Source of the DNA: Candidatus Avispirillum sp.
GTDB lineage: Bacteria > Bacillota > Clostridia > Oscillospirales > CAG-272
Reading direction: 5' to 3'
Assembly (NCBI GenBank): GCA_045656825.1
Contig: JAZORY010000062.1
Location: 1 to 63,444, forward strand
DNA length: 63,444 nucleotides
The position numbers were made by a program, and so were the translations under genes. The notes under the pieces were generated by a model, which made no database searches, was not told where the DNA came from, and worked only from the letters and a program-made list of their open reading frames with translations. Positions 1 through 63,444 of the stretch are shown one piece after another; position 1 is the stretch's first letter, and each line of letters starts with the position of its first letter.

Positions 1-10
1 AATTTATAAA

Positions 11-37
11 AGGGAGCCCTGCAAAAACGGGCTCCCT
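11..37 (+). terminator. Hairpin AGGGAGCCC-N9-GGGCTCCCT upstream of the first gene
   Basis: 9-bp inverted repeat; no clear U-tract on +, A-run on its 5' side. Confidence 0.4.
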
Positions 38-65
38 CCCCCTAAAAACAAAAAAGGAAAACGTT

Positions 66-1268
66 ATGAAAAATCTTGAAACTCTTCGCACAGAGCTTAG
101 CTCTCTTGTGATAACGAAAAACGTTGCAAATAACGGCCCCCTCAGTTTTCTGAAGGCTTTTCTTTCCGCGCCTAAGGGGGATAAAACAGAAAAAACAGAG
201 CGCTATTGTGATTTTGTATCCTCAGTGTATGACCACGGCTGCGATCTCGGAGCATACATTGAGGATTCATTACGCTGTGATGATAACATATACGTTCGCC
301 TTTACGCCGCAGGAAAAGAAATTCCTAAGGTTATGAAGGAATGTTATGAGAGAGAGCTTAAAATTCTCTCTTCCATCACTGAAATCACACCTGATGAAAT
401 GATATCACTTGCAGAGCTTGATCCTGACCTCCCTAAATTCATAAGCACAGAAAAAAATCTTTCTGCTATTATGGAAAATGCTCTTGAAAACTCCGCAAAA
501 ATGGGATATGGTATATATGCAAGATACGGAATGTTCCGCGTTGGTGAAAATGCGGAGTTGTTGCCAGTGCTCTCCCCCGATCCCGTATCTCTCTCCGACC
601 TTGTTGGATACGACGAAGAAAGAGGCAAAGTGCTTAAAAACACAAAGGCGCTCCTTTGCGGAGCTCCTGCCGCAAACACGCTCCTTGTAGGAGATGCGGG
701 AACAGGTAAAAGCTCAACGGTCAAAGCCGTTGCAAACGAGCTGAAGAATGAAGGCCTCCGACTGATCGAGCTTCGCAAGGACCAGCTCACTATGCTTCCC
801 GACATTATGGGACATATTGCAACAAATCCCCTTAAATTCATCATCTTTATTGACGACCTCTCCTTTGCAAGTGAGGACGACGGCTTTGCAGCTCTTAAAG
901 CTATTCTTGAGGGCTCAGCGGCAGCTAAAACACCTAACGCCGTTATTTATGCAACAAGCAATCGTCGCCATATGGTTCACGAAACCTTCTCCGCAAGAGA
1001 GGGCGACGAGATTCATCTGCGCGACACACTTGAGGAAACCCTTTCCCTTTCTGCAAGATTCGGACTAACAGTTCTCTTCACAAAGCCCAACAGCACACTC
1101 TATAAAAAAATCGTTACAACTCTTGCACGCGAGCGCGGGATTGATATGCCCGAGGCCTCTCTTATGGTTCAGGCAGAAGCATTTGCTCTCGCCAAAGGCG
1201 GACGAAGCGCAAGAGTTGCAGGACAGTTTATTGACAGCTTGATAGTTAATTCTGAAAGGAATATATAA
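66..1268 (+). CDS. DUF815-family AAA+ ATP-binding protein
   Basis: Walker A GDAGTGKS, FIIFIDDLSF, LKAILEGS, YATSNRRH and SLSARFGL motifs typical of DUF815. Confidence 0.85.
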   Translation: MKNLETLRTELSSLVITKNVANNGPLSFLKAFLSAPKGDKTEKTERYCDFVSSVYDHGCDLGAYIEDSLRCDDNIYVRLYAAGKEIPKVMKECYERELKILSSITEITPDEMISLAELDPDLPKFISTEKNLSAIMENALENSAKMGYGIYARYGMFRVGENAELLPVLSPDPVSLSDLVGYDEERGKVLKNTKALLCGAPAANTLLVGDAGTGKSSTVKAVANELKNEGLRLIELRKDQLTMLPDIMGHIATNPLKFIIFIDDLSFASEDDGFAALKAILEGSAAAKTPNAVIYATSNRRHMVHETFSAREGDEIHLRDTLEETLSLSARFGLTVLFTKPNSTLYKKIVTTLARERGIDMPEASLMVQAEAFALAKGGRSARVAGQFIDSLIVNSERNI

Positions 1269-1271
1269 TAT

Positions 1272-2465
1272 ATGCTTACACTTGATAAGGTATATCACGC
1301 AGGATACGTGCTTAAAAGCGTTATAAGAAAAACCGACGTTATTAAAGCTCCCAGAATAAATCCTGACGCTGACGTTTACTTGAAAACAGAAAACCTGCAG
1401 ACAACAGGCTCCTTCAAAATAAGAGGCTCATACTATAAAATTTCTCAGCTTTCCGACGAAGAAAAGGCTCGCGGTGTTATTGCCTGCTCTGCAGGAAATC
1501 ATGCGCAGGGCGTTGCTCTTGCCGCAACAAAAAGCGGAATCAAAAGCCTTATCTGCCTTCCTGACAGCGCTCCTATCTCAAAGGTTGAAGCAACAAAGCG
1601 CTATGGTGCAGACGTTTGCCTCGTAAAAGGAGTTTACGACGACGCTTATAACAAAGCTCTTGAGCTCCGCGATAAAGAGGGATATACATTTATTCACCCC
1701 TTTAACGACGAGCAGGTTATAGCAGGACAGGGCACCATCGCTCTTGAAATCATGGACCAGATTTCTGACCTTGATGCAGTTGTTGTTCCTATCGGCGGCG
1801 GCGGACTTATTGCAGGCGTTGCTTACACGCTGAAAAATCTCAACCCCAACGTTAAGGTTTACGGTGTTCAGGCAACGGGCGCACCCAGCATGGCAAACTC
1901 TATTCACGATGGAAAAATCGAGCGCCTTGATGCTGTTTCCACTATCGCAGACGGTATCGCAGTTAAGGAGCCCGGTGATCTCACATATGAGATCTGCAAG
2001 CAGTACGTTGACGAAATCGTAACGGTTTCCGACGACGAAATTGCTGCAGCCATCCTTGCCCTCATCGAACAGCAGAAGCTTATAGCAGAGGGCGCAGGTG
2101 CTGTTTCCGTTGCAGCAGTTATGTTTAATAAGATACCCATTAAGGGCAAAAAGGTTTGTTGCCTTGTTTCAGGCGGTAACATCGACGTTACAATCCTCTC
2201 AAGAGTTATCAAGCGCGGTCTTCTTATGAGCGGCAGAAACTGCCAGCTCACCATCGAGCTTATAGATAAGCCCGGTCAGCTTCTTGACGTTGCAAGAATC
2301 ATCGCAGAGCTTGGCGGTAACGTTACTTCCATCCACCACGAAAGAGCAAATGAAGGCTCAGACGTTAACGGCTGCTATCTCAGAGTTAATATGGAAACAA
2401 GAAATGCAGAGCACAAGGAACAGATAAGACAGGGACTGCTCGATGCAGGCTTCAAGCTTGTCTGA
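1272..2465 (+). CDS. ilvA: Threonine ammonia-lyase with one C-terminal ACT domain
   Basis: PLP lysine motif [30 protein letters not shown]; ACT-like DKPGQL. Confidence 0.93.
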
Positions 2466-2484
2466 TAAAGAAAGGAAATACATT

Positions 2485-2856
2485 ATGAAATACATCTCAA
2501 CAGAAAAGGCTCCCGCCGCAATCGGCCCCTATTCACAGGCTGTTATCACAGGAAATCTTCTTTACACATCCGGTCAGATTCCGCTTGATCCCGCAACAGG
2601 AACAGTTGTTGAAGGCGGCATCAAGGAGCAGACAGAGCAGATCATGAAAAACCTTGGCGCTGTTCTTGAAGCAGCAGGCACAAGCTTTGAAAAGGCTGTT
2701 AAAACAACCTGCTTCCTTGCAGACATCGCAGATTTTGCATCATTCAACGAGGTTTACGCCAAGTATTTCACAGCTAAGCCCGCGCGAAGCTGCGTTGCCG
2801 TTCGCGATCTCCCCAAAGGCGTTCTCGCCGAGGTTGAGGTTATTGCTGAAGTATAA
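2485..2856 (+). CDS. ridA: RidA/YjgF-family enamine/imine deaminase
   Basis: [28 protein letters not shown]; start moved to ATG 2485 after the AAAGGA SD. Confidence 0.93.
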
Positions 2857-2861
2857 ATTAC

Positions 2862-2890
2862 AAAAAGCACACCAAATGGTGTGCTTTTTT
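2862..2890. terminator. Bidirectional intrinsic terminator between ridA and rlmN
   Basis: AAAAAGCACACC-AAAT-GGTGTGCTTTTTT between convergent genes. Confidence 0.85.
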
Positions 2891-2921
2891 ATTACTTAAT
2901 TCGCAATTGATTGCCGGTCCG

Positions 2922-3953
2922 TCAATCATTCTCTCCCAGTCGGAGCTGACCGCAGGAGGCGTTGATATCACTGCCAAGCTTGCGGCGGATAGTTGCATTG
3001 ATGCCAAGAGAAAGAAGCTGTTCCTTGAAGCGATTTGCCATCTCTCTCTGAGGTGCGCTGTATCCCGTTTCATCAACACTGTTGAGAAGAATGAGATTTA
3101 CGTGCAAGGGGTTTTTACCCATATATTTTTTAAGAACTGTCGAAAGTCGCTTTGCATCTTCTGCCGAGTCGTTTTCTCCTGCAATAAGAGTATACTCAAA
3201 GGAAACTCTTCTGCCCGTTTTCTCAAAATACGTTCTGCAGGCGGAAAGCACCTCCTCAAGAGGATACTTTTTGTTTATAGGCATCAGGCGGCTTCTTCTT
3301 TCGTTATCCGCTGAGTGAAGAGACAATGAAAGCGTTACGGGAAGCCCTTCCTCTGCAAGTCGCAGAATACCGGGAACAACGCCGCAGGTTGAAACCGAAA
3401 TATGTCTCAGTCCTATATTAAGTCCATCAGGAGAAGAAACAAGGCGCAGGAATCTCATAGCGTTATCATAGTTGTCAAAGGGCTCGCCTATGCCCATCAT
3501 AACAATTCCGCCAACCTTTTCTCCCGTATCACGACCGATTACAGCTATCTGACCGAGGATTTCAGAGGCAGTGAGGTTTCTTGTTCTACCGCGTAGAGTG
3601 GAGGCACAGAACGTGCATCCCATTCGGCATCCTGCCTGGCAGGAAACACAAACCGTATTTCCGTGCTCATATTTCATAAACACGCTTTCAATCTTTTCGC
3701 CATCGTTCATTTCCATCAGATACTTAACAGTTCCGTCAAGCTTGGAAACCAGCTTTCTCGCTATTTTAGGAAGACGGTATTCACAATTTTCCTGAATTTT
3801 TGCTCTGAAAGCCGCAGGAACGTTGTTCCACTCCTCAATGGGCGCGCCCTTCTGCATCCAGCGATACACCTGCTCGCCGCGAAACGCCTTTTCGCCGAGG
3901 CTCACTGCAAGCTCCTTACACTCAGGAAGAGTAAGAGAAAGAATATCTATCAT
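2922..3953 (-). CDS. rlmN: 23S rRNA A2503/tRNA A37 C2-methyltransferase (radical SAM)
   Basis: CxxxCxxC (GCRMGCTFC), MGIGEP, C-terminal ASCGQL; start trimmed to MIDIL. Confidence 0.95.
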   Translation of the reverse strand: MIDILSLTLPECKELAVSLGEKAFRGEQVYRWMQKGAPIEEWNNVPAAFRAKIQENCEYRLPKIARKLVSKLDGTVKYLMEMNDGEKIESVFMKYEHGNTVCVSCQAGCRMGCTFCASTLRGRTRNLTASEILGQIAVIGRDTGEKVGGIVMMGIGEPFDNYDNAMRFLRLVSSPDGLNIGLRHISVSTCGVVPGILRLAEEGLPVTLSLSLHSADNERRSRLMPINKKYPLEEVLSACRTYFEKTGRRVSFEYTLIAGENDSAEDAKRLSTVLKKYMGKNPLHVNLILLNSVDETGYSAPQREMANRFKEQLLSLGINATIRRKLGSDINASCGQLRLGEND

Positions 3954-5218
3954 CACACCGTCTCCTTTCTTATCATTTTGCAAATGAAAAATCCATCTGT
4001 TCCATCAATATGAGGAAGCATCGTTTTCATTTCCACCATTTCAAACTGAGGATTTTCCAAAAGAAAACCCTCAACTATCTCCTCGTTCTCGCGCTTTAAT
4101 ATGGTGCAGGTGGAATAAACGAGAACTCCGCCATCACGCACGTACTGCGCTGCTCCGCGAAGCACTGCCGCCTGCACGCGAGGAAGACCCTCGGATGCTT
4201 TAACGTCCTTATACTTGATATCAGGCTTCTTACCGATAACGCCAAAGCCAGAGCAAGGGGCATCGCACAAAACGCGGTCCGCCTTTCCTATAATATCCTC
4301 GCGGGGGGTTCTGGCGTCTCTCGCCTCGGCTGAGATAATATCAATACCAAGCTTGGCCGCTCCCTTTTTGATAAGAGAGATTTTATTATCGTGAAGATCA
4401 AAGGAATAAATCTTGCCCTCGTTTTTCATATTAAGCGCAAGGGCGAAGCTTTTGCCTCCGGGGGCTGAGCATGTGTCAACAACGGTCTCACCGGGCTGTG
4501 CACCTACCATCTGTGCGCAAAGAGCAGACGCCTCGTCCTGAACAAACCAATCTCCTCGCTCAACTCCATCAAGCACTCCGTCAAAGCCGCGGGTCAGCAT
4601 AACTCCCTCACACAGCTCCGAGCTGTATGCGCCCAATTCTGCCGCCTTTTCAGCCGCATCTGCCCTTAAGGTGTTGACTCTTATTGCCGTGTCCTTTTTC
4701 TCAAGGAACGCCGCCAAAATAGCCTCAGCATCGCTGGGATAATCCTTCATAATAAGAGAGCAAAGCTCCTTCGGGGTTGAATACTTAACGCTGAGATAAA
4801 GGAGCTCTCCCTCTTCCTTTTCAGGCATCTCAGGCTTTTTTCTCAAATAAGAGCGAAGAAGCGCATTGGTAAATCCGCGGGATTTTCTCGGACAAAGCTC
4901 AACTGCTTCATCAACTGCCGCGTGGGCGGGGATCTTATCCATAAACTCAAGCTGGCAGATTCCAAGGCGGATAGCAGCAAGCGTTTTTTCGTCGATATCC
5001 TTTAAGGGACGGGATGAAAGCTTTTTAATTATATAGTCTATTGTGAGAAGCCTTTCAATCGTCGTATAAACAAGGGCTGTGTAAAGGCCTCTGTCTGCTC
5101 CCTGAAGGCTTGTTCTGTTAAGAATGGCAGAAACCTCAAGGTTTACAAATTTATCATTGGCAAGACAGCTTACAAGCGAAGCGTGTGCTGCCTGCCTTGC
5201 AGGATTTACATTTCCCAT
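3953..5218 (-). CDS. rsmB: 16S rRNA m5C967 methyltransferase
   Basis: NusB-like N-terminus, QDEAS, APGGKS, DAPCSG, YSTCT; conserved position after fmt. Confidence 0.93.
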   Translation of the reverse strand: MGNVNPARQAAHASLVSCLANDKFVNLEVSAILNRTSLQGADRGLYTALVYTTIERLLTIDYIIKKLSSRPLKDIDEKTLAAIRLGICQLEFMDKIPAHAAVDEAVELCPRKSRGFTNALLRSYLRKKPEMPEKEEGELLYLSVKYSTPKELCSLIMKDYPSDAEAILAAFLEKKDTAIRVNTLRADAAEKAAELGAYSSELCEGVMLTRGFDGVLDGVERGDWFVQDEASALCAQMVGAQPGETVVDTCSAPGGKSFALALNMKNEGKIYSFDLHDNKISLIKKGAAKLGIDIISAEARDARTPREDIIGKADRVLCDAPCSGFGVIGKKPDIKYKDVKASEGLPRVQAAVLRGAAQYVRDGGVLVYSTCTILKRENEEIVEGFLLENPQFEMVEMKTMLPHIDGTDGFFICKMIRKETV

Positions 5219-6153
5219 TTCAGCATATCACCTAAAGCAATTCTTCTTCCGTGAACAAAGTCCTCCGCCTTCATTCTGCCCTTACCCTCGGGAAGCACAG
5301 CTGTTACGTGGAGCTTTGTTCCGCCGCCACAAGCAACCTCAAAGCCATTATTAAGAGAAACTATCGTTCCGGGCTTTGCTTCTGTTGAACCGGGGGCTTT
5401 TTTTGCGGAAATGATCTTCAACATTCTGGCATCGGGCAATTTTGTGAAAGCAAGGGGGAAGGGTGAAAGTCCTCTGATCTGGCAGCTGACCTCGTCTGCT
5501 GTTTTAGAGAAATCAATCTTACAATCTGCCTTTGTGATCTTCGCGGCATAGCAAGACTTACTATCGTCCTGTTTTTCTCTGACAACCGTTCCGTTTTCTA
5601 TCATCTCCATTGCCTCTGTTACAGCGCGACCTCCGATCTCTGCCAGCTTATCGTGGAGAGTTTCAAAGGTTTCATCCTCTGTTATGGGGCATTTGATGAT
5701 ATGAAGCATATCGCCCGTGTCGATTCCATCATCCATCTGAATGATTGTGATGCCTGTTTCCTTCTTGCCATCAATGATAGCTCTCTGGATGGGCGCTGCT
5801 CCTCTGTACTCAGGGAGAACGGATCCGTGGATATTGATGCTTCCGTGCTTAGGATAATCAAGAACGTATGAGGGCAGGATCTTGCCAAAAGCAACAACCA
5901 CGATTATATCAGGGTTCAGCTCTTCAAGAGTGGGCAAAAAAGAGCCATCACGAAGGGTTTCAGGCTGATAAACGGGAAGGCCAACCTCTTCAGCCAACAC
6001 CTTAACGGCAGATTTTGCCATTTCATAGCCTCTGCCCTTAGGCTTATCAGGCTGAGTTACAACACCGAGAACCTCATGTCCTGCAGCAAGGATCGCTTTC
6101 AGGCACTCCGCGGCAATATCGGGTGTGCCCATAAAAAGAACTTTCATACTCAT
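5206..6153 (-). CDS. fmt: Methionyl-tRNA formyltransferase
   Basis: FMGTP, TQPDKPKGRG, NIHGSVLPEYRGAAP, DTGD. Confidence 0.96.
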   Translation of the reverse strand: MSMKVLFMGTPDIAAECLKAILAAGHEVLGVVTQPDKPKGRGYEMAKSAVKVLAEEVGLPVYQPETLRDGSFLPTLEELNPDIIVVVAFGKILPSYVLDYPKHGSINIHGSVLPEYRGAAPIQRAIIDGKKETGITIIQMDDGIDTGDMLHIIKCPITEDETFETLHDKLAEIGGRAVTEAMEMIENGTVVREKQDDSKSCYAAKITKADCKIDFSKTADEVSCQIRGLSPFPLAFTKLPDARMLKIISAKKAPGSTEAKPGTIVSLNNGFEVACGGGTKLHVTAVLPEGKGRMKAEDFVHGRRIALGDMLKWEM

Positions 6154-6623
6154 TCTATTTCAAGATCCTCCGGATTAAGCATTTCAATGGCATGGTCTGT
6201 GTAAAGAATACCGTCAAGGTGATCGATCTCATGGCAGAAAGCTCTTGCCGCAAGTCCCTTTCCTGAAACAGTATATTCTTCGCCATGGCGGTTCATTGCG
6301 CGAACCGTTACCTCCATAGGACGATCTGTTACACCCCACTTGCCGGGAAGAGAAAGGCATCCCTCAATTTCCTGCTGGTTGCCCTTGCGCTCGATGATCT
6401 CAGGGTTGATAAGCTCGTAAAGCTGACCGTCCTCGACCTCAACAAGAGCGATTCTGCGGCGAACACCAACCTGAGGAGCCGCAAGGCCTGCGCCATTTGC
6501 ATCGTGAAGAGTTTCTATCATATCATCAAGAAGAGTGATGATTCTGGGTGTGATCTCAAGAACAGGGCGGCACTTTCCGCGAAGAACGGGATCGCCCTCT
6601 TTAACAATATTAAGCTTTGCCAT
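6150..6623 (-). CDS. def: Peptide deformylase
   Basis: GAGLAAPQ, EGCLS, HEIDHLDG. Confidence 0.97.
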   Translation of the reverse strand: MAKLNIVKEGDPVLRGKCRPVLEITPRIITLLDDMIETLHDANGAGLAAPQVGVRRRIALVEVEDGQLYELINPEIIERKGNQQEIEGCLSLPGKWGVTDRPMEVTVRAMNRHGEEYTVSGKGLAARAFCHEIDHLDGILYTDHAIEMLNPEDLEIE

Positions 6624-6638
6624 AATATTTCTCCTTTA

Positions 6639-9161
6639 TCAAAGTCCCGACGGATTAAGATCCGCCGTAACGGTTATTTTTCTTGTTGATTTCATTCCAA
6701 CCTCGCGAAGCAGCTGACTTATCATAGCGCGGCTTCTCTTTGCAAGGCGGCATTTTATTATTATTCGCATGCGGAAGCTGTTCTGCACCTTATATACGGG
6801 GGCCTCAAACGGTCCGAAGACCTCTGCCGAAACGTCCTTATATTCATCGCTCAGCATCTGACAAAGTCGCTCTGCCACCGCCTTTGATGCAGCAGAGAGA
6901 AGGGCCTCGTCTCCGCTTGTGATATTTATAACTGCTATATCGCAGAAGGGAGGAAACGTGAGCGCACGTCGAACTCCTATCTCGCTTTCATAAAAGCTTT
7001 TATAATCCTGCTTTGCTGCAAGCTTGATTATAGGAGAATCGGGATTGCAGGTTTGAATAACCGCAACTCCTTTGTTTTCCCCTCGACCTGCTCGTCCTAT
7101 CACCTGAGTGAGCATAGCAAAGGTTCTCTCGCTTGCTCTGAAGTCGTCAAGGAAAAGGCTTCCGTCCGCGTTCATAACTCCAACTAACGTTACGTCGGGA
7201 AAATCATGTCCCTTTGTAACCATTTGTGTTCCAAGCAATATATCCGCTTCCTTGCTTCTGAAGCTATCAAGAATTTTATCAAAAGCCTGCTTCGTGCTTG
7301 TCGTATCCATATCCATTCGCATAACACGCGCAGTTGGAACAAGCTTTGACAATTCCTCCTCAGCCTGCTGAGTTCCGCAGCCAACAAATCGAAAATGCTC
7401 CGACTGACAGCTGGGGCAGACGCTGGGCACCTGAGCTTTATATCCGCAATAGTGGCAGGAAAGGCTTCCCCTCTCCGACCTTATTCTGAAATAATCCTCC
7501 GGGTTCTCTGCTTTGCCGAGCGTGCGATGGGTATGATAAGTGAGTGAAACGGAACAATGAGGACATTTGATCGCCTCTCCGCATATTCTGCAGGAAACCG
7601 CGCTGTTATATCCTCGGCGATTTAAGAAAACTATCGCCTGCTTTTTATTTTTAACAGTTTCCAAAAGCTTTGTATACAGGGAAAGTCCGATTGGAGACGA
7701 ATTGCCCATGCTGCGATCAAGTCGCATATCGCTTACGATAACATCGGGAAGAACTGCTCCGCCGTAGCGATTATTCATCTCAACCAAGGTGTAAACTCCG
7801 CTTTTAGCTTTATAATACGATGCAAGAGAGGGGGTTGCCGAGGCAAGCAGCATCAATGCATCATTTTTGCCGCAGCGATATCTTGCAATATCGTGGGCAT
7901 GATATTTAGGATCTGTGTCTGATTTATAGGTATGCTCCTGCTCCTCGTCGATAACAATCATTCCAAGGTTTTTAACGGGAGCGAATATAGCACTTCTGGT
8001 TCCGATAACAATATCGGCATCTCCCTGCCTGATTCTTCTCCAGGCATCGTACTTCTCTCCCTGAGAAAGAGCTGAATGAATAACTGCAACCCTCTCTCCA
8101 TAGCAAGAGCAAAAGATACCAACAGTCTGAGGTGTCAACGAAATTTCGGGAACAAGGATTATAACGCCGCGGCCATCTGCTATCATATGGTCTATCATAG
8201 CCTTTATAACTCTTGTTTTTCCACTTCCGGTTACACCGTGCAGAAGAGCAGCTCGTGCCTCTCCGGAATCTGCAAGCTCTGAAAGGGTTTTAACCGCTTC
8301 AGCCTGCTCCTCTGACAAGGAGGATCTTTCATAAACGTTCTTCTTATCGCAGGCAGAAAGATATGGATTTCTGTATATCTCTCGCTTTGTCAGCAGAACG
8401 TGCCCCTTTTTTTCAAGAGAAGAAAGCTGAACCTTAGCCTCTCGTCCGATATAGGCAAAAAGCTCGTCGCTATCAGCTTCTCCAACGTCTGCAAGTCGGG
8501 ATAATATTGCTGCCTGTAAAGGACTTCTTGAGCATTTTTCCGCCTCTCGCAGAGCATCCTCCCTTGAAATTTTCAAGGCAACGTGGGTTTGATATTTTAT
8601 ATTGGACGACTCCTTCACCTCAGCCTCTTTTTCAATGAGGCCAAGTCTGATAAGCGATGCGGCAAGAGCCGCAGTTTCATCGCCAAATTCATTTCTGAGC
8701 ATTCCTGAGGACACTCTGCCACGGCTTTTAACAAAGCTATAAAACAGCAGAGCCTTTTCGGAAAGCTTCTTCTTTTTTGATTCGCTGGGCTCGGCCGAAA
8801 CGAAATAGTAAAAATTCAATTTCGACATCGCGGCAGACGGAACAACCGTTTTAACTGCCTCGCCAAACGTGCAAAGGGTGTAATCGCACATAAAACGACA
8901 AAGAGCGATCTCATCCTCGTCCAAAACAGGACTATCGGAGGAAACGGAAAAAATAGGCTTTAATTCCCTCTCGCTCTCAGGCTCGCTTGTGATATCTGTT
9001 ACGATAGCGGCGCATTTTCTGTTTCCGCGACCAAAGCTGACGTTTACAAGACAGCCTGGCACAACCGCATCTGCAATATTTGCAGGGATATAATATTCAT
9101 AAACTCTGTCGCCGTGATACGGAACGTCCAGAATTCTGACCTTGGCATATTCGCCCTTCAC
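6639..9161 (-). CDS. priA: Primosomal protein N'
   Basis: GVTGSGKT, DEEQE, SAT, four CxxC pairs, QVIGRAGR. Confidence 0.96.
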   Translation of the reverse strand: MKGEYAKVRILDVPYHGDRVYEYYIPANIADAVVPGCLVNVSFGRGNRKCAAIVTDITSEPESERELKPIFSVSSDSPVLDEDEIALCRFMCDYTLCTFGEAVKTVVPSAAMSKLNFYYFVSAEPSESKKKKLSEKALLFYSFVKSRGRVSSGMLRNEFGDETAALAASLIRLGLIEKEAEVKESSNIKYQTHVALKISREDALREAEKCSRSPLQAAILSRLADVGEADSDELFAYIGREAKVQLSSLEKKGHVLLTKREIYRNPYLSACDKKNVYERSSLSEEQAEAVKTLSELADSGEARAALLHGVTGSGKTRVIKAMIDHMIADGRGVIILVPEISLTPQTVGIFCSCYGERVAVIHSALSQGEKYDAWRRIRQGDADIVIGTRSAIFAPVKNLGMIVIDEEQEHTYKSDTDPKYHAHDIARYRCGKNDALMLLASATPSLASYYKAKSGVYTLVEMNNRYGGAVLPDVIVSDMRLDRSMGNSSPIGLSLYTKLLETVKNKKQAIVFLNRRGYNSAVSCRICGEAIKCPHCSVSLTYHTHRTLGKAENPEDYFRIRSERGSLSCHYCGYKAQVPSVCPSCQSEHFRFVGCGTQQAEEELSKLVPTARVMRMDMDTTSTKQAFDKILDSFRSKEADILLGTQMVTKGHDFPDVTLVGVMNADGSLFLDDFRASERTFAMLTQVIGRAGRGENKGVAVIQTCNPDSPIIKLAAKQDYKSFYESEIGVRRALTFPPFCDIAVINITSGDEALLSAASKAVAERLCQMLSDEYKDVSAEVFGPFEAPVYKVQNSFRMRIIIKCRLAKRSRAMISQLLREVGMKSTRKITVTADLNPSGL

Positions 9162-9193
9162 AAAACGCGCCTCCCTTCACTTTTTATATCTAA

Positions 9194-9227
9194 ATCAGCC
9201 TGCTTCCCATAATGGCAGCAGGCTGAT
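9194..9227. terminator. Hairpin between rpoZ and priA (weak terminator or stabilising stem)
   Basis: ATCAGCCTGCT...AGCAGGCTGAT inverted repeat, poor U-tract. Confidence 0.45.
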
Positions 9228-9240
9228 AGCTTTTCAAAAA

Positions 9241-9585
9241 TTATTCTTCAACGATAGCTTCTGCCGCAGCTGCTTCTGCTGCTGCCTTTTCAGCCTTTGC
9301 AGCCTCAGCCTGAGCGATGAGATCATCATCATAGCCAACAATTGCAAAGTCGCCTGCGTGAAGGTGATTGATTGCTGTCTTAACAGCCTTATCGTCGCGA
9401 TATTCGCGATTGATCATATTTGCAACAGACTTATCTGTTTCCTTGTTTGCAACTCTCTTTTCAGCAATTTCTCTCTGCTTCATGTATTCGTCTGTGATCA
9501 TTCTTGCGCTCTTAGCTGTTGCAATAACAAGAGTGTAGCGGTTGAATCTGTCTTTTGTAAGGTCCTGAATGGAAGGTACTATCAT
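9241..9585 (-). CDS. rpoZ: RNA polymerase omega subunit
   Basis: PSIQDL...NRYTLVIATAKSAR...KAVKTA; position between gmk and priA; start at MIVPS after the AAAGGAG SD. Confidence 0.88.
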   Translation of the reverse strand: MIVPSIQDLTKDRFNRYTLVIATAKSARMITDEYMKQREIAEKRVANKETDKSVANMINREYRDDKAVKTAINHLHAGDFAIVGYDDDLIAQAEAAKAEKAAAEAAAAEAIVEE

Positions 9586-9604
9586 TTTATTCTCTCCTTT
9601 ATGG

Positions 9605-10219
9605 TTAGTTTTCAAGAAATTTATCTGTTATATATGTCATTCTCGCGCTTTTATTTCTTTCTGCGCGAATGATCTCTCTGATCTTTTCTGCACATGCATC
9701 AATACCGTTCTCTTCATTGACTACAACGTAGTCGTAGGAGGAAGCAAGCTTGATCTCATCTCTTGCACGTGCAAGTCGGTTTGCTATAACCTGTTCTGTT
9801 TCCGTTCCTCTGCCGCGAAGGCGCTCTTCAAGAATAGAAACTGTTGGGGGAATAAGCATTATTGTTACGGAATCGGGCACGATGCGCTTGATCTGGGAAG
9901 CTCCGTCAACCTCGATCTCAAGAATCAGGTCCTTTCCCTCACCTGTGATGCGCTCTGCTTCTTTTTTGGGAGTTCCGTAATAATTTCCGCAGTAGGACGT
10001 GAACTCAAGGATCTCGCCCTGAGCTACCATATCCTCAAAATCATCTCTTGTGATGAAATAATACTCTCTGCCGTCAACCTCGCCCTCTCTGGGTGATCTT
10101 GTGGTGGCAGAAACGGAAAGGCTCACCTCGGGCATTATTTCGCGCAGACGCTTTACAACTGTGCCCTTACCGCTTCCGGAGGGGCCTGAAATAACAACAA
10201 GTGTTCCTTTATTCTGCAT
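9605..10219 (-). CDS. gmk: Guanylate kinase
   Basis: [33 protein letters not shown]. Confidence 0.97.
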
Positions 10220-10466
10220 CGTCGTGAACCTCCTCGCCCATCATTCTTGCCGCAATTGTTTCCGTCTGGATAGCGGAAAGAACAACGTGGTCGCTGTCTG
10301 TTACAATAACTGCTCTTGTTTTTCTGCCGCTTGTGCAATCAAGCACTCGTCCTTCGTCCCTCGCCTCCTGAATAAGACGCTTTGAGGGCGCACTGTCGGA
10401 ACCGACCAAGGCGATAATACGGTTTGCGGCTATCATATTGTTAAAGCCTATATTTATAAACTTCAT
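10209..10466 (-). CDS. remA: RemA/DUF370-family regulator
   Basis: [24 protein letters not shown]; yicC-remA-gmk synteny. Confidence 0.92.
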
Positions 10467-10502
10467 ATTGTTACCTGTCTAAGCTAATTATAGCAGCTTT
10501 TC

Positions 10503-11396
10503 TTATTCAATATTCTGAATCTGCTCTCTGATTTTTTCAAGCTCTGCTTTGATATCAACAACAAGATGAGCAATTTCAGCATTGGAGCACTTTGAGCCCA
10601 TTGTATTTGTTTCACGGTTCATTTCCTGAAGAAGGAAGTCCAGCTTTCTGCCGGCAGGCTCCGGACTTTCTGAAATTTCGCGGAACGTTTCAAAATGGCT
10701 TGCAAGACGAACCAGCTCCTCATCAATAGCTGCTTTATCTGCAAAAACAGCTGCCTCTGTGAGAATTCTCTGCTCACTTATCTCAACGTCAAAGTCTGCA
10801 AGGAATTTACGAATTCGCTCCTCAAGCTTGGCTCCATATCCCTGAATATCTGCTGCAGATATTTCAGCGATCTTAGCGGCGATTGCTTTGATGCCTTCGA
10901 TCTTGGAGTTGATGTCCTCCATAAGCCTTGCACCCTCAGCCTCGCGGCGCTCAAGAAATGCATCAACCGCAGGTGAAAGAACGCTTTTCACATCCTCCCA
11001 ATCGCGCTCGGCATCATCGTCAGGCTTTCTCACGGAGAAAAGCTCGCGGTTTGCCGCAACTCTCATAACGGAAATATCATCACGAAGATCAAATTCATCG
11101 CGAAGGGCCTCAAGGGCTGCTATATAGGAAGCTGCTGCTGCACGGTCAAGATAAACCTCGCTGCCCGCCTGCTCCAGCACGTCAACGCCTATATATATTT
11201 CTATCTTGCCTCGCTGGATACCTCTTGACGTGAGATAAGCCTTGATTCTTTCCTCAAGGAAAGAATACATGCGGGGCAGCTTTACTGTGCAATCCATATA
11301 TCTGCTGTTAACAGATTTGATCTCAGCTGTGATATCCTTTGAGCCGTCGGATGAGGTGTTTCTCGCGCGGCCAAACGCTGTCATACTTTTAGGCAT
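10503..11396 (-). CDS. yloC: YicC/YloC-family endoribonuclease
   Basis: SMTAFG, EIKSVNSRY, GRKLDFLLQEMNRETNTMGSK, KIREQIQNIE. Confidence 0.95.
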   Translation of the reverse strand: MPKSMTAFGRARNTSSDGSKDITAEIKSVNSRYMDCTVKLPRMYSFLEERIKAYLTSRGIQRGKIEIYIGVDVLEQAGSEVYLDRAAAASYIAALEALRDEFDLRDDISVMRVAANRELFSVRKPDDDAERDWEDVKSVLSPAVDAFLERREAEGARLMEDINSKIEGIKAIAAKIAEISAADIQGYGAKLEERIRKFLADFDVEISEQRILTEAAVFADKAAIDEELVRLASHFETFREISESPEPAGRKLDFLLQEMNRETNTMGSKCSNAEIAHLVVDIKAELEKIREQIQNIE

Positions 11397-11453
11397 TGTA
11401 CTGTGTCATTCCCTTCCGGGTATAGTACCCGATTTTATTTATATATCTAAATA

Positions 11454-11482
11454 ATTATATAACATATTTCATTCCTTGTCAA
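11454..11482 (-). promoter_or_regulatory. Consensus sigmaA promoter of the yloC-rlmN operon
   Basis: TTGACA-17-TATAAT on the minus strand. Confidence 0.85.
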
Positions 11483-11564
11483 CTTTTTTTGGTGGACAAA
11501 CCGCCCAAAATACGCCGCGTTTAAGGCTTTCCTTATGATTTTTACTTACAAGAATCTCAAACGC

Positions 11565-11596
11565 AAAAAATCCTGCATTTTTCAATGCAGGATTTT
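11565..11596 (-). terminator. valS terminator
   Basis: AAAATCCTGCATT..AATGCAGGATTTT hairpin, U-tract on minus. Confidence 0.85.
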
Positions 11597-11605
11597 AACG
11601 TTTGA

Positions 11606-14308
11606 TTACTTATTAAGAGCGGCAAGAGCTTCGATGATACCCGCCTTGCGAGCCTCATACTTTGCCAGCTTTTCGCGCTCAGCGTTTACAACCGCTTCAG
11701 GCGCACGAGCTGTGAAGCTTTCGTTTGCAAGCTTACCGCTTGCTCTCTTGATTTCTGCCTCCATTGTTGCAAGCTCGCCCTCAAGGCGCTTTCTTTCAGC
11801 CTCAAAGTCCACGATATCTGCCATGGGAATGTAGATAGTTGCGCTGTCTGTGATGATCTGAACTGCGCCGTCCTCTGCAAATGAATCAACAACCTGAACC
11901 TCGGATGCAGAAGCCATTCTCATAAAGAACGCAAAGCAGGAGGGAGCAAATGCATCCTCGTCCTTTGTTACGATATAAACCTTCGCCTTACGGGAGGGAG
12001 GAACGTTCATTTCCGCGCGGCGTGTACGGATAGCGCGGATAGCATCGATAACCTTATCCATATTAGCTGCATCCGCAAAATTGAGCGCAGGATCAGCCTT
12101 GGGATATGCGCTGATCATGATGCTTTCGCTTGTTCCGGGAAGACCGCTGTAAATCTCCTCTGTGATAAAGGGCATAAAGGGATGAAGCAGCTTAAGAGTT
12201 TCTGCGAGAACGTATGCAAGAGTGTTCTGAGTAACCTTAGCTCTTTCCTTATCCTCTCCTGTGAGAGAAGCCTTTGCAAGCTCGATATACCAGTCGCAAT
12301 ATTCGTCCCAGATAAAGTTATAGAGAGTGGAAAGTGCAACACCGATCTCAAAGCCCTCGAGGTTTGTGTTAACGCTTTCAACAGCCGCATTGAAGTGAGC
12401 AAGGATCCACTTATCCTCAGGAGCAAGAACGCTCTCGTCGGGAAGCTGGATCTCATCGATATCAAGATTCATCATAACGAATCTAGCAGCGTTCCAAAGC
12501 TTGTTTGCAAAGTTACGAGCCGCCTCGATCTTTTCATCGGAGAATCGCATATCATTTCCGGGGCTGTTACCTGTTGCAAGAGCGTAACGGAGCGCGTCCG
12601 CACCGTACTGATCAATGATCTCAAGGGGATCAATACCGTTGCCGAGAGATTTGGACATCTTACGGCCCTGTGCATCACGAACAAGTCCGTGAATAAGAAC
12701 TGTGTTAAAGGGAGCCTTGCCTGTATATTCAAGGCCGGAGAAGATCATTCTGGAAACCCAGAACGTGATGATATCATATCCTGTTACAAGTGTGTTTGTG
12801 GGATAGAAGTAGTCAAGATCCTCTGTATTCTTAGGCCAACCCATTGTGGAGAAGGGCCAGAGAGCAGATGAGAACCATGTATCAAGTGTGTCGGGATCCT
12901 GAGCCATAGCCGCACCGCACTTGGGACACTTGCAAGGAGCATCAAGAGAAACTACGGTTTCGCCGCAAGCCTCGTTTTCACAATAGTAAGCAGGAATTCT
13001 ATGACCCCACCAAAGCTGACGGGAAATACACCAGTCGCGGATATTTTCCATCCAATGGAAGTAGTTCTTTTCGAATCTTTCGGGAACGAACTTGATCTCG
13101 CCGCTGCGAACAACGTCGATCGCGGGCTTAGCAAGAGGCTCCATCTTAACGAACCACTGCTTAGAGATCATAGGCTCGATAGTGTGGTGGCAACGATAGC
13201 AAGTTCCAACGTTGTGAGCAAGAGGCTCAACCTCTTTGAGAAGGCCGATAGCTTCAAGATCTGCAAGGATTGCCTTACGAGCTTCCTTTGTTGTCATTCC
13301 TGCATACTTACCGCAGTCAAGAACCTCGGGCTCGCCAACAGCAGCCGCTCCGCTTGCAATAAGCTTATCAGCCGCAGCCTTGTCCTCTGCACCTGTCATC
13401 TTGCCGTCGTATGTGAATACGCGGACAAGGGGCAGATTATGGCGCTGGCCAACCTCATAGTCGTTGGGATCGTGAGCAGGAGTGATCTTAACAACGCCCG
13501 TACCCTTTGTCATATCAGCATGCTCGTCGCATACAATGGGGATCTCCTTGTTTATAAGGGGAAGGAGAACGTGGCATCCGTGAAGATGCGCATATCTGGG
13601 GTCCTCAGCATTGATAGCAACAGCTGTGTCTCCGAGCATTGTTTCGGGACGAGTTGTTGCAAGCTCAAGCATTTCGCCTGTTTCCTTAACGGGATAGAGC
13701 AGATGATAGAAATTGCCCTGCTGATCCTCGTATTCAACCTCAGCATCGGAAATAGAAGTCATACAAGTGGAGCACCAGTTTACCATACGGTTTCCGCGGT
13801 AAATGAGTCCCTTATCGTAAAGCTTCATAAATACTGTCTGAACAGCCTCGCTGCATCCCTCATCAAGAGTGAATCTCTCACGAGACCAGTCGCAAGAGGA
13901 GCCCAGCTTCTTAAGCTGCTCGATGATTCTGCCGCCATACTTAGCCTTCCAATCCCAAGCTCTCTCAAGGAAGCCATCACGGCCGATATCGTCCTTTGTA
14001 ACGCCTTCGTATCTCATTGCCTCAACGATCTTAGCCTCTGTTGCAATAGAAGCATGGTCTGTGCCGGGAAGCCAGAGAGTTGAGAAGCCGCACATTCTCT
14101 TATATCTTACAAGAATATCCTGAAGAGTGTTGTCAAGAGCATGGCCCATATGAAGCTGACCTGTGATGTTTGGAGGGGGAATAACGATAGAATAGTGGGG
14201 CTTGGAGCGGTCTACCTTCGCTGTGAAATGACCTTCCTCGCACCATTTTGCATAAATTCTTTCCTCAAAATCCTGAGGAGAATAGGTTTTCGGTAATTCT
14301 CTTTTCAT
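11606..14308 (-). CDS. valS: Valine--tRNA ligase
   Basis: PPPNITGQLHMGH, TTRPET, DWCISRQLWWGH, KMSKS, C-terminal coiled coil. Confidence 0.98.
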   Translation of the reverse strand: MKRELPKTYSPQDFEERIYAKWCEEGHFTAKVDRSKPHYSIVIPPPNITGQLHMGHALDNTLQDILVRYKRMCGFSTLWLPGTDHASIATEAKIVEAMRYEGVTKDDIGRDGFLERAWDWKAKYGGRIIEQLKKLGSSCDWSRERFTLDEGCSEAVQTVFMKLYDKGLIYRGNRMVNWCSTCMTSISDAEVEYEDQQGNFYHLLYPVKETGEMLELATTRPETMLGDTAVAINAEDPRYAHLHGCHVLLPLINKEIPIVCDEHADMTKGTGVVKITPAHDPNDYEVGQRHNLPLVRVFTYDGKMTGAEDKAAADKLIASGAAAVGEPEVLDCGKYAGMTTKEARKAILADLEAIGLLKEVEPLAHNVGTCYRCHHTIEPMISKQWFVKMEPLAKPAIDVVRSGEIKFVPERFEKNYFHWMENIRDWCISRQLWWGHRIPAYYCENEACGETVVSLDAPCKCPKCGAAMAQDPDTLDTWFSSALWPFSTMGWPKNTEDLDYFYPTNTLVTGYDIITFWVSRMIFSGLEYTGKAPFNTVLIHGLVRDAQGRKMSKSLGNGIDPLEIIDQYGADALRYALATGNSPGNDMRFSDEKIEAARNFANKLWNAARFVMMNLDIDEIQLPDESVLAPEDKWILAHFNAAVESVNTNLEGFEIGVALSTLYNFIWDEYCDWYIELAKASLTGEDKERAKVTQNTLAYVLAETLKLLHPFMPFITEEIYSGLPGTSESIMISAYPKADPALNFADAANMDKVIDAIRAIRTRRAEMNVPPSRKAKVYIVTKDEDAFAPSCFAFFMRMASASEVQVVDSFAEDGAVQIITDSATIYIPMADIVDFEAERKRLEGELATMEAEIKRASGKLANESFTARAPEAVVNAEREKLAKYEARKAGIIEALAALNK

Positions 14309-14377
14309 TGATTTCTCCTATATATTTATCTGAACTATTTACAAAAATTCTGTACTCTGCACTCTACATTCTGCATT

Positions 14378-14613
14378 AAAAAAGCGTCCTGACTTAAAAA
14401 AGTCAGGACGCTTGAATATAGCGCGGTACCACCTGAATTCGCCACAAAAGACGCACTCAAAATCCTCTAACGGAGATTAACCGTCGACCCCTACACAATA
14501 AAAAACCTTCAGGGCCAAAGCTCAGAGACTACTTCATCTGCCGCCGACACAGCGCTTCCACCATCCGCTGCTCTCTATTGCCTTATAAGCAGACTACTCC
14601 TTCCCGTCGTAGC
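14378..14613 (-). ncRNA. Valine T-box riboswitch leader
   Basis: T-box AATTCAGGTGGTACCGCG (~14422-14439), terminator AAGCGTCCTGAC..GTCAGGACGCTTTTTT, stem-I AGAGA/GGTGGAA-like motifs, specifier GAA-GTA (Val) at 14530-14532. Confidence 0.92.
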
Positions 14614-14621
14614 TAAAAATT

Positions 14622-14650
14622 ATGGTAACACATTTTGCTTTTTTTGTCAA
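14622..14650 (-). promoter_or_regulatory. sigmaA promoter of the valS leader
   Basis: TTGACA-17-TACCAT with extended TG. Confidence 0.7.
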
Positions 14651-14659
14651 GAAAAACGA

Positions 14660-14687
14660 AGGGGAAACCTTAAAAAAGATTTCCCCC
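14660..14687 (-). terminator. Terminator after the cyclophilin genes
   Basis: GGGGAAA..TTTCCCC stem followed by a T-rich run on minus. Confidence 0.6.
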
Positions 14688-14695
14688 GAAAATAA

Positions 14696-15181
14696 TTACT
14701 CTTCGATGATTTCAACCTTCTCCATCTTCTGATCGCGGAGAGGCTTATCCTGCATATTTGTTCTTGTCATTGCGATATCGTCAACTGTTTCCATGCCCTC
14801 GATAACGCGTCCGAATGCTGCATACTGACCGTCAAGGAACGTTGCGTCTGCATGGCAGATGAAGAACTGGCTGGAAGCAGAATTGGGCATCTGGCTTCTT
14901 GCCATGGAGATAACTCCGCGCTCGTGAGAGAGATCGTTCTTTACGCCGTTGATAGCAAATTCGCCCTTGATAGTCTTGGAGCTGCCGCCAAAGCCTGTGC
15001 CCATGGGGTCGCCGCCCTGAATCATAAAGCCTGCGATAACGCGGTGGAAAATGAGTCCGTTATAAAAACCTTCTTTTACAAGAGAAACGAAATTCTCAAC
15101 TGTGATGGGAGCGATTTCGGGATAAAGCTCCAGAGTGATCGCGTCGCCGCTTTCCATTGTGATTTTAATCTTTGTTGCCAT
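14696..15181 (-). CDS. ppiB: Cyclophilin-type peptidyl-prolyl isomerase (cytoplasmic, single domain)
   Basis: APITVENF, FHRVIAGFMIQGGDP, SMAR, SASSQFFI, LDGQYAAFG. Confidence 0.92.
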   Translation of the reverse strand: MATKIKITMESGDAITLELYPEIAPITVENFVSLVKEGFYNGLIFHRVIAGFMIQGGDPMGTGFGGSSKTIKGEFAINGVKNDLSHERGVISMARSQMPNSASSQFFICHADATFLDGQYAAFGRVIEGMETVDDIAMTRTNMQDKPLRDQKMEKVEIIEE

Positions 15182-15194
15182 TGTTTTTTACTCC

Positions 15195-16316
15195 TTAGTC
15201 TATAACCTTAATATATTCAATAATTACGTCTTCTGTGGGATAATCGCTGCTGTCCGTTTCAACGGATGCAATAGCGTCTACAACCTCGATTCCCTCATAA
15301 ACCTCACCAAACGCTGCATAGTTGCCGTCAAGCTGAGCTACGTCAGCGTGGCAGATGAAGAACTGACTACTTGCAGAGTTGAAATCACTACTTCTTGCCA
15401 TGGAAATAACTCCGCGCTTATGGGAAATCGTATTATTCACGTAGTTTGCGGCAAACTCGCCCTTGATAGTTTTATCGCTGCCGCCCATACCTGTTCCTTC
15501 AGGGTCGCCACCCTGAATCATAAAGTCCTCAATGATTCGGTGGAACGTGAGCCCATTATAAAAGCCTTCTTCCACAAGAGAAACGAAGTTTTCAACCGTA
15601 ATGGGAGCCTGCGTGTGATCAAGCTTCAGCTTTATCACTCCGTAATTCTTTACGGACATTTCAACGTTGATAGAGTCTCCTCTGCCCCAATCGGGACGTG
15701 TTTCCTCAGTTGTGTCAATGCTGTCAACCTTATCCGCACCGTAAACAAGCTTTGCATACTTGATAACAACCTTGCTTGTGGGGGCGTCGCTTGAATTGGT
15801 TGTAACCGCAGCAATACTGTCTACAACCTCAAGGCCTTCAACAACCTTACCGAAAGCCGCATAGTTGCCGTCAAGATAAGTGGATGCAGCGTGGCAGATG
15901 AAGAACTGGCTGGAAGCAGAATCGTTTGCCTGGCTTCTTGCCATAGAAATAACTCCGCGCTCGTGAGAAAGATTGTTCTCAACACCGTTTGCAGAAAATT
16001 CACCCTTGATGTTCTTATCGCTGCCGCCTGAGCCCGTGCCCTGAGGATCACCGCCCTGAATCATAAAATTCTTGATGATTCGATGGAATGTGAGCCCGTC
16101 GTAGAAGCCCTCGGAAACGAGAGTTGCAAAATTGTGAACCGTGATGGGAGCGATCTCGGGATAGAGTTCGATAGTCATAAGACCGTGGCCCTCAACCACC
16201 ATTTCAACGTAGATGTTTTTCTCATCATAAGAAGTGTATGTTGATTCATAGCTTTCGCAGCTTGCAAGAGAAAGAAGCATCACTGCAAAAAGCAATATCG
16301 CCAAAATTCTTTTCAT
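15195..16316 (-). CDS. Lipoprotein with two tandem cyclophilin domains
   Basis: Signal peptide with lipobox LASC; two complete FHRII..FMIQGGDP / SMAR / QFFICH / LDGNYAAFG domains. Confidence 0.9.
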   Translation of the reverse strand: MKRILAILLFAVMLLSLASCESYESTYTSYDEKNIYVEMVVEGHGLMTIELYPEIAPITVHNFATLVSEGFYDGLTFHRIIKNFMIQGGDPQGTGSGGSDKNIKGEFSANGVENNLSHERGVISMARSQANDSASSQFFICHAASTYLDGNYAAFGKVVEGLEVVDSIAAVTTNSSDAPTSKVVIKYAKLVYGADKVDSIDTTEETRPDWGRGDSINVEMSVKNYGVIKLKLDHTQAPITVENFVSLVEEGFYNGLTFHRIIEDFMIQGGDPEGTGMGGSDKTIKGEFAANYVNNTISHKRGVISMARSSDFNSASSQFFICHADVAQLDGNYAAFGEVYEGIEVVDAIASVETDSSDYPTEDVIIEYIKVID

Positions 16317-16461
16317 TTGGTATACCTCTCTTTTTTCATAACAGATTAATTATACAACAAAGGCACAAATATGTAAACAGATTTTTTGCCTTTAATTTGT
16401 AAACAAAGAATTTCGCGGGGCATACTGATTGTAACACTCACTGATATAAAAAGGGGAAAGC

Positions 16462-17499
16462 ATGATACAAGACAAGCTGAAAACAATAGCAATATACGGC
16501 ATCGGAGGAGCATTTTTTCTCGGTCTTTTATGGCTCACCTTAAAATTTGCTCTGCCCGTTCTGCTTCCGTTTGCAATTGCCTTTTTCCTATCCTGCCTCA
16601 TTCGAGGAGGAGCAAAAAGGCTGAGCTCTCTGACAAAAATGAGCGAAGGCATCCTATGCGCCATTCTGCTTTTCTCCGGACTTGCCGCACTGGGCGTTCT
16701 TATTTGGTTCAGCGCCGCAACAGCAATAAAGAGGCTCTGCTCCGCAATCACGGAAATTTTCTCTCAGCCGGAAGGCACGAATATGCTATCCGAGCTCAGC
16801 TCATCCCTCTCAGACTATGCCAATCGGCTCCTTGGAGAAGACTTTGCCGTATCCCTTGAAAATTTCCTCTCAAGAGCAATCTCTCAGATAAGCTCTCATA
16901 TCGCATCCTCCACAGCTTCAATCTTCTCAGCTCTCCCATCATTCGCAATAGGACTTGCAATCTCCGTTGCTGCGCTTTTCTATTTTACCTTCGGATATGA
17001 CAAAACAGCCGCTGCCATCAAATGCATACTGCCAAAAAATCAAAAGGATAATATATGCAAAGGGGTTTCGCTGCTTTCCAAAGGCTTAGGCAGATTTCTG
17101 CGCGCATATTCCACCATAATCCTCGTAACGTTCACAGAGCTTTTTGTCGGATTTTTGATTCTGAGAATCGATCATGCTTTCATCCTTGCCGCCATAATAA
17201 GCATAGTTGATTTCCTTCCCATAATCGGAGTTGGAGGAGTGCTTATACCCTGGGCTGCCACAAGCCTTTTTATGAAAAAAACAGGACAAGCAATAGGCCT
17301 TGTCGTTATAACTGCAATCGTTTGGGCAATTCGTCAGCCTGTTGAATCCAAGCTTATAGGGCGAGGCGCAGGTGTTCATCCTATATTCGCACTGGCATCG
17401 GTTTACACGGGATTTCGTATGGCAGGAGTTTTTGGCATGGTAGCAGCACCCGTGCTGCTCACCGCTGTTTCCGTAGTGCTGAGAGAAAAGAATCGCTGA
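16462..17499 (+). CDS. ytvI: YtvI-like sporulation membrane protein (AI-2E transporter family)
   Basis: LLPFAIA, DFLPIIGVG..LIPW, RQPVESKLIG, GVHP, GMVAAP. Confidence 0.8.
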   Translation: MIQDKLKTIAIYGIGGAFFLGLLWLTLKFALPVLLPFAIAFFLSCLIRGGAKRLSSLTKMSEGILCAILLFSGLAALGVLIWFSAATAIKRLCSAITEIFSQPEGTNMLSELSSSLSDYANRLLGEDFAVSLENFLSRAISQISSHIASSTASIFSALPSFAIGLAISVAALFYFTFGYDKTAAAIKCILPKNQKDNICKGVSLLSKGLGRFLRAYSTIILVTFTELFVGFLILRIDHAFILAAIISIVDFLPIIGVGGVLIPWAATSLFMKKTGQAIGLVVITAIVWAIRQPVESKLIGRGAGVHPIFALASVYTGFRMAGVFGMVAAPVLLTAVSVVLREKNR

Positions 17500-17522
17500 T
17501 AATATTGTCAACCTTTTTTTGA

Positions 17523-17557
17523 AAGGGTGCCGACCTTCTTCCAACGTCGGCACCCTT
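17523..17557 (+). terminator. Hairpin after ytvI
   Basis: AAGGGTGCCGAC-N11-GTCGGCACCCTT followed by T-rich sequence. Confidence 0.7.
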
Positions 17558-17601
17558 GTGATTTTATATTTTAATAAGCCTAAAAATCCCCAAATGATAA
17601 A

Positions 17602-17630
17602 TTGACATACATACTGATAAGTGATATAAT
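17602..17630 (+). promoter_or_regulatory. Perfect sigmaA promoter of the hydrogenase operon
   Basis: TTGACA-17-TATAAT with extended TG. Confidence 0.9.
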
Positions 17631-17640
17631 AATTATTAGG

Positions 17641-17658
17641 TTGTGTTTTAGTGCACAT
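17641..17658. promoter_or_regulatory. Candidate Rex-like operator
   Basis: TTGTG-N8-CACAT just downstream of the -10; partial match to TTGTGAA-N4-TTCACAA. Confidence 0.35.
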
Positions 17659-17696
17659 TTTTGATCGAATTAACTAAACGTAAGAGGTAAAATAAA

Positions 17697-17936
17697 ATGA
17701 AAGTTACAGTTTGTATCGGTTCATCCTGCCATCTGAAAGGCTCACGTCAGGTTGTTGAAGTGCTCCAGAAGCTTATCGCAGAAAACCGCCTTGAAGGCAA
17801 GGTTGAGCTCAGCGGAACATTCTGCATGCAGAATTGCCAGGCGGGCGTTTGTGTTTCTGTCGACGACAAGGTTTGCTCTGTTTCTCCCGAAACAGTTGAT
17901 GAATTTTTCAGAAACGAAATTCTCGCAAAGGCATAA
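17697..17936 (+). CDS. hfsA: Thioredoxin-like [2Fe-2S] ferredoxin (HfsA-like)
   Basis: VCIGSSCHLKGS and FCMQNC cysteine motifs. Confidence 0.85.
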   Translation: MKVTVCIGSSCHLKGSRQVVEVLQKLIAENRLEGKVELSGTFCMQNCQAGVCVSVDDKVCSVSPETVDEFFRNEILAKA

Positions 17937-17979
17937 TTACGACTATCCCCCAAAATTCTACGGAAAGGATTTTTGAATA

Positions 17980-19650
17980 ATGGCAGAATTCCTCAGACTG
18001 AAAAAGTCCAATTGCAAAAACTGCTCCAAATGCATCCGCCATTGTCCCGTTAAAAGCATCCGCTTTTCAGGAAATCAGGCAAATATAATCGGCAACGAAT
18101 GTATCCTCTGCGGACATTGCTTTGTTGTTTGTCCCCAGAATGCCAAGGAAATTGCAGACGGAATCGAAACCGCTAAGGTTCTTATTGATTCCGGCGCTCC
18201 CGTTTATGCAAGTATCGCCCCCTCTTTTATTGCTAACTACGAAAACGTTGGCATTGATAACCTGCGCGATGCTCTCGTTAAGCTGGGATTTGTCGGCGCT
18301 GAAGAAACAGCAGTTGGCGCAACCATAGTTAAAAAGGAATACGAGCGCCTTCTCTCCGAGGGTACAAAGGACGTTGTTATCAGCTCTTGCTGCCATTCCA
18401 TAAATCTGCTTATTCAGAAATATTTTCCTCATCTTCTCCCCTATCTTGCAGACGTTAAAAGTCCCATGCAGGTCCATGCAGAATGGATAAAAGAGGTTTC
18501 TCCCGATGCAAAGGTGGTCTTCATCGGTCCGTGCGTTGCCAAAAAGGACGAGGCAGAAAGATACGGCGCAGTTGATGCCGTTCTCACCTTTGAGGAGCTT
18601 GCAAAATGGCTCAAGGAAGAAAATATCGAAATCAAGCAGGGCAAGGACTCAACCGATGAAAGCCTTGCAAGATTTTTCCCCACAACAGGCGGCGTTCTCA
18701 GAACTATGACTGAGCGCAACCCCATATATAAATATCTCGCTATCGACGGCGTTGAAAACTGTATCGCCGCTCTTGAGGATATTGCCAAAGGAAAAATCCA
18801 TCGCTGCTTTATTGAAATGTCAGCTTGTGCAGGAAGCTGCACGGGCGGTCCCGTTATGGAAAAATATCATAACTCCCCCGTTAAAAATCAGCTGAACGTT
18901 ATGGACTATGCAGGCGAGCTCGACTTCCCCGTTGAAAAGCCGGAGGGTCTTAAGCTCGAAAAGGAATTTGAGGCAATTGATAAAAAAATGGTTCAGCCCT
19001 CAGAGCGTGAGATCACGGAAACTCTTCGCAAAATGAGCAAGACCACTCCCGAGGACGAATTGAATTGCGGCTCCTGCGGATATAAAACCTGCCGCGAAAA
19101 AGCAATCGCTATCATTCAGGGAAAGGCCGACGTTTCCACCTGCCTGCCATATCTGAGAGAAAAAGCAGAATCCCTCTCCGATAATATTATGACAAATTCT
19201 CCCAACGGAATTCTGCTTCTTAACGAAAACCTTGAAATACAAAAAATAAACAACGTAGCCCTCCGAATCGTCAATATGCGAAATGCAGCTGACCTTATGG
19301 GAGAGCCCGTTGTCCGCATCCTTGACCCCTCCGCTTTCCTGCAGGTTATGAACACAGGAAACGTTATCAAGGACAAAAAGGTTTATCTTGCGGAATACGG
19401 CAAATACGTTGAACAAAATATCGTTTACGATAAAAACTACCACACTCTTCTCTGCATCCTGCGCGATATCACCGAGCAGGAAACTGCACGCGAGCATAGA
19501 GACAATATTAACCGACAGACTATCGAAACCGCTGACCGCGTTGTAGAAAAGCAGATGCGCATCGTTCAGGAAATAGCTTCCCTTCTCGGCGAAACAGCTG
19601 CCGAAACGAAAATAGCGCTCACAAAGCTCAAGGAGTCTATCGATGAATAA
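17980..19650 (+). CDS. hfsB: Sensory [FeFe]-hydrogenase-like protein with FeS and PAS domains (group C, HfsB/HydS-like)
   Basis: 2x[4Fe-4S] N-terminus; variant H-cluster motifs SSCCHS, GPCVAKKDE, EMSACAGSCTGG; NCGSCGYKTC; C-terminal PAS and MRIVQEIASLLGE. Confidence 0.88.
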   Translation: MAEFLRLKKSNCKNCSKCIRHCPVKSIRFSGNQANIIGNECILCGHCFVVCPQNAKEIADGIETAKVLIDSGAPVYASIAPSFIANYENVGIDNLRDALVKLGFVGAEETAVGATIVKKEYERLLSEGTKDVVISSCCHSINLLIQKYFPHLLPYLADVKSPMQVHAEWIKEVSPDAKVVFIGPCVAKKDEAERYGAVDAVLTFEELAKWLKEENIEIKQGKDSTDESLARFFPTTGGVLRTMTERNPIYKYLAIDGVENCIAALEDIAKGKIHRCFIEMSACAGSCTGGPVMEKYHNSPVKNQLNVMDYAGELDFPVEKPEGLKLEKEFEAIDKKMVQPSEREITETLRKMSKTTPEDELNCGSCGYKTCREKAIAIIQGKADVSTCLPYLREKAESLSDNIMTNSPNGILLLNENLEIQKINNVALRIVNMRNAADLMGEPVVRILDPSAFLQVMNTGNVIKDKKVYLAEYGKYVEQNIVYDKNYHTLLCILRDITEQETAREHRDNINRQTIETADRVVEKQMRIVQEIASLLGETAAETKIALTKLKESIDE

Positions 19651-20815
19651 CCTCTGTATCGACATCGGCTATCAAAGCCTCAATCACGTTGGTGAGCAGC
19701 TTTGCGGCGACCATATCGATATCGTCGAGGCTGACGAAAACTCAACCGTTGTAGTTTTGGCAGACGGACTGGGCAGCGGCGTTAAGGCAAGTATTCTTTC
19801 AACTCTGACCTCTAAGATCATTTCAACCATGCTTGCAGCAGGTCTTTCCATAGAGGATTGCGTTGAAACAATCGCAGCAACCCTTCCGGTTTGCTCTGTT
19901 CGCGGAGTTGCTTATTCAACATTCACTATTATACATATCATCAACAATGAGGAAGCAGATATAATCCAGTATGACAACCCTCAGGTTATCCTCCTCCGCA
20001 ACGGCGAGAACTACGATTATCCCAAAACGGAAATGATTCTGGGCGATAAGAAAATATACCGCTCAAGAATAACGCTTCAGGAGGATGATATCTTCGTTGC
20101 CATGAGCGACGGATGCGTTCATGCAGGCGTCGGTCTCACCCTCAACTTCGGTTGGGAACGCAAGGAGATCATAAGCTTCCTTGAAACCTTTGCTCACGTT
20201 GGATTTACCGCAAAAACCCTTGCAACGATGCTGGCAGACGAATGTAATAAGCTCTACGGCTTCGAGCCCGGCGACGACACAACGGTTTGCGCCATAAGAG
20301 TCCGCCGCCGCGAGCCTATGAATCTTTTGTTCGGTCCTCCCTCAAATCCCGACGATGCAAACAGAATGATGTCTCTCTTCTTTGCAAAGCAGGGAAAGCA
20401 TATTGTTTGCGGAGGAACAACGTCATCAATTGCTGCCAAATATCTTGGCAAACCCCTGAAGCCCAGCCTCAGCTTCTTCGACCCTGAAATACCGCCCACC
20501 GCGGAGCTTGACGGCGTCGATCTGGTTACAGAAGGCGTTATCACGGTCAATCGCGTTGTGGAATATGCCAAGGACCATCTGGGCGAAAACAAATGCTATG
20601 AAAAGTGGAGCGTTGCCAGAGACGGCGCTTCCCTTATATCCCGTCTGCTCTTTGAAGAAGCAACGGACATAAATTTCTTCGTTGGACGAGCAGTTAACCC
20701 TGCCCACCAAAATCCCGACCTCCCCATCAACTTCCATATCAAAATGAACTTGGTTGAGGAGCTGTCAGCCTGCCTTAAAAAAATGGGCAAAAAAATCAAA
20801 GTTATCTATTTCTGA
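19643..20815 (+). CDS. hfsC: SpoIIE/PP2C-family Ser/Thr phosphatase (HfsC-like)
   Basis: CGD, LADGLGSG, AYSTFT, MSDG, GDDTT. Confidence 0.88.
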   Translation: MNNLCIDIGYQSLNHVGEQLCGDHIDIVEADENSTVVVLADGLGSGVKASILSTLTSKIISTMLAAGLSIEDCVETIAATLPVCSVRGVAYSTFTIIHIINNEEADIIQYDNPQVILLRNGENYDYPKTEMILGDKKIYRSRITLQEDDIFVAMSDGCVHAGVGLTLNFGWERKEIISFLETFAHVGFTAKTLATMLADECNKLYGFEPGDDTTVCAIRVRRREPMNLLFGPPSNPDDANRMMSLFFAKQGKHIVCGGTTSSIAAKYLGKPLKPSLSFFDPEIPPTAELDGVDLVTEGVITVNRVVEYAKDHLGENKCYEKWSVARDGASLISRLLFEEATDINFFVGRAVNPAHQNPDLPINFHIKMNLVEELSACLKKMGKKIKVIYF

Positions 20816-20828
20816 GAGGTGAAATTCA

Positions 20829-22271
20829 ATGGCTAAGATCAGAAAGTTTGACACAAAGGTTCAGTATCTTAAATATAAGGTGCTTCGCGAGGTTGCCCGC
20901 TACGCTTGGCAGGGAACTCTGGCGGAAAACCTTCTTAACATCCCCGAGATCATCATTCCCGGTAAGAATCCCACAATGCGCTGCTGCGTTTATAAGGAAA
21001 GAGCTGTCGTTGGCGAGCGAATCAAAATGGCTATGGGCGGAGATAAATTCAACCCCAACGTTATCGAGGTTATAGATATCGCCTGCGATGAATGTCCTAT
21101 GGGCGGATACGAGGTTTCCGCAGCTTGCCGCGGATGCCTTGCTCATCGCTGCGAAGACGTTTGTAAGCGCGGAGCGATTACATTTGACGAGCACCAGAAG
21201 GCTCATATAGACAAATCAAAATGCGTTGAATGTGGACAGTGCGCAAAGGTTTGTCCTTACAGCGCCATCACAAACAATAAGCGCCCCTGCGAAGCAGCTT
21301 GTAAGGTCAAGGCTATCACAATGGGCGATCATAAGCAGGCAAAGGTTGATAACGATAAATGCATCTCCTGCGGAGCCTGCGTATATCAGTGCCCCTGGGG
21401 AGCTATCAACGATAAGAGCTTTATTCTTGACGTTGTTGATTTCATCCGCCACAGCGATGAAAATAAAAACTATAAGGTTTACGCCATCGTTGCTCCCTCC
21501 ATATCCAGCCAGTTTACATATGCCAAGATGCCTCAGGTTACAAGCGGTATCAAGGCTCTCGGCTTCTATTCCGTTATCGAAGCGGCTCTTGGTGCTGATA
21601 TGGTTGCGCTCTCCGAGGCAAGAGAGCTGGTTGAAAAGGGCTTCCTCACATCCTCATGCTGCCCCGCATTCGTTTCCTATGTTAAGGGACAGTTCCCCGA
21701 CCTTGCTCCTCATATTTCTCACAACCTCTCTCCCATGGGTGCGCTGGCTAAATATATCAAGAAAACAGACCCCACGGCAAAGGTTGTATTCATCGGACCC
21801 TGCACAGCAAAGAAGATGGAATTCCAGAAGGAAGAGGTTCGACACTACGTTGACTCCGTTATCACATTCGAAGAGCTTCAGGCGCTCTTTGACAGTAAGG
21901 ATATCGACATTACAACCCTTGAGGGAACAGAGCTTGACAATGCTTCCTACTACGGCAGAATTTTCGCCCGCGTTGGCGGACTTTCCGATGCAGTTGTTCA
22001 GGCGCTCAAGGAACAGGGCATTGACAACTTTGATCTGAAGGCAGTTCCCTGCGACGGTATCGAAGCATGCAAGATCGCTCTTCTCAAAGCATCCAAAAAG
22101 GTTCTGGACGGCAACTTTATTGAAGGTATGGCGTGCACCGGCGGATGTATCGGCGGGGCAGGGTGCCTTACACACGGAGAAAAGAACAAGGCCGACGTTG
22201 ACCGCTACGGCAAAGAGGCAATGGAAAAAACTATCAAGGACGCAACTAGCGTGCTTACAATGCTTGACTGA
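20829..22271 (+). CDS. hfsD: Monomeric [FeFe]-hydrogenase (group B, HfsD-like)
   Basis: Multiple ferredoxin CxxCxxCxxxC motifs; H-cluster TSSCCPAF, GPCTAKKME, EGMACTGGCIGG. Confidence 0.9.
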   Translation: MAKIRKFDTKVQYLKYKVLREVARYAWQGTLAENLLNIPEIIIPGKNPTMRCCVYKERAVVGERIKMAMGGDKFNPNVIEVIDIACDECPMGGYEVSAACRGCLAHRCEDVCKRGAITFDEHQKAHIDKSKCVECGQCAKVCPYSAITNNKRPCEAACKVKAITMGDHKQAKVDNDKCISCGACVYQCPWGAINDKSFILDVVDFIRHSDENKNYKVYAIVAPSISSQFTYAKMPQVTSGIKALGFYSVIEAALGADMVALSEARELVEKGFLTSSCCPAFVSYVKGQFPDLAPHISHNLSPMGALAKYIKKTDPTAKVVFIGPCTAKKMEFQKEEVRHYVDSVITFEELQALFDSKDIDITTLEGTELDNASYYGRIFARVGGLSDAVVQALKEQGIDNFDLKAVPCDGIEACKIALLKASKKVLDGNFIEGMACTGGCIGGAGCLTHGEKNKADVDRYGKEAMEKTIKDATSVLTMLD

Positions 22272-22275
22272 TAAC

Positions 22276-22304
22276 AAAAAGGAAGGAGCAATCCTTCCTT
22301 TTTT
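22276..22304 (+). terminator. Hydrogenase operon terminator
   Basis: AAAAAGGAAGGA-GCAA-TCCTTCCTTTTTT. Confidence 0.9.
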
Positions 22305-22375
22305 GCCACCGTTCATAAAATATTCATTATAAAATGGTATAATGAAGCTTAAGAAACAGAAAGGCGGTTTTTGCT

Positions 22376-23425
22376 TTGAAAAAACTGATCGTAAGAATTA
22401 TTTGTGCAGCTATCAGCTGTATTCTTATATGTGCACCTCTTTCCTCCTGCACTTCCCTTAGTTCATCTGCTAAGGAAACAGAAGCTGTTATGAAGGTGGG
22501 CGAATATGACGTGCCCTACGAGCTATATCGATATCTCGTTCTCAACTATAAGCTCCAGCTTTCCGCAGATGAGGAGGACTGGGCAGACAACGAAAAGGCA
22601 GAGGCTCTGACTCAAAAAATTGAAAAGCTTGTTGAGGATTCTCTCCGCGATTTCTATGCAGTTCTCTCTCTTTCAGCAGAGTTCGGCGTCGACCGCGAAA
22701 ATCCCGCTGTCAATGCAGCTGTTGAGGCTGAGCTTGAAGCAACCCGTAACGGCTATAAAAACCAACGAGAATATATCAAGGCGCTGGCTGAAGGATATAT
22801 GAACCACAGCACCTACGAGCTTCTTCAGACAAATGCAATCTGTTCCGACGAGCTTTACCATAAAATGATGAACGACGGAGCGATCACCTCTGATGAAAAA
22901 TCCCTTCGCGAATATATGGCAAGCGATAAGTTCATCCGCATAAAACAAATTCTGATCGTTGGCGAAAGCAACAAAACCGCGTACGACGGAACTATTTATA
23001 TCCCTGAAAAAGCTCACACGGACGAGGAAGCAAAGGCTATCGCAGATCTTGTACACTCCAAGGCTGTTGCAGGAGAGGATTTTGATTCTCTCGTTGCAGA
23101 ATACGGCGAATCCTTCCAGATGTTTGGCAATAAGGATGGATATTACATCTGCGAGGGCTATTGGGACGACGTTAACAACGATGCCGCTTTTGCCCTCGAT
23201 ATCGGCGAAATCAGCCCCGTTATAGAAAGCGAGCAGGGATACAGCATTTTCCAGAGATGCGAAAAAGAGGATGCTTATATTGAAAAGCATTTCGACGAGC
23301 TTTGCAATAACTATACAGAAGCACAGTTTTCTCTCGCCGTTGAAAAGAGAGCGGCAGAATTTGAAATCACCAAAACCGAGCTTTACAGCTCTATCTCAAT
23401 CAAGGATATGACCTGGAAGGACTGA
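22376..23425 (+). CDS. PrsA/SurA-like parvulin PPIase lipoprotein
   Basis: TTG start, lipobox LSSC, KQILI..GEDFDSLVAEYGE..AAFALDIGEISPVIESEQGYSI. Confidence 0.8.
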   Translation: MKKLIVRIICAAISCILICAPLSSCTSLSSSAKETEAVMKVGEYDVPYELYRYLVLNYKLQLSADEEDWADNEKAEALTQKIEKLVEDSLRDFYAVLSLSAEFGVDRENPAVNAAVEAELEATRNGYKNQREYIKALAEGYMNHSTYELLQTNAICSDELYHKMMNDGAITSDEKSLREYMASDKFIRIKQILIVGESNKTAYDGTIYIPEKAHTDEEAKAIADLVHSKAVAGEDFDSLVAEYGESFQMFGNKDGYYICEGYWDDVNNDAAFALDIGEISPVIESEQGYSIFQRCEKEDAYIEKHFDELCNNYTEAQFSLAVEKRAAEFEITKTELYSSISIKDMTWKD

Positions 23426-23431
23426 TAAAAA

Positions 23432-24436
23432 GTGAAACGACGCTACCGAACCTATACGGCTAAAAAATATAAGCTTCCCAAACGAATCTTATTTTTTGGA
23501 ATTTGCGCCATCCTTATTTTCTGCTTTGCACTCATAGTCGGAAATAATCTGAAAAAGAGAATGGAAAATGCAGATATAAACAAAGAGCCTGTTGAAACTC
23601 AGGATTTCGATACGCCCGATATGCTTGATTCGTCAGACAAGGGCAACGCTGAGCACCCTGAGGAAAAAGCAAAAGTTAAAGCAGGATATCTTGACGTTGA
23701 TCTTCTCTTTGTCCCCGAAGATGACAGCGAACAAAAGGCAATCACTCTTAAAAGCATAATTGATTCTCTCTATGCAGAGGGCTTTAATGCAGTTTCCTTC
23801 CCCGTATTTGAAAACGACAAGCTGACTTATGCATCAAAAGCGACGGAGGACTTTTCCCGTCTGCCTGCAAGCGAATCTATCATCTCCTTTGAAGAGCTGA
23901 CCGATGCCATCGCTTATGCAAAAAGCAAAAATATGACCACATCAGCTATATTCAAAAAAGGAAACGACGACATACTCGACTCCCTTATATGCAGCGAGCT
24001 TTCCGAAATCGGATTTGATGAGATCATCCTCAGCGGATTTGAAAATATCCTCACCGAAAAGGGAGGCGAAACAGCTGAATGTATCAAATATCTCAAAGCT
24101 ATCCGCTCAAACGTTAAAGACTCCCACATTTCACTTTCACTTAAGCCCTCAGCTTATACCTATGCAAGAAATTCATATCATATAGAAAAGCTCTTTTCTT
24201 ATACGGAATTTCTTACAATAGATATGACTGAGCTTGATGCCGACAGCGCAGGAGAGCTTTGTGCAAATATCGCAGGAAGCTTTTCAACGTATATGCTCCG
24301 CCCCTTGATAAAGGGAGAAGCGCAGGATATAGCAAAGCTTTTGGTCGAAAGAGAAATCACCTCCGTACAGTACGTTTCAACGATTCCCGAAATCGAAGAA
24401 GACACTACTAATGTTGATACTACTATCGCTGAATAA
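23432..24436 (+). CDS. Membrane-anchored protein with a degenerate glycoside-hydrolase-like (DUF4015-like) domain
   Basis: Basic N-terminus plus one TM helix; GFNAVSF..KLTYAS and GFDEIILSGF segments. Confidence 0.5.
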   Translation: MKRRYRTYTAKKYKLPKRILFFGICAILIFCFALIVGNNLKKRMENADINKEPVETQDFDTPDMLDSSDKGNAEHPEEKAKVKAGYLDVDLLFVPEDDSEQKAITLKSIIDSLYAEGFNAVSFPVFENDKLTYASKATEDFSRLPASESIISFEELTDAIAYAKSKNMTTSAIFKKGNDDILDSLICSELSEIGFDEIILSGFENILTEKGGETAECIKYLKAIRSNVKDSHISLSLKPSAYTYARNSYHIEKLFSYTEFLTIDMTELDADSAGELCANIAGSFSTYMLRPLIKGEAQDIAKLLVEREITSVQYVSTIPEIEEDTTNVDTTIAE

Positions 24437-24448
24437 TACAATTATAAA

Positions 24449-25390
24449 ATGAACGATAAAAATAAATATTTTGACATAGAAGCTTCTTCTGCTTTTCTTT
24501 GCGATATTGAAGGAAACTTTCTGTTAGCAAACAAAAGCGCTGAGGTGAGCTCTCACGTCTCCCTTGTTAAAACAAACATTTCAGAATATATTTCAAGCAC
24601 AGATGCTCTGCGCTATGATCTGACAATGAAAAGCAAAAAGCCGCGGCCATTCATAGCCGCGGCAAAAATTGTTTGTGGGAGCTGTTATTTCGCCGTTATC
24701 CCACACAATATATCCGATTGCAGATTTGCAGCGGTAGCTATCCTGAACAGCGCACACAGCGCATCGGAGTTTATTGCTTCCGCCGATCTGTTTACACCAA
24801 ATGATATCAGATTTCTGTGCGAGAAAATAGAATCCACCACAATCTTAAACGATTGCTATCACACAAACGCCGTTTTTGATGCAAAAAAGGCAATTCGCAT
24901 GCTGATGTCTGAAATTAATGCAAACAATCCCACATCACTCAGCTTCAATTTCTTATGTCAGTCTGATGAATTTATGTGCGACGTAGGCCTTAACAGCTTC
25001 ATTTCCATAATGATCGCAATTATATTCGTGCTTAATAAAGTTTCTGCAAGCTCTCCGGTTGAAATATCCGCTAAATCCACTGACGAGGCATTCACCGTTG
25101 CCTTTGAAACTGAAATTGACCATGGATTTATTTCAAATCAAGCATCCACCAAAAAGAAACTTGATCTGGAGGATGTAAACTTCAGCTTTCTACGCTTTGC
25201 ATCAGAATGTTCAGACTGCAGACTTGACGTCTCACTTGAAAATTCAAGATTGAAAATCTCCTCTGCCTTCTCGAATATTACTGACGACTTAGACTTTAAG
25301 AGCAGCTCGCCTATGGCGAATTTCGGAGAAATGTTGAAAAAGTCTATCGCAGCAATCAGTGCTATATACAAAGAAGAAGCCCAAGAATAA
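24449..25390 (+). CDS. Hypothetical protein; PAS-like N-terminus and possible degenerate HATPase-like C-terminus
   Basis: FLCDIEGNFLLANKSA is PAS-like; no H-box or G-boxes recognisable. Confidence 0.5.
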   Translation: MNDKNKYFDIEASSAFLCDIEGNFLLANKSAEVSSHVSLVKTNISEYISSTDALRYDLTMKSKKPRPFIAAAKIVCGSCYFAVIPHNISDCRFAAVAILNSAHSASEFIASADLFTPNDIRFLCEKIESTTILNDCYHTNAVFDAKKAIRMLMSEINANNPTSLSFNFLCQSDEFMCDVGLNSFISIMIAIIFVLNKVSASSPVEISAKSTDEAFTVAFETEIDHGFISNQASTKKKLDLEDVNFSFLRFASECSDCRLDVSLENSRLKISSAFSNITDDLDFKSSSPMANFGEMLKKSIAAISAIYKEEAQE

Positions 25391-25706
25391 GAACTATCTC
25401 GGGAGAAACGTTCTTTTCTCCTACAATAACAAGAAGAAGAGCTATCAATATCAGCTCCTCCTGACCAATGCCGCTTTTGAGAAACGGAAACAGCCCTTCC
25501 TCTTCCCTTTTCTCACAATCCACGCATTGTTTCTCGTCCTTGTTCACGTCAGGCTTTGAGCATAATTGCCCCCTTTTGTCATACGGAGGAAAGGAATCGT
25601 CCCGCCCATCACTGCGAAAGCCAAAGCGGCTGCCATCATATCCGGGAGGGGGAGTTATAATATAGTCTCCGTAATCGTCTCTGCTTTTTCTTGAATACAT
25701 TTTCAT
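25362..25706 (-). CDS. Small hypothetical protein with hydrophobic C-terminus
   Basis: PPPGYDG motif, EELILIALLLVI..EIVLILGLLL; GGAGGTG SD, ATGA overlap with the upstream gene. Confidence 0.7.
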   Translation of the reverse strand: MKMYSRKSRDDYGDYIITPPPGYDGSRFGFRSDGRDDSFPPYDKRGQLCSKPDVNKDEKQCVDCEKREEEGLFPFLKSGIGQEELILIALLLVIVGEKNVSPEIVLILGLLLCI

Positions 25707-26176
25707 TCACCTCCCATAAGCATTTTCATTATTTCGGCAAGCGAGCCAATGGACAGCATCATATCAATAGCTCCTCTTTTACGAGGGCTCATATATGGCT
25801 TCAAAGCCTTCAGCAGCGCCTCACGCTTTTTATCCTCGCTGTGTGCCGTCGGTTTCGCTTGAGCACCAAATCCCATAGAAGACAGCGCGTTCATCGCCTG
25901 CGGAAGCTTTGAAGCGATATCGTTTGTATTCAGCTCTCCACCATCACTTTTAGACGCGCCTATTCCCATCCCCTGAAGCGCTGTTATAACTGAGGGCAGC
26001 TTTGCCATCATCTCAGGAGAAAGAGAAAACGCTTCTTCCTTTTGCCTGATTTTTTCATCCGAAGCAGCCTCCGGCTGAGAAAGTCCCGCATTTTTTATAA
26101 TATCGGCTATCTCCGGACTTTCGGTCAGCTTTTTTATAATATCGGGTAGCCCCTCGAAATTACCACCGCTTATCAT
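25703..26176 (-). CDS. Hypothetical protein (LLxALKPY motif)
   Basis: REALLKALKPYMSPRKRGAID; coupled to both neighbours. Confidence 0.72.
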   Translation of the reverse strand: MISGGNFEGLPDIIKKLTESPEIADIIKNAGLSQPEAASDEKIRQKEEAFSLSPEMMAKLPSVITALQGMGIGASKSDGGELNTNDIASKLPQAMNALSSMGFGAQAKPTAHSEDKKREALLKALKPYMSPRKRGAIDMMLSIGSLAEIMKMLMGGE

Positions 26177-26399
26177 TCATTTCCCCCTTTTTGCAGTTAG
26201 CAATAATTTCAGTTGCACGGGAAATATCAGAATCGGTCATCTGGGTTAGCGCAGCGCGCACCTTGGCAAGCTGATTTTTGTCAACGTTCACCCCGGACAG
26301 ATCGATCCCTGTTGAAACCCCAAGGGCACATATTATTTTCCACAAATGATCATCCGACATTTTTGTTATCATCTGAATCGTGTTACGGTCAAGCTTCAT
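26160..26399 (-). CDS. Small hypothetical protein
   Basis: GAAAGGA SD before MKLDR; overlaps the next gene. Confidence 0.7.
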   Translation of the reverse strand: MKLDRNTIQMITKMSDDHLWKIICALGVSTGIDLSGVNVDKNQLAKVRAALTQMTDSDISRATEIIANCKKGEMNDKRW

Positions 26400-26437
26400 A
26401 GAAAATCCTTTCAATATATAAAATTAAGGTGAGCAGT

Positions 26438-26923
26438 ATGAAAAAAATTAAGATCCTCGTTTTTTCCGATTCCCACGGCAGAGAGGCAAATATTGAAGCC
26501 GCCATAAAAGCTCATAACGGTCGAGCAGACGCTTTTATTTTCCTCGGCGACGGCATAATCGGTGCCACCTCTGTTTTTGAAAAATATCCAAACGTTCCGC
26601 ACGTATGTGTCAAGGGGAACTGCGATCCCATCTTTGTAAACGAAAGAGAGGAAGCTCTCATCGACTTGGGCGGCACTAAAATATTATGCATGCACGGTCA
26701 TAAATATGATGTTAAAAGCTCTCTCCTTTGGGCAGGATATCGCGCAAAGGAAAAGGAAGCTCAGATCCTTCTCTTCGGGCACACACATTCAAAGCTTGAA
26801 TTAAGACGAGACGACCTTATCTATTTCAATCCTGGAACCATCGGAAAGGGCTATCCACAATGCACCTACGGAGTTATCGAGATCGTCGGCGAGCATATAG
26901 TTTGCAGCCACGGCATCGTGTAG
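26438..26923 (+). CDS. YfcE/MJ0936-family metallophosphoesterase
   Basis: SDSHG, LGDG, GNCD, HGH, GHTH, NPG. Confidence 0.92.
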   Translation: MKKIKILVFSDSHGREANIEAAIKAHNGRADAFIFLGDGIIGATSVFEKYPNVPHVCVKGNCDPIFVNEREEALIDLGGTKILCMHGHKYDVKSSLLWAGYRAKEKEAQILLFGHTHSKLELRRDDLIYFNPGTIGKGYPQCTYGVIEIVGEHIVCSHGIV

Positions 26924-27065
26924 TCCCGCCAATAGAATCATTTGCTCGACGCCTTTTATAAAACGATAAAAACAAGCCCTGACAAGTGCAGCCATCCCCC
27001 TTGAACACTTGTTATCTTTATGATAAAATATATAAAACTAAGAAAACAAAGGACGGTGTCCATTT

Positions 27066-28169
27066 ATGATAAAAAACAACCTTCCCGAAACAAATCTCAC
27101 TCTGAAGGATTTTCACTACGATCTTCCCGAGGAGCTTATTGCACAGACACCAGTTTATCCTCGCGACTCCTCTCGCCTTATGGTTATTGAGCGCGAAGGG
27201 AACAATATCGACCACAAGGTCTTTTCCGATATAACTGATTATATTCGTCCTGAGGACGTTCTTGTTATAAACGACACCAGAGTTATTCCCGCCCGAGTTA
27301 TCGGAGTTCGCTCCCATCGCTTTGACAATCAGGCAGGCGAGCTTGTCGAAACAAACAGCACGTCCCCCGTTGAGCTTCTCCTTCTGAAGCAGAGAGAAAA
27401 CGACACCTGGGAGGCACTTGCAGGCCCCGGAAAAAGAGCTAAGATCGGCGACAGACTCTCCTTTGGTGAGGGACTTCTGACAGCCGAGGTTATGGATATT
27501 ATTGAAGGCGGCTGCAGAGTTGTTAAATTCACTGCTGGGGGAGATGCAACCTGCGTTTATGATGCTCTCCACCGCGTTGGCACAATGCCCCTCCCCCCTT
27601 ACATCACAGAAAAGCTTTCTGACGGCGAAAGATATCAGACGGTTTATTCCCGCGAGGAAGGCTCCTCCGCTGCTCCCACAGCAGGACTTCATTTCACAAA
27701 CGAGCTTCTTGAAAAAATAAAGGCTCAGGGCACAGCCATAGTTCCCGTTCTTCTTCACGTTGGTCTCGGAACGTTCCGTCCCGTTTCAGAGGAAAACATC
27801 AAGGACCATGAAATGCACTCCGAATACATTTGTGTTACAGAAGAAAGCGCAAGGATCATAAACGAAAGAAAGGCGGCAGGCGGCAGAGTTATCGCTGTTG
27901 GCACAACCTCCTGCAGAACCCTTGAGAGCGCAGCAAACGACGATGGAATTCTTATGCCCGTTAGTACAGACACAGGAATTTTCATCTATCCCGGATATCG
28001 CTTCAAGATAGTTGATGCCCTTATCACAAACTTCCACCTGCCCGAAAGCACACTGCTTATGCTTGTTTCCGCTTTTGCGGGAAGAGAAAAAATGCTCGGC
28101 GCATATAACAAAGCAGTAGAGGAAAGATATCGCTTCTTCAGCTTCGGAGACGCCATGATCATCCAGTAA
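27066..28169 (+). CDS. queA: SAM:tRNA ribosyltransferase-isomerase
   Basis: [51 protein letters not shown]. Confidence 0.98.
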
Positions 28170-28214
28170 CGGACGATCAAGTAGAATTGTTTTGAAAAGA
28201 AGGCAGGTTCTCGT

Positions 28215-28664
28215 GTGATGCGCAAAATACTTTGGTTGTTGTTTGGGCTTTACAGCCTCTTTATGCTTTGGCTTTTATTTGGCCAGAGAATACTCTTCAT
28301 TTCGTACGATAATTATTTCTATCAGCTCAGTCAAAGGATAAATCTTATTCCCTTCAAAACGGTTGCGGAATACTTTGAGATGTATAAGACAAGCTCTGTC
28401 TCTCTTGTAAACCACGCCATCAAAAATCTGGGCGGAAACGTTATCCTCTTTATCCCAATAGGTATATTTCTCCCCTTGATCTGGGAAAGGCTGAAGTGCG
28501 CAAAGCATATGCTTGTTGTCTCCTCCGCTTTGATCGCATCAATTGAAACAATTCAGTATTTCACCTTGCTCGGAAGCCTTGATATCGACGATTTTATTCT
28601 TAATATGGCAGGAATATTCCTTGGCTTCGCGGTATTCAAAATATATAAAAATAAGCGTTTTTAA
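28215..28664 (+). CDS. VanZ-like family membrane protein
   Basis: NLIPFKT, GNVILFIPIG, IETIQ, DIDDFILN. Confidence 0.88.
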   Translation: MMRKILWLLFGLYSLFMLWLLFGQRILFISYDNYFYQLSQRINLIPFKTVAEYFEMYKTSSVSLVNHAIKNLGGNVILFIPIGIFLPLIWERLKCAKHMLVVSSALIASIETIQYFTLLGSLDIDDFILNMAGIFLGFAVFKIYKNKRF

Positions 28665-28752
28665 GTTATACAGTTGCATAAAATGTTATTCGTACAGGTT
28701 GTTTTCTGCGATTGCATAACAAATATTACACTATCGGATCAGGACTGAAAAA

Positions 28753-29709
28753 GTGATTAATAACAAAAAACTTATAGCCGTTGCAGGCCCTACCGCATCG
28801 GGTAAGACCGCCCTTGCAGTTCAGCTTGCTCTGCACTTTAACGGCGAGGTCGTTTCAAACGACTCAATGCAGATATATAAAGGAATGGAGATAGGAACCG
28901 CCGCTCCCACAATGGAGGAGCGACTTGGAGTTCCCCATCATCTGGTTGGCATATGCACGCCTGATACGGATTTCTCCTGCGCAGATTATAGCGAGCTTGG
29001 AAAGAAATGCGCAGATGAAATAATCTCCCGCGGAAAGATCCCCGTCTTCTGCGGCGGAACAGGACTTTATCTTGACTCTGTTACGACGATCTCAAGCTAT
29101 TCGGAAAGCACAAAAAATGATGCTCTGAGAGAAGCTCTGCTCCGCGAAGCAGAGGAGCTTGGAAACGAAGCGGTTCACCAAAAGCTTCGCGCAGTTGATC
29201 CTGAAGCAGCAGAAGCAACCCACCCAAATAACGTTCGCAGAGTTATCCGAGCAATCGAAATATTCGAAACAACAGGTATCCCAAAAACAGAATGGGATCG
29301 TCGCTCAAAGGATGCCCTTCCTCCATATGATGCAAAAATTGTTGTTCTTGATTTTTTGAACCGCGAGCTTTTGTACGAGCGTATAGATCGCCGTGTTGAT
29401 CTAATGCTTCAAGCAGGGCTTGAGGAGGAAGCAAGAAGGCTTTTTGCAGAAGGACTTATCTCGGAAAAATCTCCTGCATATCAAGCTATCGGATACAAGG
29501 AGCTGCTTCCATATCTGGAAGGCGCAGAAACGCTTCAGGAGGGTGCAGAGCGTATCAAACAAAACTCCCGCAGATATGCCAAGCGACAGATCACGTGGTT
29601 TAAGCGATATAAGGATGCAATCGTTATCCATCCGGATGACGAAAACGGAATGAGACCATCCGAAGATATCGTAAGCGAAGCAAGCACACGTCTTAGTGAA
29701 GTAATATAA
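28753..29709 (+). CDS. miaA: tRNA dimethylallyltransferase
   Basis: GPTASGKT, DSMQIYKGMEIGTA, GGTGLY, AIGYKE, RRYAKRQITW. Confidence 0.97.
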   Translation: MINNKKLIAVAGPTASGKTALAVQLALHFNGEVVSNDSMQIYKGMEIGTAAPTMEERLGVPHHLVGICTPDTDFSCADYSELGKKCADEIISRGKIPVFCGGTGLYLDSVTTISSYSESTKNDALREALLREAEELGNEAVHQKLRAVDPEAAEATHPNNVRRVIRAIEIFETTGIPKTEWDRRSKDALPPYDAKIVVLDFLNRELLYERIDRRVDLMLQAGLEEEARRLFAEGLISEKSPAYQAIGYKELLPYLEGAETLQEGAERIKQNSRRYAKRQITWFKRYKDAIVIHPDDENGMRPSEDIVSEASTRLSEVI

Positions 29710-29741
29710 AAGCCTTGGACTTCAAAAAGTCCAAGGCTTTT
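29708..29741. terminator. Bidirectional terminator
   Basis: AAAAGCCTTGGACTT..AAGTCCAAGGCTTTT between convergent genes. Confidence 0.88.
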
Positions 29742-29744
29742 CTT

Positions 29745-30656
29745 TTATTCAATTTCCGCAAACTGCTTTTTCATACAAAGCAGGTCCTTAGCATTAAATA
29801 CGCCGTCGCAATTGAAATCAAGGTTTTCAAAAGGAGCCTCTTGCGATACCATACCCACCAAAGATGCCTTCAGGACAAAGCAATCACGAGAGTCAACCTT
29901 GCCGTTCAGATCTGCATCGCCGGGGATGTATTTGATCATAGGCAACACCTCGGTTTTGGTTTCAGAGCAATAGAGACATGAATATTTTATTTCCCCCTCT
30001 GACTCAAGCGTAGGAGCAACGATTATCTCTCCCTCATCATAGCTGTGATCGCCATATCCTAATGTTACGGAATCAACTATCTCATAAGCAATAGTCTTTC
30101 CATCGTGAGTGATAAGATCCTTCTTGTTCTCTATTACAAAGGAAATATCCCATTCCTCCATAACGTCCTTTATCTCAAAAGAAACCGTAAATATAGTGCC
30201 GTTGTTATATATATCTTCAACGCCTTTGTTTTCATACAAAAAGCGAACGTAAGGTGATCCGCTGGCAGGAGTTTCATTTGACGTGTACATCGGTTCGTTT
30301 TTCCACACATCGCCATTTTTTATATTTGAAACCTTAAGCGCTTTGCCGTTATAGAACAAACTTAATCTCATCGAATAAACTCCGGGATTGTTTCCATAGA
30401 GAACCTTAACGTTCAAAACGTCTCCATCGCGCTCTCCCTCAACAGAAAAATAAGTTGTTTCAGGATATTCAGCAACGCTCTCGTATTCCTTATAGGAATC
30501 GCCGCAGCTTGTGCAAGTATTCAACACGTGCGCTCTTTCTACACAGGTTGCCTCAACCTCAGTCTTCTCATAGGCGTGATTACAAGCAGCGCTTGATGCA
30601 AAGATCGAGCATAACACAAGTACAATGCTCAAGGCAAAAGAAATAATTTTTTTCAT
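29745..30656 (-). CDS. Secreted cohesin + dockerin protein with two Cys/His repeats
   Basis: Signal peptide; cohesin-like LNVKVLYGNNPGVYSMRLSLFYN..NGTIFTVSFEIK; dockerin GDADLNGKVDSRD..DFNCDGVFNAKD. Confidence 0.8.
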   Translation of the reverse strand: MKKIISFALSIVLVLCSIFASSAACNHAYEKTEVEATCVERAHVLNTCTSCGDSYKEYESVAEYPETTYFSVEGERDGDVLNVKVLYGNNPGVYSMRLSLFYNGKALKVSNIKNGDVWKNEPMYTSNETPASGSPYVRFLYENKGVEDIYNNGTIFTVSFEIKDVMEEWDISFVIENKKDLITHDGKTIAYEIVDSVTLGYGDHSYDEGEIIVAPTLESEGEIKYSCLYCSETKTEVLPMIKYIPGDADLNGKVDSRDCFVLKASLVGMVSQEAPFENLDFNCDGVFNAKDLLCMKKQFAEIE

Positions 30657-30685
30657 AATATAATTCCTTCTTTAGTATATATGCT

Positions 30686-30714
30686 ATTGTAGCTTATTTC
30701 TGCACATAAGTCAA
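30686..30714 (-). promoter_or_regulatory. sigmaA-like promoter of the cohesin-dockerin gene
   Basis: TTGACT-17-TACAAT on minus. Confidence 0.65.
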
Positions 30715-30764
30715 TAGCATAGCACTATCATAGCACTTTATTTGATTAAAATGACGAAATTGAA

Positions 30765-30793
30765 TTGACAATATATAAAGCTCGTGCTATAAT
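30765..30793 (+). promoter_or_regulatory. Perfect sigmaA promoter of asd
   Basis: TTGACA-17-TATAAT with extended TG. Confidence 0.9.
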
Positions 30794-30832
30794 AAAATCT
30801 AAGTTAATTCCACTTTAGAGAGGTAAAGTTTT

Positions 30833-31909
30833 ATGAATAAAGTAAGAGCAGGTATCATTGGCGCAACCGGTATGGTTGGCCAGAGATTTATAACACTTTT
30901 GCAGAACCACCCTTATTTCGAGCTGACAGCTCTTGCTGCAAGTGCAAGAAGCGCCGGCAGACCTTATAAGGAAGCAGTGGACGGCAGATGGAAGATGACA
31001 GAGGAGCTCCCCGCTCACGTTGGCGAAATGGAAGTTCTTGATGCAGCTGATATCGAAAAGGTTGCAGCTCTTGTAGACTTCGTTTTCTGCGCAGTTGATA
31101 TGAAAAAGGAAGACATCAAGGCTCTTGAAGAGGCTTATGCAAAGGCTGAGATTCCCGTTGTTTCCAACAACAGCGCAAACCGCTGGACAAAGGACGTTCC
31201 TATGCTCATTCCCGAAATCAACATCGAGCATCTTGCTCTCATCGACGAGCAGAAGAAGCGCCTTGGCACAAAGAAGGGATTTATCATCGTTAAGCCCAAC
31301 TGCTCAATCCAGAGCTACGTTCCCATGCTCACTCCCCTTCGTAAGTTCGGTATCAAGCAGGTTGTTGTAAGCACATATCAGGCAATCAGCGGCGCAGGCA
31401 AGACATTCAAGGAATGGCCTGAAATGATTGACAACATCATCCCCTATATCGGTGGCGAGGAAGAAAAGAGCGAAAAGGAACCCCTTCGCATCTGGGGTGA
31501 AATGGTTGACGGCGAGGTTGTTCCCTGCTCCGACACTGTTATCACAAGCCAGTGCATCAGAGTTCCCGTTCAGGACGGACATACAGCAACAGTTTTCGTA
31601 AACTTCGAAAACAAGCCCACTAAGGAAGAGATCCTTGAGTGCTGGAAGGAATTTGCAGGCAAGCCTCAGGAGCTTCAGCTTCCCCACGCTCCCGAGCAGT
31701 TCATCACATATTTTGAAGAGGACAATCGTCCCCAGGCGCACACAGACCGCGAAATTTACGGCGGTATGGGCGTAACAGCAGGTCGTCTCCGCGAGGATGC
31801 AATCTTCGACTGGAAGTTTGTTGGTCTCTCCCACAACACTCTCCGCGGCGCTGCAGGTGGCGGTATGCTTTCTGCTGAGCTCCTTTACAGACTCGGCTAT
31901 TTCAACTGA
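30833..31909 (+). CDS. asd: Aspartate-semialdehyde dehydrogenase
   Basis: GATGMVGQRF, KPNCS, QAISGAG, RVPVQDGH, HNTLRGAAGG. Confidence 0.96.
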   Translation: MNKVRAGIIGATGMVGQRFITLLQNHPYFELTALAASARSAGRPYKEAVDGRWKMTEELPAHVGEMEVLDAADIEKVAALVDFVFCAVDMKKEDIKALEEAYAKAEIPVVSNNSANRWTKDVPMLIPEINIEHLALIDEQKKRLGTKKGFIIVKPNCSIQSYVPMLTPLRKFGIKQVVVSTYQAISGAGKTFKEWPEMIDNIIPYIGGEEEKSEKEPLRIWGEMVDGEVVPCSDTVITSQCIRVPVQDGHTATVFVNFENKPTKEEILECWKEFAGKPQELQLPHAPEQFITYFEEDNRPQAHTDREIYGGMGVTAGRLREDAIFDWKFVGLSHNTLRGAAGGGMLSAELLYRLGYFN

Positions 31910-31923
31910 TAAGGTGTCCAAAA

Positions 31924-32226
31924 ATGGCTAAAAAGAACAAGAATAAAAACGAGGCTCCCGAATCCATCGTTGTTCTCAGCGATGAATTTGGCAACGAGGT
32001 TGAATTCCAGGTGCTCGACGTTATCGAGCTGGAGGATACAGACTACGTTGTTCTCCTCCCCTCTGAGCCTGACGAAGAAACCGAAGGCAACGTTGTTATC
32101 CTTCAGGTTGAAACAATCGACGACGACTCAGGCGAGGAAACCTTTATCGGCATTGAGGATGAGGAAACCATCAACGCAGTTTTCGAGATCTTCAAGGCAC
32201 GTCTTGCAGAGGAATTCGGCGAATAA
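31924..32226 (+). CDS. DUF1292-family acidic protein
   Basis: LSDEFGNEVEF..YVVLLP..IEDEETINAVFEIF. Confidence 0.85.
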   Translation: MAKKNKNKNEAPESIVVLSDEFGNEVEFQVLDVIELEDTDYVVLLPSEPDEETEGNVVILQVETIDDDSGEETFIGIEDEETINAVFEIFKARLAEEFGE

Positions 32227-32239
32227 TTAAATACGTATT

Positions 32240-32271
32240 AAAAATCTTGCACAGCGATGTGCAAGATTTTT
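32240..32271 (+). terminator. asd-DUF1292 terminator
   Basis: AAAAATCTTGCACA-GCGA-TGTGCAAGATTTTT. Confidence 0.9.
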
Positions 32272-32277
32272 GTTTTA

Positions 32278-32328
32278 AGCCTTCTCCTAGAGGAGAAGGT
32301 GTCATCGGAGATGACGGATGAGGTGTAA
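32278..32328 (+). repeat. Double-hairpin palindromic repeat (AGCCTTCTCC..GGAGAAGGTG..CGGATGAGGTGTAA)
   Basis: Same frame recurs at 36442-36497 and, inverted, at 36520-36566. Confidence 0.85.
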
Positions 32329-32343
32329 TAATCCTATTTCGAG

Positions 32344-32470
32344 CGGACGACCGCAGGTCGCCCCTACCGTACGTGATATCTCCGTAGGGGAGGATATCCT
32401 CCTCCTGTCGTAATGCAATTATTATTTTTGACTATATTACACATGGAACGTCGTGGGCGCCGTCACCTAC
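32344..32470. repeat. Three GTAG-tagged REP-like palindromes
   Basis: GTAGGGGCGACC..GGTCGTCC (minus, 32344-32367), GTAGGGGAGGA..CCTCC (plus, 32384-32407), GTAGGTGACGGCG..CGACGTTCC (minus, 32445-32470). Confidence 0.75.
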
Positions 32471-32587
32471 CGGTTTGGTGAAGCCCTTCGTTTAGCCAGC
32501 CAAGCCTCCCTTATGCAAGCGGAGACTTAGAATGATACATTATCATTTGGCGGATATTCACCTCAATTCCGATTTCACATACAAAAG

Positions 32588-32612
32588 AAAAGCCGCATTT
32601 CTGCGGCTTTTT
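32588..32612 (-). terminator. ABC operon terminator
   Basis: AAAAGCCGCA-TTTC-TGCGGCTTTT. Confidence 0.85.
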
Positions 32613-32621
32613 GTTTGTTAA

Positions 32622-34814
32622 TTAGTAAACATATTCGTATTTGATTTCAAGATCTTCGCCCTCGTAATATTCAAATAATTCAAAGGAATCACTACCGGGC
32701 ACAAAATCTTCGGGATAGGGGAGGAAAACTGTTATGTTATGATATCTGTAGCCATCGTCTTCCACATCATCATAGTCGGAATATTCAACGCGAGCAATAA
32801 TAAACTTATTTGCTTCAAGCTTTCCTGCCTTTACGCCCTCAGCCAGAGCCTTAAGGTCTGCTACAAGCTCGTCGTCTGCCTCCTGGCCTTTATATTCTTC
32901 ATTATAATGATCGTGCCACATATCCCATACATTAACTTCATCAAATGCATTCATCTGAATATAAATACTCTCGTATTTTTCCTCGGCCGCTCTGAAATCG
33001 GAGAGGATATCATAAAGAGCCTCTATCTCCTCTGCCTCCGCCTTATTTACCTTTTCCATAATAAGAGTAGCAGTTTTGGGAAGGATATTACCATTAAAAT
33101 AGAACTTGAGAATATGGTCATCACCTACAGGGACATAGCTGAATTCAAAGCTATTGCTCTGCTCTCCCCCTGCCAGATAGGTTGCCCAAGTTGCAAAATC
33201 AAGAGAATTGATCTCGGCCTTCATAGTCTCATAGATTTCGTTCATATCACTATCGCTAAGCTCTAAATAATTATGGCAATACATCTCGTAAAGCTCGAAG
33301 GAACGATTAACTGCCTGAGGAATATCAAAGAACACATTCTTATATGCCTCGTTTTCCTGAACGAATGCCATCATATTGCTGTAATCGTCAACAGGGATAT
33401 AGATATTTCTCGTTCTCTTGATTCCCATCTTTGAAACGTAAACTATATGAAGCTCTGTATACTGAACGTATTCTTCTTCCATTTCAGAAGTATAATCGCC
33501 ATAACCATATACATATGAATAGAAGTCGCCCTGCTTGGAATGATCGTTATTCACCTTAAGAGCATCAACTGCGATCTTGATAGCATCCTTATCCTCAATG
33601 CGAATCTGACCTGCCTTTTCAAGAGCATACTGACTGAAGCTCATTTGGCGGTAATATTCGCTTCCGGAATTTTCAATATAGATTGCCTCAACGTCCTCCG
33701 CCTCAGGTGAGTAGGAATGAACATACGCCGCGCATCCGAATGCAACACCAACAATGAGAACGTTCAGCACAACGAGAATTGCAAGTCCGGGGAGAGTTGA
33801 CTTAAGTGTTTTGAAGGTTTTCTGTGTAATGAGCTCGTATGCGAAGTAAATAATAACTGCTACGATATAGAATACAACTGCAATTTCAAATTCAAATCCG
33901 CAAACTGCTGCGCAGGTAACCGTGCCGCTGATAACAAGACCAACGCAAATTCTGATAATATGATGCATCAGCTTGCCGGGTGCGGAATGTCCTGCTGTTT
34001 CGCTCTTTCTGCGAGAGAAGAGATATGCCGCAAGAGCCGCATAAAGAAGTCCGACGATAATAGAATAGATATCACTTGCTATATTACCGGTCAGGGTTTC
34101 GAAGTCGCCCCAGGCGAAAACTCTGTAAACAAGGTTAACGAGCGCATTATAATCTGTGCCGAAGATGCCGAAATGTCCGTCAATAATAGGAGCGATCTCG
34201 CTCATAGCGAAGGTTACGATAGTTATAAGCAGGCGGGGGAGGAAGAGCAGAAGGCCTGCCGCAGTAACGTTTGCAAGAGGTGTGCCCGTCAAGCTCATTG
34301 CAGCGATTATGCCGAAAACAAGCATAAGCACGTATGCAAGGATAGTAAGGAGCGCATCTCCCATGCCTACAAGGTTAACTATGAAGACTCTGGGCATCAG
34401 CGCATAGGTCATGATAGTAGCACCGCAGGTGATAACTGTGATTGCCGCAAGCCAAGTGAGAACGGAGGCTGCGAAGCTGAAGAACATACAGGTGCGCTTA
34501 TAGGGGAGAGAATGATAGAAATCGGAAGCACTTCTTTTATTAAAGGGGCTGAAGAGGATAAATGAGAAAATGGGCGCAGCCACAAGTGCTATAACGAACA
34601 CAAAGCCGCACATTTCCTCAAACTTTACAACCTCGGGAAAGAGGTCCATATAGGGATTGTCAACAATAGCCTCTCGCGCTATAAAATTAACGTATGAAAC
34701 AACGGGAATGGCAACGCCGATAAGGAGAAGGATGGCAAGGAATATAGCGCCAACGATCTTCAGCTGGCGAAGGCCTTCAACGTAAAGTCCGCGTGAAAAC
34801 AGTTTATTTTTCAT
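32622..34814 (-). CDS. Large ABC-2-type permease with an acidic C-terminal soluble domain
   Basis: About 10 TM segments, DFYHSLPYKR and RRKSETAG motifs; follows the ABC ATPase. Confidence 0.8.
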   Translation of the reverse strand: MKNKLFSRGLYVEGLRQLKIVGAIFLAILLLIGVAIPVVSYVNFIAREAIVDNPYMDLFPEVVKFEEMCGFVFVIALVAAPIFSFILFSPFNKRSASDFYHSLPYKRTCMFFSFAASVLTWLAAITVITCGATIMTYALMPRVFIVNLVGMGDALLTILAYVLMLVFGIIAAMSLTGTPLANVTAAGLLLFLPRLLITIVTFAMSEIAPIIDGHFGIFGTDYNALVNLVYRVFAWGDFETLTGNIASDIYSIIVGLLYAALAAYLFSRRKSETAGHSAPGKLMHHIIRICVGLVISGTVTCAAVCGFEFEIAVVFYIVAVIIYFAYELITQKTFKTLKSTLPGLAILVVLNVLIVGVAFGCAAYVHSYSPEAEDVEAIYIENSGSEYYRQMSFSQYALEKAGQIRIEDKDAIKIAVDALKVNNDHSKQGDFYSYVYGYGDYTSEMEEEYVQYTELHIVYVSKMGIKRTRNIYIPVDDYSNMMAFVQENEAYKNVFFDIPQAVNRSFELYEMYCHNYLELSDSDMNEIYETMKAEINSLDFATWATYLAGGEQSNSFEFSYVPVGDDHILKFYFNGNILPKTATLIMEKVNKAEAEEIEALYDILSDFRAAEEKYESIYIQMNAFDEVNVWDMWHDHYNEEYKGQEADDELVADLKALAEGVKAGKLEANKFIIARVEYSDYDDVEDDGYRYHNITVFLPYPEDFVPGSDSFELFEYYEGEDLEIKYEYVY

Positions 34815-34838
34815 TGTTTTTCTTCCTTTCTCCTGAAT

Positions 34839-35744
34839 TTAGTCTAAATTGAAGCTATATCCAAGGGCTTCCATTTCATAGGTGAACACTTCCTCAAGAG
34901 TGAGAGGCAGCACGTCAAGCAAAATGGGATTAAGCGCTGAAAGCTTCATAACAGTTTCGCTGCGATCGCCACGAACGATCATATTGGTTACAGACCCGTG
35001 GCGAACTGAATGTACTATATCGATGCCGTCAAAGATATCGTTTGTATAATCCTCGCGGAATGCGATCTGTATCTTAAACTGTGATGTTTTCAGATTCTGA
35101 ACGTCGCTTTCAAGAACAAGTCCGCCGCGATGGAGAAGCGCAAGCTGATCGCAGGTATCCTCAAGTTCACGGAGAGAATGGGACGTGATGATTGCACTTG
35201 CACCTCTGTCAACCACGTCCTGACAAATCAGCTTTTTAATATAGTTTCTCATAACGGGGTCAAGTCCGTCAAAGGTTTCATCAAAGAAAATGTAATCAGG
35301 CTTTGCGGCAAGAGCGAGAATGGTGATAGCCTGACGTCTCATACCCTTTGAAAAGGTGTTTAGAGTCTTTTTTGTGTCAAGTCCCAAATCGCGCGCAAGC
35401 TCCTTGAAGCGCTCATAGTCAAATCCGGGATATATTGAACGATACATCGTTGCCATTCGCTCCATTGTTGCTCCCGCAAGATAGAAGAGATCATCGGGAA
35501 CGTATGCGATTCTTGATTTGATTGAAGGATTTTCATAGATAGGCTCTCCGTCCATTTCAGCGATGCCGGAATCAGCCTTATAAACGCCTGAGATGGTTCT
35601 GAGAAACGTGGACTTACCCGCGCCGTTAGAGCCTACCATACCGTAGATGCAGCCGTCCTGAATAGTACAGCTGATATTATCAAGAGCGAGAAAATCGCCG
35701 AAGCGTTTGGTTAAGTTTTCAGTTTTGATCATTGATTTCACCAA
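34839..35744 (-). CDS. ABC transporter ATP-binding protein (YtrB-like)
   Basis: GSNGAGKS, FSKGM, FFDETFDGLDP; alternative ATG at 35732. Confidence 0.93.
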   Translation of the reverse strand: MVKSMIKTENLTKRFGDFLALDNISCTIQDGCIYGMVGSNGAGKSTFLRTISGVYKADSGIAEMDGEPIYENPSIKSRIAYVPDDLFYLAGATMERMATMYRSIYPGFDYERFKELARDLGLDTKKTLNTFSKGMRRQAITILALAAKPDYIFFDETFDGLDPVMRNYIKKLICQDVVDRGASAIITSHSLRELEDTCDQLALLHRGGLVLESDVQNLKTSQFKIQIAFREDYTNDIFDGIDIVHSVRHGSVTNMIVRGDRSETVMKLSALNPILLDVLPLTLEEVFTYEMEALGYSFNLD

Positions 35745-35753
35745 TACCTTTCT

Positions 35754-36131
35754 TTAGTCTTGGGGCTGCTGAGAAATTCCCTTCTCAACAGCGGCTTTGA
35801 TTTCCTCCATCGAAACTCCGGAGAGGCAGAGCTCTCGCACAAGCTCGGAAAGCTCAGCAAGCTTCTTTTTTCCTGCATTGTGAATCGCTGCTCCCGCAGT
35901 TTCCGCGATAAAGCATCCCTTTCCGGGAACACTGCGCGCAATTCCTCTTGCATCAAGCTCGGAATAAGCCTTTTGAATTGTGTTGGGGTTTACGGATAGC
36001 TCGATAGAAAGACTGCGAACTGAGGGCAGCTGATCCCCCGCGTTCATAATTCCAAGAGAAACAAGCTTTTCAACCTGCTCTATTATCTGCTCGTAAACCG
36101 GAGTTCTTGACATTCCGTCTATTCGGAACAT
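35754..36131 (-). CDS. GntR-family regulator, YtrA subfamily
   Basis: PVYEQI, LPSVRSL, VNPNTIQKAY, GKGCF; short C-terminal domain. Confidence 0.93.
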   Translation of the reverse strand: MFRIDGMSRTPVYEQIIEQVEKLVSLGIMNAGDQLPSVRSLSIELSVNPNTIQKAYSELDARGIARSVPGKGCFIAETAGAAIHNAGKKKLAELSELVRELCLSGVSMEEIKAAVEKGISQQPQD

Positions 36132-36167
36132 AATTACCTCCTCTTATTGTAATAGAAATATTTCTGT

Positions 36168-36200
36168 TTTAACTGTACTATGTGTCTTAGTACAGTTAAA
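36168..36200. promoter_or_regulatory. YtrA-type operator palindrome
   Basis: TTTAACTGTACTA-N7-TAGTACAGTTAAA over the predicted start site. Confidence 0.85.
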
Positions 36201-36228
36201 GTATAAACTACTTTTTTTCGTTTGTCAA
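36200..36228 (-). promoter_or_regulatory. sigmaA promoter of the gntR-ABC operon
   Basis: TTGACA-17-TATACT. Confidence 0.85.
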
Positions 36229-36255
36229 TAGGTTTGGCGATTTTTTTATGTATGA

Positions 36256-36588
36256 TAAATTATCGTTTAGCTAATTAAGCCTCCCCTTGATTCCCAGTCC
36301 CCAGGAATCTACGATTCCACGGGGCCCCTTGGGGCGGGGAGGTGGCCGAGCCTGCGAGGCCGGAAGGTTAGAAAAAGATGATTGTGTTTACTACCCTTCA
36401 GTCAGCTTCGCTGACAGCTCCCCTAAGCAAGGGGAGCCTTTAGCCTTCTCCAGTGGGAGAAGGTGGCTGAGCGTAAGCGAAGTCGGATGAGGTGTAAAAA
36501 AGCGTTATATTAAGTAACTCCTCATCCACCATTGCGATGGTCCCCCTTCTCCCGCAGGAGAAGGCTAGGGGCTGTAAATTATCGTTTA
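36256..36588. mobile_element. Putative non-autonomous palindromic-repeat cassette bounded by a 14-bp direct repeat
   Basis: TAAATTATCGTTTA at 36256-36269 and 36575-36588; four double-hairpin repeats inside, arranged as two inverted pairs. Confidence 0.6.
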
Positions 36589-36608
36589 TCTCTCTGCATC
36601 GTCCAAGC

Positions 36609-36637
36609 AAAAAAGCCTGCGAATTTCGCAGGCTTTT
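36609..36637 (-). terminator. dnaB terminator
   Basis: AAAAGCCTGCGAA-T-TTCGCAGGCTTTT. Confidence 0.88.
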
Positions 36638-36641
36638 AATA

Positions 36642-37967
36642 TTAAACAGATTCTTCCGACAACGTGGTGAATTTCGTGTACTGACCGAGCCATCCCATCT
36701 GCACTGTTCCCGTTGAACCGTGTCGGTTCTTGGCAACGATAACCTCGGCAACGCTCTGTGCATCAGTTTTGTCCTTATAATATTCATCACGATATAGGAA
36801 CAGAACGATATCCGCGTCCTGCTCGATGGCACCGGAGTCTCTAAGGTCGGACAGCATGGGACGCTTATCCGTTCTGGATTCGGGACCACGGGAAAGCTGC
36901 GCACAGCAGATAACGGGCACGTGGAATTCCTTCGCCATAAGCTTTAAGTTTCTTGAAATCTCAGAAACCATCTGAACTCTGTTGTCTATATGATGCTCAC
37001 TTTCCATAAGACCAAGATAGTCGATAACGACAAGACCGAGATTTTTAACTCGTCTCAGCTTTGCCATCATTCCCGCAACTGTCATACCGGGAGTGTCGTC
37101 TATCAGAATTTCACATTCGGAAAGCTCGGAGGAAGCATGGGCAAGCTTCTCCCAGTCCTCCGCATTCAATTCACCTGAACGAAGGTGATAGCTATCAACA
37201 AGAGCTTCGCTTGAAAGAAGACGCGAAACCAGCTGCTCTGCCGACATTTCAAGAGAGAAAACACAAACCGCCTTCTTTGATCTCTTTGCCGCGTTTACCG
37301 CAACGTTCATTGTGAATGACGTCTTACCCATACCGGGGCGGGCGCCCACAAGCACAAGGTCGGATTTACCCATACCTACAAGCACGCGGTCAAGACCTGA
37401 AAATCCCGTCGACATACCGAGAGTTTCCTCTTTGTTTGTCATCAGGTTCTGCAGATTGTCGTATACTCGGAGCAGAGCATCCTTGATATGTACAAAATTC
37501 TTATTTTCCTTTTGCTCGGCGATAGCATATATTTTGCTTTCCGCCATTTCAATAAGGCGCTGAACGTCGTCCTGCTCCTTATAAGCCGTGTCGGTTATTT
37601 CTTCAGTTGCTCCGATAAGAGAGCGAAGCACGCTTTTATCGCGCACGATCTGCGCATAGTCCTTTGCATTTGCGGCTGTGGGAACAAGATCAACTATTAG
37701 TCTGATATATTCCTTTCCGCCTGCCTCGTCGTAAACGCCCTCTCGAACAAGCTCGTCTATAAGCGTTACAACGTCTATACTTTTTGAGCGGAGAAACATT
37801 CCCTGCATTGCAGAATAGATCCTGCGGTGCTCCTCCAGATAGAAATCATCTGAGGATATCATACCCGTAAGCGTGTCAAGAACAGCAGGATTTATGAGAA
37901 CTGCGCCGAGAACAGATTGCTCTGCTTCAAGCGAAAAGGGCATTCGCCTTTCCAGCTCAACATTCAT
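36642..37967 (-). CDS. dnaB: Replicative DNA helicase
   Basis: AEQSVLG, GARPGMGKT, FSLEM, IDYL, QLSRG, DLRDSGAIEQDAD, KNRHG. Confidence 0.97.
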   Translation of the reverse strand: MNVELERRMPFSLEAEQSVLGAVLINPAVLDTLTGMISSDDFYLEEHRRIYSAMQGMFLRSKSIDVVTLIDELVREGVYDEAGGKEYIRLIVDLVPTAANAKDYAQIVRDKSVLRSLIGATEEITDTAYKEQDDVQRLIEMAESKIYAIAEQKENKNFVHIKDALLRVYDNLQNLMTNKEETLGMSTGFSGLDRVLVGMGKSDLVLVGARPGMGKTSFTMNVAVNAAKRSKKAVCVFSLEMSAEQLVSRLLSSEALVDSYHLRSGELNAEDWEKLAHASSELSECEILIDDTPGMTVAGMMAKLRRVKNLGLVVIDYLGLMESEHHIDNRVQMVSEISRNLKLMAKEFHVPVICCAQLSRGPESRTDKRPMLSDLRDSGAIEQDADIVLFLYRDEYYKDKTDAQSVAEVIVAKNRHGSTGTVQMGWLGQYTKFTTLSEESV

Positions 37968-38001
37968 TTTACATGTCCGTACCTTTCTTTAGCTTGGATA
38001 C

Positions 38002-38445
38002 TTATTCGCAAACAACAAGATTGATCTTGCCGTGGATCTCGGGATAGAGCTTAACGTCAAGCGTGTAAGAGCCAAATGTTTTGATAGCTCCGTCAACTGT
38101 GATCTTTCTGCGGTCAACCTCAAGATTGTGCTGCTTCTTCAGCTCTTCTGCAACGTCGCTTGTTGTGATACTGCCGTAGAGTCTGCCGTCAGCACCTGCG
38201 GACGCCTTGATCTTAACTGTTACAGCCTCAAGCTTTCCTGCAAGCTCTCTTGCAGCTGCCTTATCCTGCTCGATCTTGAAGAGACGAGCATCTTCCTTGT
38301 TTTTTGCATCGGACATAGCCTTTGCATCTGCTTCAACTGCAAGCTTCTTAGGGAAAAGGAAGTTTCTTGCATATCCGTCAGAAACGTTGATGATCTGATC
38401 CTTCTTGCCCTTGCCCTTTACGTCTGCTAAAAGTAATACCTTCAT
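38002..38445 (-). CDS. rplI: 50S ribosomal protein L9
   Basis: [28 protein letters not shown]. Confidence 0.97.
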
Positions 38446-38465
38446 TTTATATACCTCTTTTTAAC

Positions 38466-40445
38466 TTACTTTTTTGATTTTTCGGCAGCATCAAGATGCT
38501 TATCAATTGCTGCCTTAAGCTTTTTCTCAACCTCGGAAACCTTTTCTCCCACTATTCTTGCGCCTGCCGCGTCGAAATGTCCGCCGCCGCGAAGCTCCTC
38601 AAGAATAAGCTGCACGTTGATGCTTCCTGTTGATCTTGCTGAAATATGAACCTCGTCGCCGATAGGGACGATTGCAAAGGAAGCCTTAACACCTTCAACT
38701 GTGAGAAGTCTGTTAGCAGCCTTTGCAGCGGGGATCTTATCCTTTAATTCACATTCGCCTATTGCTGTTGCAATAGCGCAAACGTTTTTATAAATTTCAA
38801 TATTCGTATGGAAACGGAGCTCCCTTCTGAATTCATCCAGATCTGTCTTAAAGAATTCCTGAACCTCTCCAACGTCTGCTCCAACGGAGCGCAGATAGAG
38901 GGCTGCTGAGAAAGTTCTTGTTCCCGTATTCTTCGTGAACTGATTTGTGTCAAGCAGGATTCCTGCAAGCATAAGGTCTGCTTCCTTAGGGAGAAGGCTC
39001 TCAGGAGGGAGAACCTGCTCAAGCATTTCTGCCACGAGCTCACTTGCAGCAGATGCCGCAGGCTCGATATAGGTTATAATATGCTCTTTTTCAAAATCAG
39101 CAGTTTTTCTATGATGGTCGACGATAATTATGTTATTACAGCTATCGTACAGCGCACCGCTTTCAAACTGCATTTTGTTTGAAACGTCGGAAATAAGCAG
39201 AAGCGTTCCCGAATTTACAAGGTCAAGTGCCGACGCGCTATCAACAAAAACGCCCTTATAGTCCGGAAGCTCACTTACCCACTCAAAGCATTTTGCAATA
39301 CCGTTATCGTTAGGATTTACAACGATATTTACAGGAACTCCGCAAAACATAGCAAGACGCGCAAGACCAACTGCCGAGCCCATAGCATCGAAATCGGCAA
39401 ACTTATGGAACATAATAATAACGTTCTCTGCGCTTGTGATATGAGAAACAAGCTCGTTTGCGATAGCTCTTGCCTTAACCTTGGTTCTCTTCTGAGCCAT
39501 CTTGGTTTTACCGCCGTAAATATCAAGAGTTCCGTCGCCCTTAACTACCGCCTGGTCGCCTCCGCGCTGGAGAGCTGTGTCTATGGCGCTTCTGGCGTTC
39601 TTTTCCTTTTCAAAAAGACTTTCGCCAAAATCGGAAACGCCGATAGAAACAGTCAGCGGAATACTGTTTTCTCCGATTCTTATATTTCTGATTTTATCAA
39701 GAATATCAAATCCCTTTTTTGAAAAGACCTCAAGATGCTGCTTTTCGAAAATGAATATGTATTTTTCCTGCTGATATTCCTTAAGAATACCGTTGTAATC
39801 ATTTGCCCACTGTCTGAGAAGTCGGTCTGTCTCGGCAGAGGCATATCTGTAATCCTCCTGCTCGTAGTTAAGCAGCTCCTCAAGATTGTCTACAACGATA
39901 TATGCAATAGCCGTTTCCTTATCGCGAAGATATTTTTCCGTGTTTTCGCGATCGGTAACGTCTGTCATTGTGTATACGGAATAATGCTTTTCGTCGCTGC
40001 CGAAGCTAGAATGTACCTCACGTGTGAAAATTCGCTCTCCTGCGATATAAAGCTCACCATCTGCTTCCTTAAACATTTCAGAAAGACAGATCGGTCTTTT
40101 ACCGCCTGAGAACTCAGCCGCAGCCTTATTCATCCAAACAACTCTGTCGGATTCGGCAGGGCATACCACAACGGGACAAGCAGAATTCAGCACGGATTCG
40201 GAAAGAACAACGCCCACCTCTGATGAGGGCTTAACTCCGGACTTGAAAACTCTGCCCTTTTTATAAAAAGCATACGTCAATGAAATTGCCACGAATATGG
40301 CGCAAATCAGCAGCGTTAAAACAATCTTATTAAACTTAAAATTGCTTCCGATAACTGCATCAGCAACCATAAAAACAATAGCACTGATGATAACAAAAAT
40401 CACGTCAGCAAAGCTGAACTGAAAATTAGGGGAACCTTTTTTCAT
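38466..40445 (-). CDS. gdpP: GdpP-family c-di-AMP phosphodiesterase
   Basis: 2 TM helices, degenerate GGDEF (RGGDQAVV), DFDAMG, DHH, GGGHF; yybS-gdpP-rplI-dnaB synteny. Confidence 0.9.
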   Translation of the reverse strand: MKKGSPNFQFSFADVIFVIISAIVFMVADAVIGSNFKFNKIVLTLLICAIFVAISLTYAFYKKGRVFKSGVKPSSEVGVVLSESVLNSACPVVVCPAESDRVVWMNKAAAEFSGGKRPICLSEMFKEADGELYIAGERIFTREVHSSFGSDEKHYSVYTMTDVTDRENTEKYLRDKETAIAYIVVDNLEELLNYEQEDYRYASAETDRLLRQWANDYNGILKEYQQEKYIFIFEKQHLEVFSKKGFDILDKIRNIRIGENSIPLTVSIGVSDFGESLFEKEKNARSAIDTALQRGGDQAVVKGDGTLDIYGGKTKMAQKRTKVKARAIANELVSHITSAENVIIMFHKFADFDAMGSAVGLARLAMFCGVPVNIVVNPNDNGIAKCFEWVSELPDYKGVFVDSASALDLVNSGTLLLISDVSNKMQFESGALYDSCNNIIIVDHHRKTADFEKEHIITYIEPAASAASELVAEMLEQVLPPESLLPKEADLMLAGILLDTNQFTKNTGTRTFSAALYLRSVGADVGEVQEFFKTDLDEFRRELRFHTNIEIYKNVCAIATAIGECELKDKIPAAKAANRLLTVEGVKASFAIVPIGDEVHISARSTGSINVQLILEELRGGGHFDAAGARIVGEKVSEVEKKLKAAIDKHLDAAEKSKK

Positions 40446-40477
40446 ATTTTGATCCCTTCTTTGTCTTAAAATCTATA

Positions 40478-41515
40478 TTAGTCGTTTTTATTCTCTCTGT
40501 TTTTACGTCTTAAAAACATCCATATGCGGATATTATAGAAAACCGTAAACATAGCGGCAAGCTCCAGAATCATTATAGGATTCATAAAAGCAAAATAAAC
40601 AAGCAAGCCGATCGTGAGTATACCGAGACCCTTCATCTTCCCACGGCGGAAAAATCCTCCGCGTCCAAACATAAGACGGAAGCCCACGATGGTTTGACTG
40701 GGCATAAATATATACATTATATTCACAGCAGAATAATAAACTATCTCGCTTCTGAGAGTGAACATACTGACGATATAAGCCAGAATGAACACTATTGAGC
40801 CAAGAAAAGATGCTGAAACGGGCCATATGCCGCCATAAAACATTTCGTTTGAATCAGCAACGATGGTTGCAAGGCGGAACACCTTAGCCGCAGCATAGGA
40901 TGCTGCCATACAAACGAGAACTATCATTGATGGCATAAGCAGATAAACTGCATTTTTCAACGACTGTATATAATTCTCCGTGTAAACCTCTTGCCCCGCC
41001 GCCTCAGCTGCTTCATTTATTTTAGCAACGTAAGCATCCAGATTGTCAAAGGCACGGTTCATTATATTGGTTATGGCTTCTACAAGCTCATTTCCCTCAG
41101 AGAGATAGAAAAGGCCTAAAATAACTGCAATAAGAGCAACAAAGCCTCCTGTTAATGCAGCTACGGTTGACGACAGGCATTTTCTTTTTCTGACCGATTC
41201 GGACAATATGAACGACAACGGAATAAACGCCAATGCAACGAGAGCATACGGCAGCTTAACTCCGCACAAAACAGAAACCGCCACAGAGATCAACGCCCCT
41301 GCCAAAATAAATCCAAGGCTGAATCTCGCGGTCAGCACGTAAGAAAAAAGACCGACCGACATAATAAGAAATATTATTCCGCCGTAATCCGAAGGAAATG
41401 CTCCCGCGAGTATGGAGGAAACTGCTGTCAGCGACAAAGCTACGCCCATTGACAAGGGACTGCATCCGCGTGGAGCTGAAAATCTGCTTCTCAGGCTTTG
41501 CACTTTATTATTCAT
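40478..41515 (-). CDS. YybS/DUF2232-like membrane protein
   Basis: Multi-TM protein at the usual yybS position upstream of gdpP. Confidence 0.65.
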   Translation of the reverse strand: MNNKVQSLRSRFSAPRGCSPLSMGVALSLTAVSSILAGAFPSDYGGIIFLIMSVGLFSYVLTARFSLGFILAGALISVAVSVLCGVKLPYALVALAFIPLSFILSESVRKRKCLSSTVAALTGGFVALIAVILGLFYLSEGNELVEAITNIMNRAFDNLDAYVAKINEAAEAAGQEVYTENYIQSLKNAVYLLMPSMIVLVCMAASYAAAKVFRLATIVADSNEMFYGGIWPVSASFLGSIVFILAYIVSMFTLRSEIVYYSAVNIMYIFMPSQTIVGFRLMFGRGGFFRRGKMKGLGILTIGLLVYFAFMNPIMILELAAMFTVFYNIRIWMFLRRKNRENKND

Positions 41516-41595
41516 CAATCGTCCTCCTCTCACAGTTATACATAGTTTATTATAGCAGAACAGAGGTCTTTTGTCAAAGAATTAAGGAAAATATT

Positions 41596-41964
41596 TTACT
41601 TTTTACGCTTATCCCTGAACACCACAGCCGTCAGAAGTCCAAAAACCAGCGCAGCTGTTATTCCCGCCGATGATGCTGTCAACGGGCCCTTCAATACGCC
41701 TATAAGTCCCTCCTTATCAACTGCCTCGCGAACACCCGTTGAAATCAGATAACCAAAGCCTGTAAGGGGAGTTGTTGCTCCCGCTCCCGCAACGTCTGCC
41801 AGAACATCATAAATGCCCAACGCTCCAAGCACAACTCCCGCAACAACGTATGAAACCAATATTCTTGCAGGCGTAAGCGCAGTTTTATCTATAAGCACCT
41901 GCGCGATAACGCAAAGTATTCCTCCAAATGCAAACGCCATAAAATAATCAAGCAAAGTGTCCAT
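41596..41964 (-). CDS. spoVAE: Stage V sporulation protein AE (SpoVAC/SpoVAEb family)
   Basis: AFAFGGILCVIAQ, LTPARILV, AGAGATTPLTGFG. Confidence 0.9.
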   Translation of the reverse strand: MDTLLDYFMAFAFGGILCVIAQVLIDKTALTPARILVSYVVAGVVLGALGIYDVLADVAGAGATTPLTGFGYLISTGVREAVDKEGLIGVLKGPLTASSAGITAALVFGLLTAVVFRDKRKK

Positions 41965-42994
41965 CAAACAGCTCTCCTTCTATCTGAACCAAATGGGCAA
42001 TTCCCGGTATGGACAAGCCCTGCTGCAAGCTCATAGGGCTCATAAGAGCGCCCGTTCCCACAAACAAAACACGTTTATACACTCCTTGCCTTATTTTCTT
42101 AAGAATATATGAAGCAAGAACCACGGCGCTGCATCCGCATCCGCTTCCCCCTGCATGCTTATCCTGCCGCTTGCGATCATATATCATCAATCCGCAATCC
42201 GAATGACAGGCACTTATATCATAGCCATCACATTTTAGCAGCTCGCGAAGTATGGCTCCGCCCTCATAACCAAGATCACCGGTTAAAATAAGATCAAAAT
42301 CCCCCTCGCTCTGTCCCGTTTCCTTGAAAAATCGCAGAATGGTGTCTGCGGCAGCAGGAGCCATCGCAGCACCCATATTGGTTATATCGTTTATTCCCGC
42401 ATCAAGACTTCGTCCGGGCTGCAGGGCAGTTATTCTGGGAACGTATACGGGAGTCTTTTTTTCGAAAAGCAGATCCTTCTTATCTGAAGAAATTATATGC
42501 GCCGCCGCACCCGTTACGGTCCATTGAGCCGTTGGCGAGCGCTGACCTCCGTATTCAAGAGGAGAACGGAATTGGCGCTCGGCTGAAGCGTTGTGAGAAG
42601 ATGCTACACCTGCGCAGCAGCCCACACTCCCTCCCGAGCAAAGCATCGCCGCCAGCATGATCCCCTCAGCCGCCGTTGAACAGGCACCGTAAAGACCGAT
42701 ATACGGACTGTCATATTCAAGAAGACCGTAATTTGAGCCTATACATTGATTGAGCAAATCGCCTGCAAGGATCATATCAATATCCCTATCCGTTTTCCCC
42801 GCAAGAGAAAGCGCCTTTCCCAAAGCAAGACGCTGCATTTCGCTTTCTGCCTTTTCCCAAGTTTCGCAGCCAAAGGTGTCATCCTTTTCATCACACAAAT
42901 CAAAATGTGCTCCAAGAGGGCCGTTTTTCTCCTCTTGGCCGACAACGGACGCGCTTGAAATTATATAAACCGGATTTTCAACGCAAATAGCCAT
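41948..42994 (-). CDS. spoVAD: Stage V sporulation protein AD
   Basis: WEKAES, GDLLNQ, GACST, AERQFR.PLEYG.QR, NMGAAMAPAA, GGSGCGCS. Confidence 0.96.
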   Translation of the reverse strand: MAICVENPVYIISSASVVGQEEKNGPLGAHFDLCDEKDDTFGCETWEKAESEMQRLALGKALSLAGKTDRDIDMILAGDLLNQCIGSNYGLLEYDSPYIGLYGACSTAAEGIMLAAMLCSGGSVGCCAGVASSHNASAERQFRSPLEYGGQRSPTAQWTVTGAAAHIISSDKKDLLFEKKTPVYVPRITALQPGRSLDAGINDITNMGAAMAPAAADTILRFFKETGQSEGDFDLILTGDLGYEGGAILRELLKCDGYDISACHSDCGLMIYDRKRQDKHAGGSGCGCSAVVLASYILKKIRQGVYKRVLFVGTGALMSPMSLQQGLSIPGIAHLVQIEGELFDGHFA

Positions 42995-43070
42995 TTCCCC
43001 TCCAAGCATTTTACTCTTTGTCCTTATTCTTCTCAGGCTGCATTTTTTTATTCAACGACGTAAAAAAGAA

Positions 43071-43103
43071 CAACGGAGAATGTTTTAGCTAAACATTCTC
43101 CGT
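43071..43103 (-). terminator. Terminator after the YwaF-like gene
   Basis: AACGGAGAATGTTT..AAACATTCTCCGTT, U-tract on minus. Confidence 0.8.
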
Positions 43104-43120
43104 TATATTTTGTCATTATT

Positions 43121-43966
43121 TCAAATTACTGCCGTTTCATCTTTGATTGAATTATTCGTCCGTTTTTTAGCCAATACTTTTATACCCATCGCAGCAAGCA
43201 GAATAACGTAAGCTGCAAGGGAAAAGACCGCTATGTAAACAAGCAGACACCAAGGAAATGGAATTACGGCCTGTACAGAGGAATATACGGGAAGCGACGG
43301 CGCACAATGTGGGCTTATATAAAACATATTAAAGGTTTCTCTTTCGAGCAATCCTGAATAATATGCAATTTCGTTCAACACCATCGCGATAAAAATAAAC
43401 ACGCCAAAGGCGGAAACTGCATATTTCATAGTTTTGTGCTCTGCCTTTACGTACTCGGTGTATAGCAGATAAATACCTATGGTTATCATCGCACCGTGGC
43501 ATATCATAGTTTGAACGTTTACACCTATCGTTTCTATAAAAACCTGCGCAGGATAAAGCATAACACAAAAGCCTGCGAATACAGAAAAAGTTGAAAGATA
43601 GGCACAAAGGGGATAATGCACTTTTTTACTCGGTACAACAGCCGCTAAAAGCCCTGCAAACATTGGAGTTGAGCAAAACTGAAACGGAAAAGCATACCAC
43701 TGATAATCATATGAAACAATGCCCTCTGAGAAGGAAAGACTGAAGCTGAGCTGCTTATATATCTCAAGCGCCACAGCTACCAGCGACGTTACAAGCAACA
43801 GCCTACGCACGAATTTCTCATCAGGATTTTTATAATGCTTGCATAAAAAATAAGCAGAAGCAAAAGCAAAAGAAAAGAACAAAAGATGAAACCAGCCATA
43901 CATCACAGGCGTGACCATTTTAGCATCCATAATTAAAATAAGTTTACCAAAAAAGCTCATATTCAT
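43121..43966 (-). CDS. YwaF-like integral membrane protein
   Basis: YGWFHL, FPFQFCS, HG, NMFYI; about 7 TM segments. Confidence 0.7.
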   Translation of the reverse strand: MNMSFFGKLILIMDAKMVTPVMYGWFHLLFFSFAFASAYFLCKHYKNPDEKFVRRLLLVTSLVAVALEIYKQLSFSLSFSEGIVSYDYQWYAFPFQFCSTPMFAGLLAAVVPSKKVHYPLCAYLSTFSVFAGFCVMLYPAQVFIETIGVNVQTMICHGAMITIGIYLLYTEYVKAEHKTMKYAVSAFGVFIFIAMVLNEIAYYSGLLERETFNMFYISPHCAPSLPVYSSVQAVIPFPWCLLVYIAVFSLAAYVILLAAMGIKVLAKKRTNNSIKDETAVI

Positions 43967-44080
43967 CCCCCTTTCTCCTTGTTTCTACATTCTTATTATA
44001 TCAGCATTTTGTTCTTTTTCAATAGTATTTTCACAAAGCAAAAAATAGAATTTCAAATAATACAAAGCAAAGGAATACAA

Positions 44081-44755
44081 ATGGAAATTATTAAAATTAC
44101 GCTGACGTCCTTACTATCCGCCGTATCACTGTTCATCATAGCCAAAATAATCGGACACAAGCAAATGGCTCAGCTGGATTTTTTCGATTATATTACAGGA
44201 ATAACCATCGGTTCAATTGCAGCAGAACTTGCAACCGAGCTTGAAAATCCCCTTTATCCGCTTATTGCAATGATAGTTTACGGAGCAATAACCTTTCTTT
44301 TAACAATCGTTGCAAGAAAATTCCCCAAAACGAGAAAATTTATAAATGGCTCTCCAACTATTATCATAGACAATGGAAACATATACAAGGAAAACATGAA
44401 AAAAGCCAAGCTTGAATTAAGCGAGCTTATGGTGATGTGCAGAGCAGCAGGATATTTCGATCTGAAGGATATTCAAACAGCCGTTTTTGAATATAACGGC
44501 AAGCTGACCATCCTGCCAAAAAGCACAAGTCGTCCGCTTACGCCCGAGGACGTGGATATCTGTCCCGAGCCCGAATATATAAACACAGAGGTTATAATGG
44601 ACGGAAGAATTCTTGACGAAAACCTGAAGCGCACGGGGCTTGAGCTCAATTGGCTGAAGAAAGAGCTTAAAAAGCAGGGATATTCAACCGCAAAAGACGT
44701 ATATTTAGCTGTTTGCGACAAGAATAACGTTCTGACTGTGTTCAGCGGAAAGTGA
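44081..44755 (+). CDS. DUF421/YetF-family membrane protein
   Basis: GHKQMAQLDFFDYITGITIGSIAA, P..II.NG, E.NG.L, IMDG; start at MEII. Confidence 0.9.
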   Translation: MEIIKITLTSLLSAVSLFIIAKIIGHKQMAQLDFFDYITGITIGSIAAELATELENPLYPLIAMIVYGAITFLLTIVARKFPKTRKFINGSPTIIIDNGNIYKENMKKAKLELSELMVMCRAAGYFDLKDIQTAVFEYNGKLTILPKSTSRPLTPEDVDICPEPEYINTEVIMDGRILDENLKRTGLELNWLKKELKKQGYSTAKDVYLAVCDKNNVLTVFSGK

Positions 44756-44784
44756 AAAAAGGAGATGCATAGCATCTCCTTTTT
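44756..44784. terminator. Bidirectional terminator
   Basis: AAAAAGGAGATGC-ATA-GCATCTCCTTTTT. Confidence 0.88.
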
Positions 44785-44793
44785 TGCTTCATA

Positions 44794-45780
44794 TTAAAGC
44801 AGCTTTTTAATAAGCTCCTCGCGAGGTGTTGCACTAAGATAAGTGGGCGCAACGTCAAAAACTGTTTTGCATCCGCACTGACCTTCGCACGCCATCTTAT
44901 ATGCCGCTCTCGCATACGCCACGATAACGGAAGCTGTGAACTCGGGGTTAGAATCAAGCTTCAGGCTATACTCGATGATATGTGTGTTCTCAAGATTCTC
45001 GCCCGTTCTTCCGCTTCTGATAACGAAACCGCCGTGAGGAATTCCGCTGTGATCACGGATAAGCTCCTCCTCGCTGATAAACTCAACCGTTGTATCGTAA
45101 TCCGCAAAATAATTGGGCATTTCCTTGATCTCGCGTTCAATTCTCGCCTTATCCGCGCCCTCTTCTGCCACAACGTAGCAAAGACGGGTATGCTTTTCTC
45201 TCGTTGTAAGCTCCGGCTCGCTTCCGCTTCTCACAGCCTCAAGAGCTGCATCCACGGGAATAGTGTACTGCTTGCCGTTCTTAACTCCGTCAATTCTGCG
45301 GATAGCATCTGAATGACCCTGACTGACGCCCTTGCCCCAGAAGGTGTAATCCTTACCGTCGGGCAACACTGCACCCATATACATTCTGTTGATGGAGAAC
45401 ATTCCGGGATCCCAGCCTACTGATATAATGGCAACCTTTCCGCCTTCCTTCGCCGCCGCATCAACGTTTGCCATGTGCTCGGGAATTTTAGCGTGTGTGT
45501 CAAAGCTATCAACAACGTTGAAAAGCTTTGCCATTTCAGGAGTCTGAGTGGGAAGGTCCGTTGCGCTTCCTCCGCAAAGAATGAGAACGTCTATCTCGTC
45601 CTTCATTTCCGCAGCTTTATCTACGTGGTATACGGGAACACCCTCTGTTCTTATCTTGAGCGACGCGGGATCGCGGCGTGTGAACACGCACGCCAGCTCC
45701 ATATCGCCATTCTGGCGTATGGCACATTCAACGCCACGGCCAAGGTTTCCATAACCGTATATACCAACTCTGATACTCAT
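44794..45780 (-). CDS. ddh: meso-Diaminopimelate dehydrogenase
   Basis: GYGNLGRG, CGGSATDLP, DSFDTH, GWDPG, FWGKGVSQGHS, HGG, NPEFT. Confidence 0.96.
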   Translation of the reverse strand: MSIRVGIYGYGNLGRGVECAIRQNGDMELACVFTRRDPASLKIRTEGVPVYHVDKAAEMKDEIDVLILCGGSATDLPTQTPEMAKLFNVVDSFDTHAKIPEHMANVDAAAKEGGKVAIISVGWDPGMFSINRMYMGAVLPDGKDYTFWGKGVSQGHSDAIRRIDGVKNGKQYTIPVDAALEAVRSGSEPELTTREKHTRLCYVVAEEGADKARIEREIKEMPNYFADYDTTVEFISEEELIRDHSGIPHGGFVIRSGRTGENLENTHIIEYSLKLDSNPEFTASVIVAYARAAYKMACEGQCGCKTVFDVAPTYLSATPREELIKKLL

Positions 45781-45821
45781 AAATTTCGCCTCTATTCTGC
45801 TTTGCCAATCTGATAATAAAT

Positions 45822-47216
45822 TTATCTGTCTATCTTCTTGATAACGTCGGGTATGATCTCGACCTTGTGAGCATCGATCATGGCCTCGCTATCCTTTGCA
45901 TACTGCTTTTCGCCCAAGGAATTATCCGCAATTACTCTCCACTGAGTCTTGCCGATGCTTTCAAAATAGATAATATAATAAATGCCCTCTCCCTTGAGAG
46001 TTGTTACGTCGCCTTCCTTTGCATCCTCAAAGAGCCACTTAATTCCCTCTTCGGAAAGAATGGAATTGCTCATATCAACGTTCTTATAAACGCCGCCGTT
46101 GCCTTTTGTGTTTTCGTCCTCGCTGTACTTTTCAGCAAGCTTTCCGAAATCCTCGGCTGTTTTTTCTGTTTCTTCCCATTCAGCAAGAATCTTATCTGCC
46201 TTAGCCTTTGTTTTTTCGTTTGTCTGATAAGTATCCTTTGTCAGACAGATATAGCGGATATCGCGCACGTTATATTCCTGAAGAGCAGGCTTTGCTGTGA
46301 GCATATAAACCGTATAAATACCGTCCTTGCCGTTTTCTTCAACGTACTTATCGCCGATCTCAGCCTTAAATGCCCAATCGCCAACGTCGCCTTCCTTGAG
46401 AACGTATTTCTCCTCGGATGCGCCAACCTTCTTATCCTCTGCAAGCTTCAGAACGTTGTTTTCATAATCCTCAATATAAGCATAGAAGGCATCGCTGTCT
46501 GCCGTTGCTGCAAGCTCCTTTGCATTATACATAGCATCGCGGTCCTTGGATTCCTCAAAAACGTAATACTCGTAATCTACGTAGTAGAATTCATCGGGAT
46601 TGTCTTTGAGATACTTGTCCTCGTCTTCCTCAGTATAGCTGTAATTAAGAACGATATCGTTATACTGATTAAATGCAAGTCTTTCCTTTTCAATAAATGA
46701 GCGGAGATCGTCGATATTTACCATATCGCCATACATTTCTGCAACCAGCTCGTTTACAGAGGCATATCCGTTTCCCTTCGCCTCTTTTTCATATTCCTTA
46801 ATGATCTTATCAATCTCGGCCTTGTCCTCTTCGCTGAGGGTTATTCCCGCTGCCTTTGCAGCCTCGCAGAAAACAAGGATTTCTCGCATATAAGACTGTG
46901 TCATATTTGCGAAATAATCAAACCAAGTTACGTCGTTTGAATAAACCTGTTCCTTAAGAGATTTTTCAACGTCGATTCCGTAATATGCGATATAATACTG
47001 ATTTTCGTTATAAAATTCAAGGAAATATTTTTCAAAAAGATAGGTTGCCTCTCCCAAATCAAAAGAGAAGTTATCGCTCTTTACAACAACCTCTGTGGGA
47101 TCAGCGGGAGTTGAATCATTGTTTTTGTCGTTGTCCTTATTCTTATCATCACCGCAAGAAGCAAGGCAGCAAAGCATCGCCAGCGCCAAGATCATTGCTA
47201 TAATTCTTTTCATCAT
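45822..47216 (-). CDS. PrsA-like parvulin PPIase lipoprotein
   Basis: Lipobox LASC; RYIC..FGKLAEKYSED..NGG..WLF. Confidence 0.78.
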   Translation of the reverse strand: MMKRIIAMILALAMLCCLASCGDDKNKDNDKNNDSTPADPTEVVVKSDNFSFDLGEATYLFEKYFLEFYNENQYYIAYYGIDVEKSLKEQVYSNDVTWFDYFANMTQSYMREILVFCEAAKAAGITLSEEDKAEIDKIIKEYEKEAKGNGYASVNELVAEMYGDMVNIDDLRSFIEKERLAFNQYNDIVLNYSYTEEDEDKYLKDNPDEFYYVDYEYYVFEESKDRDAMYNAKELAATADSDAFYAYIEDYENNVLKLAEDKKVGASEEKYVLKEGDVGDWAFKAEIGDKYVEENGKDGIYTVYMLTAKPALQEYNVRDIRYICLTKDTYQTNEKTKAKADKILAEWEETEKTAEDFGKLAEKYSEDENTKGNGGVYKNVDMSNSILSEEGIKWLFEDAKEGDVTTLKGEGIYYIIYFESIGKTQWRVIADNSLGEKQYAKDSEAMIDAHKVEIIPDVIKKIDR

Positions 47217-47234
47217 TTCAATCTAAATCCTTTG

Positions 47235-47990
47235 TCAAATTCTTTTTGCCACTATATACCAACGGTGATTATCGTCGGAAGCTTCTGTAAAATCAAAATC
47301 AGAGAAAAAGCCGCAAACCTCAAAGCCTGCACGATCCAGCTCGTTTTCAAGCTTTGATTTCGTATAGCATCGCTCTCTCTGCTCTGTATCCGTTCTGCGC
47401 CACGTACCGTCCTCATTTTTTTCAAAGACAGTCAGATAAAACGTGCAAATACCACGTCGCTTATCATAGCTGTTTTGCCAGCAGCACATTATATTTTCAT
47501 CCTCAAGGATGTAATCGTTATCTCCATAAAACTTAGCAAACTTTCGGGGCGTGTTCACGTCAAACACAAAAACTCCGCCGGGCTCAATATAATTATGGAG
47601 CAGCTTGAGGCATTTGGATAGATCCTGCACTCCTGTCAAATGATTGATCCCGTCGAGACAGCAAACCGCGCCCTGAACCGTTCCGTACAATTCAAAGCTT
47701 CTCATATCCTGACAAAGCCAAAGGATATCACTCGCCTGCTTTTCGTCCGCCGTTTCCCTTGCAACGCTGAGCATCTCATAGCTGATATCAAGACCGATCA
47801 TATCATATCCAAGCTCTCGGAGAGGGAAAGTCATCGCTCCCGTGCCGCACCCAAGGTCTAAAACCTCATTTACGTCTATATCGCCGTATCGCTCAAAGCA
47901 ACGACGAATAAAAAGCGCCCAGGAATCATAATCTGTTTCGGAGTTGAGCTTATCATACCCCGCAGATAAAGCAAAATATGCACCGGACAT
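47235..47990 (-). CDS. Class I SAM-dependent methyltransferase
   Basis: VLDLGCGTG, GLDIS, QDMR, PGGVFVFD. Confidence 0.9.
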   Translation of the reverse strand: MSGAYFALSAGYDKLNSETDYDSWALFIRRCFERYGDIDVNEVLDLGCGTGAMTFPLRELGYDMIGLDISYEMLSVARETADEKQASDILWLCQDMRSFELYGTVQGAVCCLDGINHLTGVQDLSKCLKLLHNYIEPGGVFVFDVNTPRKFAKFYGDNDYILEDENIMCCWQNSYDKRRGICTFYLTVFEKNEDGTWRRTDTEQRERCYTKSKLENELDRAGFEVCGFFSDFDFTEASDDNHRWYIVAKRI

Positions 47991-48310
47991 TATTTATCGT
48001 CCTCTGTCCAAGGTGTTTCGCCTTTTTCATCAAGATGTCTGAGAACTGCAGTATAGCCATCGCTTCCGTATTTAAGACAACGGTTTACACGGCTGATAGT
48101 TGCTGTTGAAAGACCTGTTTTTTCAATGATATCCGTGTATGTACAGTTGTCGGAAAGCATCTTTGCCGCAGTGAGTCTCTTAGACATTTCAATGATCTCT
48201 GTTACAGTACAGATATCCTCAAAGAAGCTCATACATTCGTCAACTGTTGTGAGGCTGAGAATACCATTGAACAAATATTCCATCTTGGAATCCATCTTCT
48301 TTTTTGCCAT
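47990..48310 (-). CDS. YerC/YecD TrpR-like protein
   Basis: FFEDICT, TGLSTATISRVNRCLKYG.DGY. Confidence 0.92.
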   Translation of the reverse strand: MAKKKMDSKMEYLFNGILSLTTVDECMSFFEDICTVTEIIEMSKRLTAAKMLSDNCTYTDIIEKTGLSTATISRVNRCLKYGSDGYTAVLRHLDEKGETPWTEDDK

Positions 48311-48372
48311 AATCCTTTTTCCTTTTCAATTGTAGTCTGTTTCGGCTTTTTAAAGCGCATATCCGAAACTCA

Positions 48373-48401
48373 AAAGTGTTAAAGCAAAGAAATAACACTT
48401 T
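48373..48401. promoter_or_regulatory. Palindrome between the yerC-like gene's promoter and start
   Basis: AAAGTGTTA-N11-TAACACTTT; TTGAAA-17-TATAAT on minus at 48420-48448. Confidence 0.5.
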
Positions 48402-48601
48402 CAGAATTTAATTAACTAAATTATAACTCATAAAAATGAATTTTTCAACTAGGTAATTAAAATTTGATAAATTTACTATTGCAAATAACACCACTTATGT
48501 GTTAGAATAACTTCTCGTGAAAGAAAAAGCAGTTTTTTCAGCAAAAAAGCAAGAATCTGCTTACATATTATATACATACTGGAATTATTTGGAGCTTACC
48601 A

Positions 48602-49111
48602 ATGAAAAATACATTATTTGAGCGCAGAAGCATACGCGCTTATAAAGCTGAACAGATAAAGGAAGAGGAGCTTGACTACGTTTTGAAGGCTGCTCTTTAT
48701 GCCCCTACGGGAAGAAATCTGCAATCCACCATTATGGTTTCCACACAGAACAAGGAGCTCATTTCCCGCCTTTCAAAAATGAATGCAGAGGTTATGGGAG
48801 TTGACAGCGACCCCTTCTACGGAGCACCCACAGTTGTTATGGTCTTTGCCGATTCAACTATCCGCACTCATTTTGAAGACGGCTGTCTTGCCATGGGAAA
48901 TATGCTCAATGCAGCATATGAAATCGGTCTTGGCTCCTGCTGGATACATCGCGCACGCGAGGTTTTCGCCTCTGACGAGGGCAAAGCTCTTATGAAAGAA
49001 TGGGGCGTTCCCGAATCCTACGTTGGTATCGGAAACTGCATACTCGGATATGCCGATTGCCAGCTTCCCTGCCCTGCCGAAAGAAAAGACGGCAGAATCA
49101 TCAAGCTCTGA
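48602..49111 (+). CDS. Nitroreductase family protein
   Basis: RRSIRAY, APTGRNLQ, FYGAP, GLGSCWI. Confidence 0.92.
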   Translation: MKNTLFERRSIRAYKAEQIKEEELDYVLKAALYAPTGRNLQSTIMVSTQNKELISRLSKMNAEVMGVDSDPFYGAPTVVMVFADSTIRTHFEDGCLAMGNMLNAAYEIGLGSCWIHRAREVFASDEGKALMKEWGVPESYVGIGNCILGYADCQLPCPAERKDGRIIKL

Positions 49112-49125
49112 GGGAGGGTCTGACT

Positions 49126-50172
49126 GTGAAAAAAATAATTATATTAGTTGCCGTCCTCGCCTTTGCGCTTGGCGTTGTTGCAACTCTTGTATTAACAGGA
49201 GGCAATATTCCTCTTTTCAAAGGAGAAAGCGAAGTAACTGAGTCTGAATCTGACGACATCACCGATGAGGAATCTATTGCTGATTCTATCACCGAAAGCA
49301 AAAAGGAAACGGAAAGCGCGGCGCCTGAAACTACAACAACAGCACCTGAAACTACAACAGCTGCTCCTGAAACTACAACAGCTGCACCTGAAACTACAAC
49401 AGTTGCTCCCGAAACAACAACAGTTGCTCCCGAAACAACAACAGCCACACCTGAAACAACAACTGTCCCCGAAACAACCACACCTGATACACCTGCCGAC
49501 AGTGAAGCTGTAACCGCTCCTGAAACACAGGCTCCTTCCGACATAACGATTGATCTTTCATTCTTAATGTCCCCTCAGGTATCCGAGATCATCAAGGTTC
49601 CCGATGAGTTCTTTGCATCATCTCTCTTTATCGGAGATTCAAGAACTGTTGGCCTCAGCTGCTACGCTGATCTTAGCAAAGCAACTGTTTTCTGCACAAA
49701 GGGAATGGACGTTTTCAGAGTGTTCAAGGAAACGGTTGAGGTTCCCAGATATGGCCCCTCTACTCTCGACAACACTCTTCAGATGAAAACCTATGACAAA
49801 ATCTATCTTATGCTGGGTCTCAACGAAATAGGTTACAGTGCAAAGGCTATAATGACAAAGTATACAGAGCTTCTCGTTCTTATACGTTCATATCAGCCCG
49901 ATGCTAAGATATATCTTATGGCAAATCTGCATACAACGTCATCACGTTCAAACACAGACTCCATTTACAACAACGTTAAGATCAACGAGCTCAACAAGCA
50001 GATCGCAGCTATCGCAAACGGTAAAACAAGCTACTATCTTGATGCAAACGTTCTTTTTGACGATGAAACCGGCGGACTCTGCGCTGACTACGCTGTTGAC
50101 GATTTCCACTTAAAGAAGCAATATTATCCCTACTGGGTTAAATGGATCGCCCTTAACAGTGCAATAGAATAA
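49126..50172 (+). CDS. Membrane-anchored SGNH/GDSL hydrolase with a Thr/Pro-rich linker
   Basis: GTG start after GGGAGG; TM helix; GDSRT, LGLNE, DDFH. Confidence 0.8.
   Translation: MKKIIILVAVLAFALGVVATLVLTGGNIPLFKGESEVTESESDDITDEESIADSITESKKETESAAPETTTTAPETTTAAPETTTAAPETTTVAPETTTVAPETTTATPETTTVPETTTPDTPADSEAVTAPETQAPSDITIDLSFLMSPQVSEIIKVPDEFFASSLFIGDSRTVGLSCYADLSKATVFCTKGMDVFRVFKETVEVPRYGPSTLDNTLQMKTYDKIYLMLGLNEIGYSAKAIMTKYTELLVLIRSYQPDAKIYLMANLHTTSSRSNTDSIYNNVKINELNKQIAAIANGKTSYYLDANVLFDDETGGLCADYAVDDFHLKKQYYPYWVKWIALNSAIE
49321..49485 (+). repeat. 21-bp coding tandem repeat (APETTTx), about 8 units
   Basis: GCNCCYGAAACWACAACAGYT-like units; last copies degenerate. Confidence 0.92.
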
Positions 50173-50173
50173 C

Positions 50174-50204
50174 AAAAAAAAGACTGCATATCGCAGTCTT
50201 TTTT
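50174..50204. terminator. Bidirectional terminator
   Basis: AAAAAAAGACTGC-ATATC-GCAGTCTTTTTT. Confidence 0.88.
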
Positions 50205-50211
50205 ATTTGGA

Positions 50212-50997
50212 CTAAAGCTCAAGAAGCATTTCTGATCTTTCAATAAAGTCAACGTCGTCCGAGGAATTGCATATAACAAGCATACCCTCACATTCCGACT
50301 TGTTGATTATATTCTCCGCCTCCAAACGACGCTCAACCTCGCGCACCGTTCCTAGCACTCCGTCAAAAATTTCAACGTTTCCGCCCAAAGCCTTTTTGAT
50401 AGCATCTGACGCGTGAACGTAATGAGTGCATCCAAGAACGACAGCATCAACGTCGGAGCCGTCCGTATAAGGAGAAAGAATGTTTTTCAGACACTCGTCC
50501 ATTTCCTCGCCTTCAACCACGCCGCTTTCAACAAGCTCTACAAGTCCGTGGCAAGGAACAATGACAAACTCAGCCTCATCTGAATATTTTTCAACAAGAC
50601 GAAGAAACTTCTCTCTCATAAGAGTGAGCGGAGTTGCCATAACCACAACCTTAGGATGAGGCGCCATCATAGCCGCAGGCTTAATGGCAGGCTCCATTCC
50701 GATTATGGGAACGTCCTTATATTTCTCTCTGACGTATTCGGCAGCTGCGCTGGTTGCGGTGTTGCAGGCAATAACAACTGCCTTGGCTCCGTTTTCTGTC
50801 AGCATACCGATATTTTCATCGGTGATACGCCTTACCTCATCGCCGCTTTTCTCGCCGTACGGCGCATTGGCAGAGTCGCCGAAGTATATATAATTTTCAT
50901 TTGGCAGGACGCGTCTCAAAACCTTAAGAACGCTTAGTCCGCCAAGCCCCGAGTCCATAACGGCTATGGGCCTCTGACTTCTTTCAAATTCTTCCAT
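50212..50997 (-). CDS. murI: Glutamate racemase
   Basis: DSGLGGLSV, PYG, IACNTAT, LGCTHY. Confidence 0.95.
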   Translation of the reverse strand: MEEFERSQRPIAVMDSGLGGLSVLKVLRRVLPNENYIYFGDSANAPYGEKSGDEVRRITDENIGMLTENGAKAVVIACNTATSAAAEYVREKYKDVPIIGMEPAIKPAAMMAPHPKVVVMATPLTLMREKFLRLVEKYSDEAEFVIVPCHGLVELVESGVVEGEEMDECLKNILSPYTDGSDVDAVVLGCTHYVHASDAIKKALGGNVEIFDGVLGTVREVERRLEAENIINKSECEGMLVICNSSDDVDFIERSEMLLEL

Positions 50998-50999
50998 AA

Positions 51000-51911
51000 T
51001 TATGCAACTCTTTTTTCTTTTTTAGGAAAATCTATCTGAGCAACAACGATTGCCGCAAACATAATAATACATCCCGTAGCCTCTCTAACCGAAGGCACGT
51101 CGCCCTGAAAAACGATTCCGCCAAGCACGGCAAAAACAGATTCAAGACTCATCAAAAGGCTTGCCATAGTGGGATTGGTCTTTTTCTGAGCAAGCACCTG
51201 AAACGTGAATGCAACGCCGGAGCTCATAACACCTGCATAAGCGATGGAAAGCCAGCCGTCCATTATCTGCTGCCACGTGGGCGCTTCAAGAATGAACATA
51301 AACACAGTTGCAAGAACTGCCGCAACCACAAGCTGAATACAGGAGAGCCTGATTCCGTCAACGTCGGAAAAAATATCTATAACCACGATATGAAATGCAA
51401 AGGATATTGCACATCCAAACACCACAAGGTCGCTTACTTCAAAGCTGAAGCCGTCCGTTATGCAAAGCAGATACAGTCCAAATGCTGCAACCATCAGGCA
51501 CACCCAGATTATGGGGCGCACTCTCTTTTTCATAAAAAGACCGATAATAGGCACGATGAGCATGTACATAGCAGTTATAAATCCTGCCTTACCGCTTCCC
51601 GTTCCCATTGACATACCAATCTGCTGAAACATAGCTGCAACAAACATAACTCCGCCACAGCAGGCTCCTGCAATATAGGTTCTTTTCTTTGACTGCTTGG
51701 TGGGAGGAGTGTACCTCCCTATTTTTTTCTTCGCCAAATCGGAAGCATATATAACTGGGAGAAGCACTACCGCACCAAGATAGCATCTGACAGCATAATA
51801 GGTGAAGGGCCCCATTATCTCCATTCCCTCGCTTTGAGCAACGAAGGCGCAGCCCCAGATTATTGCTGCTGCCAGAAGCATTAAATTCGCTAAAAGGTTA
51901 TTTTTCTTCAT
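51000..51911 (-). CDS. DMT/EamA-family transporter
   Basis: IWGCAFVAQ, KAGFITAMY, SLESVFA; about 10 TM segments. Confidence 0.9.
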   Translation of the reverse strand: MKKNNLLANLMLLAAAIIWGCAFVAQSEGMEIMGPFTYYAVRCYLGAVVLLPVIYASDLAKKKIGRYTPPTKQSKKRTYIAGACCGGVMFVAAMFQQIGMSMGTGSGKAGFITAMYMLIVPIIGLFMKKRVRPIIWVCLMVAAFGLYLLCITDGFSFEVSDLVVFGCAISFAFHIVVIDIFSDVDGIRLSCIQLVVAAVLATVFMFILEAPTWQQIMDGWLSIAYAGVMSSGVAFTFQVLAQKKTNPTMASLLMSLESVFAVLGGIVFQGDVPSVREATGCIIMFAAIVVAQIDFPKKEKRVA

Positions 51912-51919
51912 CGGGGGAT

Positions 51920-53941
51920 TTATTTTGCTCTCTTTCTTGCGGGTCTCGCCTGAGTTGTTTCGCACTGGCGATAGTCGAACTGCGGAGGAACCTTAGCTGT
52001 TGCGCGATCGAAGTCCTCTCCGGCAGCTTTTGCACGAAGCTCAAGCATTCTGAGATAGAGATCTGTTATGATAAGCTCGCCCTCTCTGATATCGGGAAGA
52101 ACAAGTCCTCCGTCGCGATAGAAGATAGCCTCTGCGGCATCAGCATCGCCAAGATTGATATATGCCTTTGCAATATAGATCTTAACTCTGCCAATGGAGC
52201 TGACTTCCTCAGGGAATTCCTTTGCCAGAGCTATTGCCTCTTCGTTCATATCAGCAAGAACGAGCAGCTCCATAGCTTCCTTTGCAAGAGAAGCATCATA
52301 AAGTCTCATTCTGCTTGCCTTTGCACAAAGAGCAGCTGCCGCTGTTGCATCACCAAGAAGACGCTTGAAGTTTGCAAGAGCATGGAGAGCCCAGGGAGAA
52401 GGATTGAGCTTATAGGAACGATCGATTCTCTCGTATGCCTCCTGAAGACGATTGTTTGCAAGATATGCAACGCCAAGCTGAAGCTGTGTGTACCAATTTG
52501 TAAGGTCGCCGCCGTCTGCCGCTCCCTCAAGCATACCGATCCATTCATTCTGGAGCATCCAGGAAACGATCTCATCGTTTGTGTCAGGCTCGGGCATTGT
52601 GCCACGGTTCATAAGAGTTACCCAATCTGCTTGCTCCTCGCCAACCTCACCGAAATCAAGGTGAGAAGCCATCTGAGGACGGCCGATCTTTGCTCTCATC
52701 ATATTTTCAAGCGCACCCCAGCCGCTTCCGCGGAAGAGAAGCTCGCCCTTTGCCTTTGCTTTTGCCATAGGCTTTGTTGCTTCAAGCATTTCTTCAAGAG
52801 CATCAGCTGTAATGATCTCATCAAGACGGGCAGCAACCTCCGCCTTTGCCTCCTGCCAATCTCCGTGAACCTTATCGCCGTCGGCGTTCATAGCGCCGTA
52901 AGCCTCAAGCCATTCCCAAGTTGTGTTGGGAGGCATAGGAAGGCATTCATACTGTGTATGAGCAAGGCCTGCCTGAATTTCGATATATCTGTCGGATGAT
53001 CCATCCTCTGTAAGATATTCCTGCCAACGGTCGCCACCGGGGTTCTGTCCCCAACAGAAGAGCTTTCTGCCCTTAAGGCGATAGGTGGAAGTCTGAATAA
53101 GTCCGTATCCGTCAGCATCAAGAGCAGCTTCATAACGGCGCTTGAAATCGGGGATCTTATAGAAGAAGTCCATAGCCGCGGGAACGTTTATAGGATACGT
53201 ACAGTCCGCACCGCTATACGTGAGCATATCCTGAAGGCTTGTTCCGTTATCTGCCATATAAGCGCTGTCAGCGTTAACGATAATTCTTGTATCGGGAGTT
53301 TCGGGAACAGCAATATTGCTCCACCAATACATAGGAACAACTGTGGGAAGGGGATTGATAATACGGTTGCGAACGTAGAGCATACGGGAGCCTTCGGGAA
53401 GGAAGAAATCCATCTGCTGAACTACGCGGCGAATTCTCTCATATTCGTACATACGAAGAACGGGAGTTCCGTCATCAAGCTCAGTTGTTGTTGTGAACAT
53501 AGTATCACAGGTGTGAACGTTGTGTCCGAAGATACCGCAGTTCCATTCAACGCCACCGGAGGTCCATGCATTTCTGATAGCAAGGTTGCAGGGACGCATA
53601 ACCGTGTTGCAGTAAAGCAGATCACAATTCTTTTCTTTATCAATAAGGCTCATAAGCTTTCCGCCCCATTCAGGGAGGAAGGTTGCCTTGAGATATTCAT
53701 TTTCAAGCACAACGGCGTGCATTTCACGATCGTGCAGCTCTCTTGTGTACATATCCTGCATCTTGTAGGGATAGGGAGAGGGAACATGACCGTAGCCTAT
53801 GAAGAGCTCATCGTCCTCACCAACGCCTGAGTCGCCGTTACGGCACCAGAAATTCAGCTTTGAAAGAGGGGGGAGAGATGATGTGCCGTTCATATCCTGG
53901 CAGGGCATCATAAACGATGTTGTATACAATTTAGTTGCCAT
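51920..53941 (-). CDS. DUF5107-domain protein with C-terminal TPR-like helices
   Basis: LENEYLKATFLPEWGGKL, SGGVEWN, YWWSN, GRKLFCWG, YIEIQAG. Confidence 0.8.
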   Translation of the reverse strand: MATKLYTTSFMMPCQDMNGTSSLPPLSKLNFWCRNGDSGVGEDDELFIGYGHVPSPYPYKMQDMYTRELHDREMHAVVLENEYLKATFLPEWGGKLMSLIDKEKNCDLLYCNTVMRPCNLAIRNAWTSGGVEWNCGIFGHNVHTCDTMFTTTTELDDGTPVLRMYEYERIRRVVQQMDFFLPEGSRMLYVRNRIINPLPTVVPMYWWSNIAVPETPDTRIIVNADSAYMADNGTSLQDMLTYSGADCTYPINVPAAMDFFYKIPDFKRRYEAALDADGYGLIQTSTYRLKGRKLFCWGQNPGGDRWQEYLTEDGSSDRYIEIQAGLAHTQYECLPMPPNTTWEWLEAYGAMNADGDKVHGDWQEAKAEVAARLDEIITADALEEMLEATKPMAKAKAKGELLFRGSGWGALENMMRAKIGRPQMASHLDFGEVGEEQADWVTLMNRGTMPEPDTNDEIVSWMLQNEWIGMLEGAADGGDLTNWYTQLQLGVAYLANNRLQEAYERIDRSYKLNPSPWALHALANFKRLLGDATAAAALCAKASRMRLYDASLAKEAMELLVLADMNEEAIALAKEFPEEVSSIGRVKIYIAKAYINLGDADAAEAIFYRDGGLVLPDIREGELIITDLYLRMLELRAKAAGEDFDRATAKVPPQFDYRQCETTQARPARKRAK

Positions 53942-54040
53942 TTTTCAAACCGTTCCTTATTTTATATTATACAAAGTTAGTTTACCATATAAGCTGATTT
54001 TAGTCAATAACTATGGAAAACCTTTTAGTTCCGCTAAAAA

Positions 54041-54068
54041 CAAAAAAGGAGGCAAAGCCTCCTTTTTG
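54041..54068 (-). terminator. mscL terminator
   Basis: CAAAAAGGAGGC-AAA-GCCTCCTTTTTG. Confidence 0.85.
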
Positions 54069-54077
54069 CATATGTAT

Positions 54078-54530
54078 TTAGTCCTTCTTAAGAAGCTCGC
54101 GGATTTCCTTGAGAACTGCAAGCTCGTCTTCAACGGGCTCAGCAGGTGCTTCCTCAACAACTTCCTCTTCCTTCTTCTTTGTGAGCTCGTCAAGCTTCTT
54201 CTGAGCGTTCATTACAACGCGAAGAACAACGAAGATGGAGAAGGCGATGATAAGGAAGTCAATAATAGTCTGGATGAAATTACCGTACATAAGCGCAGAC
54301 TCGGGAGTGATAACCGCGCCTGCCTCATCAAGAACTGCTTCCTGGAAAACAACCTTAAGGTCTGTGAGCATAACCTTGCCTGTTGCAAGGCTGATCAGGG
54401 GAGAGATAATATCGTTTACAAGAGACGTAACGATTTTACCGAACGCGCCGCCGATCACAACGCCGACTGCCATATCGATAATGTTACCCTTCAATGCGAA
54501 GGCCTTGAAATCGCTAAAAAACTTTTTCAT
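54078..54530 (-). CDS. mscL: Large-conductance mechanosensitive channel
   Basis: FKAFALKGNIIDMAVGVVIGGAF, YGNF, LKEIRELL. Confidence 0.96.
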   Translation of the reverse strand: MKKFFSDFKAFALKGNIIDMAVGVVIGGAFGKIVTSLVNDIISPLISLATGKVMLTDLKVVFQEAVLDEAGAVITPESALMYGNFIQTIIDFLIIAFSIFVVLRVVMNAQKKLDELTKKKEEEVVEEAPAEPVEDELAVLKEIRELLKKD

Positions 54531-54603
54531 TTCAGTTTTTCCTTTCATATTTAATTGATGTCAATATTTTAACACAAATGACAAAATTAGTCAATAAAAA
54601 CTA

Positions 54604-56010
54604 TTACGTGCGCTCGCTGAGTCTATCGTAAAGCTCATCCTGCGCAACAGCATGTGCTCTGAAAAGGAACACCGCCATCACAACTCCGATAACGATATTA
54701 AGAATCCATATTTCAGGATAATAAACTGCTACAAATCCGTGGGAGGCTGAAACGACAGCCATAGCCGTCATAAGAGCAAATGCAATTCTGTATTCTCTCA
54801 TAATGGCTGCGCACAGCGCCTCGCCCTTGCCACCTCTTGTTTCAGGACGGGACTTTTCATAAAGCACACAATGCTGGCGCGTCATACCTTCAATGCACTT
54901 AGCACAAAGCCAGATACAAGCAATAAGGAAGGCTGCGCCAAGAGCCTCAGCTGCCATAATTCTGGGATACATCACCTCAGACTGACCAATTCCGTAAAGG
55001 AAGGATGAAGGAGTATACTTCATCTCAGCATACTGATACTGCCAGATAACCTCCAGCGCAGAGGGGATAATTCCCAAGAACCCGAATATAGCCGCAGGAA
55101 TCGCCACTCTTGACGTCTTTTTAAGCATCAGGGCAATAGCTGCAAAAAATACACAGGCAGCACCTGAAGGAAGCCAGTTTACGTAGTCCACGTAAATACT
55201 GAAGCAGAAAACCGCAGCAAGAATCGTTACTACCCAGACTGCCTTTGTCTTCTTTTCTGCAAAATAGCTTTCGTTCGGAGCAACTGTTTCTGAATACTTA
55301 TTTTCAAGAGCCTCAAAAAGAGCCTCGTCGCCTGCGATTCCCTTTATATATCTGTAAAAGCGAACAGCCCATGGAAGAGACGTTGCCAAAACCAAAACGC
55401 CGCACAGCACGTACATATGAGGAATGAAATCAGCCATATCACGAATATTCTCGTCATTGATAACCAATGAATCGCCATAGGAAAACAATGTGGGTATCTG
55501 AGGAAGGAAATAACAAATCGCACGGATAATAAATGCAACGATAGAGAACGCAAGAACAGAATCTGCTGAGCAGAGCTTCTTCTCGCCCTTGAACTTATTT
55601 CCGTTTTCGTCCTTTACCATAGCCTTTTTATAGATACCGTCGCAAGCCTTGCTTTCAAGACGGAGTCCATAATACTGAAATCCACCAACTGTTTTTATCA
55701 TAGCGGGAATAAAGAAAAGTGCTTCAAGTAATGCAAAAACGAAGGACAGCAATATAACAAAAGTTCCGTCAATAACTGTCAGAAGCAGGCAAGAAATCGT
55801 TTTTGCTGCGCTGACAACCGTCAGCAAAACAAAGCATTTCTTTGCCTCTGCAAAATGGTCCTCCATATCGGCAAGGCGATCAATTCCAAGAACCATAAGA
55901 AGATATCCGATAAAATCAGGGATAATATCAATAATATTCACTGTGGGGTTAATAAGAAAGAAAGCGCCCACAGCCATCATCATAATTCCAAGAGCCTTAG
56001 TTTTCTTCAT
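54604..56010 (-). CDS. Uncharacterised polytopic membrane protein
   Basis: About 11-12 hydrophobic segments, DIIPDFIGY motif; start MKKTK overlaps the secA end. Confidence 0.75.
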   Translation of the reverse strand: MKKTKALGIMMMAVGAFFLINPTVNIIDIIPDFIGYLLMVLGIDRLADMEDHFAEAKKCFVLLTVVSAAKTISCLLLTVIDGTFVILLSFVFALLEALFFIPAMIKTVGGFQYYGLRLESKACDGIYKKAMVKDENGNKFKGEKKLCSADSVLAFSIVAFIIRAICYFLPQIPTLFSYGDSLVINDENIRDMADFIPHMYVLCGVLVLATSLPWAVRFYRYIKGIAGDEALFEALENKYSETVAPNESYFAEKKTKAVWVVTILAAVFCFSIYVDYVNWLPSGAACVFFAAIALMLKKTSRVAIPAAIFGFLGIIPSALEVIWQYQYAEMKYTPSSFLYGIGQSEVMYPRIMAAEALGAAFLIACIWLCAKCIEGMTRQHCVLYEKSRPETRGGKGEALCAAIMREYRIAFALMTAMAVVSASHGFVAVYYPEIWILNIVIGVVMAVFLFRAHAVAQDELYDRLSERT

Positions 56011-58759
56011 TGTTGTTATTTGCTCCGCAACATTTCTTGTATTTTTTGCCGCTTCCACAAGGACAAGGGTCGTTTCTTCCAATCTTTTCAGATGCCTTTT
56101 TAACGACGGGCTTCTTCTTAAGCGTTCCGTCTCCCGCGCCTGCAAATCCTGCTGCAACGGGCTTTGCAACCTCAACTCGCTTGATCTGCTCGCGGGGCAT
56201 AACTGAAAGAAGCATTCTCACTGTGTCGTCGCGGATCATCATAACCATTTCATCAAAGAGATCTGCACCAACGATTCTGTATTCACTGATGGGATTACGC
56301 TGAGCATATGCCTGAAGTCCGATAGTTTCCATAAGAGAATCCATCGCCTCAAGATGATCCATCCATTTCTGGTCAACGTTGCGAAGAAGAACAACTCTTT
56401 CAACCTCGCGGAAGTTTTCTTCGCCGAAAACGTTCTGCTCCTTATCCTCATATATCTTCATAGCTCGTGAAAGAAGCTCTTCACGAACCTGATTTCTTGC
56501 CTCTGCCGCATTATCACCAAGATCATTGAAATCTTCCTCTTTGCAGAGAAGACCCATATATTTTGCCTTGAGAGATGCAAGATCCCAGAGAGCCATATCC
56601 TCTTCGTGCAGGAACTGATCAACGCTGTCGCCGATAGTTCCCTCAATCATGGAAATCATCTTCTGCTTGAGAGAGCCTCCCTCAAGAACCTCCTGACGCT
56701 GCTTATAAATGATGGTTCTCTGCTGATTCATAACGTCGTCATAAGCAAGAACGTTCTTTCTGCGCTGGAAGTTGTTATCCTCAACCTTGCGCTGAGCACT
56801 TTCGATAGCATCGGAAAGCATCTTAAGATCAATGGGATCGTCCTCACCAAGCGCACCGCCAAGACGATTTACCATATTGTACATACGGTCGCCGCCAAAG
56901 AGGCGCATAAGATCGTCCTGAAGAGAGATATAGAATCTGGACTGACCGGGGTCGCCCTGACGTCCGCTTCGACCTCTCAGCTGGTTATCTATACGACGGG
57001 CATCGTGGCGCTCTGTGCCGATAACGAAGAGACCGCCTGCCTCGCAAACCTTTTCGGCTTCGGGGCGGATCTCGCTCTGATATTTGTTGTAAAGCTCCTT
57101 GAAATAAGCTCTTGCGGCAAAAACCTCCTCAGAAACAGACTGAGAGGAGCCTGTTGCCAGCATGATCATTTCTTCCTCATAGCCCTCGCGGCGCATCTGA
57201 CTCTTCGCAAGAAACTCTGCATTACCACCGAGAAGAATGTCAGTTCCTCGACCAGCCATATTAGTTGAAATAGTTACCGCACCAAGCTTACCTGCCTGAG
57301 CAACGATCTCCGCTTCCTTTTCGTGATACTTAGCGTTAAGAACGTTATGGGGGATGCCCTCCATCTTAAGCTTTCTTGAAAGAAGCTCGGACTTTTCAAC
57401 GGAAACCGTACCAACAAGAACGGGCTGTCCCTTAGCATGACATTCCTTGATCTGCTTGATAATCGCTCGGTCCTTGCCTGCAACTGTTTTGTAAACAACG
57501 TCGCTGCGGTCCACTCTGATCATAGGCTTGTTTGTGGGAACCTCAACAACGTCCAGATTGTAAATTTCCTGAAACTCCGTTTTCTCGGACAATGCTGTAC
57601 CTGTCATACCGGAAAGCTTATTGTACATTCTGAAGTAGTTCTGGAAGGTGATCGTTGCGATAGTTCTGTTTTCTCTCTTGATCTCAACGCCTTCTTTTGC
57701 CTCTATTGCCTGATGGAGACCATCGGAATATCTTCTTCCGGGCATAATACGGCCTGTGAAGCTGTCTACGATCATAACCTCGTTATCCTTGATAACGTAG
57801 TCTGTGTCGCGCTTCATAATACCGTGAGCACGGATAGCCTGATAAACGTGATGAGAGATATTTGCATTTTCAGGGTCGGCAAGGTTTTCGATTCCGAAAA
57901 ATTCCTCTGCCTTCTTAACACCGTTTGTTGTGAGAGTGCAGCTTCTTGCCTTTTCGTCAACAATGTAATCTTCCTTGATATACTCGTGATCTTCCTTTGA
58001 GTCAAGCTCCTTAATAACGAAGGCGCTCATTCTCTTTGCAAGCTGCTCTGCCTTTGCATAAAGCTCGTCGCTCTTGTTTCCGTGGCCTGAAATAATAAGA
58101 GGAGTTCTTGCTTCGTCAATAAGAATGGAGTCCACCTCGTCAACGATGGCAAAGTTGTGGCCTCTCTGAGTCTGCTGCTCCTTGTAGGTTACCATGTTAT
58201 CACGGAGATAATCAAAGCCCAGCTCATTGTTCGTACCATACGTGATATCGCAGTTGTATGCCTTCTGCTTTTCAGCCTTTGTCTGATCGTGAATAACGAG
58301 ACCGGTCGTAAGTCCAAGGAATTCATGAACTCGGCCCATTTCCTCCTGACCCATTTTAGCAAGATATTCGTTTACCGTTACAACGTGAACACCCTTGCCC
58401 TCAAGAGCGTTAAGGTATGAAGGGAGAACCGCAACGAGAGTTTTTCCCTCACCTGTTTTCATTTCGGCAATTCTTCCCTGATGGAGAAGGATACCGCACA
58501 TCAGCTGAACTCTGAAGGGGCGCTTTCCAAGCACTCTGTCTGCCGCCTCGCGAACGAGAGCAAATGCCTCGGGGAGAATATCGTCAAGAGTTTTGCCAGC
58601 GGCAAGCTCTGCCTTGAAGGTGTCTGTCATGGCTCTCATTTCAGCATCGCTCATCGCCTTGTATTTATCACCGAGAGCTTCAATTTTGTCTACTATGGGA
58701 ACGATCTTTTTGATCTGCTTTTCGCTGTACGTTCCGAAAATTTTAGTGATTAAACTCAT
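55997..58759 (-). CDS. secA: Preprotein translocase ATPase
   Basis: MKTGEGKT, DEVDSILIDEARTPLIIS, QLRGRSGRQGDPG, SEC-C GRNDPCPCGSGKKYKKCC. Confidence 0.99.
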   Translation of the reverse strand: MSLITKIFGTYSEKQIKKIVPIVDKIEALGDKYKAMSDAEMRAMTDTFKAELAAGKTLDDILPEAFALVREAADRVLGKRPFRVQLMCGILLHQGRIAEMKTGEGKTLVAVLPSYLNALEGKGVHVVTVNEYLAKMGQEEMGRVHEFLGLTTGLVIHDQTKAEKQKAYNCDITYGTNNELGFDYLRDNMVTYKEQQTQRGHNFAIVDEVDSILIDEARTPLIISGHGNKSDELYAKAEQLAKRMSAFVIKELDSKEDHEYIKEDYIVDEKARSCTLTTNGVKKAEEFFGIENLADPENANISHHVYQAIRAHGIMKRDTDYVIKDNEVMIVDSFTGRIMPGRRYSDGLHQAIEAKEGVEIKRENRTIATITFQNYFRMYNKLSGMTGTALSEKTEFQEIYNLDVVEVPTNKPMIRVDRSDVVYKTVAGKDRAIIKQIKECHAKGQPVLVGTVSVEKSELLSRKLKMEGIPHNVLNAKYHEKEAEIVAQAGKLGAVTISTNMAGRGTDILLGGNAEFLAKSQMRREGYEEEMIMLATGSSQSVSEEVFAARAYFKELYNKYQSEIRPEAEKVCEAGGLFVIGTERHDARRIDNQLRGRSGRQGDPGQSRFYISLQDDLMRLFGGDRMYNMVNRLGGALGEDDPIDLKMLSDAIESAQRKVEDNNFQRRKNVLAYDDVMNQQRTIIYKQRQEVLEGGSLKQKMISMIEGTIGDSVDQFLHEEDMALWDLASLKAKYMGLLCKEEDFNDLGDNAAEARNQVREELLSRAMKIYEDKEQNVFGEENFREVERVVLLRNVDQKWMDHLEAMDSLMETIGLQAYAQRNPISEYRIVGADLFDEMVMMIRDDTVRMLLSVMPREQIKRVEVAKPVAAGFAGAGDGTLKKKPVVKKASEKIGRNDPCPCGSGKKYKKCCGANNNNEEN

Positions 58760-58881
58760 TATGTTCCTCTCTTTTCTTCACAAGGAAGAAAACGATATTT
58801 TACTTATATATTATATATCTCAGTATTATACAACAACTTCGCCGCAAATAATATACCAATTTGTAAATTTTATTAATCTTA

Positions 58882-58910
58882 TTTACTTTTTTTATGACAA
58901 ATGATATACT
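58882..58910 (+). promoter_or_regulatory. sigmaA promoter directly before the trmL ATG
   Basis: TTTACT-17-TATACT with extended TG, 7 nt before ATG 58918. Confidence 0.6.
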
Positions 58911-58917
58911 AATGTGT

Positions 58918-59409
58918 ATGGGAAAGATAAATATTGTATTATGGGAGCCGGAAATCCCTCAGAACACCGGCAATATCGCGCGCACCTGCGCCGTAACCGG
59001 CGCAAGCCTACATCTCATCGAGCCTCTCGGCTTCAAAATAGACGATGCAAAGCTGAAGCGCGCAGGACTAGATTATTGGCATAGCCTTGATATCACCTTT
59101 TATAAAAACGTCGACGAATTCTTCGAGAAAAATCCCGACGCCGCCTTTTATTGCTTCACAACAAAAGCTCCGAGAGCGTATAGCGAGGTGGAATATCCCC
59201 TCCCCGTCTATCTCTTTTTCGGCAAAGAAACAAAGGGCTTGCCCGAGGATTTTCTCCACGAAAATTATGAAAAATGCGTGCGACTGCCTATGCGCGACGG
59301 TCAGCGAAGCCTGAATCTGTCAAACACAGTTGCCGTTGCAGTTTACGAGGTGCTCCGTCAGCATGGCTTCCCCGAGCTTGAGGCTGAAGGAAAGCTCACA
59401 ACTTATTAA
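58918..59409 (+). CDS. trmL: tRNA (cytidine34-2'-O)-methyltransferase
   Basis: PEIPQNTGNIAR, KRAGLDYW, FGKETKGLP, RSLNLSN. Confidence 0.95.
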   Translation: MGKINIVLWEPEIPQNTGNIARTCAVTGASLHLIEPLGFKIDDAKLKRAGLDYWHSLDITFYKNVDEFFEKNPDAAFYCFTTKAPRAYSEVEYPLPVYLFFGKETKGLPEDFLHENYEKCVRLPMRDGQRSLNLSNTVAVAVYEVLRQHGFPELEAEGKLTTY

Positions 59410-59426
59410 AAGAGAGGAATAAAACT

Positions 59427-60044
59427 ATGAAAATTCTTTTTCAGGGCGATAGTATAACAGACGGCGGCCGCGACCGCAATAATCCTCATCACGTTGGCTG
59501 GGGCTTTGCGCTCTATGCAACAAGATATCTCACAGCCCGCCATCCTGAAATGGATTTCGAATTTCTTAATTTCGGCATCGCAGGAAATCAGAGCTCTGAC
59601 CTTGTTGGCAGATGGACAACAGATTGCATTGATTGGCAGCCCGACGTTGTTTGCGTTATGATAGGCGTTAACGATACGTGGCACCGTGCACATAACCGCC
59701 AGTGGCTCTCCGATGAGCAGTTTGAAGAGAACTACCGCAACATTCTGGAAAGAGTTAAAAAGGAAACAAATGCTAAGATCATTATGATGGAGCAGTTTTT
59801 GCTTCCCGCAGAGGATAAGGAATATTTCCGCGAGGACGTCAATCCTAAAATAATGATCACAAGAAAGCTTGCAAGAGAATATGCGGACGTTTATATTCCT
59901 CTTGACGGATATTTTGCCGCTGCCTGCGTGGGAAAGGATTTCTGGTTCTGGTCTGAGGACGGAGTTCATCCTAATAACAACGGCTGCGCCCTTATCGGTC
60001 GCCACGTTGCAGATGCTCTTGATAAAATCATTGAGAATAAGTAA
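59427..60044 (+). CDS. SGNH/GDSL hydrolase
   Basis: FQGDSIT, GIAGN, IGVND, DGVHP. Confidence 0.92.
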   Translation: MKILFQGDSITDGGRDRNNPHHVGWGFALYATRYLTARHPEMDFEFLNFGIAGNQSSDLVGRWTTDCIDWQPDVVCVMIGVNDTWHRAHNRQWLSDEQFEENYRNILERVKKETNAKIIMMEQFLLPAEDKEYFREDVNPKIMITRKLAREYADVYIPLDGYFAAACVGKDFWFWSEDGVHPNNNGCALIGRHVADALDKIIENK

Positions 60045-60093
60045 ATAAAAACGGCGGACATCCGCCTTGATATATCTTGCTATAAATGACAGC

Positions 60094-60127
60094 AAAAAAA
60101 CACAGAGTTTTGAACTCTGTGTTTTTT
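60094..60127. terminator. Bidirectional terminator carried inside the cassette
   Basis: AAAAAACACAGAGTT..AACTCTGTGTTTTTT. Confidence 0.88.
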
Positions 60128-60170
60128 ATATGAGTTAAAAAATTCTATTAGCATCAAGTTTTTCTATGAT

Positions 60171-62951
60171 TTAACGTTTGTCTGTCAATTTTTGATACAT
60201 CTTCATAAGCTCTGCAACACATTCGGATTCGGTGTTGAGTTTGCCCCAGAAACCATAGGCGCGCATAACTGCTTTGTCATTTTCCTGATGTGCCTTGCGG
60301 AGTTCGGGCGGCATAGCAACTTCGTCATACAAATCTGCAAGAGTGCAATCGGGATAGAGTGCGCGAGCATCAAGAATTGCCTGCGCAGTTTTTTCAATAG
60401 CCGCTTTCTGTTCGTCGGTAGGTGTCGGCCAGAGGAAATTATTGTATACGATATTAACCGAATATCTATAACGCATTTCTAATCTTCCACAAACCGCACG
60501 CATCCAAGCCATATGAACATTAGAAGTCAAAACGCCAAAATGATAAATTGTTGCATCCGGTACAAATGATGCAGCATTACTTGCTATTACGTTTTTATCA
60601 AGATATCCTATTGGTACATAACGTCTATTCTCGGAAGATGTTGCAGGTATCATTAGGAAATCAGAGTTAGGTTGCTTAATTTCCATAAAACGAGTAGGAT
60701 ATGCTGCATATTCACGTGTTGCCGCTTTAACACTGGCTGCTCTAAACTCACGCACTTTTTCGACTCTTTCCATCACATGCGGCAAAGAGCGAAGGTCTTT
60801 TGGAGAGGCATTTAACAACCATAGACACCAACGAGTATGACCATTTATAAAATCGTCTGAACCCATAAAAGGTCTAAAATAGAGATCGGCATTAGGTTCT
60901 ATTGCCAAGAATTCTTCCTTTTCTTGTTCAGTGAAAATCAGATTACCACCCTCAACGGGTTTTCCGCCACTACTCATAGAGGGAACATCTGCTAGGGGTT
61001 TTGTTCTGCTTTCTACAAATACATCGGGTGCTTCTATAAGGTAAGCGTTGATATTTTTAACAAGCTGCATTCTTTCAGAAGAATATAACTGCTTTTCACG
61101 TAGATTATAGGCGGTACTAAATCCAACTATTACACAGTGAACGTGTGCTTTAACACTTGCTTCACTATCCCAACGGAATGTACGGTGAGCAAAGTCAATA
61201 TGAATATTAAAACGGTCATATAGTGGTTTCCATACAGCAGCCACCTGTTCACCTTGTGTAATAGAATTGGTCGATACAAACGCAACACGGATATTTGTGT
61301 TTGCAATCATTTGGGCAGCCTTAAAATACCAACCAGCAACATAGTCAATTTTTCCGGCGGTTTTGTATGGTTTGCCTTTTTCATCTACATAAATTGAGAG
61401 AATATCCTGTTTTTGCTCTGTTGTCTGTAACGAGTAACCAACAAAAGGCGGATTACCCATTATATAATTGAGCTGGTTCTTCGGAACAACAGTTTCCCAA
61501 TCAGTAGTAAGAGCATTGCCTTCTACAATATTTGCATAGGATTTAAGGGGTAGGAAATCAAGGATAACGTGCGTAATAAGCTCCGTTTCCTTCATCATTT
61601 GGCTTTCAGCAATCCAAAGTGCAGTCTTGGCAACAGTAACGGCAAAGTCGTTGATTTCAATACCATAAAATTGACCGATAGACACTTTGATAATGTCTGT
61701 AAAATCAATTAACATTTGTCCTTGCTTAACAACCTCAATAGCCTCATTTTCCAAACGGCGCAGAGAAATATAGGTTTCGGTCAAAAAGTTACCCGAACCA
61801 CAAGCAGGATCAAAGAAAGTAAGGCTACCGAGTTTTTCACGGAAAGTATGAATTTTTCTTTCTCTTGTTTTTTCAACCTTAATTGCTTTGATTTCTTCCA
61901 ATTCTTCGCGCAATTCATCGAGGAATAGCGGGTCAATAACTTTATGTATGTTTTCGATAGAAGTATAGTGCATACCCCCGCTACGACGGGTTTCGGGATT
62001 CAAAGTGCTTTCAAATACTGCACCGAAAATAGTGGGGCTGATATCACTCCAGTCGAAATCCTCACTTGCATTATGGAGAAGCAAATCACGAATATCATCA
62101 TTCATTTGCGGAATTTCAATATTTTCATCCGCAAACAGTCCACCATTTACATATGGGAATGAGGCAAGTTGCTCATCTTCATACGGATCACGATCTTCAG
62201 GTTTTGTGTCAAGGATTTTGAACAGTTCAATCAAAGCCTTTCGCATATCGCGTGCAGAGAAAGACTTGATATAATTATGGAATTTGGAGTGCCCGCCGAA
62301 TACACCGGCATCTTCTGCATAAAGGCAAAAAACAAGACGGACGATGAGCTTGTTAAGGCTTTTGAGAGACTCTTCATTTTGGGGATCGTGATACTGTTTT
62401 AAGATTTCATCATACAGTATGCCAACCAAATTACCTGCCTGAATGGAAACTTCCATTTCCCTACGGATATTATCATCGCCGGTATCTACAAGGAACATAA
62501 GACGATAATATTCCTTGGCAAGATCTTTTACAAAAATCTGCTCCGGCTCGCCGTTAGGCTTTTCCATATCATAAACAAGGAATTCTTCGAAATTGCAAGT
62601 TATAATCCAACGAGGACGCTGTGAATACGGCAGAACAGCAGAATAACGCTGTGCCTGTTGGAACGGAGTGAGCAAGGTGCCATCCGACTGTTTGATAGGT
62701 TTGCGAAGGTCTTTATTGCGACCTTTCTGCTCAATAAGCACGTGTGTTGCCGGGATAAAACCATCAATAAAGCTTGTGTGGTCAAGTCGCACTTGTTCCT
62801 CGAATGTAATGAATTTTTCAGGAGCTTCTACACCCAAGACATCACGAAGAAGCGATAGCCAAAACGGTTGGCTTTCTCCCTTTTCATATCCTCTGTCTTT
62901 CCAATATTCAGCAAAGGCTTTCGCAGCAGCTCTTTGTTCTGTGTCGCGCAT
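60171..62951 (-). CDS. MmeI-family Type IIL fused endonuclease/m6A methyltransferase
   Basis: N-terminal IDG..LIEQK nuclease motif, FPYVNGGLF, GMHYTS, DPACGSGNF, GNPPF, STNSITQGEQ, GRLEMRYRYS, LADLYD. Confidence 0.92.
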   Translation of the reverse strand: MRDTEQRAAAKAFAEYWKDRGYEKGESQPFWLSLLRDVLGVEAPEKFITFEEQVRLDHTSFIDGFIPATHVLIEQKGRNKDLRKPIKQSDGTLLTPFQQAQRYSAVLPYSQRPRWIITCNFEEFLVYDMEKPNGEPEQIFVKDLAKEYYRLMFLVDTGDDNIRREMEVSIQAGNLVGILYDEILKQYHDPQNEESLKSLNKLIVRLVFCLYAEDAGVFGGHSKFHNYIKSFSARDMRKALIELFKILDTKPEDRDPYEDEQLASFPYVNGGLFADENIEIPQMNDDIRDLLLHNASEDFDWSDISPTIFGAVFESTLNPETRRSGGMHYTSIENIHKVIDPLFLDELREELEEIKAIKVEKTRERKIHTFREKLGSLTFFDPACGSGNFLTETYISLRRLENEAIEVVKQGQMLIDFTDIIKVSIGQFYGIEINDFAVTVAKTALWIAESQMMKETELITHVILDFLPLKSYANIVEGNALTTDWETVVPKNQLNYIMGNPPFVGYSLQTTEQKQDILSIYVDEKGKPYKTAGKIDYVAGWYFKAAQMIANTNIRVAFVSTNSITQGEQVAAVWKPLYDRFNIHIDFAHRTFRWDSEASVKAHVHCVIVGFSTAYNLREKQLYSSERMQLVKNINAYLIEAPDVFVESRTKPLADVPSMSSGGKPVEGGNLIFTEQEKEEFLAIEPNADLYFRPFMGSDDFINGHTRWCLWLLNASPKDLRSLPHVMERVEKVREFRAASVKAATREYAAYPTRFMEIKQPNSDFLMIPATSSENRRYVPIGYLDKNVIASNAASFVPDATIYHFGVLTSNVHMAWMRAVCGRLEMRYRYSVNIVYNNFLWPTPTDEQKAAIEKTAQAILDARALYPDCTLADLYDEVAMPPELRKAHQENDKAVMRAYGFWGKLNTESECVAELMKMYQKLTDKR

Positions 62952-62987
62952 AATAATCTTTCTCCTATGGAAGTTTAAGACAAAAAC

Positions 62988-63016
62988 ATTATATCATATA
63001 ATAAATTATTATTCAA
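62988..63016 (-). promoter_or_regulatory. sigmaA promoter of the MmeI-like gene
   Basis: TTGAAT-17-TATAAT with extended TG; AGGAGA SD at 62961-62966. Confidence 0.8.
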
Positions 63017-63177
63017 GAACTGTCTCATTCCGCAACAAGCCGAAAAATGCACATCACATTTTCCAAATCTTTAGGATTATTAGAGTTCTACTAGTATCCG
63101 CCGTTTTTGTTTTGACTTCTTACCTAACGTACAACGTTAAAACAATTTATATTACAAAAAAAGACTAATAAAAACCC

Positions 63178-63206
63178 TTGACAAATAAAAACCTATATGA
63201 TAATAT
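63178..63206 (+). promoter_or_regulatory. tRNA promoter
   Basis: TTGACA-17-TAATAT with extended TG. Confidence 0.65.
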
Positions 63207-63231
63207 ATCATTTGCCTTGGCAACAAGCTAA

Positions 63232-63308
63232 GGGCCTTTAGCTCAGTTGGTTAGAGCTACCGGCTCATAACCGGTCGGTCCTGGGTTCGAGTCCCCGAAG
63301 GCCCACCA
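63232..63308 (+). tRNA. tRNA-Ile2 (anticodon CAT, lysidine-modified)
   Basis: 77-nt cloverleaf: GGGCCTT/AAGGCCC acceptor, ACCGG-CTCATAA-CCGGT, TTCGAGT, ACCA end; C4-G69/C5-G68 pairs and overall sequence fit Ile2; one T-stem mismatch. Confidence 0.9.
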
Positions 63309-63348
63309 AAAGAAAAAGCACACCATTTGGTGTGCTTTTTCTTTTGGT
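63305..63348 (+). terminator. tRNA terminator, perfect 21-bp inverted repeat starting in the ACCA end
   Basis: ACCAAAAGAAAAAGCACACCA-TT-TGGTGTGCTTTTTCTTTTGGT. Confidence 0.9.
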
Positions 63349-63362
63349 AGACCTTCATTGAC

Positions 63363-63428
63363 GGGACTCGAAAGGGCGGTCGCATGCCGTAGGCGCGACT
63401 AAAATGCTCCGGTGGAGCATTTTTAGCC
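63363..63428. repeat. Structured tRNA-associated repeat-like element (may extend beyond the window)
   Basis: GGGACTCGAA (anti-T-loop), then hairpins GTCGC..GCGAC and AAAATGCTCC-GGT-GGAGCATTTT. Confidence 0.55.
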
Positions 63429-63444
63429 CGTAGCGCTAAGCTAA

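Follow-up and report, generated by a model that had tools for sequence, protein, structure and literature searches.

An MmeI-family restriction-modification gene, alone in a 3,029-bp piece of DNA of foreign composition, lies inside the intrinsic terminator of an SGNH hydrolase gene. The terminator behind the SGNH gene is split, and its halves share the 7-bp direct repeat ATCCGCC, as can be read in the window (by which we mean the whole stretch of DNA that was analysed, 63,444 nucleotides in length); the split site was presumably once continuous. The explanation that we favour, and to which we give about an even chance of being right, is that a foreign fragment of ~3 kb with arbitrary ends was captured in the SGNH terminator by recombinase-independent joining, with duplication of 7 bp. 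The features concerned are the following, with coordinates, strand and, in brackets, their basis.

59427..60044, plus strand: SGNH/GDSL hydrolase gene, whose terminator would have been the target of the insert (Pfam Lipase_GDSL_2, E 2.1e-24)
60047..60066, plus strand: split terminator, left part, an A-tract and complete GC stem-loop without T-tract (sequence, fold)
60060..60066, plus strand: left copy of the 7-bp direct repeat ATCCGCC (last 7 bases of the left stem-loop part)
60067..63095, no strand: inserted DNA, 3,029 bp, GC 0.3975 (sequence; not alignable to genus relatives)
60094..60127, no strand: two-way intrinsic terminator within the insert (9-bp perfect stem between an A-run and a T-run)
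60171..62951, minus strand: MmeI-family (Type IIL) restriction-modification gene, 926 aa, intact (Pfam, 5HR4 alignment)
62962..63016, minus strand: expression signals of the MmeI gene, a sigma-70-like promoter (63016-62988) and a GGAG ribosome-binding site (62962-62965) (consensus matches only)
63021..63076, plus strand: short conserved intergenic motif, common across the order and here truncated (79-86% identity)
63096..63102, plus strand: right copy of the 7-bp direct repeat ATCCGCC (sequence)
63096..63113, plus strand: split terminator, right part, a 3′ stem arm and T-tract (sequence, fold)
63232..63308, plus strand: tRNA with anticodon CAT, the right-hand neighbour (ARAGORN; Rfam tRNA, 65.8 bits)

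The split terminator and its surroundings

The stop codon of the SGNH gene (60042-60044) is followed by an A-tract and a 5-bp GC stem-loop, after which unrelated sequence begins, and the left copy of ATCCGCC runs from the centre of the hairpin loop through the 3′ GC arm. A terminator scan read this left part as a terminator on the minus strand only. At the other boundary the right copy is continued by GTTTTTGTTTT at 63103-63113, and a 5′ partner for this stem arm was not found nearby. The repeat is exactly 7 bp long, and the adjoining bases differ on the left and on the right. The original prediction had placed half terminators with ATCCGCC on either side of ~3.03 kb, and both halves can indeed be read directly (60047-60066 and 63096-63113). 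Its proposal that removing the interval together with one ATCCGCC restores a hairpin is also borne out: when the halves are joined by coordinates, they form a 15-pair stem of -24.8 kcal/mol, as against -11.7 kcal/mol for the left site and -6.5 for the right site when folded unjoined.

As a chance control, the left site was kept fixed and the right intergenic region was swapped for 1,500 windows of 280 nt drawn at random from this genome. The energy gain was at least that of the real pair in 2 of these windows, and the absolute energy was equal or lower in 50. The 13-mer made up of ATCCGCC and GTTTTT occurs four times in 2.88 Mb (both strands), and no hairpin partner was found next to the other three copies in this genome. 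An all-against-all scan of the genome for split hairpins, in which the window's case is not outstanding, brought up mostly long inverted repeats and chance pairings and was therefore rejected as a test.

The genus relatives available for comparison are other species (80-82% DNA identity over the stretch; the SGNH gene by itself reaches up to 86%). Their SGNH orthologues end at the identical position, and a terminator, with stem sequences that differ, is found at the same place after the gene in 31 other genomes of the genus; MmeI was not found at this site in any of the 31. The intergenic DNA between the SGNH gene and the tRNA is no longer alignable to the nearest genomes compared, all of them from other species. 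Among the matches listed for the 31 genomes, the SGNH gene and the tRNA occur on one contig only in G013 and G022, where the orientation of the tRNA is opposite to that in the window, so the neighbourhood assumed to have preceded the insertion is seen in no relative. An exact 23-mer of the left site has no match in species-representative genomes, and an exact 20-mer occurs in four metagenome contigs that are otherwise unrelated to the window; the 20-mer runs on as a full terminator in one of the four, which shows only that the hairpin exists elsewhere. A search of public sequencing runs for 57000-60066 of the window yielded no run.

These observations bear on a quite improbable reading, according to which there was no simple insertion and the half-sites are either coincidental or were left by a more complex rearrangement, in which the tRNA, too, was turned round with respect to relatives. 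The tRNA orientation in the two genomes just mentioned would suit it, as would the abundance of a repeat family in the region and the ease with which restored hairpins arise over the millions of pairs of the all-against-all scan. However, the pair of intergenic regions examined here was defined beforehand, and it is to such a pair that the low count of the chance control applies; moreover, the halves are direct rather than inverted, and their boundaries match those of a foreign, low-GC single gene.

The tRNA to the right of the insert is probably tRNA-Ile2, the third of three tRNAs with a CAT anticodon in the genome, and has a promoter-like site at 63178-63206 (promoter scan).

The inserted DNA and its single gene

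The GC content of the insert is 0.3975 vs 0.4475 for the genome, which places it in the lowest 3.7% of 2,458 genome windows of equal size and agrees with the earlier impression that it is more AT-rich than its neighbours. Its sole gene is the intact 926-aa ORF at 60171-62951 on the minus strand. A promoter and Shine-Dalgarno sequence of its own had been proposed for this gene, and consensus matches to both are present, namely a promoter-like site (TTGAAT, 17 nt, TG-TATAAT) at 63016-62988 on the minus strand and GGAG 10 nt upstream of the ATG. The bidirectional terminator that the insert was thought to bring folds on both strands, at -17.7 and -16.9 kcal/mol, one value per strand.

Members of the MmeI family are single polypeptides, composed of an N-terminal nuclease, a helical spacer, an N6-adenine methyltransferase, a target recognition domain and a C-terminal domain; they cut at a distance of about 20/18 nt from their asymmetric site, and the host is protected by methylation of one strand. 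In the 926-aa ORF, Pfam detected MmeI_N, MmeI_hel, MmeI_Mtase, MmeI_TRD and MmeI_C, with E-values from 3e-21 to 2e-87 and all above cut-off, and residues 6-924 align with residues 8-904 of MmeI (PDB 5HR4; E 9.4e-210). In this alignment, D and E-Q-K are kept opposite the D and E-M-K of MmeI, and FDPACGSGNF and GNPPFVG are kept as well. The conserved D...E-x-K, motif I and NPPF residues are presumably the catalytic residues of the MmeI nuclease and methyltransferase. The protein thus belongs to the MmeI family, and its one gene is predicted to be a complete restriction-modification system. It shares with the MmeI of Methylophilus methylotrophus (Type IIL; PMC2582602, PMC2731913, 5HR4, PMC4833311) the five-domain single polypeptide, with alignment from end to end; its genomic setting, an insertion in a terminator, is in contrast no part of the definition of that family.

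As anticipated, no integrase, transposase or terminal inverted repeats accompany the gene. Specifically, Pfam found no integrase or transposase family among the 54 ORFs of the 63-kb window, and the two ends of the insert agree at 8 of 30 bases in register, which leaves no terminal inverted repeat; the best local inverted match of the ends is internal and weak, and its score is reached by 4.2% of shuffles. At the RNA level, Rfam found no ribozyme or other RNA family except the tRNA in 59900-63444. A group IIC intron, which would comprise an intron ribozyme and a reverse transcriptase, was considered and rejected, given that Rfam finds no intron in this interval and that the sole gene is MmeI. 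As for integrons, whose gene cassettes carry an attC site at the 3′ end and have their boundaries at a G/TT core, the 3′ hairpin of the insert was judged (by eye only) to be a perfect terminator without attC-like bulges or core sites. To our knowledge, integron recombination makes no 7-bp duplication.

Foreign origin and the ends of the insert

The closest MmeI gene, found at locus L042 in a MAG, is 90.8% identical to the window's ORF in nucleotides and 96% in amino acids, while its flanks and the window's genome share only ~68% identity. The low GC content and this contrast between gene and flanks mark the MmeI gene as foreign.

The ends of the insert are not conserved elsewhere. Similarity to L042 and to ten other loci compared is confined to 60178-62969, that to L042 stopping within the ORF, and against 400 other genomes of the order the insert yields matches only in 60160-62969, plus one 60-nt motif. 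None of 300 other family genomes contains the 27-mer of the left end, even when 3 mismatches are allowed. No second copy of the insert was found in the window's own genome, and its ends were not found in plasmids and phages; what plasmid and phage collections and viral contigs contain is distant MmeI genes only (at most 70.6% nucleotide identity, and at most 67% amino acid identity over full-length matches). Matches of 14-20-mers between the flanks of the insert and the other MmeI loci compared are no more than expected by chance, and five repeat-bracketed MmeI units have nothing in common in their inner flanks. The first bases of the insert match L046 and L024 over 18 nt, within a gene, and this was put down to chance. 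The proposed check whether these ends bound other cargo or an integrase elsewhere gave nothing in the 300 family genomes (for the left end), in the 400 genomes of the order, where only the unrelated motif came up, and in the window's own genome.

This motif, at 63021-63076, has matches of the stated identity in 19 of the 400 other genomes of the order, and the hairpins that flank it are absent from the window's copy (alignment of 16 copies), a truncation that is expected of a randomly cut piece. It is probably passenger DNA, and as such would mark the right flank of the insert as intergenic sequence of the donor. A match in G387 had suggested a Type I specificity gene whose tail would form the right flank, but what matches is the intergenic motif, which there overlaps the end of hsdS and elsewhere occurs in unrelated contexts, so that it is a weak lead only. 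A pseudoknot in the motif was also rejected, the loop and upstream stretch being without covariation across copies (by eye).

According to the explanation by recombinase-independent capture, the donor would be a defence-gene neighbourhood of another gut Clostridia lineage, from which ~3 kb was cut with arbitrary ends. The fragment would have been captured at the intrinsic terminator directly after the SGNH gene, conjecturally by illegitimate joining where a staggered break had opened the hairpin, and fill-in of the stagger would have duplicated the 7 bp (ATCCGCC) that run from the middle of the loop to where the GC arm ends. Such a fragment may have been self-sufficient, with an MmeI-type polypeptide for both cutting and methylating, a promoter, a ribosome-binding site and a two-way terminator; as the last of these replaces the broken host terminator, the insertion would have been near-neutral for the neighbours. 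The duplication is short, exact and placed in a hairpin of known geometry, and therefore offers a concrete, testable picture of the receiving break.

A competing but rather unlikely reading takes the 7-bp repeat as the footprint of an enzyme acting in trans (a transposase duplication or a tyrosine-recombinase crossover core), with the unit being either non-autonomous or the last remnant of a larger island. A repeat of 7 bp is compatible with both classes of enzyme, being within the range of transposase duplications and of tyrosine-recombinase overlap regions. The contig stops at 63444, within a multi-copy repeat and 342 bp right of the insert, so the region beyond is unexplored and a recombinase gene could lie just there; the source genome is a MAG that is 85% complete, and an unplaced 2.2-kb contig (C28) encodes a 479-aa tyrosine integrase. 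The tRNA is also an integration spot in relatives: in G013 and G017, pieces of its 3′ end are found next to the SGNH gene. Against this, rve or resolvase families were not found in the assembled genome, the ends of the insert are absent from all the collections named above, and the repeat begins at the hairpin's dyad centre without straddling it, which is a misfit with a recombinase that binds both arms.

Known elements can be compared on the same points. CIMEs of Streptococcus thermophilus are integrase-less, cis-mobilisable elements that are flanked by attachment sites and sometimes carry restriction genes. The window's insert is like them in that cargo lies between short direct repeats without a recombinase of its own, but CIME ends are common to integrase-bearing relatives, and no relative of the insert's ends was found in the collections searched. 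PMC2853133 describes transposon-like restriction units of Xanthomonas oryzae and Neisseria gonorrhoeae that carry terminal inverted repeats and duplicate 8 bp of their target; these have a short direct repeat of similar size and likewise no transposase of their own, but they end in inverted repeats of 26-65 bp, and the window's insert has none. What survives of the original prediction is a foreign single-gene MmeI unit in a terminator, with a 7-bp duplication and without a recombinase gene of its own. The idea of a defined cassette moved in trans is not supported, given the unshared ends and the lack of a second copy.

Entry of restriction genes without a recombinase

Insertion of restriction genes with a long, variable target duplication and without mobility genes was described by Nobusato et al. 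(2000, cited in PMC2853133), and the later study by Furuta, Abe and Kobayashi (2010; PMC2853133) reports such insertions for all restriction types, with repeats that often span a start or stop codon. The window's case is similar in that a lone restriction-modification unit, with no mobility gene in the window, lies between direct repeats of target sequence, and in that the insert lies at the end of the SGNH gene and so leaves the target gene intact. It is dissimilar in that the target is a terminator hairpin and in that its repeat of 7 bp, rather than tens to hundreds, is far below the published long duplications. In that class the repeat should occur as a single copy at the empty site of a related genome; the relatives compared here, all of them other species, yielded no empty site. 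We place it in the published class of restriction-modification genes inserted with duplication of the target, where its duplication, being exactly 7 bp, is unusually short and makes it a working member at the short extreme of the class, not a proven one. As such it is a further example of a known but poorly understood, recombinase-free entry of restriction genes into genomes. Phage morons are promoter-gene-terminator units, and the window's unit resembles them as a self-contained transcription unit between resident genes, but it is situated in a chromosomal core region and not in a prophage.

It had further been suggested that the cassette possibly targets terminators, which is not supported, and a whole family of minimal, self-insulating defence cassettes that seek terminator hairpins could be envisaged. 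The insertion is indeed inside a hairpin and starts at the loop centre, the unit supplies a replacement terminator, and mobile elements of this kind do exist, for instance group IIC introns (PMC12584367). Such a family is nevertheless highly improbable: a short repeat combined with a restored intergenic hairpin was found at 0 of 80 other MmeI loci, the ends of the unit are not common to other loci, and the Rfam search yielded only the tRNA. Landing at the 3′ end of a gene is equally explained by selection against disruptive insertions, as argued in PMC2853133. The best other hits of the hairpin screen (L089, L094 and L048, from 81 loci including the window) have one copy apparently in coding sequence, as judged by eye, and were attributed to chance.

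Longer repeats are found at some of these loci. Exact flanking direct repeats of 28, 43, 44 and 157 bp bracket 4 of the 69 MmeI loci with enough flank (~56-365 bp when mismatches are allowed), and repeats of at least 20 bp occurred in 0 of 1,500 mismatched flank pairs that served as control. In two of the four, the repeat covers a gene 3′ end or a terminator. These loci (L044, L063, L087 and L095) fit the long-repeat form of insertion better than the window's case does.

The spread of defence genes without a carrier mobile element is still unexplained, and published examples come mostly from naturally competent Proteobacteria. The window's case and the four repeat-bracketed loci widen the pattern to single-gene Type IIL systems and to uncultured gut Clostridia; as a single unverified event in a MAG, the former carries modest weight alone. 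A decidedly doubtful generalisation would be that solitary MmeI-type genes of gut Clostridia are self-sufficient movers, with naked one-gene fragments that enter without a recombinase at hairpin breaks or gene 3′ ends and leave duplications of 7 bp to several hundred bp, the break being made by their own nuclease or by host processing of extruded hairpins. If this were true, it would amount to (i) a general, enzyme-light route of defence-gene gain, for which (ii) the terminator case would give the geometry of the break at base resolution, from loop centre to stem-arm end.

Among the repeat-bracketed loci, L063 is a parallel case for capture with arbitrary ends. More specifically, its unit ends within the first 23 codons of a Macro-domain gene, and these codons share 87% identity with the beginning of the Macro gene at L042, which lies ~900 bp beyond MmeI there.

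The divided terminator and the gene within it

The split site behind the SGNH/GDSL hydrolase gene is real and clearly readable, and represents a single putative insertion event of a known kind. The features on which this reading is built are the following.

Features of the divided terminator and its surroundings
59427-60044, + strand: SGNH/GDSL hydrolase gene (Pfam E 2.1e-24; stop codon 60042-60044)
60047-60066: left part of the terminator, an A-tract and a complete GC stem-loop (sequence reading)
60060-60066: left repeat copy, ATCCGCC, the final seven bases of the left terminator part
60094-60127: predicted two-way terminator, a perfect 9-bp hairpin set between an A-run and a T-run (consensus level)
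60171-62951, - strand: MmeI-family restriction-modification gene, 926 aa, the sole gene in the interval
10 nt ahead of its ATG: predicted ribosome-binding site, GGAG (consensus level)
63016-62988: predicted good sigma-70-like promoter that has an extended -10 (consensus level)
63096-63102: right repeat copy, ATCCGCC, without a 5' stem partner and followed by GTTTTTGTTTT
63232-63308: tRNA with anticodon CAT, the third of three such tRNAs in the assembly

Direct reading of the sequence bears out the original prediction of a halved terminator with ATCCGCC on both sides, some 3.03 kb apart. Specifically, the left half-site runs into unrelated sequence in place of the expected T-tract, the direct repeat is exactly 7 bp long, and its copies are spaced by 3,029 bp (60067-63095). 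When the halves were joined computationally by coordinates and then folded, removal of the interval plus one ATCCGCC gave a hairpin, as had been proposed, with a 15-pair stem at -24.8 kcal/mol (against -11.7 for the unjoined left site and -6.5 for the right one). As a control for chance, the left site was kept fixed and the right intergenic region was swapped for 280-nt stretches drawn at random from the genome; an energy gain at least as large as that of the joined site was obtained in 2/1,500, and the absolute-energy version of this control is weaker (50/1,500). The 13-mer formed by ATCCGCC and GTTTTT occurs four times in the 1.44-Mb assembly, counting the two strands together; the hairpin partner is absent at the other three copies. 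Since a genome-wide all-against-all scan of pairs is uninformative, the evidence for a split site relies on the pre-defined pair of sites and not on general rarity.

That the interval holds exactly one MmeI-like gene was confirmed: the 926-aa protein has the five Pfam domains specific to MmeI, each scoring well over its cut-off, aligns end to end with MmeI (PDB 5HR4, E 9.4e-210) and retains the nuclease D...E-x-K stretch, methyltransferase motif I and the NPPF motif. Because nuclease and methyltransferase activities are combined in one MmeI protein, as described in passages of PMC2582602 and PMC2731913, the single gene amounts to a complete system. The promoter, Shine-Dalgarno sequence and bidirectional terminator ascribed to the unit are matched at consensus level, and the hairpin at 60094-60127 folds equally well on either strand. 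An ORF of 166 aa (62668-63168, + strand), antisense to the 5' end of the MmeI gene and spanning the right junction, is most likely spurious. Mosaic exchange of recognition domains is known in the MmeI family, and such exchange is what appears over the target-recognition part (60500-61120), where DNA similarity to many relatives (loci L044 and L046-L048, genomes G154 and G051) is lost, with the N-terminal two thirds and the C-terminus keeping 78-87% DNA identity to the same relatives.

Origin of the insert and nature of its ends

The insert is AT-richer than its surroundings, as originally noted, with a GC content of 0.3975 against 0.4475 for the genome, placing it in the lowest 3.7% among 2,458 windows of equal size. 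Its closest MmeI relative among species-representative genomes, in an Acutalibacteraceae MAG (locus L042), shares 96% of amino acids. At the DNA level the two are 90.8% identical over 60193-62945, confined to the ORF, whereas the remainder of that locus is only ~68% identical to the window's genome, which suggests that the MmeI gene moved horizontally, and recently. The settings are also quite different: in L042 the gene is tightly packed among Fic, AbiU2 and Macro-domain genes, whereas the 63-kb window is core genome (PriA, ValRS, DnaB, L9, SecA and others). A scan of 54 ORFs of the window detected no integrase or transposase families, and the insert has no terminal inverted repeats (8/30 bases agree in register), in line with what had been read at first.

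The proposed check, whether the ends of the insert bound other cargo or an integrase elsewhere, gave no such case: the left-end 27-mer, at up to 3 mismatches, was found in 0/300 other genomes of the family, and the flanks gave nothing beyond chance-level 14-20-mer matches in the MmeI loci compared. No second copy of the cassette is present in its own genome, and plasmid, phage and viral-contig collections contain distant MmeI genes only. Matches to its DNA in 400 other genomes of the order are confined to 60160-62969 with one exception, a motif of ~56 nt (63021-63076) found at 79-86% identity in 19/400, often as two copies in a genome, 40-160 nt from contig ends (loci L126-L144); nine additional genomes of the order match the AT-rich promoter stretch only. 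On alignment, copies of the motif prove to be part of a conserved intergenic element, 75-115 nt long and flanked by hairpins; its order is a terminator-like hairpin, a 9-bp hairpin and a short palindrome. The element adjoins unrelated housekeeping or accessory genes, has no Rfam family and is possibly a small mobile element or an RNA. At one locus (L139), a sub-threshold Gut-1 RNA match (47.7 bits against a gathering score of 50) lies ~170 nt upstream of the element. The window's copy is truncated, its similarity ending 19 nt short of the insert's end, and is read here as passenger DNA, a sign that the right flank was cut from a donor intergenic region, and not as an element terminus.

Mode of insertion and comparable loci

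For each of 80 MmeI loci, the longest exact direct repeat shared by the two 800-nt flanks was sought; 69 of the 80 have at least 300 nt of flank on both sides. Exact flanking repeats were found in 4/69, with lengths of 28, 43, 44 and 157 bp (L044, L087, L063 and L095, respectively), and among 1,500 mismatched upstream/downstream pairs there were none of at least 20 bp and two of at least 16 bp. With mismatches tolerated, the repeats of the four loci extend to ~330, 150, 56 and 365 nt at 85-95% identity, 3.0-3.8 kb apart.

Repeats bracketing four further MmeI genes
L095: 246-611 and 3496-3859
L044: 3659-3851 and 6797-6988
L087: 1721-1872 and 5476-5634
L063: 3915-3970 and 6918-6973

These loci match the published form of insertion with long target duplication, and the more general point is that four further solitary MmeI genes are bracketed by repeats in gut Clostridia MAGs. 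The L063 repeat, read by eye, is the final codons of a gene, and that of L044 takes in an apparent gene 3' end and terminator. The L063 insert runs into a Macro-domain gene and terminates within its first 23 codons (L063 6844-6922), a stretch 87% identical (E 1.4e-11) to the start of the Macro gene located ~900 bp downstream of the MmeI gene in L042; by this match, the fragment was cut from a defence-gene neighbourhood. The inner flanks of the four units and the window have nothing in common. Judged by their sequences, the inserted units are donor DNA fragments whose ends are arbitrary, and not elements that have fixed termini.

The best-supported account of the window's insertion is that a donor fragment was captured independently of any recombinase and that target sequence was duplicated in the process. 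Passages of Furuta, Abe and Kobayashi 2010 (PMC2853133) describe such a class for restriction-modification genes of all types, with repeats that in many cases cover a start or stop codon, which leaves the target gene intact. The class has long repeats by definition, which the 7-bp repeat is not, so the insertion is said here to work like the class, with membership not claimed as proven. More specifically, the terminator hairpin would have suffered a staggered break, with one cut at the loop centre (the start of the repeat) and the second on the other strand, where the GC arm ends; fill-in, followed by joining to the foreign fragment, would leave the 7-bp duplication. The product would look just the same if a circular molecule had entered by one crossover at 7 bp of microhomology. 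Since the unit's own two-way terminator would still stop read-through from both the SGNH gene and MmeI, the insertion would be nearly neutral. A family of terminator-seeking cassettes, as once envisaged, finds no support beyond this single case.

The empty site, the tRNA and the contig end

The window is the entire contig of an 85%-complete MAG, and the comparison genomes are one per species, the nearest (G013, G017 and G023) having 80-82% DNA identity over the stretch. All three carry a terminator of like build at the same position after the SGNH gene (A-tract, GC stem, 4-nt loop, T-run broken by one base); their stem sequences differ and nothing downstream aligns with the window. Among the matches listed for 31 other genus genomes, none places this tRNA beside the SGNH gene in the same direction, and in G013 and G022, where both are on one contig, the tRNA faces it; the region has therefore been rearranged since the species split. 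The inferred continuous pre-insertion site was seen in none of the genus genomes compared. Exact scans for the left site returned no match in species-representative genomes and four contigs, unrelated to the window, in metagenomes; no public sequencing runs containing the flank are listed.

The right-hand neighbour is probably tRNA-Ile2, as proposed, by elimination (the other two CAT tRNAs, on contigs C40 and C31, look like initiator and elongator, respectively) and by its acceptor stem, which we take to be Ile-like. The final 160 nt (63283-63444), comprising the tRNA 3' end, its terminator and ~100 nt more, belong to a repeat family with at least eight partial copies on other contigs of the genome; each genus relative contains many further copies, and the contig probably stops at 63444 because of this multi-copy repeat. 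An 8-nt fragment of the tRNA 3' end follows the SGNH terminator in G013 (L002/L123; G013:C19 ~7,370-7,630) and G017 (L003; G017:C7), and G013 additionally has a second copy, ~80 nt, of tRNA-flanking sequence. They resemble scars, or duplicates of an attachment site, left by an element integrating at the tRNA 3' end and, on sequence grounds, mark the tRNA as an integration spot in the genus.

A transposase or tyrosine recombinase supplied in trans could also account for the 7-bp repeat, as could a larger island of which it would be the scar. Such an origin is favoured by the integration spot that the tRNA forms in these relatives, by the end of the contig 342 bp right of the insert, inside the multi-copy repeat, and by a tyrosine integrase on an unplaced 2.2-kb contig (C28). 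The sole other tyrosine recombinase match in the assembly looks like a housekeeping Xer protein. No rve or resolvase families were found in the assembly, which counts for little since MAGs tend to lose mobile elements.

Elsewhere in the same genome, the split-hairpin scan located a 7,085-bp segment between near-perfect inverted repeats of ~28 bp (C67 ~1,100-8,200), possibly a transposon or else an invertible segment, and C70 carries dense, long GC-rich hairpin repeats with a common core at ~11,700-24,500.
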